Of a stretch of 64,000 bases of DNA, positions 1 to 64,000 are shown piece by piece (within the stretch, counting starts at the first letter, position 1; the number at the start of each line of letters is the position of its first letter). Where the stretch lies: IMG/VR virus record IMGVR_UViG_3300020047_004915, one strand, 5' to 3'. Source of the DNA: an uncultured virus (IMG/VR IMGVR_UViG_3300020047_004915). Lineage: Duplodnaviria > Heunggongvirae > Uroviricota > Caudoviricetes > Schitoviridae. The notes beneath the pieces are model-generated. The model made no database searches. It worked only from the letters and a program-made list of their open reading frames with translations, and was not told where the DNA came from. The translations under genes were made by a program, and so were the position numbers.

Positions 1-50
1 AGGCTGACAATTTCATCAGGGATAGGCAGATCATCATAAGACTCTTGCAT
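1..50 (-). CDS. N-terminus of the next late structural gene (N4 gp55-like by position), truncated by the window edge
   Basis: ATG at 50 reads MQESYDDLPIPDEIVSL; preceded by GGAG; directly downstream of the capsid gene terminator. Confidence 0.55.
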   Translation of the reverse strand, partial: MQESYDDLPIPDEIVS

Positions 51-74
51 TTTAGTTCTCCAAGGGACAAAGGA

Positions 75-96
75 AAGGGGAGGTTTCCCTCCCCTT
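75..96 (-). terminator. Intrinsic terminator after the major capsid gene
   Basis: AAGGGGAGG-TTTC-CCTCCCCTT hairpin followed by a T-rich run on the minus strand. Confidence 0.75.
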
Positions 97-110
97 AGTG
101 GTGTTACAGA

Positions 111-1655
111 TTACAGGGTGGCAATGGTCTTGATCAAACCAATACGCTCACTACGCAGGATCATGAAGCCGTAGTACCACTTGATGCTCATGAAACCAGT
201 CTCACCGTACGGGTCAGTACGGTCAGCAGTTTCAATCCCCGGCTTCTTGTGAGTGGTAACGAACTTCACAGACTTCCCATCAGTTTGGAAACCAATGGTA
301 GTGAAGGAACCATCACCGATACACAGCATCGGGAACACATCATAACGTCCACCAGTAACATGATGAGTAGTATCCCCTGCAGCATCAGCACCAGCACCAG
401 CCCACTTCATCATCTCAGGAACCACGACGATACGGAACTGGTCAATGGCACCAACTTCACCATTCAACAGGGTACCACCAGCAGCATACTTCTCTACCGA
501 GATGAATGCAGGGTTACTGTGCAGATCGGTCATAGCCTTGATCGTAGGCAGCAACTCAGAACCAATGTAGATGACACGCGAAGAACTAAGTGTCTTGGTA
601 TCTACCAAACGAGTACCCGTGAAGATAGTTGTATTCTTCGGAGTACGGTTGTTATCCAGATCAATGGACAACCGCATCAGATCACCGTAGGTAACGATAT
701 CATCAGTACCACTGGTACCCATCTCAGAGTTCTGAGTAGCATCACCGGCGTAACGAATCGTACCAGCAGAGTTGATCAAGTCAATCTGCAGTGCATCTTC
801 GGTAATTTCATTGGCACCATTCAACAGTTCACGGTTGATGTGCATTTCCAGTTCAGCATCAGAATCAAAGTCCAGAGACTCTTGGGTGTACTCATCGAAG
901 AAACCAAACTTCTCAAAGGTACCTTCCAGTTCCACACGCTTGAAGCCAACACGATTGACACGGCCACCATTCTCAGAGAGAGCAGGCAACTTACCAGAGA
1001 TGGAACCAATATCCTTACTGGAGCCGTACAGATTACCAGAACGCTGAGACTTGATAGAACCACCCACAATCTTCGACGCAGCAAGAGCAGCAGCTTCAGT
1101 TGTGTAGTAAAAGTTCAAGCTGGTGGAAGTAATAACATCTTCTGCCACAGTGAACGTAGTACCCACAACATCTGTGTTCAGAATGGTAGCCATCTGAGCA
1201 TTGGTCTTGGAGGTACCTGCAGTAGCATCACCACCAACAGCAACAGCACCTACTTGCAGCTTCCAACGAGAAGTGTTTGCCACACCATTAGCACAGTAGA
1301 CGTAGTCACCGGCAACATAAGCACGTTTGGCAGTAACACCACCAGTAGCTTCCTGATCCTTGGGACTACCAATCAGACGAGGAATATCCAGCCAGTATTG
1401 AGTGGTAGCGATAGCGACACCAGCAGCATCAATGCCTTGATCATTGATATTGCGGTCATCCAGCAACGGCAGGTAATGATACAGCTTGATCTTCTTACCC
1501 ATGTTCTTGGGCATGGAAGTAACTTCAGCCAATTGGGAGAAGTACTGTTCCTTGCGGATTTCGATTAGCGCCTTCTTCTTGAAGAAGTCATTAACCACCT
1601 GAGTACCAATGGTGGAAGGAGTCCCGCCAAGCGGGTCATTAAATTCACGAGCCAT
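111..1655 (-). CDS. Major capsid protein (N4 gp56-like) with an internal insertion
   Basis: Motifs [55 protein letters not shown] typical of N4-like capsid proteins. Confidence 0.95.
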
Positions 1656-1667
1656 GATTGTATCCTC

Positions 1668-2711
1668 TTAAACAAATTTGGGAGATAGTTTGCTGAACTC
1701 TTCGTCAGACAAACTTAACGGATTAAAGTCCGATTTCAAACTGGAAGATGGTGCACTCTTAGGTGGAGCAGCAGCCAACTTCTTATCACGGAGCTTTGGA
1801 TCATCTTCCTTCCTCGGTTTCGGAGGAACAACCTTTGCATTGGGGGTCTGGGTGCCTTGGCGTCCCAAATGGTCAAACCCACCTCGTGCTTGGATTGCAT
1901 CACCAATTTGCCGGTAAGCATCAATGTCACTCAAGCCATTCAACTTCCCAAGTACTCGATTACGCTCCAGTTCCTTCTCAATGATCGGATAAACTCCACT
2001 GGCTACGTGGTCATTTATAATCCGCAAGAGTTGAGGATTCTCAGCAACAATCTTCCTACTTGGTTCATCCCACTGTGTACCAACAACGTCAATGGTTTTG
2101 GAATACGATGGTGTTTCGCTGAGTTCAGCAATAACATCATCCAGTGCCATTTCCTTTTCGTTTACAGTACGTACATTGGGTTTATAACCTTCAGCAGTAT
2201 CAACATCCATTTCCATGGGGTCAATACCACTGTCTTTCACCAACTTCATAATTGCCTTAGGATTCTTCTCCTTTAGGTCAATCAAGAAATTAAGCTCATT
2301 CTCATCCAACAAACCATGAGTGTCAAGCAGCTTCAACACCTTAAGATTAGGTTTAAGTGCTGCCATCTTCTTATTGTAGTTAGCACCCATCTGCATAAGC
2401 GTAAGTGCTTCATCCACAGAAGTTACTTGGATATCCTTACCATTGGCTTTAAACGGAGCCAATAGACGTTGATACTCAGCCTTATAGTCTGGGTCTGTAG
2501 TCTCAGCTTCAGGAGTCTCTGTAGTGGTTTCTTGTGCTGAAGTCTCAGACTGTTCTTCTGTGTCTTCTTCTGAAGTCTCTGTAGGGGCGGTAGCTTCGGG
2601 AGGATAACTGTGTTGTGAGATATCCTCATCAGACATACTCAAGAAGTCTTGAGTTTCAACAACCTCAGGAGTCTCAATAGACTCAGTGCTTTCAATGGCT
2701 TCAGTAGTCAT
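1668..2711 (-). CDS. N4 gp57-like structural/scaffold protein
   Basis: Acidic N-terminus, PFKANGK and LMQMGANY motifs, position between portal and capsid. Confidence 0.85.
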   Translation of the reverse strand: MTTEAIESTESIETPEVVETQDFLSMSDEDISQHSYPPEATAPTETSEEDTEEQSETSAQETTTETPEAETTDPDYKAEYQRLLAPFKANGKDIQVTSVDEALTLMQMGANYNKKMAALKPNLKVLKLLDTHGLLDENELNFLIDLKEKNPKAIMKLVKDSGIDPMEMDVDTAEGYKPNVRTVNEKEMALDDVIAELSETPSYSKTIDVVGTQWDEPSRKIVAENPQLLRIINDHVASGVYPIIEKELERNRVLGKLNGLSDIDAYRQIGDAIQARGGFDHLGRQGTQTPNAKVVPPKPRKEDDPKLRDKKLAAAPPKSAPSSSLKSDFNPLSLSDEEFSKLSPKFV

Positions 2712-3061
2712 TATTGTTCTTCTCCATTAGGATTTTGACGAATCCAATCCAGTGTTTCATTATCTGCTTCGATAGTACGGGCTGCTTGTCGTCCCAGGAA
2801 TTCAATCGTAGTCAGAAAAGAGTTTAAACCGCCCAAGGCATCAATCTGCTTCTCAATGGAAGCTTGATTCATAGGAGTCTGCATAGCAGGTTCTGCTTTC
2901 AGATACACAAGACGCAATGCTTCTTCAATCAAATACCCTTGAGTAATCACAGCATGGAAGTCTCTATTCTTACGTAGGCGTTCCAGTGACTGTGCTAAAT
3001 CCACCTTAACCTGTGCAGCTTTAATACTATGCTGCAATTGTTCTACTTGGTACTCACTCAT
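2711..3061 (-). CDS. N4 gp58-like protein
   Basis: 116-aa helical protein at the conserved position downstream of the portal. Confidence 0.7.
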   Translation of the reverse strand: MSEYQVEQLQHSIKAAQVKVDLAQSLERLRKNRDFHAVITQGYLIEEALRLVYLKAEPAMQTPMNQASIEKQIDALGGLNSFLTTIEFLGRQAARTIEADNETLDWIRQNPNGEEQ

Positions 3062-3131
3062 TTGGCTTATGCCTCTCAGTTGGAGTTAATTACAAGGGGA
3101 GTATATCCTCCCCTTTCCCATTATGGAATAG

Positions 3132-5306
3132 TTAGCTACGTCCAGCTTGCAGCTTCATATACTCCTTGGCAATATCATAACCACGATCTTCTAATTGAAA
3201 GTTTCTCTCCATCTCCTTCAGTTTCATCTGGCTACGTGCCTGTTCACCATGCAACTCCTTAGCACGTTCCTGCTTAACACCAGACTCTTGTTCCACAAAG
3301 TCCAAGTTCTTGATATCAGTATCTGCCTTGATATTACCAGCCTTGACTTGTTCAGTACCTGCCTTAGCCTGTTTAAGCTGAGCATCTGCCATCTCATTAG
3401 CCAACTGTGCTTGTAACAGTTGAATCTCCAACTGTGCTTTCTGTTGAGCCAACGGATCAGGTTGAGGCTGATACTTCTCCAACTTCTTAGCCAAGTCAGG
3501 CATCTTACGTAGTCGAGCAATATCAGACAGGATCATAGTAAACATACCAGTATCCATACTGTTACCGACTGTCTGCAACATGAAAGCCAATTCCTGTGCC
3601 TTGTTGTTATCTTCCTCTGCAGTAGAGATAGACAACTTCAGGTCAAAGTTACCGGGAAGATCATCTCTCCGAATAGCCACAAACTGTTCATTGGATACCC
3701 GAATGATTTCCTCATCGGAAAGGAACTCAGCATTCATGGCAATGATCTTACGACCGATCTCAATGATGCCCTGACTCAACCTACGCAGGATACACAACTC
3801 ACGCTTAGAAGCTGCATCCAGTGCTCCTCTGACCCCTGCAGCTACATCCCCCAATGACTGACCACTGACACCTTGACTGAAACTTTTCACACCAGTCATG
3901 GACTCAGCATCCTGACTCATCAAGCCAAGCATAAACTGAGCAGATGCAGGTATCTCAGGGAAGACATGCATGTGTACACCCTGTCTTGGGTCTACCTGAG
4001 GATTGAACTCATAGTCTTGCCCTGAGTCATACTTACGTCTATTGGTTACATCCAACATATCCTTACGAATACCTGTCTGACCATTAGCTGATTTACCTAG
4101 AATATCAATCATACCCCGTGTAACAGCACCAATGATCTTCTGGTTATCTTCCAGCAATGAACCATCAGGTTCACCATAGACGCTGTTCTTAACAGGTAGA
4201 TAAGGCACCACTACAAAGGGAAGCTTCTTATCTGGGAATGGATTCTCTTCCATACGGATGATTTCATCACCAACCCAACAGCATACAAAAGGTTGTGTCT
4301 TACCTTCATCATTGATATCCCAATAGCCCCAATACTCATACACGACAAACTTCTTACGTGCATTGTCATTGTAGGTGAAGTTCTTACTACCTTCAGGAGT
4401 AGCATGATCAGGTTCAGCAAGTACACTCACATTCTTGATGTTAATCTTATCTAGGTTATGGTACTTACCTGCCTTACGTAACTCAGATAAACAAGACTCA
4501 TACCTGTAAATCACAAAGTTAGCCTTAGAGATATCCCCCTTACAGGTAGGATCAATAATCACATTCCTATAATCACATACCTCAACTGTAGGTTGATTCT
4601 TCACTACTCGTACAGCTTTCTCCATTGTTGTACCCAATACCACAGGCTCAATGGGCTGTCCTAACTCCATAGACATATCATGTGCCATCTTCAATTCATC
4701 AGGCACATCTGTGGCGTATTGGCTTGGAGATTCCATCTTCAACTGTTCAAGTTGTTGGTGTATCTCCATGTATTCTGGATTCATCCTGAACTCTAGCTGA
4801 GGAACCTCTTTCTCATACTCCTCTTCCTCAAACTCCCAACCAACACGAGCAACAATAGTTCCTTCATCAACACCAGCACGTACATAGCTATCAATGAATG
4901 TAACCTTGTTCATCTTGGTATTGAACTGATTATTCAACACAATCTGATTCTGTTTAGCTGATTCTGTATCCTCCCAAGTAACAGGAGTGACATTGAACAA
5001 ATCCTCTGTACTGAGGAATGGTTCAGTCAATGCTGGGTATCTCCACTCAGCTTGCTTACGAATAAGCTTAGGAACAATCTTGGAAGAGTTCTTGGCTGTC
5101 TTAACTACAGCCTTACCCCTCACATGCATGTTATCAAGCCATTCATCAATCTTACTGCACTGAGCCTCATGCACCATGTTTGCTTCTTGGTAATCAAGCT
5201 TCAAGTCAGCCAGCTTAGGAGGAGTCTTCCAATCCACTTTCCACTTATCGTCTGGAGTAACCTCATCCAAGTCCATATCATCTTCATCTTTCATAGCAGT
5301 ACCCAT
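3132..5306 (-). CDS. Portal protein (N4 gp59-like); start may be 5294
   Basis: PKLIRKQAEWRYPALTEPFL, GALDAASKRE and DLKLSISTAEED motifs; coiled-coil C-terminus. Confidence 0.93.
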   Translation of the reverse strand: MGTAMKDEDDMDLDEVTPDDKWKVDWKTPPKLADLKLDYQEANMVHEAQCSKIDEWLDNMHVRGKAVVKTAKNSSKIVPKLIRKQAEWRYPALTEPFLSTEDLFNVTPVTWEDTESAKQNQIVLNNQFNTKMNKVTFIDSYVRAGVDEGTIVARVGWEFEEEEYEKEVPQLEFRMNPEYMEIHQQLEQLKMESPSQYATDVPDELKMAHDMSMELGQPIEPVVLGTTMEKAVRVVKNQPTVEVCDYRNVIIDPTCKGDISKANFVIYRYESCLSELRKAGKYHNLDKINIKNVSVLAEPDHATPEGSKNFTYNDNARKKFVVYEYWGYWDINDEGKTQPFVCCWVGDEIIRMEENPFPDKKLPFVVVPYLPVKNSVYGEPDGSLLEDNQKIIGAVTRGMIDILGKSANGQTGIRKDMLDVTNRRKYDSGQDYEFNPQVDPRQGVHMHVFPEIPASAQFMLGLMSQDAESMTGVKSFSQGVSGQSLGDVAAGVRGALDAASKRELCILRRLSQGIIEIGRKIIAMNAEFLSDEEIIRVSNEQFVAIRRDDLPGNFDLKLSISTAEEDNNKAQELAFMLQTVGNSMDTGMFTMILSDIARLRKMPDLAKKLEKYQPQPDPLAQQKAQLEIQLLQAQLANEMADAQLKQAKAGTEQVKAGNIKADTDIKNLDFVEQESGVKQERAKELHGEQARSQMKLKEMERNFQLEDRGYDIAKEYMKLQAGRS

Positions 5307-5320
5307 TCAATCAGTGGAAG

Positions 5321-6064
5321 TTACACCCAACCATTACGTTCAATACGATTTGGCTGGCTTACTTGGTCGATACGTATGTTATCACGCTCCAAGGAAGCAC
5401 AGGCAAGTTCATACTTGGCAGCATAACTGTTCCCTGAATGGAACTCATTGGTCATACCTAGAGGATTATTCACACGGCTTGCTACAAAGTAACAGAGAGC
5501 TTCAAGATACTGATACGGAAGGTCAATCTCTACAGTTTCAGCCCTATACATCCCAACCCCAGGAACCAAATAAGGATGTGCTGCACGGTATTGTACAGTA
5601 AGAGTGTCAGTGAGGTACTCAATAGGTGTAGTTGCCAGACGATTAACGATATCAATAGGGACTCTCAGCGTACTTAGGCTAGAAGTACTCAAGGAAAACT
5701 CATCTGCCTCATCATTTAGAGGTAAAACCACACCATCTTGTGTCAAGACCCTCTCAATCTTCATCAAATCATTGAGATATGGGGAACTTGCATCAAGAAT
5801 GTACTTAACAGGCTCAGTGGAAGCAGTATTACTGGCACAATACTTCAAATGTATAGGGTAATTCACCTGATCTGTCTGCATATCCACTACAAATTCCCCA
5901 TGTCTGATAGGGAATCGTGTATGTAAAGCAGCTAAACCAAGGTTAATACTGGATACCAACCGATCATAGTTAGCATCCTCGATAGTTCCAGCACCAGAGT
6001 TACCAATAGCCATCTGGCTAAGCTCTCCATAGGAGAGTTGTGTGAAGATTTCAGAGAGTTTCAT
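5321..6064 (-). CDS. Virion structural protein (N4 gp67-like)
   Basis: MKLSEIFTQLSYGELS start and FVASRV...YAAKYELAC motif; directly downstream of the terminase. Confidence 0.8.
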   Translation of the reverse strand: MKLSEIFTQLSYGELSQMAIGNSGAGTIEDANYDRLVSSINLGLAALHTRFPIRHGEFVVDMQTDQVNYPIHLKYCASNTASTEPVKYILDASSPYLNDLMKIERVLTQDGVVLPLNDEADEFSLSTSSLSTLRVPIDIVNRLATTPIEYLTDTLTVQYRAAHPYLVPGVGMYRAETVEIDLPYQYLEALCYFVASRVNNPLGMTNEFHSGNSYAAKYELACASLERDNIRIDQVSQPNRIERNGWV

Positions 6065-6071
6065 GTATCAC

Positions 6072-7691
6072 CTATACAATGTAGGAACCAATACGAGGAT
6101 TTTCCACCACATCTTCCTCAATGTCCCACATGTTACTATGTCCAGAGTGAGACACCAACGTAGTTTCTTCACTTGGTTTCCATGCCTTCATACTGGAAAG
6201 CATTGATACCGTATCAATGAAGTCATCATGCTTACTCTTGAAGCCACTCACTGAAACCAAACTCAGTTCATTCAACCCTTCAGCCAAGGTAGGTTCACTC
6301 TTCTTCTCCAATGGGAAGAACATCTTATGTGCTTTGAACAGTGGAACCATGGTATTGAAGCGTGACATCTTGTTTGTGTTAGGACGCATACCCGGCTTGT
6401 TGTCATTCCCATCTGAAGCCAATGTGAAATACACATTTCGGTTCATCATCTGTTCCTGAAGCCAAGGAATGAATCCTCCCTGTTGTCCTGTCACTTCAAT
6501 ACCAACAGCCTGTGGCTTGTACATCTGAACCAATCTGAACAGATCATCAATGTTCTTATTCATCAACTGACGTTGGCAGATACCATCAACCCAAAACCAA
6601 TCACCATTGTTATTGTATGCCCAGACACTGATCACACTGAAGTCACTACTCTGTCTCTCACTGGTAGCAAAGTCAGTAGTGATATAGAAATTGAACTTAC
6701 CCTTGTTCCTAATCACAGCATCAATGAAGTACCACTGAAGATCACTATCCAGAATAACTCTATCTTCTTCACTCATGATACGTAGCATCAACTCTTGGTT
6801 AAAGGAGTTCACCTTACCCGTCTTTATTGCATCATCATACTGGCGTTTCACGTACTCATATGTAAAACGATCTGGCCATGCAGCTTTAAACTCTTCCCTA
6901 CTACAAGGAAACTGTTCACACACAGGAAACACATTCACAACCCATGCACCTGAACCTACTGCCTTATACACTGGGTCTTTAGCATTAAAAGGGGTACCAC
7001 TCCAGATCACCATATTGATCTTAGGATGCAGGGCATAGTTCACTGCCTTGTACACCGTATCTTCTACGGCAGCGATTACAGTAGCAGACCTTGCATCTTC
7101 ATCGCTTATCAAGTCATCCAACACTGCCAATCTAGGCCGTGTATTCAACTCCACCGTACCCCGAACACCTGTCTTGGCACCATGACCTGTAACCACAAAC
7201 TCCTTACCATCAGCATTCTTGAAGTACCAACGAATATCTGTGAACTTGGCTTCAGGAAGATACGTCATGAGGAAAGGACTATTCTCCCTTCTCCTCTCAA
7301 GACGTAACCGCATCTTCTTCACACCATTCTCTACACTGTCTGAGATATACAAGGCATAGATTACATCCCCAAATCCAGGAAGCTCACCATACACAGCAAT
7401 GTACAGAAACAGATACTCTGCCATTACTGTTGTCTTAGCACTTCCCCGATAACATAGATTAACAATCCTAGCCCCCCTCTCTGTCAACGTATCAAGCATA
7501 TGGTAGTGAACAACAGGGGTAAGATTCTCCTCACCCCTACCACCATTAACCAACTTGATGAACGTAACAAACTCTAGTGCAAAATCACTAGGCACATAGT
7601 TAGGATCAATGCTGTAATCAATATTGTTGAGGTAATCCTCTACCTGCCAAGGCATACCATCAGCGTGTAGCTTACTCATTTTCTGTACCAC
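6072..7691 (-). CDS. Terminase large subunit (N4 gp68-like); start may be 7679
   Basis: Walker A-like RGSAKTT, Walker B LAVLDD, GTPF coupling motif, nuclease motifs TTDFA and HDDFID. Confidence 0.95.
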   Translation of the reverse strand: MVQKMSKLHADGMPWQVEDYLNNIDYSIDPNYVPSDFALEFVTFIKLVNGGRGEENLTPVVHYHMLDTLTERGARIVNLCYRGSAKTTVMAEYLFLYIAVYGELPGFGDVIYALYISDSVENGVKKMRLRLERRRENSPFLMTYLPEAKFTDIRWYFKNADGKEFVVTGHGAKTGVRGTVELNTRPRLAVLDDLISDEDARSATVIAAVEDTVYKAVNYALHPKINMVIWSGTPFNAKDPVYKAVGSGAWVVNVFPVCEQFPCSREEFKAAWPDRFTYEYVKRQYDDAIKTGKVNSFNQELMLRIMSEEDRVILDSDLQWYFIDAVIRNKGKFNFYITTDFATSERQSSDFSVISVWAYNNNGDWFWVDGICQRQLMNKNIDDLFRLVQMYKPQAVGIEVTGQQGGFIPWLQEQMMNRNVYFTLASDGNDNKPGMRPNTNKMSRFNTMVPLFKAHKMFFPLEKKSEPTLAEGLNELSLVSVSGFKSKHDDFIDTVSMLSSMKAWKPSEETTLVSHSGHSNMWDIEEDVVENPRIGSYIV

Positions 7692-8590
7692 TTACGTTGT
7701 TGGTCTGGAACCTCTGTCCATGCTTTCATTGCATTAGTAATATCACCTTCACCCACCACATCTTGAATAACTCTAACAAAGTCACCCCACATAGTATCCC
7801 CCGGAAGAGTGCGCTTGATATGCCGTGGAGTTGTCTGATCTAGAGTATGTGCAGCATCAATCAACTGCAGATATTCCTTTGAAGTCAAACCAGCTTGTTT
7901 AATATCCTCTTCTGTAATATTCCTATCTCTCTGCAATATAGGTGGCCCTACATACTTAAGACTTTCGGTATCTTTCTTAGCATACGGAGCAGCCTTATTC
8001 ATTATACGCTTTAACATACCAAAGTCAGGTGGGGCTATTGACCTATGCCCATAGAATGAATCCATATGTTCTACATCAGCACCATCCTCTGCACCGACTA
8101 TATGATTGCCTTCATGCCTCAACACACTAGGTAAAATAGGATTTCCCTTCTGTGCTGCTTCTCCAGAGAAGAATGCACGTTCTGGAATACCTGTCTTGGC
8201 ATCACTTTGTATAGCAGCCCACGAATCCATAGGTAGAGCCATATTCTGCATACCATAACCAAGAGGCACATATCTGGGTAATGTCCTTAAACCAGCTAAG
8301 CCAGCCCTAGACCAAGCATCCTGACTGTACTTAGCCATCTGTGTTTTATCATTCAACACAGCATCTACATTACCTAAACTTACAGCACTTCTTCTCTGCA
8401 TCTCCGCTACTGTTTCTGGAGGAATATCTTTCTGTATTCTTTTCAAATCAGCTTCATACTCTGAATAATCACTACCACTCTGAAAGTATTTACCTAACGC
8501 ACGCCTACTGAGAGACTCTGCCATGTCCATCTGAGGAGCATACCGCATAGTTTCTCCACCACCACTTTGTAACCCTCTAGACTCAGCCAT
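7676..8590 (-). CDS. Hypothetical protein with an HExxH motif
   Basis: ATG at 8590 overlaps the upstream stop; contains VLRHEGNH; no Cys seen. Confidence 0.75.
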   Translation of the reverse strand: MAESRGLQSGGGETMRYAPQMDMAESLSRRALGKYFQSGSDYSEYEADLKRIQKDIPPETVAEMQRRSAVSLGNVDAVLNDKTQMAKYSQDAWSRAGLAGLRTLPRYVPLGYGMQNMALPMDSWAAIQSDAKTGIPERAFFSGEAAQKGNPILPSVLRHEGNHIVGAEDGADVEHMDSFYGHRSIAPPDFGMLKRIMNKAAPYAKKDTESLKYVGPPILQRDRNITEEDIKQAGLTSKEYLQLIDAAHTLDQTTPRHIKRTLPGDTMWGDFVRVIQDVVGEGDITNAMKAWTEVPDQQRKWYRK

Positions 8591-8748
8591 CACTCTACCC
8601 TCTTGCACTTGGCATAGTACTCAAACACTTCTTCATAGGTAGCAAAACCTCTTGGCTTAAACCACCACTCCCAGAACCACCTATCCACAGCAATCTTCAC
8701 TCCCGGATACTCAGGGTGATACAACAGTGCTTGCCTACGTAGCTTCAT
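8590..8748 (-). CDS. Small aromatic-rich hypothetical protein (52 aa, not in the ORF track)
   Basis: MKLRRQALLYHPEYPGVKIAVDRWFWEWWFKPRGF...; start and stop overlap both neighbours (ATGA, TGATG). Confidence 0.6.
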   Translation of the reverse strand: MKLRRQALLYHPEYPGVKIAVDRWFWEWWFKPRGFATYEEVFEYYAKCKRVE

Positions 8749-9104
8749 TTGCTTTCTCCACGTAAGAACTCTTCATCACTCATCATAAACACAGGAATGA
8801 TGATCTTTGATACTGGCTCTTTACTCTCTTCCACCCCCTGTTTGATGAAGTATTCTTCCGGTGTCAATTCTCCTGTTACCTTGAGATACGCTTCCTTAAG
8901 CATCTGGAACCTACGCTCCAAATCCTTGATCTCCCGCTTATGCTGAGTGTTCAGTGTATGCAGTTTGTCTATGTACAGTCTCTCCTTAAAGAACGTCAGC
9001 AGAAACCAAGCACAGAACCTAACCCATAAAGGTTCATCCACAAGGTAAACCTTTCGATCATCATATAGATAAACCAATCTCAAGTACATGTAATCAAACA
9101 TCAA
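8745..9104 (-). CDS. Hypothetical protein
   Basis: 119-aa ORF overlapping both neighbours. Confidence 0.65.
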   Translation of the reverse strand: MMFDYMYLRLVYLYDDRKVYLVDEPLWVRFCAWFLLTFFKERLYIDKLHTLNTQHKREIKDLERRFQMLKEAYLKVTGELTPEEYFIKQGVEESKEPVSKIIIPVFMMSDEEFLRGESK

Positions 9105-9780
9105 TCACCTCGGCTTCTATCACTTTCGTATGGGCAATCCCCTGTGCATTACTCATCCCGCTTTGGATCATCAATCTCTGCTGTGCTGCCAGTTCCATCG
9201 TAGCTTGTCTCAATGCAGCAATGCTACCATCTTCCTTCATGCCAATCTCCAACTCAATCTTCTGAGTCTCAGGCATCTTCAGGTGCAACAACAAACTATT
9301 CGCTGCATCACACCGTACCTTCTCGCTATTCGCTGAAACCATCAGCTCAGCCTGCACATTCAAAGCCTTCTGATACAAATCCTGATTCAACACATAACTA
9401 GGAACCAATGTCTGCTCAAAGATCAGGTTCACCAGCTTGCTCTTATTGTATGCAGTCACATAACTTGCAATATCCTTGCTTGCTATCCCTTGAGCCAAGA
9501 ACCCCTGATACTTCACAGGGAATGTCTTCACATAAGCATCAAGGTTAGTACATCCCAACAACTTGTGACTAACATACTTCACTGCATTCACATACTCAGC
9601 AATCTTAAACCTACCATCAGCCATCACCCTCGTATAACTGATCAAGTTGTCCCTATACTGCTCATACATCTCAGGATCACTCAGAGTATTGTTAATACTA
9701 TCAATGAGTTCCTGATTCACTGTCTTCTTGACTTTCTCAGGCAAAGCCTGCTTGAACATCTCAACTGTCAACATAACCAA
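9094..9780 (-). CDS. N4 gp69-like protein (possible terminase small subunit)
   Basis: YVNAVKYVSHKL, YNKSKLVNLIFEQTLVP and SEKVRCDAANSLL motifs; first gene of the late block. Confidence 0.85.
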   Translation of the reverse strand: MVMLTVEMFKQALPEKVKKTVNQELIDSINNTLSDPEMYEQYRDNLISYTRVMADGRFKIAEYVNAVKYVSHKLLGCTNLDAYVKTFPVKYQGFLAQGIASKDIASYVTAYNKSKLVNLIFEQTLVPSYVLNQDLYQKALNVQAELMVSANSEKVRCDAANSLLLHLKMPETQKIELEIGMKEDGSIAALRQATMELAAQQRLMIQSGMSNAQGIAHTKVIEAEVIDV

Positions 9781-10062
9781 TCCCCTTCAGAGTATCGGCT
9801 TAGTATAGTCAAAATTATCCAACAATATACATTAGAAACACTTTGTTACATCTTAGGACTAGGAGAACTCATTATTATTCTGTGAGAGGGTACAGATACT
9901 TAGGGTTGGGGAGTTTGAGTATATTTTGTATCGCAGGGTCTGTAGGTTTTTTCATTTTGGGTACAACCTTAGGGCTACACACACAACCCCACAGAAATAA
10001 ATTACACCCCCCCCCATCGGAGGTGGCGTACACCGTACCCTAGTCCCCCATAGATCATCATC

Positions 10063-10082
10063 ATCCTTCGGATATGAGGTGG
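10063..10082 (+). promoter_or_regulatory. Candidate virion-RNAP hairpin promoter E1
   Basis: ATCC-TTC-GGAT hairpin (GAA loop on the template strand) followed by ATGAGGTGG. Confidence 0.75.
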
Positions 10083-10110
10083 GATTTCCCCAACTAACGG
10101 AGTCAACATC

Positions 10111-10338
10111 ATGCAACGCTTCCTGTTCGTAGTGATCCTTGTAGTACTGGTACTGGTCATCCAAAGCCTGTTTAGTATCACGCTGCTTGCAGCAGAACAC
10201 AGTACAACGGTGATAACCGTTGGCTTCGGTATCACCACTGGAATTACCAGCATATTTCTATGCGGGTACGCCGTCATGGGATACCGGTTCATCAGATCAC
10301 CACTCATGGTTAAACATCAACGGATGTTCACCAAATAA
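10111..10338 (+). CDS. Early small membrane protein
   Basis: GGAG RBS; two hydrophobic segments; lies between promoter E1 and a terminator. Confidence 0.6.
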   Translation: MQRFLFVVILVVLVLVIQSLFSITLLAAEHSTTVITVGFGITTGITSIFLCGYAVMGYRFIRSPLMVKHQRMFTK

Positions 10339-10343
10339 ACAAC

Positions 10344-10365
10344 AAGGGAACCTAACGGTTCCCTT
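10344..10365 (+). terminator. Terminator-like hairpin
   Basis: AAGGGAACC-TAAC-GGTTCCCTT right after a stop codon. Confidence 0.6.
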
Positions 10366-10409
10366 AACTGCGCTACACACATTTACCCTCCAGACCCCCT
10401 TACATCATC

Positions 10410-10430
10410 GCCCAGTCGGGCATGAGGTGG
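10410..10430 (+). promoter_or_regulatory. Candidate virion-RNAP hairpin promoter E2
   Basis: GCCC-AGTC-GGGC followed by ATGAGGTGG. Confidence 0.7.
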
Positions 10431-10470
10431 AGATGCGACAACACCGTCAGCATCCCAAGTCACAGGAGTC

Positions 10471-10689
10471 ATGGCTATGACTAAGCCAGTTGTTGTAAAG
10501 AAGCCCGGTATCGGGGCAGCATTCAAGGCTCTCTGGAGCGTCGTCATCACCATCCTCGAAGCATTCGAGGCATACGCTGCGGCCTTTAAGGAAGTTGGCG
10601 AAGTGGCGAAGATAACGGCCACCAATTACCGTGAAGAAGCGGAGCTTCTGCATGAACAGGAGATGCAGGCACTGCGTGACGAGAAGTAA
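10471..10689 (+). CDS. Early hypothetical protein
   Basis: AGGAG RBS; 72 aa, amphipathic; flanked by promoter E2 and a terminator. Confidence 0.75.
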   Translation: MAMTKPVVVKKPGIGAAFKALWSVVITILEAFEAYAAAFKEVGEVAKITATNYREEAELLHEQEMQALRDEK

Positions 10690-10694
10690 TCCTC

Positions 10695-10714
10695 AAGCCC
10701 CAAGGATGGGGCTT
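10695..10714 (+). terminator. Terminator-like hairpin
   Basis: AAGCCCCA-AGGA-TGGGGCTT after the stop codon. Confidence 0.6.
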
Positions 10715-11268
10715 CTAACTAAACTACACACAAGGCAAGAGCCTAAGTAAAGTAAACCATCAAGTGTATTAAATTACATCGAACCGATATACCCAAGTAG
10801 CAGAGACTACACACATAAACACATCCCCAAGTGGCCACCACTACACCGAAAGGGAACCCTCAAGTGGCATAGAGGTATCAGACAGTATCTTAAGAAGATA
10901 AGGAGTAATAAATATACACCTGTATATTTACAGTAACTTCAGTTACTTACATAACTACAGACACTACCATTGAACACTGACACAGTTACTACTGTGTACT
11001 CCAGTTATAGTAATTAACTATAGAGATGGGAGTAACTATAGTTATTTTTGAATAACTTCATCCCTCTTGTTATGTTATAACATCCTCTCACTAACACCGA
11101 TACTCTCCCTATACACTAACCATTGTCTCATCACATCATGTACCACTCCTAACTGTACCATCCTACACAGTTACACTAACTACTGTGGCACTACTCACTG
11201 TCATCCTATACTTCTAAACCATGACATCAAACACTGTCACATTCCTTACTGTCACATCCCAATTCATG

Positions 11269-11285
11269 GTAATGATTCTCATTAC
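11269..11285. promoter_or_regulatory. Fur-box-like inverted repeat
   Basis: GTAATGA-TTC-TCATTAC; the 19-mer from 11268 matches 15/19 to GATAATGATWATCATTATC by my count. Confidence 0.45.
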
Positions 11286-11343
11286 ACACATCATATCAGT
11301 GTCCAATGTCACACTCACAACTGATCAAATAAAGTACTTGCCA

Positions 11344-11438
11344 ATACTTCTATGACAAGTACACTAGCGTTCACCGCTTCCCTCCGTTCCCACCTATATA
11401 CTTCTATACATACTTCTAATACATCTCACATACTTCTA
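11344..11438 (+). repeat. Four direct copies of ATACTTCTA
   Basis: Copies start at 11344, 11398, 11410 and 11430. Confidence 0.8.
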
Positions 11439-11546
11439 TATACATCAAATAATGGGAATGATTCTTATTCGTATATAAGGCTTATGCTCCTCCCTTACGG
11501 TCGTCGGCTGTAGGTGGTGGACATGTTCGTATGTATATCTGGTGTG

Positions 11547-11567
11547 GCCTTATCAGGCATGAGATGG
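11547..11567 (+). promoter_or_regulatory. Candidate virion-RNAP hairpin promoter E3
   Basis: GCCT-TATC-AGGC followed by ATGAGATGG. Confidence 0.7.
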
Positions 11568-11758
11568 ATGTGTGGGTTGGCTAAGGCCAGACATCCCGTT
11601 AATACCTTAAGAAAGGTATGTCACTAAGTCCGAAATCGGGGGCTTATACGAACAGACGATCCCGCTAACGCAGTACCGCAGTACCGCCGAGTTCTCTTGC
11701 GGGATTAGAAATGAGAACCGTGTGCCTCCTACGTATCTGGAGGCAACCCCCTTTTCTT
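11568..11758 (+). ncRNA. Candidate structured early RNA or leader
   Basis: Serial hairpins, a possible pseudoknot and a terminator-like end, directly downstream of promoter E3. Confidence 0.4.
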
Positions 11759-11791
11759 AAACCACTGCCTTAAATGGCTTGGAGATACATC

Positions 11792-12166
11792 ATGGCAACA
11801 CGTATCAGCATCATCAGTAACGAAGCAACCCAAGGACAGCACGTTGTGCTGTCCAAGCTGTTGGCAGAACTGGCATGGAACATCTACCCTAACGGAAACA
11901 GTGGGTATTGTGATGCAGACACTTACCGGGTATTCGGGTGCAGTCACCGTTGTTATGGTGACACCACCAACAACCTGCTTCGGCAGGTTGTTGTGGAGCG
12001 TAAAGCAGGTGATCCAGTATCCATGGGACGATTGGTACTGGATGCATCTCTGCTAACACCAGAGTTAGCAGAACATATCCGGTTTCTGTTGCAACCGATA
12101 GCCTTCGCAGGCTCTGAAACTAAGACCGTTACCATGCTCAAGAGACTTCTCTGGGCTTGCCGTTAA
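11792..12166 (+). CDS. Early hypothetical protein
   Basis: GGAG RBS before MATRISIISN. Confidence 0.7.
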   Translation: MATRISIISNEATQGQHVVLSKLLAELAWNIYPNGNSGYCDADTYRVFGCSHRCYGDTTNNLLRQVVVERKAGDPVSMGRLVLDASLLTPELAEHIRFLLQPIAFAGSETKTVTMLKRLLWACR

Positions 12167-12210
12167 TCAAACCATCAATAGCCGGGGTAATCCCGGCATG
12201 GAGATTTGCT

Positions 12211-12426
12211 ATGAAGATCGTCAGTTATATCGACGGCAGCCTTGCCATGAGCAAGGCCCGTAAGGTTTCCACACGCAGGTTGCGCGCAGCAACACGCAAC
12301 CTGCTCCAGGGTAGTGGCTATAGCCATTGCGGAGTCACGGTGTGTGTGTGGCTGTTCCCGTCTTCGGAGGGAGGCGTGCGCGTCTCCCTCTCCATGTTCG
12401 GAGACGGGTTGGCCGTTATGGTCTAG
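12211..12426 (+). CDS. Early hypothetical protein
   Basis: GGAG RBS before MKIVSYIDG. Confidence 0.6.
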   Translation: MKIVSYIDGSLAMSKARKVSTRRLRAATRNLLQGSGYSHCGVTVCVWLFPSSEGGVRVSLSMFGDGLAVMV

Positions 12427-12444
12427 CCCGTCAGGAAACTCAAT

Positions 12445-12470
12445 CCTGTATAACTAACCTGTATAACTAA
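12445..12470 (+). repeat. 13-bp tandem duplication
   Basis: CCTGTATAACTAA twice in tandem. Confidence 0.85.
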
Positions 12471-12473
12471 ACC

Positions 12474-12496
12474 AAGGGAGCCAAGGCTCCCTTTTC
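12474..12496 (+). terminator. Intrinsic terminator
   Basis: AAGGGAGCC-AA-GGCTCCCTTTTC. Confidence 0.7.
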
Positions 12497-12509
12497 TTCG
12501 GAGAATGTT

Positions 12510-12689
12510 ATGAACATCTACACCGTAATCTCCAGCATGTTCTACATGCTGGCTGCTGTACTTTTGTATGTCACCTTCAGCAATGTCCAAGCCACTGGTG
12601 CTCCCGCAGCACTGGTATTGGCTTGCTTGGCTGCAGTAGGTGGCAGCTACTTTTCTGTATGCTCAATGGAGACACATCATGAAGCTTAA
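12510..12689 (+). CDS. Small two-TM early protein (59 aa, not in the ORF track)
   Basis: GGAG RBS; MNIYTVISSMFYMLAAVLLYVTF... Confidence 0.6.
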   Translation: MNIYTVISSMFYMLAAVLLYVTFSNVQATGAPAALVLACLAAVGGSYFSVCSMETHHEA

Positions 12690-12876
12690 CATCGCTACAA
12701 TCTGCTTCATGGCTGCATTAGCCATTGCTACAAGCTGTGCGCTGTTCATTACAACGGTAGCAGTGGAGCACCAAGCTCCACATGCCTTCATCATTGTGAT
12801 GTCAGCCTTTACTGGCTTGGCTGCCTTCATGACACTGGCTCTTCCTATTGCATTTCACCGTGCACACAGTAAGTAA
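12679..12876 (+). CDS. Small two-TM early protein
   Basis: GGAG RBS; MKLNIATICFMAALAIA... Confidence 0.65.
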   Translation: MKLNIATICFMAALAIATSCALFITTVAVEHQAPHAFIIVMSAFTGLAAFMTLALPIAFHRAHSK

Positions 12877-12880
12877 CCCT

Positions 12881-12917
12881 AAACCCCAATACCTTCAAGG
12901 TGTTGGGGTTTGTTTTG
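12881..12917 (+). terminator. Intrinsic terminator
   Basis: AAACCCCAATACC...GGTGTTGGGGTTT stem followed by GTTTTG. Confidence 0.75.
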
Positions 12918-12944
12918 TTCATGTTTGGTGGTCTTTCCGGTGTG

Positions 12945-12964
12945 GCCTTTCAGGCATGAGGTGG
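12945..12964 (+). promoter_or_regulatory. Candidate virion-RNAP hairpin promoter E4
   Basis: GCCT-TTC-AGGC followed by ATGAGGTGG. Confidence 0.75.
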
Positions 12965-13003
12965 AATGTCTGGGCAATTTCGCCCCTTAAGGAGGACACC
13001 ATC

Positions 13004-13267
13004 ATGTTCGATCGTCAAAGCAACAAAGGCAACAACTCCGGTAACGGTGACTGGAAGGCTGATGCTTTCCTGAATCTGTTTCTCCCGCGCAAGGACGGTT
13101 CGCGGATGAAGCTCGGCTTCTGCGCTCTTAAGCTGTCTCAAGCTGATCAAGCCCAGTTGATCAACTGGATCAAGGAAGACCCTGAAGCGCACATCGAAAT
13201 CCTGAAACAGAAGTTGGTGATCGAGTTCAAAGAGGTGGCCGAAGCCTCTTCCGGCCTCGACCTGTAA
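13004..13267 (+). CDS. Drc-like ssDNA-binding RNAP II cofactor (functional counterpart of N4 gp2)
   Basis: TAAGGAGG RBS; ADAFLNLFLPRKDGSRMKLG and C-terminal LDL resemble Drc of Pseudomonas phage LUZ7; own promoter and terminator. Confidence 0.75.
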   Translation: MFDRQSNKGNNSGNGDWKADAFLNLFLPRKDGSRMKLGFCALKLSQADQAQLINWIKEDPEAHIEILKQKLVIEFKEVAEASSGLDL

Positions 13268-13272
13268 CCTGT

Positions 13273-13305
13273 ACCTCCTACCCTTCGGGGTGGGAGGTTT
13301 TTTTT
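13273..13305 (+). terminator. Strong intrinsic terminator
   Basis: ACCTCCTACCC-TTCG-GGGTGGGAGGT followed by a T run. Confidence 0.9.
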
Positions 13306-13343
13306 ATATCCTCTGCACCATCACCTGCAAAAGCACTACACAA

Positions 13344-13385
13344 GCAAAAGCAAAAGCAAAAGCAAAAGCAAAAGCAAAAGCAAAA
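13344..13385 (+). repeat. Hexanucleotide microsatellite (GCAAAA)7
   Basis: Seven perfect tandem copies. Confidence 0.95.
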
Positions 13386-13532
13386 TCTACAGCGAACTGC
13401 AGTGAGACAGTCTACAAGGCTCCAGGAGTCGATTCTAGCCACGATCTATGTGAAGATGCCCTTCCGGGCATTCCTCACGATTGCGTGTCTTGTTCGGGCT
13501 TATAGAGCGTGTTTGGTGGTCTGTCCTCTCTG

Positions 13533-13552
13533 CCCTTTCAGGGGTGAGGTGG
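13533..13552 (+). promoter_or_regulatory. Candidate virion-RNAP hairpin promoter E5
   Basis: CCCT-TTC-AGGG followed by GTGAGGTGG; shares upstream TGTTTGGTGGTCT with E4. Confidence 0.7.
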
Positions 13553-13582
13553 GTGTTTGGTTTAAGTTTATGGAGGTGTGTT

Positions 13583-13915
13583 ATGGACGGTAAGGTATTG
13601 AACAAGCATGTACATGGTATCCCCAATGGAGCCGTGTACATAGGCCGTGGAAGTATGTGGGGTAATCCATTTACCTCCATACAGGACAGGAACACGAAGG
13701 CTACTACAGTAGTAGCTACACGAGAGGAGTCCATTGAGCAGTATCGTCAATGGCTTAAGAGACAGATTCGTAGTGGATGCATCAGTAAGCAAGAGCTTGC
13801 TGAATTGTATGGCAAAGATTTGGTGTGCTTCTGTGCACCTAAACCCTGTCATGGGGATATCCTGATTAAGGCAGCCGCTTGGGCTGCAGGAGAAAGCGAT
13901 GAGCAACGTAAGTGA
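13583..13915 (+). CDS. DUF4326-family protein
   Basis: VYIGRGSMWGNPF and GKDLVCFCAPKPCHGDIL signatures; GGAGG RBS. Confidence 0.9.
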   Translation: MDGKVLNKHVHGIPNGAVYIGRGSMWGNPFTSIQDRNTKATTVVATREESIEQYRQWLKRQIRSGCISKQELAELYGKDLVCFCAPKPCHGDILIKAAAWAAGESDEQRK

Positions 13916-14047
13916 TGTGGAGTGGAAGATCATCTATCGTGCTTGGATGCGTGAAGCACAGGATGCATTGAATGGAAATACAGACTCCATGGAAATGGGG
14001 TTCTGTATCTCATGTGCATTGAACATCTGGATGAAACTGGAGTGTGT

Positions 14048-14410
14048 ATGAAACCCTTCAAGTTGATTGTGGCTGGTGGCAGGGACTTCTCTAATACAGA
14101 GTTGTTCCTTCAAACCATGCAGCAAGTAGAGCAAGACCTGTCTGAATACTCAGTGTCCTTGGTCAGTGGTATGGCTAAGGGTGCTGACATGATGGCTTGG
14201 CAATTTGCCAGACACGAAGGTATCACCTGTCATCACTTTCCTGCGAACTGGAACAAGTATGGCAAGAGTGCTGGCTTCAGAAGGAATCAGGAGATGGCTG
14301 ATTTCAGTGATGGTTTGGTAGCCTTCTGGGATGGTAAATCCCACGGTACCAAGCACATGATTGACACGATGGCCAAGCAGAACAAGTGGATCATGGTAGT
14401 GAGGTACTGA
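14048..14410 (+). CDS. SLOG-superfamily protein (DUF2493/YspA-like)
   Basis: LIVAGGRDF, VSGMAKGAD, AGFRRNQEMA and FWDGKSHGT motifs. Confidence 0.88.
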   Translation: MKPFKLIVAGGRDFSNTELFLQTMQQVEQDLSEYSVSLVSGMAKGADMMAWQFARHEGITCHHFPANWNKYGKSAGFRRNQEMADFSDGLVAFWDGKSHGTKHMIDTMAKQNKWIMVVRY

Positions 14411-14411
14411 T

Positions 14412-14792
14412 ATGTTGAAGTTTACATTTGCCCGTAAGGGTGGCTACGAATGTAGCAGTAAAGGTGACAAAAGGTTCTCTGCATTCTGTGCTTATATGCC
14501 AGATGGGAGAACCATTGAGCAGCATTACCAGTGTGATGTTAAAGGGTATGCACCCGGAGGAACGAACTGGAGACTGGGTAAAGGCAAACCACCTTTGGAT
14601 AAGACCAAAGATATGTGGGGTGAGTACTTGGCACTCTGGGAAACATGGGCAATTGCTCACCCGGATTTGATGGATATCCTTGGAGAGAATGCCATCAAAC
14701 ATGGCGGTGTTCTCAGTGATATGTTTGCAAGTACTGAAGTAAATCAAGCCAGAGCATTGGCTGAAATACTCAACAAGTACTGGATATGGTAG
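14412..14792 (+). CDS. Possible divergent NADAR-like protein
   Basis: RFSAF...DGRTIEQHYQ..K, HPDLMDIL and NQARALAEIL recall the NADAR FSNF...TxEHxYQxxK / NxLG pattern; the ORF is secure, the family call is tentative. Confidence 0.5.
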   Translation: MLKFTFARKGGYECSSKGDKRFSAFCAYMPDGRTIEQHYQCDVKGYAPGGTNWRLGKGKPPLDKTKDMWGEYLALWETWAIAHPDLMDILGENAIKHGGVLSDMFASTEVNQARALAEILNKYWIW

Positions 14793-15062
14793 TGGGGTAC
14801 TGACATGTTGTACAGCAACGCGACAATGTACAAGATACACATGGGAGCAGCAGGATATTACCTTAGGGAAGGTAATACACAGCAACTTAACTGGGCATTG
14901 GAAGATGCCCTCTACTTTTGGATGAATGCACAATGAAATACATCGACCGTTTTACTACTGGTTTGTCAGTGGCTGCAGGATATCTCTGGCAAGGCAGTAA
15001 GTGTCTTGGCAAGATCATCAGCATTGACAGTGAGTTCTACACCATCATTCCGGGGTAAGTGA

Positions 15063-15956
15063 ATGAATAAGATCATGATTCAGCAAGGGATTGAGGAGAA
15101 GTTCTCCCAATCCCATGTGGATTTACTCTTGAAGGAGTTCCTCGTGAACTCCTCAGAGTTTGAAGCCAAGGTACAACAAGGGGTACGACTGCTGGAGAAA
15201 CACAGACAGCAGAAGTTCTTTCCATCTAAGCAGGAGCGTTGGGATCAGTTATTCCAATTGGATTTGGAGATGCTGGTATTCGGTATCTTCAAGGCTACGA
15301 TGTACTGTTATCGTCCTGTGTTATTCACTGCTGCTGTAGCCATGACAGTGAACAGACTAGGATGGGATGATAAGCCAGCAGCTATTCAAACCATGGCAGA
15401 AATACTGGCTGTGTTATGCAATACGGATGTGTTTGATATCTACAAGGAAGGTAAGTTTGAGTCCCTGATGTTGGTCAGTAATGCCAAGTTAGGGAAGATC
15501 AAGGACAGTATGGAGATGATCCAGTACATGCCTCCGATGGTAGTGGAACCGTTGCCAGTCAACAGTAACAGGGATACTGGGTACCTTACGCTGCAAGACT
15601 CTCTGGTGTTGGGAGGTAAGCATAATCACCATGAAGGTGATCTATGTCTTGATGTCTTGGACATCATGAATAGCGTGTGTCTGAAGATAGATACGCAGTT
15701 CATTAACAGCTTCATTGAAGTGCCTAAGAAGGCTCTTGAAACCAAGGAAGCAGAGGAGAACTGGAACGTCTTCAAGAAGAAGTCAGATGAGATGTATCGT
15801 CTGGTTTTGAGGACAGGTAACAGGGTATGGCTCACCCATCGGGTAGACACCAGAGGACGTATATATGCACAGGGATACCATTTAAATACGCAGGGAGCGA
15901 GCTTCAAAAAGGCACTACTGGAGTTAGCTCGTGAAGAGCTAGTTACCGGAATCTAA
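15063..15956 (+). CDS. RNA polymerase II subunit 1 (N4 gp15-like)
   Basis: PPMVVEP and HRVDTRGRIYAQGYHLNTQG (DxRGR motif). Confidence 0.93.
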   Translation: MNKIMIQQGIEEKFSQSHVDLLLKEFLVNSSEFEAKVQQGVRLLEKHRQQKFFPSKQERWDQLFQLDLEMLVFGIFKATMYCYRPVLFTAAVAMTVNRLGWDDKPAAIQTMAEILAVLCNTDVFDIYKEGKFESLMLVSNAKLGKIKDSMEMIQYMPPMVVEPLPVNSNRDTGYLTLQDSLVLGGKHNHHEGDLCLDVLDIMNSVCLKIDTQFINSFIEVPKKALETKEAEENWNVFKKKSDEMYRLVLRTGNRVWLTHRVDTRGRIYAQGYHLNTQGASFKKALLELAREELVTGI

Positions 15957-15971
15957 ACCAAGGAGAACACC

Positions 15972-16238
15972 ATGAACACTTTTCATGTAAGTCCCTGCAG
16001 TTATCTGGCAACAGAAGCTGCACCAGAAGTCCGTAAGATTCTGGAAGAGAAAGGCAATGTCCTTGTAGCAATACAAGGTGCAACAGCCTTTGCATACACC
16101 GAAGAAGATGGACAGGAAGTCTATCAAGATCAGTTGTATTCAGTATGTGAAGCACCTGCTGACTGCACAGAAAACGGTGGTCAGACGGAGTACATGTGGC
16201 AGTACGTATCGGCCAAGGAATGGCTCGATGCAATGTAA
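15972..16238 (+). CDS. Acidic hypothetical protein between the RNAP II subunit genes
   Basis: AAGGAG RBS; 88 aa. Confidence 0.75.
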   Translation: MNTFHVSPCSYLATEAAPEVRKILEEKGNVLVAIQGATAFAYTEEDGQEVYQDQLYSVCEAPADCTENGGQTEYMWQYVSAKEWLDAM

Positions 16239-16242
16239 TTAC

Positions 16243-16264
16243 AAGGGAGCTTAGGCTCCCTTTC
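16243..16264 (+). terminator. Terminator-like hairpin upstream of RNAP II subunit 2
   Basis: AAGGGAGC-TTAG-GCTCCCTTTC. Confidence 0.65.
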
Positions 16265-16278
16265 TCTTGGGGAATCTT

Positions 16279-17514
16279 ATGATGGAATTTACTGGGTTTG
16301 AGTACCTGTTGATTGACTGTGCAAACCAATATGGCTTGGACAAGAAACTCTTTGGTGAACGTATTCAGTGGGCCAGAGACAATCTGGATGTGTTGGAATC
16401 ACATGTAAACGACGCTGACACTCCAGCCTTGTATCTGAAGGCTTGCCAAGCCATCAGGAAGGCTCAGCAAGGCATCCCAACAGGACACCTGGTAGGGTTT
16501 GACGCCGTATGCTCGGGAATCCAGCTAATGAGCGTTCTGACAGGCTGTCACACAGGAGCTGAAGCCACTGGCTTGGTGCATCCTAACGTTAGGTCAGATG
16601 CTTACACTGCCTGTACCAACACCATGAGAACAGTATTAGGAGATGGTTTTGATATCAGCAGGGATGATGCTAAGTCTGCTTTGATGAAGAGCTTCTATGG
16701 TTCAACCAAGGTACCTAAAATACTGTTTGGAGAAGACACTCCTGAACTGGATGCCTTCTACAAGGCTGCTGAAGCCACTGCTCCCGGTGCATGGATACTG
16801 CTTCAGGAGTTATTGGGAAGCTGGCAACCATGGGCTACCAAGCATGAATGGCAGATGCCTGATGGTTTCAATGTGGTCTGCAAGGTCATGGAAACCACAG
16901 AGATTCGTGTAGAAGTAGATGAACTTGACCATGCTAGTTTCACCTATGCATGGGAAGAGAACAAAGGCTCCAAGACTGGTTTGAGTTTGGCCGCAAATTC
17001 GATTCATTCGGTAGACTCGTATGTGGCTAGGACACTACATCGTCGATTGAACTATGACGAGAAGGTACTTAAATACGCTTCATGGATTCTGGAAACAGAA
17101 GTACTGAAGCGTGCCTTTGCAGAATATCAGGAGGATGTTGAAGATGCTGCTTTGCAGTATTACATCGACCTCTATGAAGCCAACCAGATGGCGGATGTAG
17201 TTATACTTCCGTATCTGACTCCAGAGAATGTAGGGAACCTTTCCTACAACCATCTCACACATCTGAATAAGATCGTGGGAATGATGGAGAAGTACAAACC
17301 ATTTGAGTTGATTAGCATACACGACGACTTCAAATGCTTGGCGAACAATGTCAATCACCTCCGATTCATGTACAAGGAAGTGCTTGCTGAACTAGCTGAA
17401 TCAGAAGTTCTCAGTAACATCATGAGAACTATTAACCATTGCGAAGGGAAGTATCAGAAGTTGTCGAATAACCTTGGAGAAGTCATCCGAGGGAGTAACT
17501 ACGCACTCACTTGA
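16279..17514 (+). CDS. RNA polymerase II subunit 2 (N4 gp16-like)
   Basis: Motif A FDAVCSGIQ, motif B RDDAKSALMKSFYGS, ANSIHSVD, motif C SIHDDF. Confidence 0.95.
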   Translation: MMEFTGFEYLLIDCANQYGLDKKLFGERIQWARDNLDVLESHVNDADTPALYLKACQAIRKAQQGIPTGHLVGFDAVCSGIQLMSVLTGCHTGAEATGLVHPNVRSDAYTACTNTMRTVLGDGFDISRDDAKSALMKSFYGSTKVPKILFGEDTPELDAFYKAAEATAPGAWILLQELLGSWQPWATKHEWQMPDGFNVVCKVMETTEIRVEVDELDHASFTYAWEENKGSKTGLSLAANSIHSVDSYVARTLHRRLNYDEKVLKYASWILETEVLKRAFAEYQEDVEDAALQYYIDLYEANQMADVVILPYLTPENVGNLSYNHLTHLNKIVGMMEKYKPFELISIHDDFKCLANNVNHLRFMYKEVLAELAESEVLSNIMRTINHCEGKYQKLSNNLGEVIRGSNYALT

Positions 17515-17515
17515 G

Positions 17516-17539
17516 GCGCACATCCGTGCGCTTTTATGA
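17516..17539 (+). promoter_or_regulatory. Hairpin M1 (candidate middle promoter or weak terminator)
   Basis: GCGCAC-ATCC-GTGCGC-TTTTATGA. Confidence 0.55.
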
Positions 17540-17684
17540 GTACCCGAGAGCGATTTCCTTAGGGGAATCCTCTCATTTTTTCTTCAGTCATAGAAGTTCT
17601 CAAAAACAGCATACCGATATACTCAGCATACCTGTTTTTGACTTTTTGACTATATACAACCGATACCCCAACAGGAAAACCAGC

Positions 17685-17855
17685 ATGAGACAGTCCAGCA
17701 TTTCGCCTGAACACCAACAAGATGTAATCACTGCATTTGTATTGGGAGAAACCCAAACAGATATTGCTAAAGACTTCGGTACATCACGTAGAACTATCTA
17801 TAGGGTACTACTGGCACATGGTTATATCGTACCTAAGCCTAAGGAGTACCAATGA
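17685..17855 (+). CDS. Small helix-turn-helix protein
   Basis: TQTDIAKDFGTSRRTIYRVL. Confidence 0.8.
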   Translation: MRQSSISPEHQQDVITAFVLGETQTDIAKDFGTSRRTIYRVLLAHGYIVPKPKEYQ

Positions 17856-18037
17856 ACTTGATCCATCGACAGCCGCCCATTCGGGCGGTTCCTATGAATA
17901 TCTTTCCCACATTAACCACATTGGAAGAAGTAATAGCATTAGCTAAAAGTCAATTACCTATTATGGATGAACAGAAGCTCATGACAGTCTTGATGACATA
18001 CCATAATACATTGCTTGCTTATGTAAGAAACTCTTAA
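17852..18037 (+). CDS. Small hypothetical protein
   Basis: AAGGAG RBS; overlaps the upstream stop. Confidence 0.7.
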   Translation: MNLIHRQPPIRAVPMNIFPTLTTLEEVIALAKSQLPIMDEQKLMTVLMTYHNTLLAYVRNS

Positions 18038-18105
18038 GGTGTTAGATAGTTGCTATTCATAAGAGTAGCAACACTTCTAGCATTTAAACCAACAGGAACA
18101 AGATC

Positions 18106-18729
18106 ATGAAGCACACTGAAGTAAAGTTTGAAGATGTTAAAGTAGGAGATACCCTGTACATCGAAAGCAAACATCCAACCTACACTCAATGTAATGGAAG
18201 AACTTGTGTAGTAAAAGGTATTTGGTTTAACGCCCCTGAAAGGGCTATTTGTGTTGATTTTGGTAAAGGATTCGTAGGGCATAATGCTCGTGGCTACGTA
18301 GATGAATGCACTGGGTATAACTTGTGGAATTATGAGAATACGTGCATGACTTTGTTCAAGGTAGAAGAAGAAAAAGAAGAAGTACCTGAAACCAAGTATA
18401 CCTACTCAGGTAAGGTACTTAAACATCTGAAGGTAGGTGATATCTTCTTCTTGGATAAGTTCCCAGCTAACTCAAGCTTAGAAGGTAAGTTCTATGAAGT
18501 AGTCTATAAGGATATTGGAAATTACTATGGTTTTGATTTTAAAGAGGTGTGTGATAGGTCTGTACCTATACACATAGCTTCCCATAGGGAATCTGTACTT
18601 AGTAGAGAGATGGTAATCACACTTACCCGTACTCTAGGTAAAACCAAACAAGACAAGATTGCCAAGCTGGAAGCTAAGCTTGAGCGTATCACTAACAAAC
18701 TGAAGGCTCTGAAAGAGTCTGGGGAATAA
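18106..18729 (+). CDS. Hypothetical protein, probably two small beta domains plus a C-terminal coiled coil
   Basis: Repeated KVGD motifs; 207 aa. Confidence 0.75.
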   Translation: MKHTEVKFEDVKVGDTLYIESKHPTYTQCNGRTCVVKGIWFNAPERAICVDFGKGFVGHNARGYVDECTGYNLWNYENTCMTLFKVEEEKEEVPETKYTYSGKVLKHLKVGDIFFLDKFPANSSLEGKFYEVVYKDIGNYYGFDFKEVCDRSVPIHIASHRESVLSREMVITLTRTLGKTKQDKIAKLEAKLERITNKLKALKESGE

Positions 18730-18979
18730 CCATGTCACACGAAGCAATCAATGCCATCAAGAAGATCATGACTATCTTCCAAGCCAGTGAAGGCGTATCC
18801 CTATCAAATAGGGATACTTCCTGATTGGTGGTTAATCCAATGTAACAAGATACACCTAAAATTCTATGAATACCTTTACGCAGAGAAACCATTCACATGA
18901 AAACACTTAATGATCAGGTATTTGAATTAGTACCTGTTTGTTACATCAAAGCATTTCACTTGATTGAAGGAGATTCAAA

Positions 18980-19267
18980 ATGACTATCAAAGTCACAGAA
19001 CTTATGTTTACCCCTCATCCCAATGAGTATTTTGGAGGTAAACGAGTAGAACATACATTCCCTAACGGTTACACAGCCAGCGTACTCACCGGGGGCCACA
19101 GTTATTCAAACGATGATGAGCCTTATGAAATTGCCGTGATGCAAGACGGTGAACTAGATTACACCACACCAATCACTGATAATGTTCTTGGTTATCTGAC
19201 CGAGGAAGCTGCTAATGAGATATTGGCAGCAATTGAAGCACTACCATCTATAGGGGACGCTAAATGA
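18980..19267 (+). CDS. Hypothetical phage protein
   Basis: AAGGAG RBS; YEIAV...LDYTTPITDNVLGYLT. Confidence 0.75.
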   Translation: MTIKVTELMFTPHPNEYFGGKRVEHTFPNGYTASVLTGGHSYSNDDEPYEIAVMQDGELDYTTPITDNVLGYLTEEAANEILAAIEALPSIGDAK

Positions 19268-20292
19268 GCCAATCTACTATGGCTGTAAAGCCTAGTGTAG
19301 CAAGACAGATGATCGTTGCAGCTATGCAGTGTGCATTGGTTCCATTTCTTATGGGATCACCGGGGATTGGTAAATCTGAAATCTTCATGGATATTGCCCA
19401 TGAAGGTAAACTTGAATTCATTGATCTTCGGGTTAGCGGTGCTGACCCCACTGACTTCAATGGTTTCCCTACTGGTAATACCAAGAAAGCTTCATACATT
19501 CCTTTTGATACCATCCCGGTAGTAGGGGATGTAATTCCTGAAGGTAAAGTAGGTTGGCTTTTGTTATTGGATGAGTACAACTCAGGCAGTCCAGCAGTAC
19601 ATGCAGCTACTTACAAGCTGCTACTGGACAGAATGGTAGGTAAACATCATGTACATCCTAAGGTATGGATTTGCTGTGCAGGTAACAAGGAAACTGACAA
19701 TGCTATTGTCAATCCTCTGAGTACAGCACTGCAGAGCCGTATGATTCACATTGAAATGGAGCCTGATCTTCAGGACTTCCTGACATGGTGGAGCACTAAG
19801 GGACTCACACATACCATCCCTGCATTCCTGAACTTCAGTAACAAGAACTTCCATACCTTTAAGCCAGATCACACTGACTTTACTTATGCGTGTAGCCGTA
19901 CTTGGTACTTCGCAGGTAAGTTCATTGATAAGCTTGGTTTGGATAATCCTTTGATTCGTCCGTTGTTGAATGGGACTATCTCACAAGGTGTAACAAGTGA
20001 GTACTTACAGTTCTGTCGTATCTATAAGGACTTGCCTACAATCGCTGCCTTGGAAGCCAATCCTGAAACCATTGATGTGCCTACATCACCTAGTACCTTG
20101 TTTGCTATTGTTGGCTTCATTGGAAGCCATGTGACACCGAAGAACATTGATCAGGTGAGCAAGTATATCAATCGTTTGCCTATGGAATTTCAGGTAGTGT
20201 GCTATCGGGATATCAATCGAAGGAACCCTGATACTACACGTTCTGCAGCCTTCCAGAAGTGGGCATTGGCCAACCACAGGGAACTGTTTTAA
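19264..20292 (+). CDS. MoxR-like AAA+ ATPase (N4 gp24-like)
   Basis: Walker A GSPGIGKS, Walker B LLLLDE, AGN and ALQSR motifs. Confidence 0.9.
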   Translation: MSQSTMAVKPSVARQMIVAAMQCALVPFLMGSPGIGKSEIFMDIAHEGKLEFIDLRVSGADPTDFNGFPTGNTKKASYIPFDTIPVVGDVIPEGKVGWLLLLDEYNSGSPAVHAATYKLLLDRMVGKHHVHPKVWICCAGNKETDNAIVNPLSTALQSRMIHIEMEPDLQDFLTWWSTKGLTHTIPAFLNFSNKNFHTFKPDHTDFTYACSRTWYFAGKFIDKLGLDNPLIRPLLNGTISQGVTSEYLQFCRIYKDLPTIAALEANPETIDVPTSPSTLFAIVGFIGSHVTPKNIDQVSKYINRLPMEFQVVCYRDINRRNPDTTRSAAFQKWALANHRELF

Positions 20293-20598
20293 ACCGTCTA
20301 GGAGGCCCATAGAGCCTCCTTTACTCAAGGGGAATACCTATGCGTAGTCGTCGTAAGAAGGGAGGTCAAGTGACTGCCCTGATGTACATCTACAGGGAAC
20401 AAGATGATGAGGAGTTCAAGATTGAAGTGGAGGTGTCTGGATACTATACCCCTGAACAGCAAGCCACTGAAGTTGATCCACCTATCTCTGCAGATGTGGA
20501 TTTTGAATCTGCAGTCATGACTCATTCAGGTAAGACTATTGTGCTTACTGAAGATGAGATTATCAAAGCCACTGAAAAACTGATTGAGGAAGTAAGCG

Positions 20599-21303
20599 AT
20601 GAGGAAGAGTAAACCTGCAGCCATGTGTATGGCTACCCAAGACATCCATGTGCTGTTGACCCATTCAGTACCGGGGTATCTCCCAGGATTTGATGGCTTA
20701 CAACGCATCAACACCAATATCTTTGGTCAGTGTCTGGATGCACAGAAAGACTTGATTGCCTACATTCCACGAGTGGATTGTGAGAGTGATCCTTCATACC
20801 GTCAGTTTATTCTGTATGGTGTTATCCGTAGCTTTGATGGCAAGGTACTTGTGTACAACCGTCAAGCCAAGGGAAGTACTTCTGGAGATAACCGTCTTGA
20901 AGGTGCTGCTTCTATTGGTTTCGGTGGGCATATTGAGTTGTGTGATAATACAGAGTTTCCATCACGTACCTTGAGTAATTCTTTTAAGCGTGAACTGGAA
21001 GAAGAACTGTATCACATGAATGTCTTTGAAGACTGTCACTACAATAAGTACACCGTAGGTATTATTCACTCTAAAGCCAGTGAAGTAGATGCAGTACATC
21101 TCGGTGTAGTGGTGTTTGTTGATTTACTTGCAGATTCCCGTGAGGTACCTATTACAGAGATTACTTCCAAACTTGGCTTACATAGCAAGGAACCAGAGCA
21201 AGTACGTAATCTTCGTTGGCTTACACTTGATGAAGTCAAACAAGAAGCTGGTATGGAAAGCTGGAGTAAGTTCATCATTGATTCTGGTACGTTAGAGCAG
21301 TGA
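20599..21303 (+). CDS. Nudix-family hydrolase
   Basis: SIGFGGHIE...RELEEEL Nudix box variant, VHLGVV, MESWS. Confidence 0.75.
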   Translation: MRKSKPAAMCMATQDIHVLLTHSVPGYLPGFDGLQRINTNIFGQCLDAQKDLIAYIPRVDCESDPSYRQFILYGVIRSFDGKVLVYNRQAKGSTSGDNRLEGAASIGFGGHIELCDNTEFPSRTLSNSFKRELEEELYHMNVFEDCHYNKYTVGIIHSKASEVDAVHLGVVVFVDLLADSREVPITEITSKLGLHSKEPEQVRNLRWLTLDEVKQEAGMESWSKFIIDSGTLEQ

Positions 21304-21307
21304 TTAC

Positions 21308-21333
21308 AGGGGGACATCCGTCCCCTTTTATGA
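21308..21333 (+). promoter_or_regulatory. Hairpin M2 (candidate middle promoter or weak terminator)
   Basis: GGGGAC-ATCC-GTCCCC-TTTTATGA. Confidence 0.55.
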
Positions 21334-21531
21334 AACCAATAAGAGAATTAAGCCATGGAATTTAATTATGATGTTGCTGCTGAAGCAATGATAGCTTATG
21401 GCAGGAAGATGCAAGCAGCATTGGAAGAAAAGGATATGGATCAATACAAGAAAGCAGTGTTAAGTGCTTTAAGGTGTTGCCATACCACTCTTGTTGTTCT
21501 TGATGATAACAGTAATAACGAGTAAACAGTC

Positions 21532-21995
21532 ATGGATACATTAGCTTCATTGAATGCTGAATTAAGTGATTGGCGTACAGCGTATAACCAAGTAAAAGAG
21601 CAGTATGAAGGTTTACTTGGAGTACACCGTACAATCAAAGACAAACTACGTGCAGAGCAAACTGCATGTGCTGAAGCACAGAATAATGATCGTATTGCTA
21701 TGGCTTGGATTGCAGATATCAAAGCAGCAGTAGGATGTGAACACATGGATATGCCACAACTTGTGGAATACCTTAAAACCATTAAACCAGAGGTTAAGAC
21801 ATGAATGATGCAGACTTTCTATGTTGGATTCATGAACGTCTTATCAATGTGCATGGGGAAGACCCTCTGTTTGATTACATGCATAGATTACGAGATATCA
21901 TTGCAAATACACCACAAGAACAACGTAGTGTAGGTAAGGTAGCTTCTAACAACCTTACAGAGCTACGTATGTACTTAATTGGAGAAACCAAATGA
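21532..21995 (+). CDS. Two small coupled hypothetical genes (21532-21804, 21801-21995)
   Basis: ATGA overlap; co-oriented with the middle region. Confidence 0.65.
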
Positions 21996-22098
21996 ACATA
22001 ATAACTATGCCTTTCCGTGTGATTACAGCACTTGTACTGATTATTATTATCTTCAGTATTAGTAATTACCTTGAGTCAGATACAGTGGAGCATTTGAC

Positions 22099-23416
22099 AT
22101 GAGCAAAGAACCTTACAGCACCGAAGCCATCCTGCACCGGAACATTGCCGACATGGGAGTGGCGCTGCGGACACAGACGGAACGGGCTGAATCTGCCGAG
22201 GCGGAACTGGAGAAGCTGCGGGATCAGAAACCTGTTTTTGTTGCACATCTGACCCAGCATGGGGTTGCTGCCGAAATCATCCGCAACGCCCGCCGCTATC
22301 TGGCGTTGCGTAAAGTTGGGGTGCAGGTTCCGGGCTACGAACTCGTAAAATTCGACTGGAGTTTAGATGCAGCCGCCGACCGGCTGCTGGAGGGTGGGGA
22401 ATGACCGACAACTGCGAGTGCGGAAGCCAGACCCTATTCACGCGCACGGGCCGCATCCTGTGTGCTCACACAGCACACAAGGCTCAAGCGCTGGGCATCA
22501 TGCCCGCCGACTGGTTGCCGTTGTCGATGGAGCGGCCACACCCACCTACACGGCGTTGCCTGTGTCCGGATTGCTGGCCGTATTTTTACGAAATTGAATG
22601 GAGGCCGACATGACCCCCGAACAACGCATAGACGCGAACATTGACGCCCTGTTACGCGCATCCGGTTCCGGCATTGACTACTACACGATGCCGCGCACGC
22701 TGCAAGCCATGCGCGAGGTTATGCGCCGCATCATGTCCGACTCGTACATCAAGGGGACGCAGGACAATTTCGACGCGCTGGTGGCGTCTGGGAGGCTGAA
22801 TAAATGACCGTCCGCCAGCGAGCAAAACGCCGCCCTGTGCGGGTTATGGCCAGCCAGTACAGCTACAACACCGGATGCACGTATTTCCTGTCACCCAGCG
22901 GTTTCGGGGCGATTACCTGTTTTGACTATTACGCTGTTGAGGCGTGGAGCAAACCGAAATGAGCAAAATAACCCACACCGAAGCTCCGATGATAACATCA
23001 ACCGGCTTCATCCCCGACGAAACAACAGGCATCAACGATGAGTACTACCGCCAGATGCGGGAGCGGAAACAGGCCAAGCGGGAGCAGGCCATTGACCTGC
23101 TGATGCTCCTGTCGGCCCTTGAATCATGGTCATTCGCTGCCGAACACAGGCTGCCGGAAATGCTGGCAACTAGACTGGATTCTGCTGTTGAGGCTCTACG
23201 AGCTGAAATTCTAAGCGGAGGTGATGCATGATTATTCTGGCAGTTTATCTATTTGGCATTGCAGTAATGGCGTTTATTGGCGGTTACGCGCTTGGCCAGC
23301 AATCGAAACGAAACGCACCAGCCGACATATTCTACTCGATGATTCTGGCAATTCTCTGGCCAGTCACCTGCTTTGTTATGTCCGGCTGGGCATGTGAGGA
23401 AAGAAATAGAGAATAA
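22099..23416 (+). other. GC-rich run of small hypothetical genes, probably acquired laterally
   Basis: Overlapping small ORFs (22099-22404, 22401-22613, 22610-22807, 22959-23231, 23228-23416) with visibly more G/C-ending codons than the flanks. Confidence 0.65.
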
Positions 23417-23419
23417 ACC

Positions 23420-23653
23420 ATGAATACTGAAGACATCAAACTACTTCCGTGTCCTTTCTGTGGATGCACTATGAAGGTGGAAGTAACATCTTACAAAGAA
23501 TACTTACTCACAGGCCCACATATATTGGAGTGTCTGTTTGATGAAGGTTCTGAAGCATTAACTGTACAAGGATTCCAAGAGCATCTTGATTGGTTAGTAG
23601 ATTCTTGGAATACACGTCTTAACATTGGAGAAACAAACCATGGCACAGATTAG
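23420..23653 (+). CDS. Lar-like (restriction alleviation family) zinc-ribbon protein
   Basis: LLPCPFCG at the N-terminus and WNTR near the C-terminus. Confidence 0.6.
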   Translation: MNTEDIKLLPCPFCGCTMKVEVTSYKEYLLTGPHILECLFDEGSEALTVQGFQEHLDWLVDSWNTRLNIGETNHGTD

Positions 23654-24158
23654 ACTTACAAAGACTATGCGGGAAGATATCTTGAAAAAGATTATGAATG
23701 ACCTTCCTCAAATAGATTACATCGGACAGCTTCATGATGTGATTCGTAAAGAAGTAAAGAGCAAGATACCTCTTGAAATTATTAAGATGGTAGGAACACC
23801 ATTAGAAGTTCACTTAAGTAGCTTCTCCCGTTCTTACTATTTTAGAAAAGCTGGACGCAGTTTCTCAGTATGTGTTACTGGTGCAAACAGGGACGATCTC
23901 CCACTATCTCAAGATACCATTGATGAGGTAGAGGGATTATACACATTAAACAGAAAACAGAAGGATGCCTATAACACACTGTATGATCAGGTAGAGACAA
24001 CACTTGCTGCCTACACTACAGTAGCCAAGTTACGTGAAGCTTGTCCTCAGTTTGACAAGTATCTTCCTAATGAAGCTGCTATCAATCATCCAATAACAGT
24101 CACTACATCCCCTATTCCTGCACTACAAGCTGCAGGTTGGCCTAAAGGTAAACCATGA
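23640..24158 (+). CDS. Nmad5-like (nucleotide-modification-associated domain) protein
   Basis: RLTKTMREDI N-terminus and TTVAKLREACPQFDKYLP C-terminal motif. Confidence 0.55.
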   Translation: MAQIRLTKTMREDILKKIMNDLPQIDYIGQLHDVIRKEVKSKIPLEIIKMVGTPLEVHLSSFSRSYYFRKAGRSFSVCVTGANRDDLPLSQDTIDEVEGLYTLNRKQKDAYNTLYDQVETTLAAYTTVAKLREACPQFDKYLPNEAAINHPITVTTSPIPALQAAGWPKGKP

Positions 24159-24478
24159 CACCCACAGAGATTGAAGCTACATGGCCACCCCAAGTCATTG
24201 AGGCAATCCATTGGATTAAGACTCATTGCAGGCATTGGGCTATCTTGGGTAGCCATGACTGGCAAACCCTTGATGAACTCACTGACAAGGAGACAGCGCA
24301 AGCTATAGAACATCTATTTGTACTATTAATCATGGGACTTGTTGGTGTAGCATCTACAGTCCCAAAGAAGAAACCGGGGAGATGTGGAATACCTAACTTC
24401 TACATCAAACCATTAGTTTCATATCAAAAACACACTCAACAACCACAGGAACATCCTAATGGAAAACCAACACCGTAA
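24155..24478 (+). CDS. Hypothetical protein
   Basis: Coupled ORF, 107 aa. Confidence 0.55.
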   Translation: MTPTEIEATWPPQVIEAIHWIKTHCRHWAILGSHDWQTLDELTDKETAQAIEHLFVLLIMGLVGVASTVPKKKPGRCGIPNFYIKPLVSYQKHTQQPQEHPNGKPTP

Positions 24479-24683
24479 GATTTCTGGCTACCGTGAGTTA
24501 AGCCAAGAAGAAATCAATGCCATGGACAGTATCAAGGAACTTGCAGGTGCTGTAGGTATCTTGATTGAAGAGATGCAAGCAAACCCTCAGTTGGATCAAC
24601 GATGGGTAGCCATTGCCAAGACTGATCTTCAAAAAGGATTCATGGCTGCAGTACGAGCAGTAGCACAACCTACTACGTTCTAG
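24459..24683 (+). CDS. acb2: Anti-CBASS protein Acb2 (cyclic-nucleotide sponge)
   Basis: MENQHRKISGYRELSQEEI...K...RWVAIAKTDLQKGFMAAVRAVAQPTTF closely follows the Acb2 pattern. Confidence 0.92.
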   Translation: MENQHRKISGYRELSQEEINAMDSIKELAGAVGILIEEMQANPQLDQRWVAIAKTDLQKGFMAAVRAVAQPTTF

Positions 24684-24815
24684 TAGTATTGGCTTTCACC
24701 AAACCAACCACCAACCAAAGAAGTATTACCATGGCTACTAAGCCTAAAGGTAAAGGTAAGCCGAAGCCCTGCTAAGGTTTTACCATCAGAGCCTGTCTGA
24801 TTAACAGGCAACTAT

Positions 24816-24891
24816 AACTTCAAAGATATTGATGCCATCTAGTTGGCTAAAGAGTAGTTGAAACACCACTACCATCAGTATCTTTGAAGTT
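24816..24891 (+). ncRNA. Candidate structured RNA with a 19-bp closing stem
   Basis: AACTTCAAAGATATTGATG pairs with CATCAGTATCTTTGAAGTT (one G-U) around two small hairpins. Confidence 0.5.
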
Positions 24892-25021
24892 GTGGTGAAT
24901 GCGTAGGCTGATACGCTGGGGCGCTGGTAGCTGCCGGTGAAAAAACACGGAGCGCCACCAATCGTGAGCGGTACGGCACGAAGATTTACGAAAGCCGGAG
25001 ATCAGTACCGGCCACTACAAC
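24889..25021 (+). ncRNA. Candidate multi-branched RNA with complementary loops
   Basis: Closing stem GTTGTGGTG/CACTACAAC; hairpins GCGT-AGGCTGAT-ACGC and GCCGG-AGATCAGTA-CCGGC. Confidence 0.6.
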
Positions 25022-25031
25022 ACCCCTCTTT

Positions 25032-25108
25032 ACGCTCGTAGCTCAATTGGATAGAGCACTCGCCTTCTAAGTGAGTGGTTGGGAGTTCGAGACTCTCCGA
25101 GCGTGCCA
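25032..25108 (+). tRNA. tRNA-Arg (TCT)
   Basis: Acceptor ACGCTCG/CGAGCGT, D arm GCTC...GAGC, anticodon loop CTTCTAA, T loop TTCGAGA, encoded CCA. Confidence 0.95.
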
Positions 25109-25219
25109 CATCAAGATAAGCATCATGGATTATTGGCAAATCATCTTAGTGTTTATCCTTCCTGCTATAGCTATCTTTGCTGTAGTAGTCTCTGTACTTC
25201 TTAATCCAAGAGAATAACC

Positions 25220-25441
25220 ATGGCAATAATTCCACGTACACGAGTAACTCGTGAAGTCATTGATCTAAGTGGCCCTGAGGGTAATGCATACTACTTACTA
25301 GGTAGAGCACAAAACTTAAGTAAACAGTTAGAACTAGATGCTGAAACCATCTTAGAAGAAATGAAAGCAAGTGATTACGATAACCTAGTCAAAGTGTTTG
25401 ATAAATACTTCGGTGAGTTTGTCGATCTGATTTTACCATAG
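25220..25441 (+). CDS. Hypothetical phage protein
   Basis: IDLSGPEGNAYYLLG...DYDNLVKVFDKYFG; 73 aa. Confidence 0.8.
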   Translation: MAIIPRTRVTREVIDLSGPEGNAYYLLGRAQNLSKQLELDAETILEEMKASDYDNLVKVFDKYFGEFVDLILP

Positions 25442-25462
25442 GCGCATTCTGCGCTCTTGTGA
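25442..25462 (+). promoter_or_regulatory. Hairpin M3 (candidate middle promoter)
   Basis: GCGCA-TTC-TGCGC-TCTTGTGA. Confidence 0.5.
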
Positions 25463-25486
25463 ATCCCATTATTGGAGCGTAATAGA

Positions 25487-26605
25487 ATGTCTACTGAAGC
25501 TAACAAAGCATTATCCAAAGCCAAGATTGCTTTGATGACACATAACAATGCTGCATTCTTTTCCAGTTTGTGTTTGAGCATGAATTACAAATGGGATAAC
25601 ACTTGTCCTACTGCATACACAGACTACAAGAGTATTGCTTTCAATACTCAGTTCTTCATGGAACTCAGTCCAAGTGAACGGATATTCCTATTACTCCATG
25701 AAACCATGCATGTAGCCTATATGCATAATCTTCGTGTAGGTACCAAAGACCGTAAGATATGGAACTACGCATGTGATTATGTCATCAATCTCCAGATCAA
25801 AGATGCTGGTTTTACCGTGCCTAAGATTGGTTTGATTGATGAGAAATATCGAGGCATGTCAGCAGAAGAAGTTTATGACTTGCTGATGCAGAATCCTACA
25901 AGCCAACCTTCACCATCTCAAGGTATGGATGATCTTCGTGACCCTCCAGAAGAACCTACTGAAGAAGAGATTGCTCAGATCACTCAAGAGATGCAAGACA
26001 GTATCATTCGTGCAGCTACTCAAGCACGTATGGAAGATCAAGCAGGAAGTATTCCCGGTGCTGTACAGGTGTTCCTGAACAAACTCCTGCAACCCAAATT
26101 ACCTTGGCAAGTGATTCTATCTCGCTTCATGAACAAACTCACCAAGACAGATTACACATGGTCTAAACGTAATCGTAGGTACCCTGATGTGTACTTACCT
26201 GCCATGCACTCACAGACCTTGATGGACATTGCTATTGCATGGGACATGTCAGGTTCAGTCACTGATGCTGAGACTACAGTCTTTGCATCTGAAGTAGCGA
26301 GTGTCCTTAGGAACATGAAGCCAGACAAACTAACACTGGTGCAATTCGATACCAAAGTCTTTCAGGTAAACAAACTGAAGACTGTAAAGGATTTGACCTC
26401 ACTCACCCTCAAAGGGAGAGGAGGAACAAACCTGCATGATCTGGTGAAGTGGACACATGACAACAGACCACAGGTCAATATTGTCTTCACTGATGGTTAC
26501 TTCCATATGCCTGAAGAGAAGCTATATGGTCAAACCATCTGGATTATTCACAACAACCTTCACTTCACTGCCCCCTACGGCAAAGTGATTCATTACAAGG
26601 TGTAA
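25487..26605 (+). CDS. Metallopeptidase-like/vWA domain protein (N4 gp25-like)
   Basis: LLHETMH (HExxH), WNYACDYVIN, MIDAS motif DMSGS, GRGGT, FTDG. Confidence 0.9.
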   Translation: MSTEANKALSKAKIALMTHNNAAFFSSLCLSMNYKWDNTCPTAYTDYKSIAFNTQFFMELSPSERIFLLLHETMHVAYMHNLRVGTKDRKIWNYACDYVINLQIKDAGFTVPKIGLIDEKYRGMSAEEVYDLLMQNPTSQPSPSQGMDDLRDPPEEPTEEEIAQITQEMQDSIIRAATQARMEDQAGSIPGAVQVFLNKLLQPKLPWQVILSRFMNKLTKTDYTWSKRNRRYPDVYLPAMHSQTLMDIAIAWDMSGSVTDAETTVFASEVASVLRNMKPDKLTLVQFDTKVFQVNKLKTVKDLTSLTLKGRGGTNLHDLVKWTHDNRPQVNIVFTDGYFHMPEEKLYGQTIWIIHNNLHFTAPYGKVIHYKV

Positions 26606-26607
26606 TC

Positions 26608-26928
26608 ATGGATTTAAACCAAGCACTTGCAGAAATCAAAACCAAAGCCAAGAATCAACAGAAAGGTTGGATGGCTTGTACCATTGGCTACAAGGAGTAC
26701 CTTGTATCCTATGATGCAGGAGTAAAGTTAATCCAAGCACTTGAGAATGTACAAGTGATTGACAAGAACTATTCCACACCTTCCAAGGTTGGGCCTGCGG
26801 ATAGAGATGACTTCAAATTCATGCCCATGCATGACAACGATTACATCGCACTGCAGCTATCACAGCTTATGCAAATCAGCTTCAATGAAGCACGGGAAGC
26901 ATTATATGGAACCCCAAAAAGTGAGTGA
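26608..26928 (+). CDS. Hypothetical protein
   Basis: 106-aa ORF packed between the vWA and helicase genes. Confidence 0.7.
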   Translation: MDLNQALAEIKTKAKNQQKGWMACTIGYKEYLVSYDAGVKLIQALENVQVIDKNYSTPSKVGPADRDDFKFMPMHDNDYIALQLSQLMQISFNEAREALYGTPKSE

Positions 26929-28162
26929 ACTCATCCTTACTGAAGGACAAGAAGAAGCCATGACTAAGTTCATGGACTTCTTGCTTGATCCCTTAGAGAC
27001 AATGTTTGTGTTGTCTGGGTATGCAGGTACAGGTAAATCCACATTGGTAAAGTACCTATTGGAATCTGTACCTAAGATCATGCAAACACTGATGTTGATT
27101 GATCCCAATCGCAAGAATATGGCTATTCAACTCACTGCAACCACTAACAAGGCAGCAGATGTATTGGGACAAATGGTAGGAGATGTTATACCTACCATTC
27201 ATTCCTATCTTGGCTTGAGTGTGTACACAGACTACAAGACAGGAGTGACTTCCCTCAAAGATCGTACAGGCACTGAAATCTACAATACTCTGGTATTCAT
27301 TGATGAAGCCAGCTTTGTGGATAGAGAACTACTGTCTTTGATCACCAAGAAGTGTGTGCAATCCAAGGTAATCTTCATTGGGGATGCAGCACAACTTGCT
27401 CCTGTGAAATCTACACACATCCCTGTATTCAATGCAGGATTCCCTACAGCACAACTCACAGAAGTGATGCGGCAAGCCAAGGGTAATCCAATCATTGAAC
27501 TGGCTACCAAGTTCAGGAATACAGTTAATACAGGTGAGTTCTTCAACTTCAATCCAGATGGTATTCAAATCAGACACATGGGTAGTGCTGATTTCAAGAA
27601 TGCTATTGAGACTGAGTTCCTTGATCCTACATGGTCACATAACAGATCGAAGATTCTGGCTTGGACTAACAAGAGAGTAACCCAATACAACAACCACATC
27701 TGTGAGTTGCTTGTGGGTACCTCTAACATCAATGTAGGTGACTACTGTGTATTGAATAAACATATCACCATAGGACGTAAATCCTTAGCTACTGACTCTG
27801 TGGTATATGTCACAGCAGTAGGAGAAGAAATGGATGTATATGGTGTCATAGGTAAGCATATGGGGCTAAACCGTGAGATCACAGTATTTGTACCTAACTG
27901 TTGGGCTGAGGTTAAGAAACTGATTCCCAAGTGGCGTAAGGAAGGTAACTATAATTATTGTGCTGCAGCAGATAACTGGGCTGACTTACGTGCTACCTAT
28001 GCATGTACTGTCAACAAATCCCAGGGGTCTACTTATGACAAGGTGTTCATTGACCTCTCTGATATTTCACGGTGTAACAGTGGTAATCAGATTGCACGTA
28101 TGCTCTATGTAGCAGTCTCCCGTGCAAGACATGAAGTGATATTCACAGGTGACTTTGTATGA
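26921..28162 (+). CDS. SF1 DNA helicase (Dda/RecD-like)
   Basis: GYAGTGKS, IDEAS, GDAAQLAPV, TVNKSQGSTY, YVAVSRAR; GTG start inferred. Confidence 0.93.
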   Translation: MSELILTEGQEEAMTKFMDFLLDPLETMFVLSGYAGTGKSTLVKYLLESVPKIMQTLMLIDPNRKNMAIQLTATTNKAADVLGQMVGDVIPTIHSYLGLSVYTDYKTGVTSLKDRTGTEIYNTLVFIDEASFVDRELLSLITKKCVQSKVIFIGDAAQLAPVKSTHIPVFNAGFPTAQLTEVMRQAKGNPIIELATKFRNTVNTGEFFNFNPDGIQIRHMGSADFKNAIETEFLDPTWSHNRSKILAWTNKRVTQYNNHICELLVGTSNINVGDYCVLNKHITIGRKSLATDSVVYVTAVGEEMDVYGVIGKHMGLNREITVFVPNCWAEVKKLIPKWRKEGNYNYCAAADNWADLRATYACTVNKSQGSTYDKVFIDLSDISRCNSGNQIARMLYVAVSRARHEVIFTGDFV

Positions 28163-28680
28163 ACCGTTTCCCCTTGGCACCTAGAGCCAAAACCAATCTA
28201 CAAACAGCAATGATGAGCTTTATCTTTGATCCTTTCATGAAGTACTGGAACAGGAGAGTAGATAAGCTCATTGAGAAACATGTACTGTTATGTTCATCAA
28301 CACAGTATGGTTTTAGCTACAAGGGGGAAGATTTTACAGGCAGCGGTAAACAATTACTTCGTCCTCCGGTACAAAGGCTGCATAAGTCATTGGCAATAGA
28401 TATGGATGACCTCTTACGTGAGAGGGAGACGGTAACTCTATATGAGGAACCTCTTGTGAAATCTGTGCTATGTGCATTGATGAATCTTTCCAATAACCCA
28501 TGGGATTACTTCCAGATACTCCCTAAAGAACTCCACCCTGCTTGGGAACACTTCAAAGCCAAGATGCCTACAGGGTATGAGTCAGAAGTAACTGACAGCA
28601 TCATCTCTGCCTTTCAAACCAAACACAAAGCAGTATTTGATGTTGTGCGTATTCGTATGGTCACTAACTTAATTCTCTGA
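28159..28680 (+). CDS. Hypothetical protein between helicase and polymerase
   Basis: Coupled 173-aa ORF at the position usual for N4-like phages. Confidence 0.75.
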   Translation: MNRFPLAPRAKTNLQTAMMSFIFDPFMKYWNRRVDKLIEKHVLLCSSTQYGFSYKGEDFTGSGKQLLRPPVQRLHKSLAIDMDDLLRERETVTLYEEPLVKSVLCALMNLSNNPWDYFQILPKELHPAWEHFKAKMPTGYESEVTDSIISAFQTKHKAVFDVVRIRMVTNLIL

Positions 28681-28687
28681 GGAAACC

Positions 28688-31297
28688 ATGAGACATATTC
28701 TGTTTGAGGAATCAGATTCCTATCCTATTGCTCTACTGTTCAAGGCTACTGCTCTGAACAAGAAACAGATATGGGAAAACTATGTGTTTCCTCTAGAGGG
28801 ACAGGGTATACCTGCAGCCAACTGCATTGCTTTTGACCTTGAGTATAATGACAAAGGCAAAGCACCTGCAGGGTTCATCAAAGAGTACCTTGATCCATTA
28901 CTGAAGGCACTTCACTCATTGGGTACCAAGTTCCTGTATGTAGCTGACACCAACTACTTCAAGGTACTGACCAAGCAAACCAAGTCAGAAGTACACCTTG
29001 GTTATGTTCTTCCCTGTGCCATCAAGGGGTATGAACACATGCAAGTGGTCTATGGTATCAGCCATCAGATATTGATCTTCAACCCAGAGATGAAAAACCA
29101 ACTGAAGCTGAGTGTGGATACCTTGGCTTCAGCTTACAAGGGTACCTACGTTCCCTTGGGACAAGGAATCATCCATTCTGCTACGTACCCTGAAACCCTC
29201 AAGGAGCTTCAGGAAGCCTTGGACAGTCTCCACCAGTACCCAAGGCTCACCGCTGACATTGAAGCCTTCTCCTTGCGCTTCTGGGAGGCTGGAATAGCTA
29301 CCTGTGCCTTCGCATGGGATGAGCATAATGGTATGGCTTTCGCCTGTGACTATTCATACGCAGACGATGAAGACCACGGAGTATTTATCCCAGATAGGGA
29401 AGTACGACAAATGCTCAAGCAATTCCTATTGGACTACAAGGGAACCTTGATCTGGCATAACTCTGGGTATGATGTGAAGGTCATCATCTATACCTTGTGG
29501 ATGGAACATCCTCAGGACTGGAAAGGACTTCAAGAAGGTCTTCATCATATGTGCAAAGGCTGGCATGACACCATGATCATTGCCTACCTTGCCACCAATA
29601 CCACTGCAGGTAATGTGCTTGGTTTGAAACCATTGGCACATGAGTTTGCAGGTAACTGGGCAGTGGAAGAAATCAAGGATGTAGGTAAGATTCCTTTACC
29701 TAAACTACGGGAATACAACCTGATAGATGCGTTGAGTACATTCTATGTATTCAACAAGTACTACAACATTATGGTGGAGGATAACCAGAAAGACTTCTAC
29801 TACTCTATGGCTTTACCAAGCCAGAAGGTACTGATTCAGATTGAATTGACAGGAATGCCTATGTCATTTCAGAAGATTCAGGAAGTTGAAAGCACACTGC
29901 AAACCATGAAAGATAAAGCATGTGCAGTCATTGAGTCTCACCAGTTAATCAAGGACATCAACTTCACATTGCAAAATGATGCTATGGAAGCTGCCAATGC
30001 CAAGCTGAAGACAAAGCAACATCCATTGTCCAAGTTTGCAGATGTAGTGTTCAATCCCGGTAGTTCCAAGAACATGCAGAAGCTGTTGTACTCTGTCATG
30101 GGTTTGCCTGTGATTGATTACACAGATACTAAGCAACCTGCAGTAGGTGCAGATACCTTGGAAAAGTTAGTGCATCACTGCACTGATGATACTCATAAGG
30201 AACTCCTGAAATCATTCGTGGACTATGCCAAGGTAGAAAAGATTCTAAGTACCTTCATTGCTGCAATGAAGCGTGGTTTTGTCAAAGCAGATGGAGTGAT
30301 GTACTTACATGGTAGCTTCATGTTTGGAGGTACTGTATCTGGACGATTAAGCTCTAACTCTCCAAATTTACAAAATCTGCCCTCCAACTCTTCATTAGCC
30401 AAGCTAATCAAGATGTGTTTCATGCCTGCAATGGGATGGTTGTTCTGTGGTGCAGATTTTTCTTCTTTAGAAGATAAAATCAACAGCCTACTCACCAAAG
30501 ACCCTAACAAGATCAAAGTGTACACATCAGGGTACGATGGTCATGCTCTACGTGCTTATGCTTACTTTGGTGATCAGATGCCTGATATCCAGAATACAGT
30601 TGAATCTATCAACTCAATTGCAGACAAGAAGCATCCACACTATCACCTACGTCAAGACAGTAAGTCTCCTACCTTTGCACTTACTTTCCAAGGTACATGG
30701 AGAACCATGGTAAAGAATCTTGGCTGGCCAGAGGAGAAAGCCAAGAAGGTAGAAGCCAATTACAACACCCTGTATCAAGTCTCAATCCAATGGGTTAAAG
30801 ACAAGATTCAAGGTGCCTGTGAGAAAGGCTATGCAGAGGTTGCCTTTGGTTTGAGGATACGCACACCACTCTTGGGACAGTCAGTACTTGGTGGTGGTGC
30901 TATCCGTGAAGCAGAAGCTGAAGCCAGAACACTGGGTAATGCTATCAGTGGTCAGAGCTATGGGCTACTGAACAACAGAGCCATCAATGCTTTCATGGCT
31001 AAGGTATGGGACTCACCCTTCAAGTACGACATCTTGCCCGTAGCACTCATTCACGATGCTATCTATCTGATGGTCAAGGATGACGTTGAAGTAGTGGCTT
31101 ACGTCAATGAACACTTGATCAAAGAGATGGAGTGGCAGGAGCTTCCTGAGATTCAACATGACCAAGTGAAGCTCAGTGCTGAAATTGATTTATTTTGGCC
31201 TTCGTGGGCAAACCCAATAACCATTCCCAATGGATTAAGCAAACAGCAGATTATTGATCTATGTGCTGAAGCCAAGAGGAAATATGAGGAGAAATGA
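28688..31297 (+). CDS. Family A DNA polymerase
   Basis: Exonuclease DIE, TVSGRLSSNSPNLQNLP, motif A ADFSSLE, motif B RQDSKSPTF, motif C IHDA. Confidence 0.97.
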   Translation: MRHILFEESDSYPIALLFKATALNKKQIWENYVFPLEGQGIPAANCIAFDLEYNDKGKAPAGFIKEYLDPLLKALHSLGTKFLYVADTNYFKVLTKQTKSEVHLGYVLPCAIKGYEHMQVVYGISHQILIFNPEMKNQLKLSVDTLASAYKGTYVPLGQGIIHSATYPETLKELQEALDSLHQYPRLTADIEAFSLRFWEAGIATCAFAWDEHNGMAFACDYSYADDEDHGVFIPDREVRQMLKQFLLDYKGTLIWHNSGYDVKVIIYTLWMEHPQDWKGLQEGLHHMCKGWHDTMIIAYLATNTTAGNVLGLKPLAHEFAGNWAVEEIKDVGKIPLPKLREYNLIDALSTFYVFNKYYNIMVEDNQKDFYYSMALPSQKVLIQIELTGMPMSFQKIQEVESTLQTMKDKACAVIESHQLIKDINFTLQNDAMEAANAKLKTKQHPLSKFADVVFNPGSSKNMQKLLYSVMGLPVIDYTDTKQPAVGADTLEKLVHHCTDDTHKELLKSFVDYAKVEKILSTFIAAMKRGFVKADGVMYLHGSFMFGGTVSGRLSSNSPNLQNLPSNSSLAKLIKMCFMPAMGWLFCGADFSSLEDKINSLLTKDPNKIKVYTSGYDGHALRAYAYFGDQMPDIQNTVESINSIADKKHPHYHLRQDSKSPTFALTFQGTWRTMVKNLGWPEEKAKKVEANYNTLYQVSIQWVKDKIQGACEKGYAEVAFGLRIRTPLLGQSVLGGGAIREAEAEARTLGNAISGQSYGLLNNRAINAFMAKVWDSPFKYDILPVALIHDAIYLMVKDDVEVVAYVNEHLIKEMEWQELPEIQHDQVKLSAEIDLFWPSWANPITIPNGLSKQQIIDLCAEAKRKYEEK

Positions 31298-31417
31298 TTA
31301 CATGAAACCACGACGTAAACGTAAGCCACAGATTACCTATGAATACCTATGGTGCTGTTATGCAATAGCATGGGGTATTAACGTCTACGATGAAACCAAA
31401 CAACAGAGGACTGTGGT

Positions 31418-32983
31418 ATGAACTCTAAACGTATATCCATGTCTTTCAGTGGGGATAGTCTACAGACTATTCGTTGTGCTGTGGAACTTGCCATAGAAGC
31501 AGTGCATATGCACATTGCTTCTTGTCCTAATGTAGAAGAATACGCAGAAGACATTGAAGTACTTGAGCAAGACAAACAAGTATTCAAAGACTTACTGCTA
31601 CGTATTGATAAGAAACTGGAGTCAAGATGATCTCACGTAAAGAATATATGGAATCTTCTCTTGAAGCCAGACAGGATATGCATACCAAGTATTATGAGCA
31701 ATTCTCTGCTTTACCTTTTTATTGGATTAAACACTATCCACGCTGGCAACGTATTGTTGAGAAAGCACGTAAATCTAGAGATAAACATCTCAATGATATT
31801 CCTTTGAAAGAATGGGATAATCTTAAGCCTGTGCCTATCCCATACAACCTAGCCAACCTAGTGCGTAGCTGTGGTGATTACATTACTGCTGCAGGTTGGG
31901 TATGTATTGCCAAGTGTGCTGTACGCAAATACATCAGAGAGAATCCAAATGGATGACATCCTTATTGATTGGCCATTGTTCCATGAACAGAAAGCAATGC
32001 TCATTGCTATGGCCGATAACACCAAGCGTTCAAGACGTAGTGTAGAGCTATTGGATGGCTTGATTGCTCTCATGGATACTCTTCAAGATACGCTTGAAGT
32101 ACCCAAGGAACCCGTAGTCACTGAAGCCATGAACCAAGCAGGTAATGACATTGCTGCTGAACTTTTTACTGCAAGTGTAGCCAAGAGTATGAATGGCTTA
32201 GGAGGTTCACCTACCTATGAGGAATGGCTTAACAAAGAAGTAGCAAACCGTGACCTCTGTATTGCATACTCTAAGTCTGAAATTGATTCAGTAACTGCAA
32301 TCTATCTGGCTATGGTGAGGGCCAAGACACTATGAAACTTGAAGAAGCACAAGCATTGAAAGTAGGTGACACTGTTAAGTGTCCTAAAGACCGAGGAGAC
32401 AAAGGTTACGATGGTGTTGTTACCTTTGTAGGTGAGACAGTACAAACCCATGCTTCTGTACCTGAACCATTCATCTGGGTAACAGTACAGAAAGCTACTA
32501 CCAGACACACATGGTCAAGTAATAGGTTGAGTAAATAATGTTTACATTATTGATTGCAGCCATTATTGCTTGGTCTATTCATAGGGGAATGCAATGAACG
32601 GATATATGGTTTTCTACAAAGGTAAAATATGGGAAGTACACGCAGATACTTCCTATGAAGCTACCCAGAAGGGTATGGCTCATTTTAAAACCAAGAAGAT
32701 GTGGGAAGTTACTGTTGTACTTGCAGAAAAAGCAGGTGAACAGGTAACAACCATGATCACTGATTAGAGGTGTAACATGAAATACGAGACTAGGCTCAGA
32801 GGTAATGCTTACCAATGTGAAGCCAAGTTCAGAGAACATGAAGGTCAGCAGCTTGTAGATGTTTACATCACTGACCTTCAGGGTAAACCAATTGTCTTCA
32901 AACCTACAGAACAAGAATTGAATTGGGTATTAGAGGAATGCAGCTTGGCTATGTATGCCGAGAGTAGAGGAATTGACTATTAG
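31418..32983 (+). CDS. Run of small hypothetical genes (31418-31630, 31627-31956, 31949-32335, 32332-32538, 32777-32983)
   Basis: Overlapping starts and stops; co-oriented with the middle region. Confidence 0.65.
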
Positions 32984-33432
32984 AGAAGCTGTCTCTCAGC
33001 TTCTCTTCTACGTGTCAGTCCCTTGAGTATCTTACCTCCTGCCTTGTTCCACTTCATGATCTGTACCTTGGCATCAAGCCAGTCACCTTGATTCACACGC
33101 TTACGTAAGGTGCTGGCTTTCAGGTTTCCCAAGCCAAGATTGAAAGCAAAGTCCAGGAGTGCAGCCAAGCGTTCTGGAGTATCAGCACCAGTACATAGGC
33201 GAGTAACACCGGGAAGGAAGCCTCTCTCAAGATGCCATGTCAGGAGAGCCTCTGCACGAGCTTTGGTGATTGGTTTATCACGGAGGGATACCTTTCTACC
33301 ATCTTCATAGAAGGTAGCCCCATAACCGATTGTAGGGACTCCAGCAGGACACAGATATGGGGATAGGTACAGACCCTCAAAGCGTCTGCATAATGCTGAA
33401 GCCAGTTTGAGTACCAATACCTTATCCATCAC
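32980..33432 (-). CDS. Endolysin (GH24 lysozyme)
   Basis: FEGLYLSPYLCPAGVPTIGYG catalytic pattern, FAFNLG, GLTRRREAE. Confidence 0.95.
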   Translation of the reverse strand: MMDKVLVLKLASALCRRFEGLYLSPYLCPAGVPTIGYGATFYEDGRKVSLRDKPITKARAEALLTWHLERGFLPGVTRLCTGADTPERLAALLDFAFNLGLGNLKASTLRKRVNQGDWLDAKVQIMKWNKAGGKILKGLTRRREAERQLL

Positions 33433-33890
33433 TTACCTCGCTTGGTAAGAGAACGATCTGCCAAGAACAAACCAAGAGCAGCACTGAATACTTCACGATG
33501 CCAGTCTGTCAGATGACCTAAGAGAGTAATCTCAAGAAGCATAGCAATCACTGCAATGGTAGCTACACCGGGACGGATAGACTGATTCCAGCCATCAATC
33601 CATGTAACTCCTGTACGAGAGCTTGTAGCTTTACTGGCTTCAATCCAAGCATCCAGTTCACCTTCTTCAATGACAGCTTGATGTTCTGTGTATACCTTCT
33701 TGATACCGAGATCACTTTGTACCTTGAGGTTCTCCAAGTTACGAGCATGAAGCTTAATTTCAGCTTCTTGCTGTAGTACCAGCATCTCTTTCTCATGCTT
33801 ATGGTCTTGGTTCTTCGTAACATAAGCAGATACCTCTCCCCACATCATACGGAAGACTGAACCACCCAAGAAAGATAAGATTGCACTCAT
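33429..33890 (-). CDS. Putative holin-like membrane protein
   Basis: WIDGWNQSIRP followed by hydrophobic segments and a basic tail; coupled to the endolysin gene. Confidence 0.55.
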   Translation of the reverse strand: MSAILSFLGGSVFRMMWGEVSAYVTKNQDHKHEKEMLVLQQEAEIKLHARNLENLKVQSDLGIKKVYTEHQAVIEEGELDAWIEASKATSSRTGVTWIDGWNQSIRPGVATIAVIAMLLEITLLGHLTDWHREVFSAALGLFLADRSLTKRGK

Positions 33891-33897
33891 ATATCAC

Positions 33898-34311
33898 CTA
33901 AAAGAAATTGGCAGGTATCTTTGCCAGCTGTGTTTGGCTAGTCCACCATGAATGGCAAAGGTGACTGGCAGTAATCTCTATGTTGCCTGATGTTTTTGGA
34001 ATAGCTAACTGCCATGGCCCCCATCCAATATTTCCTACAGCATGAGTTGCAGTGTGGGGATACGCTGTATTGAGATATGTGATAGGGACTTCTCTGGTAA
34101 TTCTAGCTTGGGTAATAGAAGCAGACACCCCTGAGAACTGACAGTCTCTGGTTTTACGCATAAAACCAGACATAACTAAGTAGTCACCCTGTCGTTCAAC
34201 CTTTGAGATATGAAAGTCTTCAATAACAGGAAAGAACCAATGCTCTACTTTGTTGATCCCTAACACTATAAGCATACCAAGAATAAAGGGCCAACATCTT
34301 AGAGCTATCAT
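33898..34311 (-). CDS. Membrane-anchored hypothetical protein in the lysis cluster
   Basis: Probable start MIALRCWPFILGMLIVLG; N-terminal TM segment. Confidence 0.6.
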   Translation of the reverse strand: MIALRCWPFILGMLIVLGINKVEHWFFPVIEDFHISKVERQGDYLVMSGFMRKTRDCQFSGVSASITQARITREVPITYLNTAYPHTATHAVGNIGWGPWQLAIPKTSGNIEITASHLCHSWWTSQTQLAKIPANFF

Positions 34312-34322
34312 GGTGTGTCTGC

Positions 34323-34601
34323 TCACTGTTTCACAAGAGTCTTCAGATACTCCCATAACGAGGTGCTTAAGAGTATTAAGCTTGCCCATATAATCCCAGT
34401 GATGGTCTTTTCTCGTACCGACTTCCATAGTGATGCCCTCTCTGCTGCATCTTTGATGTATTGTTCATGTACTTTACGGTGTGCGGCTAAATCACCTTCA
34501 GGGAATCCACTCTCAACCTTCTTATCCAAAGAATGTAGCTGACTATGGATATGCTGAAAGTGATCCCTGAGGTGTTCAGGGATACTCTCTGGATGCTTCA
34601 A
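34323..34601 (-). CDS. Small protein with a C-terminal TM segment (holin/antiholin candidate)
   Basis: Strong AGGAGG RBS; ITGIIWASLILLSTSLW. Confidence 0.6.
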   Translation of the reverse strand: MKHPESIPEHLRDHFQHIHSQLHSLDKKVESGFPEGDLAAHRKVHEQYIKDAAERASLWKSVREKTITGIIWASLILLSTSLWEYLKTLVKQ

Positions 34602-34620
34602 AATGTATCCCTCCTATTTC

Positions 34621-35250
34621 TTATGATGCAGTTATATCTACTGTGTAAGCTTTGATGGTGAGGGTGTGTGCGGAATTAACACATTGACCACTAATAACAA
34701 GATAACTGTCATTACTCATGTTCACTGTGCCAGCAACAGGTGCACCGGATGAGTTACCATAAGGTGTAGACACTGATACTGCATACCCCAATTGAGCATT
34801 TGCAGATGCAGTTGAAGTACGTATCTTACACATATTCTGAGCAGTAGCTGTGGTTGATGTGGTACCAGTCAAGAACTCTGTACCCAACAAATTATCTACA
34901 GCACCCAGACGTATACGAAGTACCTTGTTAATAGCTGCATTGGTATACGTAGTCATGACAGTAACATCAATGTCATACCCTGCACCGATCAAACCAGCAG
35001 GAAGAAGTAACCCTGCTACTCTTTGCTCAGCAACAGACACAGAGCCTAAGATAACAATATCAGCTACGTTGTTATACAGCCTCAAAGTTCCTTCAGGAAT
35101 CCAACAAGCACCATCACTACGAAACCAATGCTCAAGATCAGTCATCCAAAGACGAAAGCCAGCAAATGAAATAGCACTAGGACGGTTAGCCCAAGTACAT
35201 GGCGTAAGCTCAGTGACTCTCGCATTACCTACTTTACCTATAGCAGCCAT
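34621..35250 (-). CDS. Putative tail-associated structural protein
   Basis: Beta-rich, Ala/Thr/Gly-rich; downstream of the tail fibre gene. Confidence 0.55.
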   Translation of the reverse strand: MAAIGKVGNARVTELTPCTWANRPSAISFAGFRLWMTDLEHWFRSDGACWIPEGTLRLYNNVADIVILGSVSVAEQRVAGLLLPAGLIGAGYDIDVTVMTTYTNAAINKVLRIRLGAVDNLLGTEFLTGTTSTTATAQNMCKIRTSTASANAQLGYAVSVSTPYGNSSGAPVAGTVNMSNDSYLVISGQCVNSAHTLTIKAYTVDITAS

Positions 35251-35251
35251 G

Positions 35252-35587
35252 TTACCACCCCTTCAAAATAGGTTGCCAATAGGCAGCACCAGCGAAACCA
35301 GTCATGGTGATCTTAACTGCATCCAGTACTACACCAGAGATAGAAATGGTGTCATCACCTGTAAGAGTTAGGGATACAGTATTACCATTGGAATCCTTCA
35401 GAGTATGCCATCGGTTACTGTCTTTGGCTTGATACTTAACAGTTACCGCACCACCTGAAGGAACAACATCAGACAGGATAATCAACTGATGATCTGTACA
35501 TTCAGTGACACTACCAGTACTTAACAATTGATCAGTAATGTCTCCTGTGTTACGTACACTACCTAATTTACTATACAAAACTTTCAT
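35252..35587 (-). CDS. Hypothetical structural protein
   Basis: GAGGT RBS before MKVLYSK; beta-rich. Confidence 0.6.
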   Translation of the reverse strand: MKVLYSKLGSVRNTGDITDQLLSTGSVTECTDHQLIILSDVVPSGGAVTVKYQAKDSNRWHTLKDSNGNTVSLTLTGDDTISISGVVLDAVKITMTGFAGAAYWQPILKGW

Positions 35588-35634
35588 AACCCACCTCATT
35601 AAAATGCCTACTGGATTACAGTAGGCAAGTAAAG

Positions 35635-38600
35635 TTATACAAATTTCAGGATAGCATAGCCATACTGAACACTACTTACATCTACATCAAATACCAAGGA
35701 ACTGGTAGCAGAAGTAGACAGTACATCCACATTACTGGATTTCTCTACCACTGTGAAAGATTTACCATGCAAATCTGTGGGGAGCACTACTCGGTCAATC
35801 CCGCTAACATGCCAATCCACATAGAAGTAGGTACCTGAGTTAGTACGTACAGGGTAAGCACAGGTACGATTGACAGAGTTGATCAGGATGTTACGGTAGC
35901 CTGTGATCTTCCAATGCTGTCCTACATCCGGTGAATACGTTCCCTTATCAATGGCAGAGAGGTACACCTTAGAAGACGAGGTACTCAATTCCAGGGACTT
36001 TACCGTGGTATTGGTACGACGCACACTAGGATCAGCAGCATCCTCAGGCAAGTAGCCGATAGCGAAACCAACAGTATCATTCAACATGACTACACGATCA
36101 GGAGACAAACCAGTAGGTTCAATCAGACTTGGTAAGAACTTCAAACGTGCAGACCATCCAGACTCAGGTGCATCATCCTTCAGGTTGTAATCATAAGCAG
36201 TACCTTCGTGAGTTAGAGGAAGAGTCTTGGGGATGTAATACACCACATCACCAGAGACACCTGAAGTCATACGAGCAGCCTGTAAAAACATGATGTCTTG
36301 AAGATTCAGATCATTCTTCAGTACAAGGAAATCACTATGCACAGTACAGTTGCCATCAGTATCAAAGACATAAGCCATAGACACTGAAGCACAGGCATCT
36401 GCTTCAGGAACTGTATAACCACCAGCACCATTGGCTTCCACCCAAGCTACGATGTCAGGCTTAGCCATCAAGTCATAGGACTCAACGAAGGTAACAGAGT
36501 GCTTGTAGTTCATGCTTCCTGTAGTAGCAGTAATCTCCTCACCATCTACAAAACATTGGATATTACGGTTCTTGAATGGAGGGTACCATTGTGCTGAAGA
36601 GGCAGCTACAGACACAGTGAAATTAGATGTATTGGTACCCCCAGACACATAAGTGAACGTACCAATAGGTGTATTACCGTTACCTGAACGAGCAGTCATG
36701 TACAAAGTGTTTACACTAGGCACTCCAACAATAACATGTTGGGTACCAGACACTGAGTAGATGGAACCAATGTCATCTACAGTCTTACCGTGTGCAGTAA
36801 GTGTAAGCAAAGTCATGGCATACCCATGACCAGCACCAACAGTTGCAATGGTACTACCGAAGCGATATGGAGCCATATCATCCGTGCAGTCCTTATGCTC
36901 TACACCATCCACAAGGTCAGCATCAAACTCAAAGACACTACAGGCAGAAATGGAAGTATCAGGCCAAGGAGTGAAAGTACGTTTGATGGTTCTACCTTCA
37001 CGCACTACTTCAATGTAGCTCTTTGTGGATACACCAGTACCATTTAAAACCAGAAGTGATTTGGTAGAGATAGGAATACGATCCACGATACTTGGGGTAA
37101 TGGATTCTGCACGAACCAACCGAAGTGTCTCACCATAAGGAACATACACTGTAGGAGTGTTACCCGGTTCTACCTGAAGGTCGATACAGTCATCAATTGT
37201 GGTTACTGTGGCACTGCCCTTATACAAACCAATAACCATGTGGGTTGCAGTCACAGGGGCAGTGACTACAAGAGGAAGAGTTGCAGTGCCATTGTAGGAA
37301 CCAGCAACTACAGCAGAAGGACTAGCAGAGGTAAAGAAAGAAACACCCTGTCTACCTCTAGCACCACTGATAACATACTGTTCTCCTGCAGTTACAGGAA
37401 TGTAATCACTACACCCCCAGTCAGTACCAGACACTATTTGACCTGTACCACTGCTAATGTACTTACCGTCTTGTATAGCAGTCAGATCAAGCAGATTGAC
37501 ACTGGCAGTAACTTCCTCATAACTCTTAACTTCAGGGTTATTCTCAAGGTCAGTGATACGTGCAACAGCAGCCAACAAGGCTGTATTGACAGTTTCTGGA
37601 GTATGTGGACTCACCGAACCCAATACATCATAAGCAAAGTTGTAGCGATTCATTACCCTGTCTTGAATAGCATAAGTCACACCAGTAACAAGATGAGAGG
37701 AATCACGAGAAGGCAATACTGCACCAATAACCATATTAGTTGCTGTTGCAGGGACTTCACCGTACACCAGTACCAGATATACACCAGAAGACACTTCTTC
37801 AATAACTTCTGTCATGGTACCGGGAACAAGTACTTCAGACACATTAGAGAATTGAGATACCGTAGTAGGTGTTGCGTCACTAAGCAGGTAACATCCCATA
37901 ATAACTTGCTTACCAATGGAACCTGCAGGCAATGGTATCTTTACCATGGTGTTTAGACTGGCAGTACCAGAAGCATTCCAAACACCTTTGGTAGCACCAA
38001 GAGCAACCAGATAAGAATTAACAATAGTGACAAAACCAGCAGTACCTGAACGCATTGTAGGTAGCACAGAGTCAGTAAACACAGGTTCAGGATTTTGGTT
38101 TCTTACTGCGATAGGAGAAACCAATGAGTAAATACCCTGCAAAGAAGGGTAAGACTTCACAAAGGTGGCACTACCTAAGTGTTGGTACAAATCCAAGAAT
38201 CCTTCCGCTTCTGCAGATGGAACACTGAAGTACTCATTAGAAGCTGTTCCTGCCATACCAAGTACTGTAGTTTCAAAGATATTACCACTAGCCAGTGCAG
38301 CATCTGCAGCACTCTCAGCGGTTGCTGCATGAATTGCTGCAGTAGCAGCTTGGACTCCAGCAGCTTCTTCAGAAACAAGGGCTGCCTCCGCAGAACTTTC
38401 TGCTGCATCCTTGTACACAAGAGTAGCTGCCTTATCCACAATAACAGCGGCGTGTACAATATCAATAGCTGCCTGTAATTCTTCAACATCTACCACAGAA
38501 CCTGCAATCTCTGAAGCTGTAGCCAGAGCAGCAGTTTGAATTGCTTGAGCAGTATTCAGTACCTGCATCATACCTACTTTGGTTTCAATCAAAGCATATA

Positions 38601-38928
38601 GACTTCTATCAGTACCCAACTTAAGATGTCTGCCCAAATCTACATACAGCAAGTTGGCAGCAAGCGGAGTAGAGGACTGTGGTACAAAGAACTTGAAACC
38701 AATGAAATCATCTACGCTTCCAGATGCTTTGGAAACATAGTAAGGTGCAGTAGTAGCATCCAAGGTAACAGTAGCAACACCAACACCGTCAGTAGTGAAG
38801 GTAACAGGGGCAGGAACTACATACTCAGGATCAACAGTACCATCCGGGTAAGTGGCAACTACTTTAAAGGAAGTATGGGGAATGACTTCACCATCTAACC
38901 CAGTAAGTGTAAAAACTACAGTAGTCAT
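35635..38928 (-). CDS. Tail fibre/tailspike (receptor-binding protein)
   Basis: 1097 aa; N-terminal adaptor, Ala-rich coiled segment, EYFSVPS...LY motif seen in tailspike N-termini, beta-rich C-terminus. Confidence 0.8.
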   Translation of the reverse strand: MTTVVFTLTGLDGEVIPHTSFKVVATYPDGTVDPEYVVPAPVTFTTDGVGVATVTLDATTAPYYVSKASGSVDDFIGFKFFVPQSSTPLAANLLYVDLGRHLKLGTDRSLYALIETKVGMMQVLNTAQAIQTAALATASEIAGSVVDVEELQAAIDIVHAAVIVDKAATLVYKDAAESSAEAALVSEEAAGVQAATAAIHAATAESAADAALASGNIFETTVLGMAGTASNEYFSVPSAEAEGFLDLYQHLGSATFVKSYPSLQGIYSLVSPIAVRNQNPEPVFTDSVLPTMRSGTAGFVTIVNSYLVALGATKGVWNASGTASLNTMVKIPLPAGSIGKQVIMGCYLLSDATPTTVSQFSNVSEVLVPGTMTEVIEEVSSGVYLVLVYGEVPATATNMVIGAVLPSRDSSHLVTGVTYAIQDRVMNRYNFAYDVLGSVSPHTPETVNTALLAAVARITDLENNPEVKSYEEVTASVNLLDLTAIQDGKYISSGTGQIVSGTDWGCSDYIPVTAGEQYVISGARGRQGVSFFTSASPSAVVAGSYNGTATLPLVVTAPVTATHMVIGLYKGSATVTTIDDCIDLQVEPGNTPTVYVPYGETLRLVRAESITPSIVDRIPISTKSLLVLNGTGVSTKSYIEVVREGRTIKRTFTPWPDTSISACSVFEFDADLVDGVEHKDCTDDMAPYRFGSTIATVGAGHGYAMTLLTLTAHGKTVDDIGSIYSVSGTQHVIVGVPSVNTLYMTARSGNGNTPIGTFTYVSGGTNTSNFTVSVAASSAQWYPPFKNRNIQCFVDGEEITATTGSMNYKHSVTFVESYDLMAKPDIVAWVEANGAGGYTVPEADACASVSMAYVFDTDGNCTVHSDFLVLKNDLNLQDIMFLQAARMTSGVSGDVVYYIPKTLPLTHEGTAYDYNLKDDAPESGWSARLKFLPSLIEPTGLSPDRVVMLNDTVGFAIGYLPEDAADPSVRRTNTTVKSLELSTSSSKVYLSAIDKGTYSPDVGQHWKITGYRNILINSVNRTCAYPVRTNSGTYFYVDWHVSGIDRVVLPTDLHGKSFTVVEKSSNVDVLSTSATSSLVFDVDVSSVQYGYAILKFV

Positions 38929-39026
38929 TGACTATCTCCATACAAAAATGAATAAATTATCAGAAGCTATTATCACAGAATTGCCTAAAAATCCTATATC
39001 TTTTTCACCAACCATAGGAAATTAAG

Positions 39027-39764
39027 ATGAAAGCAGTGTACCAAGATCACTACCTGTCAGATACTGACGTAGCTAACTTTGCCAGACAAAGCTTTGCCAA
39101 GGTAGCAGAACAGTTCACACCAGAACAAAACCATAACCTAATCAAGTTCTTAGCTAGGGGAATGGCTTCAGGTGACTGGAATAATCTCATGGAAGAGCTG
39201 CTTAATATTGAAAGTAAGGATGATGCAGAAGCTCTTGCAGTACACCTACGTAACATCCCTGAGCATTGGGTACCATTTGGACATCCCCAGATCACTCTTC
39301 GTATGCAGGCACCTATCCCTGTTAGGGTGCAAAGTTTTAAACATAAGGTGGGATTTGTTGAGTCAGAGGAGTCTCGACGATATATCTCTAGTCGTCCTGA
39401 GCTCTTCATACCTAAGCATTTCAGAGCAGCCGCAGCTTCTGTTAAGCAAGGGAGTGCTGGCCCTCATACAGAGTCTGAACAGTGGAAGACTGTCTATACA
39501 GAGCACTGTACACAAGCACTGGACACCTATGAAGCCATGATTGCTGATGGAGTATGTCCAGAGCAGGCCAGACTTATACTGCCTCAAGGATGCGAAGTGA
39601 ACTGGGTATGGACAGGCTCTCTTTATGCCTATGCCAACTTCTACAACCAACGTTCTGACAGTCATGCTCAACAGGAAATCCAAGACCTTGCTGAAGCTGT
39701 GAATCAGATCATTGCACCCCTGTATCCTGTGTCTTGGAATGCCCTTACTCAAGGAGCGTATTGA
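39027..39764 (+). CDS. thyX: Flavin-dependent thymidylate synthase
   Basis: HWVPFGH, KHKVG...SEESRRY, GVCPEQARLILP, HAQQEI. Confidence 0.95.
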   Translation: MKAVYQDHYLSDTDVANFARQSFAKVAEQFTPEQNHNLIKFLARGMASGDWNNLMEELLNIESKDDAEALAVHLRNIPEHWVPFGHPQITLRMQAPIPVRVQSFKHKVGFVESEESRRYISSRPELFIPKHFRAAAASVKQGSAGPHTESEQWKTVYTEHCTQALDTYEAMIADGVCPEQARLILPQGCEVNWVWTGSLYAYANFYNQRSDSHAQQEIQDLAEAVNQIIAPLYPVSWNALTQGAY

Positions 39765-39818
39765 GCTAGGCAAAACCACTTTCTAGGGCTAGACTAAAAA
39801 AGCAACGTACCCCTTGGG

Positions 39819-39848
39819 GCCATACCATTCTTGGTATGGCTCTTTTTT
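39819..39848 (+). terminator. Intrinsic terminator after thyX
   Basis: GCCATACCA-TTCT-TGGTATGGC-TCTTTTTT. Confidence 0.75.
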
Positions 39849-39872
39849 TAACCCTAAAAGATAGAGGCTGCT

Positions 39873-41807
39873 ATGCCCAAAGCACACCTACCTACACAAC
39901 TTCAAGAATACATCCACAAATCCAGGTATGCCCGTTGGATTGATGAAAAGAATCGTCGAGAAACTTGGCCAGAGACAGTACAACGATATGTGGATTACTT
40001 TGATAAGTTCCCACACTATCCCAAAGAAGAAGTCTACAACGCCATCCTGCATCTTGAAACCATGCCTTCCATGCGTGCATTGATGACGGCAGGGCCAGCA
40101 TTAGAACGTGATCCCATGGCTGGCTACAACTGTTCGTTTATTGCTGTTGATCACGTAAGAGCCTTTGATGAAATCCTGTACATCAGTATGTGTGGTACAG
40201 GTGTTGGCTTCAGTGTAGAACGTCAGTTCATCAATAAACTACCTATTGTTGGTGCATCCATCTGTATGGATGAAGACCACAAACTTAGGGTCTCTTGCAA
40301 AGAAGAACTCACCCCAATTGATACAGTGGTACATGTCAAAGATAGTAAAGGTGGATGGTCAAGCGCATTCAAAGAAGTACTCAAACATCTCTATGAAGGC
40401 AACATCCCCAGTTGGGATGTATCGAAGGTACGCCCTAAGGGAGAGAAGCTGAAGATATTTGGTGGGAGAGCATCTGGCCCAGAACCGTTGGTAGGATTAT
40501 TCAAGTTCGCTATCTCTATCTTCAAGAATGCTGTAGGACGTAAACTTACATCCATTGAGTGCCATGATCTGGTTTGTAAGATTGCAGAAATTGTAGTTGT
40601 AGGAGGAGTAAGGCGTTCTGCTTTGATTTCACTATCCAATCTATCTGATGATCGTATGCGTAGTGCAAAGTCAGGACAATGGTGGAACACTGAACCACAA
40701 CGAGCATTGGCCAATAATTCTGCTGTGTACACTGAACGTCCTTCATCTGAAATCTTCCTTAAAGAATGGCTGTCCCTGATTGAATCCAAGTCAGGTGAAC
40801 GTGGCATCTTCAATCGTGGTGCTGCCATACGTAAAGCCATTGAATCAGGACGTAGGGATGCTTCCTTGGTAGTAGGTGTAAATCCCTGTGCTGAAATAGC
40901 ATTGAGGTCTGCAGGTCTGTGTAATCTCTCTGAAGTAGTGATTCGTAACGAAGATACTTTAGAAACGCTCAAAGAAAAGATACGCATAGCTACCATCATA
41001 GGTACCTACCAATCCTTGCTTACTGATTTCAGGTATGTACGTAGTATCTGGAAAAAGAATCAGGAAGAAGAACGGCTACTGGGTGTATCTCTCACAGGCA
41101 TCATGGATCATCCTGTCTTAAGCCAAGTAACTGATGAAGCAACTTCATGGCTTATTGAGTTGAAACAGTATGCCATCGCTGTAAACAAGGAATGGGCAGA
41201 GAAGTTAGGTATCAATCAAGCAGCAGCGGTTACTACTGTTAAACCATCAGGTACGGTAAGCCAGTTGGTAGATAGTGCCAGTGGTAAACATGAGAGATAC
41301 TCTCAGTACTATTTCCGTACTGTACGTGCAGATAAGAAAGACCCTCTGGCACAACTTATGCGAGCACAAGGATTCCCTGTGGAAGACTGTGTATCTAAAC
41401 CAGAAAGCACAGATATCTTTGTCTTTCCTGTCAAAGCACCTGAAGGTTCTATCTTCCGTAATGATCGTACTGCTATCCAGCAACTTGAACATTACCTCAT
41501 GTTCCAAACACACTGGTCAGAGCATAACGTCAGTAACACTATCTATGTCAAAGACTCTGAATGGCTTGCTGTAGGTGCTTGGGTATATGAGCATTTCAAT
41601 GCTATTGCAGGAGTAAGCTTCCTGCCTTTCTCTGATCATTCCTATCGACAAGCACCCTATACAGAGTGTTCTCAAGAAGAGTATGAAACCCTCAAAGCAA
41701 CCATGCCTACTTTCAACTGGGATGATCTGAGCATCTTTGAGAAAGAAGACAAGACTACCAGCGCACGCGAATTAGCCTGTGTGTCTGGTTCCTGTGACCT
41801 ACTTTAA
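39873..41807 (+). CDS. nrdJ: Class II (adenosylcobalamin-dependent) ribonucleotide reductase
   Basis: YNCSF, GTGVGFSVE, VVGGVRRSALI, NPCAEI, TTVKPSGTVSQL, C-terminal ACVSGSC; no beta subunit gene nearby. Confidence 0.92.
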   Translation: MPKAHLPTQLQEYIHKSRYARWIDEKNRRETWPETVQRYVDYFDKFPHYPKEEVYNAILHLETMPSMRALMTAGPALERDPMAGYNCSFIAVDHVRAFDEILYISMCGTGVGFSVERQFINKLPIVGASICMDEDHKLRVSCKEELTPIDTVVHVKDSKGGWSSAFKEVLKHLYEGNIPSWDVSKVRPKGEKLKIFGGRASGPEPLVGLFKFAISIFKNAVGRKLTSIECHDLVCKIAEIVVVGGVRRSALISLSNLSDDRMRSAKSGQWWNTEPQRALANNSAVYTERPSSEIFLKEWLSLIESKSGERGIFNRGAAIRKAIESGRRDASLVVGVNPCAEIALRSAGLCNLSEVVIRNEDTLETLKEKIRIATIIGTYQSLLTDFRYVRSIWKKNQEEERLLGVSLTGIMDHPVLSQVTDEATSWLIELKQYAIAVNKEWAEKLGINQAAAVTTVKPSGTVSQLVDSASGKHERYSQYYFRTVRADKKDPLAQLMRAQGFPVEDCVSKPESTDIFVFPVKAPEGSIFRNDRTAIQQLEHYLMFQTHWSEHNVSNTIYVKDSEWLAVGAWVYEHFNAIAGVSFLPFSDHSYRQAPYTECSQEEYETLKATMPTFNWDDLSIFEKEDKTTSARELACVSGSCDLL

Positions 41808-41850
41808 CCCACCACGTCCGAGGGGCTTCCTGCCCCTCTTGGAGCCTGCT

Positions 41851-42225
41851 ATGAAGAAATGTGAAACCATTGGATGCCAAGCATTTGTTATTGAAGGACA
41901 ATGCTTATGTAACACCTGTGCACAGAAGTTGGTGAATACTCCTCAAGTACCCTTCAAAGAATTCAAAACCAAGGTACCTGAATTGTCTCCAGTATCTTTG
42001 GCACTCAAGTACCCTAAGTACTACAAATCTACCCAAGGTATGACTGAAGTGGATGTGTACGCTGTACTTAAAATCTTCGATATTCAAGACCCTTCTGGTG
42101 CTATCCACCATGCAGCCAAGAAGCTCCTCTTGAGTGGTGTACGTACAGGTGGTAAGACCAAGCAACAGGACATCACTGAAGCCAGGGATACTCTTAATCG
42201 TTGGCTTGAACTCAACAAAGAATAA
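41851..42225 (+). CDS. Hypothetical phage protein
   Basis: N-terminal Cys cluster; VDVYAVL...HAAKKLL..G.RTGGK motif. Confidence 0.75.
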   Translation: MKKCETIGCQAFVIEGQCLCNTCAQKLVNTPQVPFKEFKTKVPELSPVSLALKYPKYYKSTQGMTEVDVYAVLKIFDIQDPSGAIHHAAKKLLLSGVRTGGKTKQQDITEARDTLNRWLELNKE

Positions 42226-42418
42226 GGACCGAAGTGTATGTTTACATACGACATTTTACTTGTCAGTCTGAATAGACGAGGTACAAGTAACATAACCAAA
42301 TGGGTTAGAGGGCTTAAAGCAAACTCCCTAACTCAAGCCAGTGATATGGCTACAGCTATGTATCCATCACTAGGTATCACCCCTACCCAAGTAAGTATGG
42401 GTTGGCGTGTAGTGTAAG

Positions 42419-42439
42419 ACGCCTCCGGCGTATTCATGA
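42419..42439 (+). promoter_or_regulatory. Hairpin M4 (candidate middle promoter)
   Basis: ACGCC-TCC-GGCGT-ATTCATGA upstream of the replication core genes. Confidence 0.5.
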
Positions 42440-42457
42440 CTTCTAAAGGTAATCCTC

Positions 42458-43423
42458 ATGCGTTACTCAAACCAACAGAACATCTCTCTGGCTGTAGCTG
42501 TAATGCTTGCTACAGATAACTATGACAAGCAGGATAACGTCATCTCTGCTACCACTTTACTCAAGCCAATCAGACAAGTAATTCTGTCTGCACGAGTACC
42601 ACAAGAACAACAAGTAGTGGATGTGTCTTCACTCATAAACTCTTCACTGGGGACTGCACTCCATGATGCTATGGAAAGTGCATGGCGTAACAACTATCAG
42701 AAAGGATTGAAAGCACTAGGTTACCCAGATGCTTTCATTGCTACTGTGAAGATCAATCCATTGACTGTGGAAGAAGGTACTCATCCTATCTACGTAGAAC
42801 AACGTATGAACAAGGAAGTAGCTGGCAAGACAGTATCAGGTAAGTTTGATATTGTGATTGACGGTGAAGTACAAGACTTGAAGTCAACTAAAGTCTTCAC
42901 ACTGAAGAAGGGAAATAAAGACGAAGACTACATTCTGCAAGGAAGTATCTATCGTTGGCTTAACCCAGATATCATCAAGAAGGATACAGTTGCTATCAAC
43001 TTCTGGCTTACAGATTGGCAAGCAAACCAAGCAAGACAAGACCCGACGTATCCACAGTCTCCTTGCCCTACCAAACGCTTTCAGTTGTTGTCTATTCCAG
43101 AGACAGATAGGTTTGTGCGTAATAAACTTGCTCAACTGGAGAAGTACTGGAATGAGCCAGAAGATCAGATTCCTCTGTGTACAGACAAAGACTTATGGCG
43201 CAGTGAGCCAGAGTTTAAGTACTACAAGAATCCAGAGAGGATGTCTCGTAGCACCAAGAACTTCGACACCATGAAAGAAGCTCGTATGCGTTTCATTGAA
43301 GATGGTTCTGTAGGGATCATCGTGGAAAGACCGGGACAAGTAACTGCTTGCAAGTACTGTTCTGCATTCGCTATCTGTAAACAAAAATATGCCCTGATTG
43401 CATCAGGTGATCTTATCCTTTGA
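42458..43423 (+). CDS. PD-(D/E)xK exonuclease (N4 gp42-like)
   Basis: SATTLLKP, SGKFD...DLKST, QGSIY, C-terminal CKYC...C. Confidence 0.88.
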   Translation: MRYSNQQNISLAVAVMLATDNYDKQDNVISATTLLKPIRQVILSARVPQEQQVVDVSSLINSSLGTALHDAMESAWRNNYQKGLKALGYPDAFIATVKINPLTVEEGTHPIYVEQRMNKEVAGKTVSGKFDIVIDGEVQDLKSTKVFTLKKGNKDEDYILQGSIYRWLNPDIIKKDTVAINFWLTDWQANQARQDPTYPQSPCPTKRFQLLSIPETDRFVRNKLAQLEKYWNEPEDQIPLCTDKDLWRSEPEFKYYKNPERMSRSTKNFDTMKEARMRFIEDGSVGIIVERPGQVTACKYCSAFAICKQKYALIASGDLIL

Positions 43424-43432
43424 GGATAGAAC

Positions 43433-45574
43433 ATGAAAACCTTTGCTGAAATGAAATACCATCCAGCATCAGAAAGTTTGGTGGAAGTGTTGTGTAGTAA
43501 GACACAGAACAGCAATCCACTATTCTTCCGAGTGTTGGTAGGCTACTACTTTGGTGTAGTGGCTTCATCTATGCGTGCAGTGATTGTCACCCATGATCGT
43601 GGAGACATTCCTGTGAACATCTATGCCTTGAATCTGAGTACTTCAGGATCAGGCAAAGGCTTCTCTACCAACATCATTGAGAATGAAGTTATAGGGCTGT
43701 TCAGACAGCGTTTCATGGAGGAAACCTTCCCTCAACTGGCTGAGATCAATCTTCCAAAACTCTCGCTTAAACGGGCTAACAGGAAGTCTACAGACCCCGA
43801 TGAAGAATTGGTTCGTGTACAGAAAGAGTTTGATGCAGCAGGTCAATTGGCTTTCAGCTTTGATAGTGGTACCCCTGCAGCCGTTAAGCAGATGCGTCAT
43901 AAGTTATTGATGGCCAATGCTGGTGCAGTCAATCTTCAGATTGATGAAATTGGCTCTAACCTTGTGGGTAACACAGATGTCCTTAGTACATTTCTGGAGT
44001 TGTATGACGTTGGCTTGATCAAACAAAAGCTGACCAAGAACACCAATGAGAATACTCGTGGTGAGGAAATTGTTGGACGTACACCTACCAACATGCTGCT
44101 CTTTGGTACTCCATCCAAGCTCTTGAATGGTAGCAAGACCGAAGAAGAACTCTACTCCATGCTAGAGACTGGGTATGCACGGAGATGTTTGTTTGGTTAT
44201 AGCCGAGCAAGTAACAAGGATACCCATCTTACACCTGAACAGGTGTATGACATGCTCACCAACAAAGCCAGTAACATGGTGCTGCAGAACCTCTCTGACA
44301 AGCTGGAACAACTTGCTGATATGAGCAATGCCAATCGGCGTATTCTCATGTCCAAGGAAACCAGTCTGTTGCTGATTGAGTATCGTCTGAAGTGTGAGAA
44401 GGAAGCCAATAATCTCCCAGAGCATGAGGAGATTAAGAAAGCAGAAATCAGTCACCGATACTTCAAAGCACTGAAGCTGGCTGGTGCTTATGCATTCATC
44501 GATGATTCACCAGAGCTAACGTCAGACCATCTGTATAACGCTATCAAGCTGGCAGAAGAGTCTGGTATTGCTTTCAATCAGTTGCTTACTCGTGATCGTA
44601 ACTATGTGAAGTTGGCTAAGTACATTGCCACTGTGCGTAGAGACATTACACAAGCTGATTTGGTAGAAGACTTGCCATTCTATCGTGGTGCCGCAGCACA
44701 GAAGCAGGAAATGCTTATCCTTGCTACTGCTTGGGGCTACAAGAACAACATCATCATCAAGAAGTCTTTCAGTGATGGTATTGAGTTCTTGAGGGGGGAA
44801 TCCTTACAGGAAACCAATCTAGCTAAACTCACTGTGGCTTACAGTACGGACATCACTGAAGGCTACATGAATGAGTATGCTCCATGGGATAAGCTTCATA
44901 TCTTAACCCAGAAAGCTGGATTGCATTGGGTAGCCCACCATCTGACTGAAGGTTACAGGAATGAAGAGAATTGCATACCGGGTTTTAATCTGGTTGTCAT
45001 TGACGTTGATGGTGGTGTTAATCTTAGCACTGTGCAGTTGCTGCTCAAGAACTACAAGTACTTACTGTATACCACCAAGCGACATACAGATGCAGAGCAT
45101 CGCTTCCGTCTGATCCTCCCAATCAACTACACCTTGAACCTTGATGCTAAGGAGTACAAGGAGTTGATGAACAACATCTATGCGTGGCTTCCATTCACTG
45201 TGGATACCCAAACCAACCAACGTTCACGTAAGTGGTTGTCTCACAACGGACACTATGAATACAACGAAGGTGAGGTGCTAGATGTACTTCCATTCATTCC
45301 AAAAACCAGTAAGAACGAGGAGCGTAAGATACTCCTTGAGTCTCAACAGTCTATGGATAACTTGGAGCGTTGGGTTACGAACAACATCGGGGATGGTAAT
45401 CGCAATAACATGTTGCTGCGCTATGCCATGATTCTTATGGATGCTGGCTTCAGTTTTGATCAGATCAACTCTAGGGTTAAAGACCTCAACGAGAAGATTC
45501 CTGACAAGCTGGATGAAGTAGAGATAATGTCAACAATCATGGTTACTGTTGCTAAAGCCATTGCCAAGAAGTAA
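43433..45574 (+). CDS. DNA primase (N4 gp43-like)
   Basis: SGSGKG, IDEIGSNL, VIDVD primase motif, C-terminal GNRNNML. Confidence 0.9.
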   Translation: MKTFAEMKYHPASESLVEVLCSKTQNSNPLFFRVLVGYYFGVVASSMRAVIVTHDRGDIPVNIYALNLSTSGSGKGFSTNIIENEVIGLFRQRFMEETFPQLAEINLPKLSLKRANRKSTDPDEELVRVQKEFDAAGQLAFSFDSGTPAAVKQMRHKLLMANAGAVNLQIDEIGSNLVGNTDVLSTFLELYDVGLIKQKLTKNTNENTRGEEIVGRTPTNMLLFGTPSKLLNGSKTEEELYSMLETGYARRCLFGYSRASNKDTHLTPEQVYDMLTNKASNMVLQNLSDKLEQLADMSNANRRILMSKETSLLLIEYRLKCEKEANNLPEHEEIKKAEISHRYFKALKLAGAYAFIDDSPELTSDHLYNAIKLAEESGIAFNQLLTRDRNYVKLAKYIATVRRDITQADLVEDLPFYRGAAAQKQEMLILATAWGYKNNIIIKKSFSDGIEFLRGESLQETNLAKLTVAYSTDITEGYMNEYAPWDKLHILTQKAGLHWVAHHLTEGYRNEENCIPGFNLVVIDVDGGVNLSTVQLLLKNYKYLLYTTKRHTDAEHRFRLILPINYTLNLDAKEYKELMNNIYAWLPFTVDTQTNQRSRKWLSHNGHYEYNEGEVLDVLPFIPKTSKNEERKILLESQQSMDNLERWVTNNIGDGNRNNMLLRYAMILMDAGFSFDQINSRVKDLNEKIPDKLDEVEIMSTIMVTVAKAIAKK

Positions 45575-45577
45575 CAC

Positions 45578-45603
45578 AAGAGCGTCTCTCGACGCTCTTA
45601 CGA
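45578..45603 (+). promoter_or_regulatory. Hairpin M5 (candidate middle promoter)
   Basis: GCGTC-TCTC-GACGC-TCTTACGA. Confidence 0.5.
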
Positions 45604-45620
45604 TTAAAACGAGGAGTCCT

Positions 45621-46367
45621 ATGACACAGTTCAACGACAACCTACTACTCATTGTAGGCAAATCATCTCATGGTAAATCAGCATCACTCATGGGTTTGGA
45701 GAACCCAGAAGGTGTTATGTATCTTAACTGCGAATCGGGTAAAAAATTACCCTTCCCTGCCAAGTTTATGAAAGGCAGAGACGGTAAGCCGGGATTGGTA
45801 ATCACTGACCCGTTACAGGTTCTGGAAGCATTTGAAGCTGCCGAATCCATGCCCCATATTCATACCATTGTGGTAGATACACTAACGTATCTGCTTGATA
45901 TGTATGAATCACTCTATGTACTTAACGCCTCCAATGGGATGAAGGCATGGGGAGACTTTGCACAGTACTTCAAGAACCTCATGCAACAGTACGTAGCTAA
46001 GTCCACCAAGAATGTAGTGTTCTTGGCTCACACCTTGGAAACCATGAATGAATCAGAGATGATCATGGAAACCAAGGTACCTGTGAAGGGTTCACTGAAG
46101 AACAATGGAATTGAGTCATTCTATAGCATTGTAATCGCAGCAAAGCGTGTGCCTCTCAAAGCACTTAAAGATTACAAGAATGATCTCTTGATTATCACTC
46201 CAGCCGAAGAAGCTCTTGGCTTCAAGTATGTCTATCAAACACAGGTGACTAAGGACACTGTACATGAGAGACTACGTGGGCCAATGGGTCTGTTCACACA
46301 GCAAGAAACCTTCATTGACAACAATCTGCAACTTGTACTCAACCGGCTTCATCAATACTACGCATAA
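45621..46367 (+). CDS. Sak4-like AAA ATPase (N4 gp44-like)
   Basis: GKSSHGKS, YLNCESGKKLPF, IVVDT, VPVKGSLKNNGIES. Confidence 0.88.
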   Translation: MTQFNDNLLLIVGKSSHGKSASLMGLENPEGVMYLNCESGKKLPFPAKFMKGRDGKPGLVITDPLQVLEAFEAAESMPHIHTIVVDTLTYLLDMYESLYVLNASNGMKAWGDFAQYFKNLMQQYVAKSTKNVVFLAHTLETMNESEMIMETKVPVKGSLKNNGIESFYSIVIAAKRVPLKALKDYKNDLLIITPAEEALGFKYVYQTQVTKDTVHERLRGPMGLFTQQETFIDNNLQLVLNRLHQYYA

Positions 46368-46399
46368 GCGTAGCACTCACAACTAAAGAGGAAACTCAC

Positions 46400-47137
46400 A
46401 TGTCTTTTCTGAAAAACCTGCAATCTGACTCCAGCATCCAAGATGAAAAAGATAACTTGGGTGGTGGTGGTACCATCTTTGAATCTGGCCTGTACCCACT
46501 CAAGATTACCTTGGCATATCTCACTACCTCTCAAGGTGGTGCAGTAGCCTTGAACATCCGTGGCAAGACCGAAGATGATAAGGAACTGCGTCAACAGTTC
46601 TGGATGACCTCAGGTACAGCCAAGGGCTGTAAGAACTACTACGAAGACAAGAACGGTGAAAAGAAGTATCTCCCAGGATTCTTGATGGCTAACAGCTTGT
46701 TCCTGTTGGCTACAGGCAAGGAAATCTCTGAACAGGATACTGAACAAAAGGTAGTGAACCTATGGTCTTCTGATGCCAAGGCAGAGGTACCTACCAAGGT
46801 AGATATGTTCATGGATTTGATTGGCAAGGAAATCATTGCCGGTGTACTGAAACAAACCGTGGATAAGACAACCAAGGATGCTACAGGGGCTTACGTAGCT
46901 ACAGGTGAAACCAAGGAAGAGAATGAAGTAGATAAGTTCTTCCGTGCAGAAGACCGTATGACTACTGCTGAGATTCGTGCCAAAGCAGAAAGTGCAGTCT
47001 TCATTGACCAATGGGAAACCAAGTGGGCTGGTAAGGTCAAAAACAAGGCTAAAGGTGCTGGTGAAGGCGGAGCTAAGGCTGGTGCACCAAAGCCTGCAGG
47101 AGCCTCTACGAAGCCATCCAGCAGCCTCTTTGGTTAA
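46400..47137 (+). CDS. Single-stranded DNA-binding protein (N4 gp45-like)
   Basis: YLPGF, ENEVDKFF, Gly/Ala-rich tail ending SLFG as in N4 SSB-like late activators. Confidence 0.9.
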   Translation: MSFLKNLQSDSSIQDEKDNLGGGGTIFESGLYPLKITLAYLTTSQGGAVALNIRGKTEDDKELRQQFWMTSGTAKGCKNYYEDKNGEKKYLPGFLMANSLFLLATGKEISEQDTEQKVVNLWSSDAKAEVPTKVDMFMDLIGKEIIAGVLKQTVDKTTKDATGAYVATGETKEENEVDKFFRAEDRMTTAEIRAKAESAVFIDQWETKWAGKVKNKAKGAGEGGAKAGAPKPAGASTKPSSSLFG

Positions 47138-47154
47138 TACCCATCCCAACACAT

Positions 47155-47175
47155 AGCCGCTGCAAAGCGGCTTTC
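47155..47175 (+). terminator. Terminator after the SSB gene
   Basis: AGCCGCT-GCAA-AGCGGCT-TTC. Confidence 0.65.
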
Positions 47176-47193
47176 TATTGCCCGGAGAAACGT

Positions 47194-47505
47194 ATGACAG
47201 ATGAACCAGAAATTACCTTCGTATCTGCAGATGATCCCAACTGTGTGAGTATGCTCATAGGTAGCATCCTTGAATGGCACTCTCATGGTATGGACACTAT
47301 CCAACATCTGTTGGATGTTCCTGAGAATACTGAGACTGTGATCATCATGGAGGGTGTAGAACATCCTATGAATCTTAGTGGAGATATGCGTAAAGCATTT
47401 ATTGCTGGAGTTGTTGCAGCATCCTCTGCATTTGTGGAACTTCCTTTTGTTCCATCAAGTAAAGAGGACAGTACTGATGAATCACAAGTCAACACTCTTC
47501 AATAG
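47194..47505 (+). CDS. Hypothetical protein
   Basis: GGAG RBS; 103 aa. Confidence 0.75.
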   Translation: MTDEPEITFVSADDPNCVSMLIGSILEWHSHGMDTIQHLLDVPENTETVIIMEGVEHPMNLSGDMRKAFIAGVVAASSAFVELPFVPSSKEDSTDESQVNTLQ

Positions 47506-48082
47506 TGGTTTACGTGTAGTGGGGTTTGATCCTTCGCTACGTAACTGGGGCATTGCTTCAGGAATGTACTATCCCAATGAAGATGGGAGACTTTCAATAG
47601 AATTATTGGAAGTTACACAACCAGTACTTCCCAAAAGCAAGCAAGTAAGGCAGAATAGCCTCGACTTGTTAGCAGCAGCAGCTTTAGCAAAAGCAGCATT
47701 CGATAGTATCATTACTGCCGATGCTGTATTTGTTGAAGTACCCGTAGGAAGCCAAAGTTCTAGGGCAATGGCTTCATACGGAATATGTGTTGGTATACTA
47801 GGTGCACTAAGATCAGGAGGAACTCCTTTCTTTGAACTTAGTCCAGAAGAAGTAAAAAAAGCATCAGTAGGTATTAAGACTGCCACTAAAGCTCAGATGA
47901 TTGAGTGGGCAGTAGCAAAACATCCTGAAGCCAACTGGCCAACACATAAGAAGAATGGAGAAATCCATGTTACTGAATCTTCTGCAGAACACATGGCAGA
48001 TGCTATTGCTACCATATATGCAGGGTTATCCTGTCAACCGTTCCAACAAATGCTGGCCCTAATTAAAAGGTCAGCAACTTAA
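47477..48082 (+). CDS. RuvC-like Holliday junction resolvase
   Basis: VGFDPSLRNWG, FVEVPVGSQ, EHMADAIA. Confidence 0.88.
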   Translation: MNHKSTLFNSGLRVVGFDPSLRNWGIASGMYYPNEDGRLSIELLEVTQPVLPKSKQVRQNSLDLLAAAALAKAAFDSIITADAVFVEVPVGSQSSRAMASYGICVGILGALRSGGTPFFELSPEEVKKASVGIKTATKAQMIEWAVAKHPEANWPTHKKNGEIHVTESSAEHMADAIATIYAGLSCQPFQQMLALIKRSAT

Positions 48083-48095
48083 CCGAGGAAGTACC

Positions 48096-48371
48096 ATGAA
48101 AATTGCATTGAATCAAAGTGAAGTTGTTGCTGCTATCCGTGGCTATGTTGCAGCCCAAGGTATCGACATGGCCGGTAAGCAACTGGATGTTACCTTTACC
48201 TCTGGTCGTAAGGGTAATGGTTTGACTGCTGATCTGGACATCTACACCCAAGCTGAAGCTTCTGCTGTTGTGGTTGAAGATGTTGTAGTGGAAGACGTTG
48301 CTGAAGTCCCTGCTCCTGAAGCTCCGGTAACAGTTGCTACGACTGAGGAAACCGGCAGTCTGTTTGGTTAA
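48096..48371 (+). CDS. Small acidic hypothetical protein ending SLFG
   Basis: GAGGA RBS; FTSGRKGNGLTADLDI. Confidence 0.8.
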   Translation: MKIALNQSEVVAAIRGYVAAQGIDMAGKQLDVTFTSGRKGNGLTADLDIYTQAEASAVVVEDVVVEDVAEVPAPEAPVTVATTEETGSLFG

Positions 48372-48377
48372 GACACC

Positions 48378-48557
48378 ATGCAGGCATTCTTCAATGTTGT
48401 AATGGTGATGTTGGCGGTAACAGTAGCGGCAATTTGTGTGATGGTAGTAGTGTATGCTGGTGCCATTATTGCAATCGTAGGTTCAGCACTCCTCATAGGA
48501 TTCTTGATCTACTACTGTGCCAAAGAGTACATCCTGTACAAAAGAGAAGAAGACTGA
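48378..48557 (+). CDS. Small membrane protein (59 aa, not in the ORF track)
   Basis: MQAFFNVVMVMLAVTVAAICV...; ends just before the terminator. Confidence 0.55.
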   Translation: MQAFFNVVMVMLAVTVAAICVMVVVYAGAIIAIVGSALLIGFLIYYCAKEYILYKREED

Positions 48558-48563
48558 TGCAGG

Positions 48564-48594
48564 AGAAAGCCCCCAATTAAGGGGGCTTTCTTTT
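48564..48594. terminator. Bidirectional terminator between convergent middle and late blocks
   Basis: AGAAAGCCCCC-AATTAA-GGGGGCTTTCTTTT. Confidence 0.85.
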
Positions 48595-48598
48595 GACC

Positions 48599-51500
48599 TT
48601 ACAAACCCAACATCCTTAGAGTTGCAATGTTATCCACAACCCCAGGATATTCCAAAGCCCCTGCATGTAACAAACCACCCCCATAAGAATCCCCAAACAC
48701 ACCAGAATCATAGATCATCGGCAGAGCATCAATGTACTGATTCAACAGCAATGTAGTCAGTGAACTCAAAGGATGATTACGAGCAAGATACAAAATCACC
48801 TTCTGAATCCGAATCAAGTACTTCGTGAACATCACAAAACCCATGTCATTAGCCCACTGCAACTTACGATGTGAAGGTATGTCATAGTTGATGAATGCAT
48901 CTGAAGCAGCTTGAATAGCAGCATCATGTGTCATGGGATTACGCGCCTTATTCGTCATGTGTTGATACAGAGCATACCTAGCTATAAAGTCACTATGCTG
49001 AGTCACAGAGCTAAGTGTTTGATACATCCAACCATCTCTAGACATGTACAAGAACTTAGCAACTTTCTGTACATTCTTGTGCTTATCCAAGTGCTTGTTC
49101 ACCTTAGCAGTCAATCCACTCTTGTATGAGTAAGCATCTTCATCTGAAGCCACATCCTCAACAATAGTCGGCATCAAACCTTCCTCAATCAGCTTGCTCA
49201 CTGGGTTACGTGCAATATCATTTTCCAGCAAAGCAATCTGTCTCCGTGTTTCAGCCTCATCCCTTACATATCCAACTTCCAGTTGATGCTTCAAGTAAGC
49301 CAACTTATCTGCATCACGATGATAAGCACGAGCGCCTAGTATTGCAGTTCTCCAGTACTTCCAGATTTCAAACGGAGTCAACCCATACGCTATCAATTCA
49401 AAGTAGTTACTGGTGATGTTATTAAGCATAACGATCCCAGTCTTCATCACAATGATATCCTTGGTTTCAGCAACAATCTCTTCCCATACATCACCTACAT
49501 TATTCAACCAGCGTTGTGCACGCTCTCTCGCAATTGTTCTATCACCTTCATGGCTTGTGCGTGCAAACATGATTGAGAAAACATCAGTGATGATCTTTGC
49601 ATACATATTCCCTTCAGCAGCATTACGGAATACAGCATCAGTAGCACTGCTCTTACGATAACCGAAGAGCAAGTCCAGAGTGTCATAACGAACCAACATA
49701 CCTTGTGGCCCCCAAACCTTGAGAATGGCTTCACGAGTTTCCTTAGGCAACTTCAAGGCAATCTCTCTAATCTCAGGATCAGAACTCAAAGGACTCACAC
49801 GTACATATGACCTAGCATCTCCTGCTTTGTTGGCATGGTAGAAGTCATACAGTTCACGTACTACCTTCTCATTTAGTTCAAGGCTGCTGTCACTATCAAA
49901 CACATTACTAGCAAGAGTACCCAACAACTGACTGAAGTTATTGTTACGCTCTTGCACACTATCCTTGATATGCCCCGGAAGCACTTGCTTGTAATCAATA
50001 ATCTTCATCTGATCATTGATAGTAGGTCTAGCCCATAGTTGGGTACCCACTGTAGGATCGAAACCAGTGTAAGCAGTACTCAGTAATTGGTTTACATACG
50101 GTTCCCTTAGCATAACCTGGTTATCAATACCTACTTGCTCAATCTGACCAGACACAGTGTTAGGGTTAATACGCTTCATCAGCTTACCTACATAACGTGT
50201 AGACAAACCAGAGTAGGAGAACACACCACTTAACCAAGGACGCATACCGCTACCTTTGATGGTGTAGATACGTGCATCACTGCTGTTGTCATATCTATCC
50301 AGTTCCACAGGTGCAGACTTAGAGTACCCAAGCTGTCTAAGTCGCTTATCTTCCTGCATTCCAGCAACCATAACCTCTACGTGTGGGTTTAGCACTTCAG
50401 GTACAAATCCCTTAGGTACAAGGTAAGTTTTACCCTTGAACATCTTCTTGGTAGCTTCCTCAATGTAGTGTTTATGAGCTAACAGTGTCATATGCACACC
50501 ATTACCCTTATCACCACGCGAGAGTTGTTCACGCATGATGTTAGCCACCATCTCCCGTTGTTGGTCAGCAACATTACCTGACAAGATAGCTTGCAGGGTA
50601 GCCAACTTATCAATCATAGGTATGGCTTGAGTAGTAATAGCACTAGGCACCTTACCTGACTTCTCTGTACCAGCAAGAGTAGAAATCTGGATTGCATTAC
50701 CCAAGACATGTTGAGTCTTGTCTTCCTCTGTCATCAAGCTATGCCCCAAAGCCTTGGCAGTAGTAATGTAGAAGTTAGCCAGTCCAGGAATACCCTTCAC
50801 TTTCAAACCATTCAGTGATTGCTCAATCTTGGTAATCTCAGCCTTGAGGTAAGACTCATCAGAGAACAGTTTCTCAATCTCTTCCAGAGACATGGTATCC
50901 AGCAACATGAAGGCACCTGACCGAATCAGATACTTGGTCATGGCTTCACTTTCTTTCTTGGAGAAAGAACGCTTACCAAAGGAAGCAAGCACAGTATTGC
51001 TAACCGTAGTCATAATACCTTTACGCTGATTCTCCAAACGTTTGCTAATACGACCGAGTTTATGCAATGGAAGAGTGGCTTCAGTAGCTCCCCGCATCTC
51101 ATTCAACACACCCATAGCCAAGCCATACTGATGCTGGCCAGCCTTGCTATAAACCTTGCGAGTAGCCTCAGCCATTGCTTCTACTTGATCTTGTGCAGTG
51201 ACTCTCACAGCAGTTCCCAAAGCCCCTACAAAGGCATTCTTGCTCTTGGTGAATACTCTGCTATTCCCAAACTTGTACAGGGCTTGCTTGCCCTTGTTGG
51301 TGAGGTATTCAGTACCTGCTTCAATACGATCACCAAGCTTGTCCGGTTGCATGAGACGATGACGCTTCTTCATCTCAATACCCACCAAAGTCTTCAGCAG
51401 AGATTCCATCTTCACATCTGCTTTCTGACCAGAGTAAGTCTTGGTAGCACGACTCTCAAAAGCATTGAGCACCTTGTTAAACCATGACAGCAGACGTTCT

Positions 51501-54500
51501 GTAAATGTTGTAGGCACAGGAGTAGCTTCACGATTCTGAGAGCCATACTGGAATAGTGCATTGACCTCTTCTACACCCAAAACCATGGCAGCAAAGCGAG
51601 CAATGTGATTGGACTTACCATCAACACCATTCTCTACTTTGAACAGGAAAGCATGGAGAGCTTCAGCACGCTGCTGTTCAGTCTTAGTTGCAGCAGCAAA
51701 GTTAGGCAACATGGCTTGTGCATTGGGATACTTCTTGTATGCCTCATTGAACATCCGAGTGAGTTGGGTGTATGCAATGGTGGTATGACCTTCATTGTCT
51801 TCGATGGCAGCACGTACAGTAGCTTCAATCTGTTCTGCAACAAACTGCTCTTGCTCACTCACCACGAAACCAGAGGCAATGATGTCAGACACAAAGGGGA
51901 ATGATTGATCATTCACAGCCTTGGCATATACATCTAAAGGAGACAATGCAGAGCTATCAGCAACTGCCTTGGCAAGCGTACCAAACGGGCCATGAAGGGT
52001 GTTCACGATACCATTCAATATACCTTTGAGGTGTGCTTCAAAAGACGCCTGCAAAGTGCCTTTAGATAAACCATCAAAGATTTCTACTGTAGTGTACTTA
52101 CGTACCGTAGCAGCAGGAGAATGACTACGAATAATCGTGTCAGATACTGCCTTGGTAGTATTGGTTTCCTGTTCTGCAATCAAGCCAGACACATTGTTGA
52201 TCAATGCGCCAAAGACTGTTTGAAGTTTATCTTGGGTTAATCCAAGAGCTTTAAACACTGTCCGTACAAAGGCTTTGAATAGTCCTTCAGTGGTGTAAGC
52301 AATACCCTGAAGGTCAATCATGAACTCTTTATTGGTAATACCATAAGTGATAAATTCATCCAGATTCTGTATCAAGTCTGGTGATCCAAACACCCTAGAG
52401 TACTTGGCTTCAAGGGTTACTTTAGCCAATTCATACATCTTGGTAATTTCAGCAATAGCAGCTTTTTGTACGTCTGTTTGGTTCTTGGAAACCAACGCAG
52501 CAGACAATACAGAGTGAACCAGTTCATGCAGAATAGTCTCTGGAGTAACAGAACTATTCTTGTACATGTGACCACGTACATAGAGAGTGGCCTTACCTTC
52601 ATCCAAAACAAATTGAGCAAACTCGTTGCCAGTCATAACCTTTTCAGGTACATCACTACGTTTTACATCTTCAGTAAGATACACCACCTTAAAGTCAGGA
52701 ATAAGCTTCATGATGCTATTCAATAGCATATCGAAGTAAGGAATCTTGGCTTCAGAAGTAATAGCTTTCAGTGCTTGTACCAAAGAATCTTTGGTTACAT
52801 TAGGCTGTGAAAGTGCAGCCACTAACCCAGGGAATTTAGCAGGTGCAGTAGTCAATTCTCCCCACGCAGCAGCGTTAGCTTTAGCGGTCTGAAGTTCACT
52901 GACAATACGTTCAAAAGTAATAATCTGAGCTGTTACATCAATCCCTGCCAAAGCAGTCTTATCTCCCTTCTCTGAAGCAATAATAGCTTCAATCACAGCA
53001 AGAATTGTTGCATCTGTTACTGGATTCAACAGAGTCTTCAATGCTTTGATAGCACCTGCACGTTCAGATTTACCAAAGTAGGTGTAGGACGCCTTAGCCT
53101 CTTTAAGTAGGATACTTAAGTGGGGAGTTAATCCTACAGCAGTATTAGGTGGTGAGCTTTGCGTAGTAGGTGTGAGTACATTCACCAATACATTCTTGAC
53201 AAAGACACCCAAACCTTTAGCACTGCTTTCCCTATTACCAGCAATATTCAAGGTAGCGGGTTTGTGTTCTTCAAGGAAAGCTTTTACTTGTGCAGCAGCT
53301 ACACTCCCTTTCTTGGTAGAAACCACAAGGTAAGGTTTGCCGTGTTTCTTGGCAAGACGTACTGTCGAATCAGAACCTGGAGACTTCTCAGCTACATTGA
53401 AAATGATAGTAGCATCACTGTTCACTACGTTATCTTCTGTACGTCCCGGATAACTAGGAAGTGCATGTTCGGTTACACCGAAGTCTTTAAGAGATGCATC
53501 ATCTCCAGTTTCTGTTCTATACCCTTTAGGTGCAGTACCTCCAGTTTGAAGCCCAAGTGCTTTACCTGCTTCCAATCCACCTCGATCACCGCCAGTCTGT
53601 CCACCGCTGATGATCTTAGTTACTCCATAAGGAGTGCCTGTGTTAGTGGTACTAGCTTTCTTGGTTTGAAGTAATGGTTTGGTAGCTAAGATAGCTTGCT
53701 GTTGTTCAGGTGTGAATGCCTTATCTACAGTCATCAGCTTAGCTGAAGCAGCTTGACGCATAGCATCTGTAACTTCCAGAGCACCACCTTCATAAGCATA
53801 TTGACTCAGGTAAGCCATGTTAGCCATGAAGCCAAGTTTCTGGGTATCTGCCTGTGCTGCATAACCGTACAGAGCAGTCATACTCTCTACAATCTGAGCA
53901 TAGGCATCTTTGCTGTTAGCCTTTCTGCTAGGATCAGGTTGCTTAAGATGTGCAGCCAGCATACTGATATAAGCATCAGCCTCTTCCTTGGTCATGGAAG
54001 CCACAACAACAGGAATAGCTTGGATAGTACGCATCAAACCATTGGCTACTTCACGTACAGGAGAGTATTCAAGCAAAGCATTCCAAAGGTTTGTATTCAA
54101 ACGATGTGCTTGATCAACAATCCTACCCACACCAGTTAAATCAGCATCGTGGATATTGAGAGCTTCAGTACCTTTCACTGCACCATGGGAGGTTCTGCTA
54201 TCCAGAGAGTGAGTAGGCATAGCCACCATACTGACACTAGGAGAGTCATCCAGATTCTCATAGCCATAGGTAGTCATGGTAGACAGTGAAGTACCATCTT
54301 CCAATTGGAATGGTTTGAAACGAAGTACTGATCTATATCCCGGACGACGTGATTCCCTACGATTACGCTTACCCATCATAGGAATACGAGCATCAGCACC
54401 ATTGTCACTTTCCTTGGAGAACTGAGTAGCTACAGTAGGCAACATCCCTTTGATACGCTCACGGATAGCTTCCTCTTGTTCAAAGGTAATACTGTCACCA

Positions 54501-57500
54501 ATCATATCTCTGAGGTACTGGTACGTAGCATTGTAGATATTGAATGCCAAGTTACTCCCTGTAGTGATGGCATCCTTTACCTTAATGACCTTTTGAAACT
54601 TGTCATTAAAAGTAGCCTCAATAGCATCTCCCAAAGTATCTTGAAAAACAGAAGCCATAGCATTCAATTGCTTGTCTGAGAACTCAAACTCTACCCAGAA
54701 CTTGGTTCTGTCTTCTTCATAGGCTTTGGTTGTGGTGTCAATCTTCAGCCCTTCAGGAAGCAAACCATTGATATGAGTTACCAATGTCTGCATGGCTTGA
54801 GCACGTTCACCTGCTTCAGCATTAGCCACATCTTCCATCTTGTCATACATACCACTGAGGAATTCATTGAACATCCCAGTGACCAGCGTCTCCATACCAG
54901 AACCAAAGTGGAACTGAGTAGTAGATGTCTTTACGATCTTACGTGCAGCAGAAGTAGCCGTACCATCTTCCTTGATCAATGGTTTGGTGAAGTAGTACAC
55001 ATGGTTGAGTTGCTGTTTGAACGCATCACCAGCAGCCTTCATACGTCTTGTGAGGTGTTCTACCATCCCTTTAGCGTTATCTTCATACAAGTCATTACGA
55101 CCCTCTACACCACGCCATACGTTGTAATCCTTGTGCTGTTCTTGAGGATTCAAACCAAAGAAACCACCTCGCTCAAGGAATGCAGGAGTGCCATAAGTAC
55201 CCCATAGAAGATTGGTCAGCATAGGCCCATTAGTAACACCATCAGCTTCAGCAATGAGGTGTACAGTGAAACTATCAAGGTCTGTGCGTTGAGCATGAAG
55301 CATGTTTGCCAAGGCAATCAGACCCTGTAAACCATGGAGTCTAGTCTTTGTCTTGGCAACAGCATTCACAATGCTACGTTGCTCAGCATCAGTGAGATCA
55401 GCATCAGAGTAGATACGATCATAGATAGCTTCTACAGCAGCACTGAATACAGGATTGGTAATGGAATACACACCATCCTTAACAGTCAAACCAAGTGCTT
55501 TAGTGACATCATTCAAGGCTGCTTCATGACTCTTCTTGTCAATATCAATATCCAGAGCCAAAGCTACAGCAATCAACAAAGCATTCACTTCTTCAGTGTT
55601 GTTTCTGTCGATAGTGGTCTGCCACTCTTTACGAGTCATCAGGAAACGTGCACCAGCCTTGTCTGCCTGAGGATTGAAGATTGTCTGTTCAATACCAGCA
55701 CGATTCTGACTCCAAGGAACATTCTTCAGAAAGAAAGGAACACTAAAGTCATTCTTCAAAGTCTTGTTAATGAAGTCTTTCATACCAAACCAGCTACGTT
55801 CAAGACCTTCATTAACAGCTTGAATAGCGAGTACCTTAGTCTTCTGGGTACGCTTGTTGTTACCATCAACAATAACCTTACCCATCATTTCCAAAACATA
55901 TTCAGAATCCATACCATCAAGCACTACGAAACCTTCTTCATAGGCAAAATTCTCAATCTTGTTGCTCTCATTGAGAGTATTCAGTAATTCACTAGGAGAA
56001 TCCTGGAACTTACTACCAAGATCAGCAGAAGTGGTTTCAACAGGCTTTAAGGAAGGTTCCTTAACCTTCTCTTCCACACCCATCATCTTGGATACAATAC
56101 TTTGACTACCTTGACCAGACACAGCAATCATTCTGTTCTCAGTATCTGCATCAACCATCTTGCGTAGAATTTCATAGTCAATAGTTTCCTTCTTAGCTTT
56201 TTCTTCCAAAGTACCAACCATTACATTAGCAAAGCGAATGAAGTTCTCTCCAGATGCTTTAGCAGACTCAAAGCTCATGGTTTTGGTATGACCAGTTACT
56301 GCACCAATCTCAAACATCAGACGTAGGGCAATATCTCCCAATTGATTCTGCAACCGAGAATCCATGACTACTGGGGTATCTTTATTGGCTTTAACACCAA
56401 GAGACTCTACAACACGTTGTCCAAGATCATTAACCACAGCACCCCTACGTTCACCAATCAAAGAGAACTTCTTGTACTCTGCAGGAGACACTGGGAAGTC
56501 TTCCTGACGTTGAAGCAAAGCATTGATCTCTTTGGGGGTACGCCTGTACGTCATCCCACCTGCATTCTGAATGAAAGAGAACACAGCATAAGCAATAGCT
56601 GCTTTCACATTCTCTTCCAGTTCATAAGAGACAATTTTACCGTTCTCACGTACTGGAAGCATGAAGGATTCATACAAGTACTGGCTTTCAAACTTAGCAT
56701 CCTGCTTAACCAACAAACCATCAATCATAGGCATCCATTCAGTTACCTTACGCAACAGAATACCCAGAGCATGGTTCTGCTCAGGAGTACGATCCTTTTC
56801 CTTTATGAACTCATCAATAATGTTTGGAAAATCTCTCCATGTACTGAAAAAGTAGGGTACTGAAGCCAATGGTTTAGTAGTGGCACCCTTACCTTTGTTC
56901 TGAGTGAACTTACCAGACAGAAAACTTACTCCCCTACTTAAGGAGTACAGAACACCCGAACCACTATAATGTTCCTCTTCTCTGTACAGAGATTCTAGTG
57001 CCAGAGTACGTTCTTCTCCTTTCAATCCTTTTACTCGTTCTGCCTTACTAGGTGCTTTAGGTGTTGGAGTAACATCCTCAATTACAGGGTCTTCAGTAAC
57101 TTCAATGGTAGGTTCAGTACGGATTTCCTGTGTATCCTCCTGCACAACATCATCTTCCAAACCATTGAAGTTTTGGAGTGCAGCCAACTTAGACTGTAAG
57201 TACGCAAACGTCTTAGGTGCTCTAGTATCAAGCTGTGCAAGTCCAGTACCTAAGCCAGCAGTAGGAACTGCTATCTTTGTATTAGGAGGTATCTTTGCAA
57301 ACGCAGCATCAATGGCTTTCACATTCTCTTCATACGTAGCGTCAGAAAAGAAAGCATTACTTTGCATAGAAGGAGCGCGCTTTGTGGGAATACCAATTGC
57401 ATTAGGCTCTCCCCGCATCTCTTTGGCTTGTCCACCAAAACCTTTACCAAGCAGATTGTCCCCAAACAAGAAGATAGTATCAGGTTCAGCCTGTACCATT

Positions 57501-60500
57501 GCCCGAGTAATACGATCTCGCTTCTCCACTTTAGGTTGAGTACTGCTAGTGGCTTCTACCGTATCTGTAGCAGGGGAGATAGGCATATCCTTACGTACAG
57601 GGATAGGAGAAACAGGCTCTGGAGTTACAGCCGGAGGAGTTTCTTCAGTCACTGTGTTATCTACACCGACTTTACGTGCTTGAAGATACAAAGCACTAAA
57701 AACAGTACGTGCTGTTGTTAGCTCTTTAAGGCTGGAATCTTTACCTTTAGGTAAGACAGTACTGAGTATTTGAGGGATTAACTTCTCAAGTGTATCCAAT
57801 GCATTGTTTCTATAATTAGGCTGTGTTCTTCCTGCCATTAAATAAGAAAGTGCATTAAGCATTGGCTGTGTAACGATAGTACCAATAGGTAAACCAACTT
57901 GAGTAGGTGTAGGCTTAGCCTCACTAACCTCAGGAGCCTGTTCTGCAGGGGTTTCAGCAACCACAGGTGCTTGGGTAGCCTCCACTTCAACAGGGGCTTG
58001 TTGGGCTTCATTGGGGCTTACAGAGGCATCCGTGGTAGCAGCCACAGGAGTTGCTACATCAAAGCCAACAGCAATCATGTCTGCTGTCTCAAGACTAGCT
58101 GCTTGGAGTGCATCAGCTTCAATCTCAATAGCAGCGATCAGCTTTCCAGAACCCTTGGATACACTGAAGCCACCATTGATACGGAGATCGGCATCAGACC
58201 ATTCGTCAGTAGTGCTTTCCCAAGTGTTGTCTGTCTTACGAATGATATTGATCTGCTTCTTAACAGAACCATCCAGACGAGCATTCAAGGCTTCACGACC
58301 AAGCTTGGCACGTTGCAATTGGTTTGCTGCCCACTTCTCAATACCACGTTGTAAAGCCATAGCATGAGTAAAGTTGTTCTCACGAATAGCTTGAGCAATA
58401 CCATTACGGTAGTCAGTGATACTCTTGTTCTTGTTTGCCTTGTCTCCGTTGATCACAGTACGAGTAACTGAAGCTACATCTTGCATAGCATTATAAGCTA
58501 CCCGTGCAGCACTGAACTTACGAAGGTAGTTACGCTCCTTTTCAGTAAGATCAACAGAAGTGTCATCAGCAATAGCCAATGCTTCTTCAGGTGTCATACT
58601 GCCCAGATCACCCATAGAACGAATAAGACTGATCTTCTCTGGAGATACAGTTGTCTTACCTTTGGCTTTCTCAGCCAAGATGAGTTCAGTCAATGTGTTA
58701 CGTTTTTCCCAAGCTACTGTAAGAGCATCTGAAGCTGCATTGTATGCAGCTTCTTTTTCAGGAGTACCGTCTTGGGCTTTCCATGCTGCATGGTTTTCTT
58801 CTTCTGCTTTGTCGTAGGCTTCAGTGACTGCTTTGAAGTCATCATAGCGAGCTTCTCCGGGTTTCACAGTGACACTAGGAGTTACTTGCTGGTCAGCATC
58901 GGAGTACCAATCCAAATTATTCTGTGCTTCAGTTTGGTCTGCATGTGCTTGTTGTAACCCATCCTCCAAGACTGCTTTAGCATCAGCATCTGTAGTAGCA
59001 GCAATAGTCTTCTCTAACTCACTGATCTGTGTGGTTATTTCTTGAAGACGCTCTTCAGCCTCTTTCCTTGCCTTAACATTGAGATCAACAACATCTTGAG
59101 ACGAACCTTTTTTCACTACCAATTCATCAGTAGTATTAGTGGTATCTTGAGTACCTTGAAGCTCAGCAATATAAGCTTCATAGGCATCCTTGACATTGGA
59201 TTCATTGATACTGGTTACAGTGTCTGTAATAGACTTAACCTTCTCAGGAAGCTCTGCCAATGTGTTTATAGCATTCTGTACGTCTGTGTCATCCATGGCT
59301 GTACGGAAGCCATTAAGCTTATCCAAGAGTCCTTGGATGTTTGTGGTGTCCTTACCTTTGGATGTCCTATCTGCAAGAATAGCTTGAGCATCAGATTCTG
59401 CTTTGTTCAGGTAATCAGGTACACCATCCATCTTCTTCAGAACATCAGGGGTAAGTCCCTTAGAGTTCAGAAGTTCTTCAGCAGCAGCAATACGAGACTG
59501 CATGTCATCATAGATTGCTTGAGCCTTGTTAGATGCTTCCATACGCACATCAGGAGCAGCATCCTTATTGGTGACAATACCATGAAGGATTTCCATCCCC
59601 TTATTGAGATCATAAGTCTTGGACGTAGGATCAAGGAATGCATCTGCATTACCAGAAAGAATGGCATCGTTCACTGCCTTACGTTCAGCAATCTTGGCTT
59701 TACGTTTAGCCACACTTGCCTCTGTATTGCCTGTGAGAGCAGCTACGGTAGCAAAGGGTGCAGTGATACCTCCAGAAGCCAAACCACCAATGGTAGCTCC
59801 CTTGTATATCTCAAGATCAGAGGCAGGCTTACCAAGCAACTGACCTTCAGCGTAGGTCTGGTAGCCCTCAGTACCTGCTTCACCAAGAGTGGATTTGAGT
59901 ACATTCTTTGTCACATCAAGGGTGCCTACTCCAGCACCCTTCAGCATAGACTTCAGGCCCAATTCCCCGGCTTCTTTGACAGCAGTGGTACCAGCAGCCT
60001 TACCCATCAAAGCCAAGGGTGTAACAGCCTTATTGAGGCCCATAGCACTAACAGACATCATAGTGCCTACGTACTCAGCACCTGCCAGACTGATAGCATC
60101 CCTAAGCATCTCAGCACGTTGTTCTTCAGGGGGGTACTCACCCCCATTCTTGGCTTTGTACGCTTGCATCCCTTTGTTGTAGTACTCACCTGCATACCCC
60201 AAGGTAGTTTCAGCAAGGGCAATCTTACCAATAAGACCGGCACTACCAAGTGCCAACATAGGCACCTGTTCACCCATATATTCCATGGTTGCTACAGGAT
60301 TGTCTGCACCAACTTTAACCGCATTGGCAATAAGATTACCTATGGATGCAGAAGCAGAGATTGCATGAGATATTTTATAAGCCAAAGGTGCAGTATCAGA
60401 AGACGTACCTTCAACACTGATACGCAAAGAAGCCAAGTCTGCTCTACCGCCATCAGCAAGTTCTTTATCAAAAACCTTACGTGCACCTTGCTCAACATAC

Positions 60501-61021
60501 ATGCTGTAGTCTTGGCTATCACCAATGGAACTTACAATGTTTTCAAGGTCTTGTACCTGTGCAAAGACATCCTTGGGAGACATCTTTCCATAGTCACTGT
60601 CATATTGCTTAGCATTGAAGTAAGCCACTTCTTCAGGAGTAGCTTTACCTGTATTGATCTTGTTGAAGACTTCATAATCTTTGGGTTGAAGCTTGTTAGT
60701 GTAACTTGCTGTACCCAAACTGAAAGGCATAGACCATGCATTACCACCCATACGCATAGCACTGGAACCGATGGAAGCTGCAAGGTTAGCTACATTTGCA
60801 GGCACACTATCTAACTCCAAACCAAACACATCAACAGTTGTTCCTTTGGCTTCAGCAAGACGTTGACGATGTTCCGCTGCCAATTGCTTGAGCATGTCTA
60901 CTTTTTCTTGAGTAGCTGCAAGCACTTCATCTGTTTTCGTTGGAGGACTATCTACGAAAGGGCCAAGCAAGCCAAGAGAAGTAGGGTCTTGAACAGAAGC
61001 AAACGGATCGTAAGTAGACAT
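48599..61021 (-). CDS. Virion-encapsidated RNA polymerase (N4 gp50-like) with accessory Macro-like, SLOG-like and HExxH segments
   Basis: 4140 aa; motif A EADGVTNGP, motif B RKIVK...FGSG, motif C NIHDA; C-terminal FINYDIPS; no Cys seen. Confidence 0.96.
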   Translation of the reverse strand: MSTYDPFASVQDPTSLGLLGPFVDSPPTKTDEVLAATQEKVDMLKQLAAEHRQRLAEAKGTTVDVFGLELDSVPANVANLAASIGSSAMRMGGNAWSMPFSLGTASYTNKLQPKDYEVFNKINTGKATPEEVAYFNAKQYDSDYGKMSPKDVFAQVQDLENIVSSIGDSQDYSMYVEQGARKVFDKELADGGRADLASLRISVEGTSSDTAPLAYKISHAISASASIGNLIANAVKVGADNPVATMEYMGEQVPMLALGSAGLIGKIALAETTLGYAGEYYNKGMQAYKAKNGGEYPPEEQRAEMLRDAISLAGAEYVGTMMSVSAMGLNKAVTPLALMGKAAGTTAVKEAGELGLKSMLKGAGVGTLDVTKNVLKSTLGEAGTEGYQTYAEGQLLGKPASDLEIYKGATIGGLASGGITAPFATVAALTGNTEASVAKRKAKIAERKAVNDAILSGNADAFLDPTSKTYDLNKGMEILHGIVTNKDAAPDVRMEASNKAQAIYDDMQSRIAAAEELLNSKGLTPDVLKKMDGVPDYLNKAESDAQAILADRTSKGKDTTNIQGLLDKLNGFRTAMDDTDVQNAINTLAELPEKVKSITDTVTSINESNVKDAYEAYIAELQGTQDTTNTTDELVVKKGSSQDVVDLNVKARKEAEERLQEITTQISELEKTIAATTDADAKAVLEDGLQQAHADQTEAQNNLDWYSDADQQVTPSVTVKPGEARYDDFKAVTEAYDKAEEENHAAWKAQDGTPEKEAAYNAASDALTVAWEKRNTLTELILAEKAKGKTTVSPEKISLIRSMGDLGSMTPEEALAIADDTSVDLTEKERNYLRKFSAARVAYNAMQDVASVTRTVINGDKANKNKSITDYRNGIAQAIRENNFTHAMALQRGIEKWAANQLQRAKLGREALNARLDGSVKKQINIIRKTDNTWESTTDEWSDADLRINGGFSVSKGSGKLIAAIEIEADALQAASLETADMIAVGFDVATPVAATTDASVSPNEAQQAPVEVEATQAPVVAETPAEQAPEVSEAKPTPTQVGLPIGTIVTQPMLNALSYLMAGRTQPNYRNNALDTLEKLIPQILSTVLPKGKDSSLKELTTARTVFSALYLQARKVGVDNTVTEETPPAVTPEPVSPIPVRKDMPISPATDTVEATSSTQPKVEKRDRITRAMVQAEPDTIFLFGDNLLGKGFGGQAKEMRGEPNAIGIPTKRAPSMQSNAFFSDATYEENVKAIDAAFAKIPPNTKIAVPTAGLGTGLAQLDTRAPKTFAYLQSKLAALQNFNGLEDDVVQEDTQEIRTEPTIEVTEDPVIEDVTPTPKAPSKAERVKGLKGEERTLALESLYREEEHYSGSGVLYSLSRGVSFLSGKFTQNKGKGATTKPLASVPYFFSTWRDFPNIIDEFIKEKDRTPEQNHALGILLRKVTEWMPMIDGLLVKQDAKFESQYLYESFMLPVRENGKIVSYELEENVKAAIAYAVFSFIQNAGGMTYRRTPKEINALLQRQEDFPVSPAEYKKFSLIGERRGAVVNDLGQRVVESLGVKANKDTPVVMDSRLQNQLGDIALRLMFEIGAVTGHTKTMSFESAKASGENFIRFANVMVGTLEEKAKKETIDYEILRKMVDADTENRMIAVSGQGSQSIVSKMMGVEEKVKEPSLKPVETTSADLGSKFQDSPSELLNTLNESNKIENFAYEEGFVVLDGMDSEYVLEMMGKVIVDGNNKRTQKTKVLAIQAVNEGLERSWFGMKDFINKTLKNDFSVPFFLKNVPWSQNRAGIEQTIFNPQADKAGARFLMTRKEWQTTIDRNNTEEVNALLIAVALALDIDIDKKSHEAALNDVTKALGLTVKDGVYSITNPVFSAAVEAIYDRIYSDADLTDAEQRSIVNAVAKTKTRLHGLQGLIALANMLHAQRTDLDSFTVHLIAEADGVTNGPMLTNLLWGTYGTPAFLERGGFFGLNPQEQHKDYNVWRGVEGRNDLYEDNAKGMVEHLTRRMKAAGDAFKQQLNHVYYFTKPLIKEDGTATSAARKIVKTSTTQFHFGSGMETLVTGMFNEFLSGMYDKMEDVANAEAGERAQAMQTLVTHINGLLPEGLKIDTTTKAYEEDRTKFWVEFEFSDKQLNAMASVFQDTLGDAIEATFNDKFQKVIKVKDAITTGSNLAFNIYNATYQYLRDMIGDSITFEQEEAIRERIKGMLPTVATQFSKESDNGADARIPMMGKRNRRESRRPGYRSVLRFKPFQLEDGTSLSTMTTYGYENLDDSPSVSMVAMPTHSLDSRTSHGAVKGTEALNIHDADLTGVGRIVDQAHRLNTNLWNALLEYSPVREVANGLMRTIQAIPVVVASMTKEEADAYISMLAAHLKQPDPSRKANSKDAYAQIVESMTALYGYAAQADTQKLGFMANMAYLSQYAYEGGALEVTDAMRQAASAKLMTVDKAFTPEQQQAILATKPLLQTKKASTTNTGTPYGVTKIISGGQTGGDRGGLEAGKALGLQTGGTAPKGYRTETGDDASLKDFGVTEHALPSYPGRTEDNVVNSDATIIFNVAEKSPGSDSTVRLAKKHGKPYLVVSTKKGSVAAAQVKAFLEEHKPATLNIAGNRESSAKGLGVFVKNVLVNVLTPTTQSSPPNTAVGLTPHLSILLKEAKASYTYFGKSERAGAIKALKTLLNPVTDATILAVIEAIIASEKGDKTALAGIDVTAQIITFERIVSELQTAKANAAAWGELTTAPAKFPGLVAALSQPNVTKDSLVQALKAITSEAKIPYFDMLLNSIMKLIPDFKVVYLTEDVKRSDVPEKVMTGNEFAQFVLDEGKATLYVRGHMYKNSSVTPETILHELVHSVLSAALVSKNQTDVQKAAIAEITKMYELAKVTLEAKYSRVFGSPDLIQNLDEFITYGITNKEFMIDLQGIAYTTEGLFKAFVRTVFKALGLTQDKLQTVFGALINNVSGLIAEQETNTTKAVSDTIIRSHSPAATVRKYTTVEIFDGLSKGTLQASFEAHLKGILNGIVNTLHGPFGTLAKAVADSSALSPLDVYAKAVNDQSFPFVSDIIASGFVVSEQEQFVAEQIEATVRAAIEDNEGHTTIAYTQLTRMFNEAYKKYPNAQAMLPNFAAATKTEQQRAEALHAFLFKVENGVDGKSNHIARFAAMVLGVEEVNALFQYGSQNREATPVPTTFTERLLSWFNKVLNAFESRATKTYSGQKADVKMESLLKTLVGIEMKKRHRLMQPDKLGDRIEAGTEYLTNKGKQALYKFGNSRVFTKSKNAFVGALGTAVRVTAQDQVEAMAEATRKVYSKAGQHQYGLAMGVLNEMRGATEATLPLHKLGRISKRLENQRKGIMTTVSNTVLASFGKRSFSKKESEAMTKYLIRSGAFMLLDTMSLEEIEKLFSDESYLKAEITKIEQSLNGLKVKGIPGLANFYITTAKALGHSLMTEEDKTQHVLGNAIQISTLAGTEKSGKVPSAITTQAIPMIDKLATLQAILSGNVADQQREMVANIMREQLSRGDKGNGVHMTLLAHKHYIEEATKKMFKGKTYLVPKGFVPEVLNPHVEVMVAGMQEDKRLRQLGYSKSAPVELDRYDNSSDARIYTIKGSGMRPWLSGVFSYSGLSTRYVGKLMKRINPNTVSGQIEQVGIDNQVMLREPYVNQLLSTAYTGFDPTVGTQLWARPTINDQMKIIDYKQVLPGHIKDSVQERNNNFSQLLGTLASNVFDSDSSLELNEKVVRELYDFYHANKAGDARSYVRVSPLSSDPEIREIALKLPKETREAILKVWGPQGMLVRYDTLDLLFGYRKSSATDAVFRNAAEGNMYAKIITDVFSIMFARTSHEGDRTIARERAQRWLNNVGDVWEEIVAETKDIIVMKTGIVMLNNITSNYFELIAYGLTPFEIWKYWRTAILGARAYHRDADKLAYLKHQLEVGYVRDEAETRRQIALLENDIARNPVSKLIEEGLMPTIVEDVASDEDAYSYKSGLTAKVNKHLDKHKNVQKVAKFLYMSRDGWMYQTLSSVTQHSDFIARYALYQHMTNKARNPMTHDAAIQAASDAFINYDIPSHRKLQWANDMGFVMFTKYLIRIQKVILYLARNHPLSSLTTLLLNQYIDALPMIYDSGVFGDSYGGGLLHAGALEYPGVVDNIATLRMLGL

Positions 61022-61044
61022 GTATACACACCTCAGATAAAGAA

Positions 61045-61065
61045 AACGAAGGCATAGCCTTCGTT
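61045..61065 (-). terminator. Terminator-like hairpin just upstream of the vRNAP gene
   Basis: AACGAAGGC-ATA-GCCTTCGTT with TTCTTT following on the minus strand. Confidence 0.65.
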
Positions 61066-61115
61066 ATGTGACACAAGCATATCAGAATGACTGTACACCT
61101 TATAGATGCTTACTT

Positions 61116-62597
61116 CTATTTTACTGCTTTCTTGAGGTTAGCTGCTCCGGGTTGTACAGCTTTAGAGTTGTTAGCCCTAGTGAGTTGCATTCTTGTTTCA
61201 TACGCCTTAGCTAAGGTGCCATCCGCAATTGCATTACTCACTAAAGTAGACAGTGTATCAGCAGGTGTTGTATCCCAGTATGCATCCTGAGATTGAAGCA
61301 TAGCATCCTTAATCAATTCAGGAGGAACTTCAATACGCACATCTTCCCCATCCTTGTTCTTAAAAGTTATTCCTTTAGCTATCTCTTTAGCCATAGCTTC
61401 TGTAACCTGTGCAGAGTTAGTAGCACCCCCTGTAATCCCCCATGAAGAATCCTTATTAGCTTTATGCCATGCAGGCATAAGGGTATTCAGGGTTTCTATA
61501 CCATCAATAGCCCTACCTGCCACTACACTAGGAAATCTACCTCCATTTTCTGTATAGGATTTAACTCCTGCTTCTAATCTAGCAGCATTCTGTTGACTTA
61601 CAGAAGCATCCCTACCAAACAGTGTCGTAGGCATACCTGTCAATGCTTGCTGGAAGTAAGACATGTTTGTCTGAACATCTGTAGGTGTTAAACCATAGTT
61701 ACCTGCATTACGTATAGCATCTTCCATGTATTTGGTAGATTGAGGAGCGGCAAGTGCTGGATTATTAGCTACAAGACTATTCCACCTCTTTTTCATCTCA
61801 GGAGGAAACTCATCGAATTTTACTTTACCATCATCTGACACTAAATAGTCATTCGCCTTAGCCTCTTCATACACAAGCTTTTCATGTGCTGCAACATCAG
61901 CCAAATACTTTGCACCAACAGAATCTGCATAGTTACGCGCCTGTTGCTGTCTTTGATAGTCCTGTAGTTGAAGGTTAGCCAATCGCTTAGCAGGAGCACC
62001 ATCATCTAATGCTTGCTTTCTGAGACGTAGTTCAGCCTCTGCTTGAGTTTCTTTAAACTCTCTATCATGGTTTTCAACTTGAATCTGTCTCATCAAGTCC
62101 AGGATTTCAGGTTTCTGTGGGAAATCACCAACCTTCTGCAACTCATCATTAGCAGTCTTAATATCACCTGCATAAACCATGTTACGTACTTGGTTTGCGA
62201 AAGGAGTCCATTGAATCTCATCCTGTTTGGTCTTGTAAGCATCTGCAGTCAAATCCTTACGCATAAGGGTTTCACCACGAGTATCAATAAATTCACGCAC
62301 CTTCTTTCTATCAAAACCTTTGGCACCATATAAGCCAGTAAGTTGCTGCTCCAAGGCACCAGAGTCTTGTGCTTGTTGGAGTTCAGCAGCAGTATTGAAG
62401 TTACTAGCAATATCCAGGGCACCCTCAGTACGGGTGTCAAATGCGTCAGTAGCGATCTGTTGGTTTAGCCCGTGCTTTTGCTTGAGGATATTCAGAAGAC
62501 CTGTCAAACCAGCATCTACGCTAGTTTGAGCACCTTCCATCATACGTCCTACCCCCTCAAAGGAGGGGGAGTTTACATTCTGCCATGTGATAGCCAT
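61116..62597 (-). CDS. Internal virion protein (N4 gp51-like by position)
   Basis: MAITWQNVN start; helical; directly upstream of vRNAP. Confidence 0.75.
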   Translation of the reverse strand: MAITWQNVNSPSFEGVGRMMEGAQTSVDAGLTGLLNILKQKHGLNQQIATDAFDTRTEGALDIASNFNTAAELQQAQDSGALEQQLTGLYGAKGFDRKKVREFIDTRGETLMRKDLTADAYKTKQDEIQWTPFANQVRNMVYAGDIKTANDELQKVGDFPQKPEILDLMRQIQVENHDREFKETQAEAELRLRKQALDDGAPAKRLANLQLQDYQRQQQARNYADSVGAKYLADVAAHEKLVYEEAKANDYLVSDDGKVKFDEFPPEMKKRWNSLVANNPALAAPQSTKYMEDAIRNAGNYGLTPTDVQTNMSYFQQALTGMPTTLFGRDASVSQQNAARLEAGVKSYTENGGRFPSVVAGRAIDGIETLNTLMPAWHKANKDSSWGITGGATNSAQVTEAMAKEIAKGITFKNKDGEDVRIEVPPELIKDAMLQSQDAYWDTTPADTLSTLVSNAIADGTLAKAYETRMQLTRANNSKAVQPGAANLKKAVK

Positions 62598-62599
62598 GA

Positions 62600-63211
62600 T
62601 TACTTAATCCTGTTCCGAGCCATGTAACTTTCAGGAGATTCAACCTTTGAACTAGCTGAAGCTCTTGCTCTTGCCTTATCTTCCATTTGTGTATTTAACA
62701 GTTGTCTCTGATTATTGTAGTTCATATTGAACTGGTCTTTTTGAGTACGTAGTTGATCCTTAGCCAAACCATAGTTCTTCATTCCAAGATACATGTTACC
62801 AAGACTACTCAACCCTTGGAGTGCAGGCATACCCCAACCCATAGTCTCCATCTTGCCTGTCTCAGGATTGATCTTAGGCATGAAGCTACCTGCTAGATCA
62901 GAACCTCCTTGTTTAAATTTATCCCACATAGTAGGGTTAATTTCAAAGGAGGGGCCACCTACATCTGCCATAGCAGCCATATGATCAAACTCAGGAGGTT
63001 GCCATCCGTCCATTGCCATGTCTGTATCTATGTTACCTAAACCATTTAATACAGGTAGGGATGGTTTGGTAAATTTTGCCATACCAAGAAGAGATTCAAT
63101 ATACGCTTGTGGGGTAATAGTTCCCTGTGTAGACATCAAATCTAATGGGGCAGTAGGAGAGGTGTTACCCAAACCATTGTTTACATTTCCGTAAGGACTA
63201 GGATATGCCAT
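62600..63211 (-). CDS. Virion protein (N4 gp52-like)
   Basis: YLGMKNYGLAKDQL...FNMNYNNQRQLLNTQMED motif. Confidence 0.8.
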   Translation of the reverse strand: MAYPSPYGNVNNGLGNTSPTAPLDLMSTQGTITPQAYIESLLGMAKFTKPSLPVLNGLGNIDTDMAMDGWQPPEFDHMAAMADVGGPSFEINPTMWDKFKQGGSDLAGSFMPKINPETGKMETMGWGMPALQGLSSLGNMYLGMKNYGLAKDQLRTQKDQFNMNYNNQRQLLNTQMEDKARARASASSKVESPESYMARNRIK

Positions 63212-64000
63212 GTTCTTTACTCTCAAAAAAGCCATCAAATTCCGGTAAGGTTAGCATGGTTTTAACGTACTTGCTAACCGTCTCATACACCTTCACACCT
63301 ATGTTACCTGAGTGTACTGTACGATTATAATATTCATCAGGCGTCTCCCCAAGCAACATCAATGGATTCAATACATTGGATTGATTCATCTCCTTACTAA
63401 GTTTTTCCAGCTCATCCATCTTTGCTTTCATATCTGTGCTGAACTGCAACATCTCATCTGAGATATCATCTATCAACACTTTAGTCATATCAGAGATACC
63501 CCCAATAAGACCACTAGCGTACATAAGTAATTTTTCTGCAGACATGAGTCCTTGTTTTAAGGTTTCTGCACTAAATACTACTTTACCTGTATACAAGGAT
63601 AAGATTAGAAGAACAATGAGAGAGTTCTCTAGCCCCAATACATCAACAAGTTCTTTAAATATAAGAGGAACACCTACTACTTGAAACACAAAAGCAGCAA
63701 TGACATATAGAATACTAGCGCCAGCTTCTATCAGTGCAAGAGATACTTGAAACGCTTCACCTACAGAGAATACGAACACTGCAATAGCGAGCGCAGTTAA
63801 AAAGAAACGAAACCATGCTGTTTGATACCATTTAACTTTAACTACTACAGTACTGTTAAATACAAAGTGCATTGCTCTAGCGTATAAAGCCTCCTTATCC
63901 AACATGTTAAACATACCAATTACTGCTAAGTCTAGAGGCACTAAAATGATATTGGTATCATCATCAGTATCTCCAGTAGTATAGTAACCCCCAATAACTT
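63198..64000 (-). CDS. C-terminal part of an N4 gp53-like structural protein, truncated by the window edge
   Basis: KVKWYQTAWF, hydrophobic segments, ETPDEYYNRTVHSGNIG. Confidence 0.8.
   Translation of the reverse strand, partial: VIGGYYTTGDTDDDTNIILVPLDLAVIGMFNMLDKEALYARAMHFVFNSTVVVKVKWYQTAWFRFFLTALAIAVFVFSVGEAFQVSLALIEAGASILYVIAAFVFQVVGVPLIFKELVDVLGLENSLIVLLILSLYTGKVVFSAETLKQGLMSAEKLLMYASGLIGGISDMTKVLIDDISDEMLQFSTDMKAKMDELEKLSKEMNQSNVLNPLMLLGETPDEYYNRTVHSGNIGVKVYETVSKYVKTMLTLPEFDGFFESKEHGIS

Follow-up and report, generated by a model that had tools for sequence, protein, structure and literature searches.

Exchangeable SLOG and putative Macro-like domains in linkers of a virion RNA polymerase of N4 type: candidate ADP-ribose-directed cargo

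Why does the virion RNA polymerase (vRNAP) of an uncultured Schitoviridae phage carry two compact domains on either side of its catalytic core, and could these enter the host as ready-made counter-defence? We addressed this question on a window of 64,000 nucleotides (IMG/VR record IMGVR_UViG_3300020047_004915), for which a preliminary description had proposed Macro-like and SLOG-like domains acting as decoys or erasers of ADP-ribose (ADPr) or NAD-derived signals.

The polymerase and its two linker domains

The vRNAP gene (P0001) corresponds to the ORF at 48599..61021 of the minus strand, the strand of all features given below. According to the ORF list and its translation, the product has 4140 aa; it matches phrog_2206 "virion RNA polymerase" over aa 168-4111 (PHROG, E = 0) and tblastn aligns it with vRNAPs annotated in N4-like phages. 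It is an N4-type (T7-like) vRNAP, and the rest of the window is that of an N4-like phage, with genes for the major head protein, portal, terminase, two N4-like RNAPII subunits, DNA polymerase, primase and SSB.

The N-terminal domain (about aa 1-990; 58052..61021), 95-100% identical among nine close relatives, would be the injection/membrane domain, a role transposed from N4 (PMC13492108). The polymerase core (about aa 1305-2442; 53696..57109) was the only block aligned in a tblastn comparison with vRNAPs of isolated N4-like phages (28% identity, E to 7e-99); the query began at aa 1000, and the aligned query positions 280/305-1435/1442 correspond to about aa 1304-2441. D1927 (55241-55243) and D2292 (54146-54148) are among the residues invariant in an alignment of 8 vRNAPs, and both fall inside the span first attributed to the polymerase motifs. 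The C-terminal domain (aa 2627-4140; 48602..53143), 94-97% identical in eight relatives and matched by phrog_19273 and phrog_2206, may be the encapsidation domain by analogy with N4. It encloses a zincin-like module in which a regular expression detected an HExxH motif (aa 2832-2836; 52514..52528); in N4 vRNAP, a metallopeptidase module of the HExxH type lies downstream of the polymerase, and a peptidase has been proposed to free the cargo of polyvalent proteins after delivery (PMC5512222).

The two additional domains flank the polymerase core, each within a Pro/Thr/Glu/Val-rich linker. The first, a putative minimal Macro-like fold, is Pfam DUF7831 (PF25176; aa 1167-1277; 57191..57523; E 3e-38, 130.7 bits for a cut-off of 27). 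The second is the cpYpsA SLOG domain (PF12694; aa 2470-2615; 53177..53614; E 7.1e-33, 113.8 bits for a cut-off of 26.2), a full-length family member (profile positions 1-144 of 145) that aligns with PDB 3imk, a "putative molybdenum carrier protein" (E 4.2e-14, 133 residues), and retains the ISGGQTG.DR motif. ORF, PHROG and Pfam data thus agree with the arrangement initially described, Pfam placing the limits within a few residues of those proposed (aa 1165-1280 and 2465-2617) and confirming the second domain as a genuine SLOG family member.

Two slots with exchangeable cargo

Nine vRNAPs with 94-100% identity in their C-terminal region have lengths between 3676 and 4176 aa. They vary by exact in-frame gain, loss or replacement of segments at two slots, A and B, which correspond to flexible linkers 1 and 2 of N4 vRNAP; both N4 linkers are structurally unresolved (PMC4496689; PMC13492108). 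Slot A contains DUF7831 in two of these proteins and another cassette in two, and is empty in five; slot B contains cpYpsA in four and a DprA-like SLOG domain in three (P0002, P0214 and P0220; phrog_768, E 2.7e-44), and is empty in two. Breakpoints are exact at both slots. DUF7831 and cpYpsA assort independently across these relatives, which indicates that joint action is not required.

In empty alleles of slot A, the upstream joint peptide (SPIPVR...TDTVEA, aa 1138-1157; 57551..57610) abuts the downstream joint peptide (FNGLEDDVVQEDTQEIRTEP, aa 1285-1304; 57110..57169). The SPIPVR motif is kept in 9/9 close relatives and in P0003, P0223 and P0226 (~47% identical in the C-terminal region). The downstream motif was found in P0001, P0002, P0003, P0216, P0217, P0218 and P0226; the peptide is 91% identical in P0003, whose remaining protein shows 36-45% identity. 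At slot B, comparison with the empty alleles P0216 and P0219, in which LLQTKK is joined straight to the ...TAVV.PLD..LKAAK segment, delimits an insert composed of short linkers and cpYpsA (aa 2456-2626; 53144..53656). Alignment of relatives revealed a further optional insert of about 86 aa in linker 1, labelled A0 (aa 1035-1120; 57662..57919), without match in Pfam or PHROG, which is missing in 7/9 close relatives.

Among 120 vRNAP relatives, DUF7831 is present in 3, cpYpsA in 5 and A0 in 5 (P0001, P0218, P0226, P0228 and P0003). Neither DUF7831 nor cpYpsA is a universal part of vRNAPs, and both are variable insertions, in line with the earlier proposal. The upstream linker and DUF7831 together (173 aa) are 92% identical in P0003 for 36-45% elsewhere, and A0 is 85% identical in P0226, whose lineage shares about 47% identity in the C-terminal region. 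Such identities indicate, at the sequence level, that the cassettes are laterally transferred between vRNAP lineages.

Relationships of DUF7831 and of its partners

We consider DUF7831 most likely to be a pared-down macrodomain of the type found in DarG, TARG1 and AdfM. A structural scan gave a low-Z macrodomain match, and a weak profile-profile alignment (hhalign, 64 DUF7831 against 11 AdfM sequences) reached P 0.0011 over 93 columns, for P 0.68 in a control against the window's own SLOG domain; the best matches in both approaches were DarG/AdfM-type macrodomains. This alignment pairs the invariant N30 with AdfM N23, IPTK55 with FPTK78 and GLGTG with LGCGNG, so that DUF7831 appears to retain the catalytic-site Asn, the PTK lysine and both glycine-rich phosphate loops. 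The Asn, Lys and glycines are strictly invariant in 64 diverse members, as expected of an active site, and the conserved Asn of AdfM is required to remove DarT2 ADPr from DNA (PMC13309987). The Macro-like label first given to this domain is moderately supported by these two comparisons, whereas Pfam, PDB profile search, PADLOC and Foldseek gave no macro assignment. DUF7831 differs from AdfM and DarG2 in its size (about 115 aa for macrodomains of about 160) and shows no significant sequence or HMM match to them; in the alignment with AdfM, about 30 residues are missing from the stretch that separates its first glycine loop from the PTK strand, and the last strand is absent. A literature search did not find the name DUF7831. 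PADLOC defence-protein models, including defence macro and SLOG proteins, matched 0/26 sequences at E <= 10, which indicates that DUF7831 and cpYpsA are not copies of host sensors.

DUF7831 occurs mainly outside vRNAPs: we found 1172 stand-alone proteins, 78 of the 92 other giant DUF7831 proteins have no vRNAP similarity, and among the 41 host frames on viral contigs with 300 aa or more, 1 shows such similarity. Its partners are cpYpsA (18), NADAR (6) and AlkB-like 2OG oxygenase (5) domains in 93 giant proteins, and SLOG (5) and NADAR (1) domains in 40 mid-size proteins. The same few families recur on giant injected proteins from many unrelated elements. These statistics fit the viral networks in which SLOG, Macro and NADAR domains are predicted to co-occur, often fused, and to be deployed early or packaged (Iyer et al. 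2022, PMC9503650); viral SLOG domains are there for the most part YpsA-like, fused with a Macro domain, a NADAR domain or both, with predicted processing of ADPr derivatives. However, outside RNA-virus polyproteins that source describes such domains as "typically standalone proteins", and its accessible portion does not mention vRNAP. In isolated phages, cpYpsA was a small separate gene in 12/12 records found, whereas in the window it is embedded in a polymerase linker.

The window vRNAP also resembles the polyvalent proteins (Iyer et al. 2017, PMC5512222), which are giant (>2000 aa), co-delivered with DNA, built as chains of conflict-related domains, and include N4-type vRNAP fusions. With these polyvalent proteins and the coupling of viral SLOG, Macro and NADAR domains, the idea discussed below is largely in print. 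Two features set the window apart from the published polyvalent proteins: its cargo lies in both linkers flanking the polymerase, not on the C-terminal side, and vRNAPs with 94-100% C-terminal identity differ by its gain, loss or replacement. In the main text of PMC5512222, SLOG, YpsA and NADAR are absent and "macro" appears only within "macromolecule".

Possible roles at injection

N4 vRNAP is injected ahead of gene expression, about four molecules per virion, and uses single-stranded hairpin promoters (PMC4496689; PMC13492108). Injection and copy number in the window phage are taken from coliphage N4, a homology that agrees with the early delivery initially proposed. We suggest that horizontally shuffled modules are carried, in frame, in linker 1, which joins the N-terminal domain to the polymerase, and in linker 2, which joins the polymerase to the C-terminal domain. 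As the carrier would be packaged and injected before phage gene expression, its cargo would be present where the DNA enters from the very start; with about four carriers per virion, it would have to act catalytically or locally, not as a sponge. DUF7831 may release ADPr hydrolytically from a substrate, for which the most plausible candidates are ADP-ribosylated bases in the single-stranded DNA that serves the vRNAP as promoter or template, or a related ADPr adduct, and cpYpsA may bind or cleave an ADPr-derived nucleotide of the same pathway. Such enzyme-like domains would probably be ready-made tools against host immunity, and we give about an even chance to the full reading, in which DUF7831 and cpYpsA are optional shuffled linker cargo for ADPr-directed counter-defence at injection. 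Related activities have been described: the macrodomains of AdfM (PhiKZ gp104) and DarG2 strip DarT2 ADPr from ssDNA, although AdfM is not virion cargo but is expressed on its own and imported into the phage nucleus (PMC13309987), and orphan NADAR enzymes from T4-like phages neutralise DarTG1 (PMC11825919). In N4-like phages, which type II Thoeris restricts, an anti-signalling gene hotspot adjoins the vRNAP gene (bioRxiv 10.64898/2026.06.04.730250).

Alternatively, both domains might degrade only soluble NAD-derived messengers (gcADPR, His-ADPR), and not nucleic-acid adducts, so that messengers are destroyed as they are made and Thoeris-type effectors are not triggered. In agreement with the preliminary description, type I ThsA senses gcADPR through a SLOG domain, of the same superfamily as the window cpYpsA, and type II ThsA senses His-ADPR through a Macro domain (bioRxiv 10.1101/2024.01.03.573942); moreover, type II Thoeris restricts N4-like Pseudomonas phages (bioRxiv 10.64898/2026.06.04.730250). 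We nevertheless consider this reading unlikely: the closest macrodomains act on DNA adducts, about four enzymes anchored at the point of membrane entry would be ill-suited to a cell-wide diffusible signal, known anti-Thoeris proteins are expressed sponges (bioRxiv 10.1101/2024.01.03.573942), and PADLOC ThsA models match neither domain.

A role in transcription or injection without relation to immunity, such as gripping ssDNA or nucleotides at hairpin promoters or tuning ejection through the tail, seems less probable still. The cassettes are located exactly at polymerase boundaries, N4 vRNAP requires single-stranded templates and host SSB (PMC4496689), and the DprA-like alternative at slot B, whose family takes its name from ssDNA binding, could be a sign of ssDNA handling and not of ADPr chemistry. 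However, 2/9 near-identical vRNAPs have no cargo at either slot, so that the linker domains are dispensable for polymerase function, and the distribution of DUF7831 outside vRNAPs and its NADAR, AlkB-like and SLOG partners argue against such accessories.

That insertion-tolerant linkers merely collect cassettes hitch-hiking by recombination, without benefit to the phage, is in our opinion very improbable. Cassette presence varies across near-identical phages and cassette GC (0.45 and 0.447) is inside the range of the vRNAP gene (0.438 +/- 0.024), but the domains are intact, with scores far over the family cut-offs, all residues invariant in a 62-sequence family alignment (window copy included) are retained, and the same families recur in unrelated elements. 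Furthermore, cassettes 85-94% identical across lineages whose carriers share 36-47% suggest recent selective sweeps.

The decoy half of the initial proposal, in which catalytically dead domains would titrate ADPr signals or keep host sensors occupied, is weakened to the point that we give it hardly any credence: Thoeris SLOG and Macro domains are non-catalytic sensors and sponges, Tad2 for example, are an established phage strategy (bioRxiv 10.1101/2024.01.03.573942), but about four vRNAPs per virion are far below stoichiometric need, the DUF7831 invariance is active-site-like, and host sensor models show no resemblance. Compared by description, the window domains share with Tad1/Tad2 a candidate countermeasure to NAD-derived signalling, whereas those sponges are oligomers expressed in abundance that bind signals without turning them over (bioRxiv 10.1101/2024.01.03.573942) and the window domains would be present in few copies.

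Virion RNA polymerase and its two accessory domains

The window contains a major head protein, a portal, a large terminase, two N4-type RNAPII subunits, a DNA polymerase, a primase and an SSB, and represents most of an N4-like phage genome. Its giant ORF (48599-61021, minus strand) encodes 4140 aa that match phrog_2206 'virion RNA polymerase' (vRNAP) over aa 168-4111 (E = 0). A tblastn search of 50,697 phage records with the polymerase core retrieved 357 records, the best ones being annotated as vRNAP, and the precomputed Pfam matches of close relatives include the vRNAP-domain families PF21867 and PF21894. The vRNAPs of isolated N4-like phages align solely to aa ~1304-2441, with ~28% identity (tblastn). 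This core block of ~1138 aa is the region between the two accessory domains of the protein, DUF7831 and cpYpsA, and has about the same size as the N4 polymerase domain (residues 1008-2104; PMC13492108). An HExxH motif is located at aa 2832, C-terminal to the core block, and N4 vRNAP likewise has an HExxH after its polymerase (PMC5512222). The protein consequently shows the N4-type three-part layout, i.e. an N-terminal domain, a polymerase of ~1100 aa and a C-terminal domain with HExxH. No N4 chain was found among PDB sequences by phmmer of aa 1301-2440 (E <= 10), and megablast gave zero matches to the region in isolated phages. By analogy with coliphage N4 only, we infer that the window's vRNAP would be packaged and injected.

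Pfam recognises exactly two accessory domains in this vRNAP, both encoded on the minus strand: DUF7831 (PF25176; aa 1167-1277, E 3e-38) and cpYpsA, the 'circularly permutated YpsA SLOG family' (PF12694; aa 2470-2615, E 7.1e-33). Their boundaries agree within a few residues with those of the two segments that the preliminary description had read as a Macro-like and a SLOG-like domain. The second is indeed SLOG-like, as a true member of cpYpsA: it scores 113.8 bits against a cut-off of 26.2, covers profile positions 1-144 of 145 and shares homology with the crystallised family member 3imk (E 4.2e-14), including an intact glycine-rich nucleotide loop (ISGGQTG.DR) whose residues are identical in both. 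All 12 isolated-phage records found have cpYpsA as a small gene of its own, annotated as 'SLOG family protein' or 'molybdenum carrier'. Scanning viral contigs with the cpYpsA domain alone yielded no relatives, and the literature search returned no ligand or activity for this family.

Exchangeable cassettes in linkers 1 and 2

Relatives were collected with the conserved C-terminal 841 residues, which gave 158 vRNAPs, 120 of them listed. According to precomputed Pfam and BLAST data, DUF7831 is present in three and cpYpsA in five of the 120 listed relatives, so that both domains behave as variable insertions and not as universal vRNAP parts. Nine vRNAPs, including that of the window (P0001), are 94-100% identical C-terminally, with lengths of 3676-4176 aa, and align in stretches of 90-100% identity broken by clean indel or replacement blocks. 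Two of the insertion sites flank the polymerase core. Slot A, in linker 1, lies between ...SPIPVR...TDTVEA and FNGLEDDVVQEDTQEIRTEP...; it contains DUF7831 in two of the nine proteins (P0001 and P0002), an unrelated cassette of ~230 aa without family, named here cassette X, in two others (P0214 and P0215), and is empty in five. Slot B, in linker 2, lies between ...LLQTKK and ...TAVGLTP..LLKEAK and contains cpYpsA in four proteins (P0001, P0215, P0217 and P0218) and another domain in three (P0002, P0214 and P0220), two being empty (P0216 and P0219). Because this alternative domain matches PHROG 768 'DprA-like DNA recombination-mediator protein' (E 2.7e-44) and, weakly, the Pfam families DprA (0.017) and SLOG cluster (0.095), it is another SLOG-superfamily domain. 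An optional insert of ~86 aa upstream of slot A (A0; aa 1035-1120, minus strand) is found, among the nine, in P0001 and P0218. Cassette X and A0 match zero Pfam or PHROG families. Slots A and B assort independently among the nine vRNAPs and correspond to the flexible linkers 1 and 2 of N4 vRNAP, a protein whose segmentation has been proposed to ease passage through the ~30 A tail channel (PMC13492108).

Two other variable stretches were observed among these proteins. The HExxH region (52202-52546, aa 2826-2940) exists as two haplotypes, 87-100% or 42-62% identical to the window's protein with flanks above 90%, and constitutes a mosaic allele of a peptidase-like module. In P0216, aa ~632-760 form a divergent stretch (44-67% identity) within an otherwise conserved N-terminal domain.

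The comparison was extended to more distant metagenomic proteins, with joints compared at the protein level. P0003 shares 36-45% identity with the window's vRNAP outside the exchanged stretches, 92% over 173 residues comprising the upstream linker and DUF7831, and 91% over the downstream FNGLEDD joint. Between DUF7831 and this joint it encloses a second cassette distantly related to cassette X (aa ~1056-1200 in P0214/P0215, aa ~1354-1454 in P0003; motif type ..LAA.AK.GGI..; 34% identity between lineages). P0226, from a lineage ~47% identical in the C-terminal region, has an empty slot A with its two joints 20 residues apart, and an A0 insert 85% identical to that of the window. A DprA-like cassette is situated in linker 1, not linker 2, of P0226 (aa 1078-1264) and P0223 (aa 1096-1296). 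As the DprA-like module occupies linker 2 in the close relatives and linker 1 in the ~47% lineage, either slot can hold the same module. Judged from these alignments, cassettes appear to move both between lineages and between slots. Within the window, the search for direct DNA repeats flanking the cassettes gave short chance-level matches only, and cassette GC is not distinguishable from that of the gene itself.

Fold and family of DUF7831

The first domain had been described as Macro-like. A structural scan, the glycine loops and a weak profile alignment with the experimentally characterised PhiKZ gp104 macrodomain (AdfM) are compatible with this description; a match to a Macro family, searched by Pfam, PDB profile and PADLOC, was not obtained. 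The AlphaFold2 model of DUF7831, computed from a 62-sequence alignment, has a pLDDT of 92.1 and consists of four strands and five helices. When 48,161 chains were scanned with a structural method other than Foldseek, macrodomain proteins came on top, at low Z: macrodomain-type proteins account by name for 19 of the 50 listed rows, with examples such as PARP14, the human putative macro domain protein C6orf130 and coronavirus and alphavirus macro domains, and five more rows correspond to proteins that we take to contain a macrodomain. Foldseek of the model against the PDB gave nothing below E 0.24, and the dual-specificity phosphatases in its top rows were rejected as noise (TM 0.25-0.3). Ribosomal eS24 and proteasome alpha-7, matched in the PDB by phmmer and profile searches, were judged to be chance matches. 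At E <= 10, no Macro, SLOG or other recurrent Pfam family was detected in any of the 62 DUF7831 members, and PADLOC matched none of 26 sequences, both window domains included. The ESM Atlas provided leads only, all below 0.9, namely an 'A1S_2505 family phage non-structural protein' (0.88) and a cluster in which 11% of the members have Macro (0.80).

Macrodomains are characterised by a GxG-type loop after the second core strand and by a second glycine loop, and DUF7831 has both: the first loop, after strand 23-30, has invariant G35 and G38 and a nearly invariant G37, and the second, following strand 90-94, has G97, G99 and G101, all nearly invariant. Aligned by hhalign, the profiles of 64 diverse DUF7831 members and of AdfM (11 relatives) match over 93 columns (probability 20%, P 0.0011). 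Both glycine loops are set on AdfM loops, the invariant N30 pairs with AdfM N23, IPTK (K55 invariant) with FPTK (K78 invariant) and GLGTG with LGCGNG. With AdfM as a lone sequence the comparison scores poorly (P 0.034 and 0.11), in an unchanged register. In TARG1/DarG-type macrodomains, a lysine following a strand is catalytic. The conserved catalytic-site Asn of AdfM is required for efficient DarT2 ADP-ribose removal from DNA (PMC13309987, which includes a construct gp104 N23A).

The idea that DUF7831 might be a second SLOG-like domain, guessed from its glycine motif, was rejected: the hhalign control against the window's own cpYpsA gave P 0.68, and no SLOG, LOG or DprA chain occurs in the 50 structural-scan rows. 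We rather consider that DUF7831 is probably a trimmed DarG/TARG1-type macrodomain, an assignment to Macro that is statistically weak. In the alignment with AdfM, DUF7831 is shorter: ~30 residues are missing where the first loop leads to the PTK strand, as is the last strand. The family belongs to no Macro sequence family. In contrast to DarG antitoxins, it has no PADLOC match and is set in a polymerase instead of a toxin-antitoxin pair, which lowers the case that it is a DarG but not that it works like one.

At E <= 0.001, DUF7831 is found in 2518 representative clusters, distributed in phages, giant polyvalent proteins and bacterial contigs; 1172 proteins are stand-alone (75-242 aa) and 93 are giants (2277-7245 aa). 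The literature search found no publication naming this domain. In isolated phages (102 records, mostly phages of Alphaproteobacteria) DUF7831 is a small separate gene, and none of the 60 best and 60 spread rows of these records places it under a vRNAP annotation. Viral contigs were scanned with an alignment of 8 vRNAPs keyed on DUF7831 motifs and thus yield DUF7831 loci, not a polymerase sample. The frame around the DUF7831 match is shorter than 300 aa in 39 and at least 2000 aa long in 21 of 80 viral-contig loci. Among the 92 other giants, 14 are vRNAP-like and the remaining ones carry helicase, methylase, Toprim, MutL_C, LPD38 and similar polyvalent-type domains; ART-PolyVal also occurs in giants. 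The partners of DUF7831 include cpYpsA (18), NADAR (6) and an AlkB-like 2OG oxygenase (5) among the 93 giants, and SLOG domains (5: cpYpsA 3, YpsA 1, DprA/YAcAr 1) and NADAR (1) among 40 mid-size proteins. From domain composition, these recurrent partners seem to point in one direction.

Several further associations were recorded. In P0407, P0455, P0346, P0434, P0344 and P0342, the fusion partners of DUF7831 are a family B DNA polymerase with RNase H-like exonuclease, PHP, sigma-70 regions 3/4 and 'active DUF488-N3', all of them nucleic-acid-facing. In Caulobacter phage phiCbK, gp282 (locus L081, 3983-4432) is a stand-alone DUF7831 directly downstream of RIIA and RIIB. RII proteins are classic genes countering exclusion, and this neighbourhood may be informative. 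Canonical Pfam Macro (PF01661) gave no match in any of 17 large (80-347 kb) DUF7831-bearing viral records (L005, L013, L017, L019, L023, L024, L031, L046, L050, L052, L053, L054, L060, L064, L070, L078 and L079). A reported 40-56% of medium and jumbo phages have Macro (PMC9503650), and the lack of matches may reflect either substitution or a difference in detection method.

Proposed action at DNA entry and relation to published work

In N4, about four vRNAP copies are packaged; they are ejected ahead of the DNA, stay tethered where it enters and transcribe from promoters that are single-stranded hairpins (PMC4496689, PMC13492108). If the window's phage behaves similarly, linker cargo would be the first to arrive, beside the entering DNA. 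Since a sponge is not feasible with four molecules, the cargo would have to act catalytically or locally; the strictly conserved Asn, Lys and glycines of DUF7831 fit a putative enzyme. The characterised proteins most closely related to DUF7831 take ADP-ribose off ssDNA bases. NADAR, one of its partners, undoes the ADP-ribosylation of guanine and is used by phages against DarTG1 (PMC11825919), and the AlkB-like partners suggest base-damage reversal. On account of these relatives, of NADAR and of the AlkB-like partners, we prefer a putative erasure in cis of nucleic-acid ADPr adducts to the destruction of a soluble signal. Soluble ADPr-derived signals are thus the less favoured target, even though the published preference for phage Macro, NADAR and SLOG domains is for soluble ADPr derivatives (PMC9503650), type II Thoeris restricts N4-like phages and anti-signalling genes adjoin the vRNAP gene (bioRxiv 10.64898/2026.06.04.730250).

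The vRNAP's own HExxH module could release the cargo post-injection, as cargo release by a peptidase has been proposed generally for polyvalent proteins (PMC5512222). A complete scenario can be formulated, which we offer as a speculation and judge improbable as a whole. Linkers 1 and 2 would be dedicated in-frame docking joints, marked by conserved peptides (SPIPVR...TVEA and FNGLEDD... at slot A; LLQTKK and ...TAV at slot B), through which a pre-loaded effector pool would be shuffled between lineages and slots; DUF7831 would be a minimal DarG-like glycohydrolase carried on the polymerase and stripping ADP-ribose in cis from single-stranded promoter or template DNA before phage gene expression, and the HExxH peptidase may free the cargo after injection.

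The interval 45549-48371, between the primase (43433-45574) and the vRNAP gene, contains a Sak4/RecA-like gene, an SSB, a RuvC-like gene (47378-48082) and small unassigned ORFs. In N4-like phages, this interval is described as an acquisition hotspot for anti-signalling proteins, including orthologues of the RuvC-domain 'Bes1' (bioRxiv 10.64898/2026.06.04.730250), and because of this the cargo-bearing polymerase can be said to adjoin the phage's anti-defence island.

With its 4140 aa combining a polymerase, an HExxH module, DUF7831 and SLOG, and with presumed delivery, the vRNAP has the features of a polyvalent protein. The polyvalent concept was published in 2017 together with accessory domains of N4-type vRNAPs (metallopeptidase, lysozyme, RNase and ART; PMC5512222), in a main text from which the terms SLOG, YpsA and NADAR are missing. 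In 2022, viral SLOG was coupled with Macro and NADAR, with early or packaged deployment, the proteins being called typically standalone (PMC9503650). The accessions of the phiCbK and phiM9 DUF7831 proteins are absent from the searched part of the supplement of this article, whose family lists may bear on whether DUF7831 is already counted as Macro. Among 20 of 151 matching titles and abstracts, no description was found of a vRNAP or of Schitoviridae with SLOG, NADAR, a macrodomain or a counter-defense arrangement. The general concept is already in print and the gain lies in the specifics: (i) a swappable-cassette logic in an N4-type polymerase, (ii) two defined internal slots coinciding with structurally flexible linkers, (iii) cargo that, at the population level, is present, absent or replaced in otherwise near-identical proteins and is exchanged across lineages and slots, and (iv) a first fold and active-site hypothesis for DUF7831. 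Should the cargo be active, some N4-like phages would face ADP-ribose-based immunity (DarTG, Thoeris and SIR2-type systems) with enzymes available at DNA entry, closing the vulnerable period ahead of early gene expression. Near-identical polymerases with, without or with other cargo constitute a natural experiment on each module, and the linkers look tolerant of insertion, offering a possible site for loading proteins into phage particles.

Other genes of the window include a 1097-aa ORF (35635-38928, minus strand) located among lysis and small unassigned genes, which has no PHROG match at E <= 1e-5 and may encode a tail or receptor-binding protein. Two small ORFs of the early region, both on the plus strand, match a PHROG 'toxin' (12848-13267; phrog_6271, E 8.5e-08) and a 'GTP-binding domain' (14012-14410; phrog_289, E 3.9e-31).
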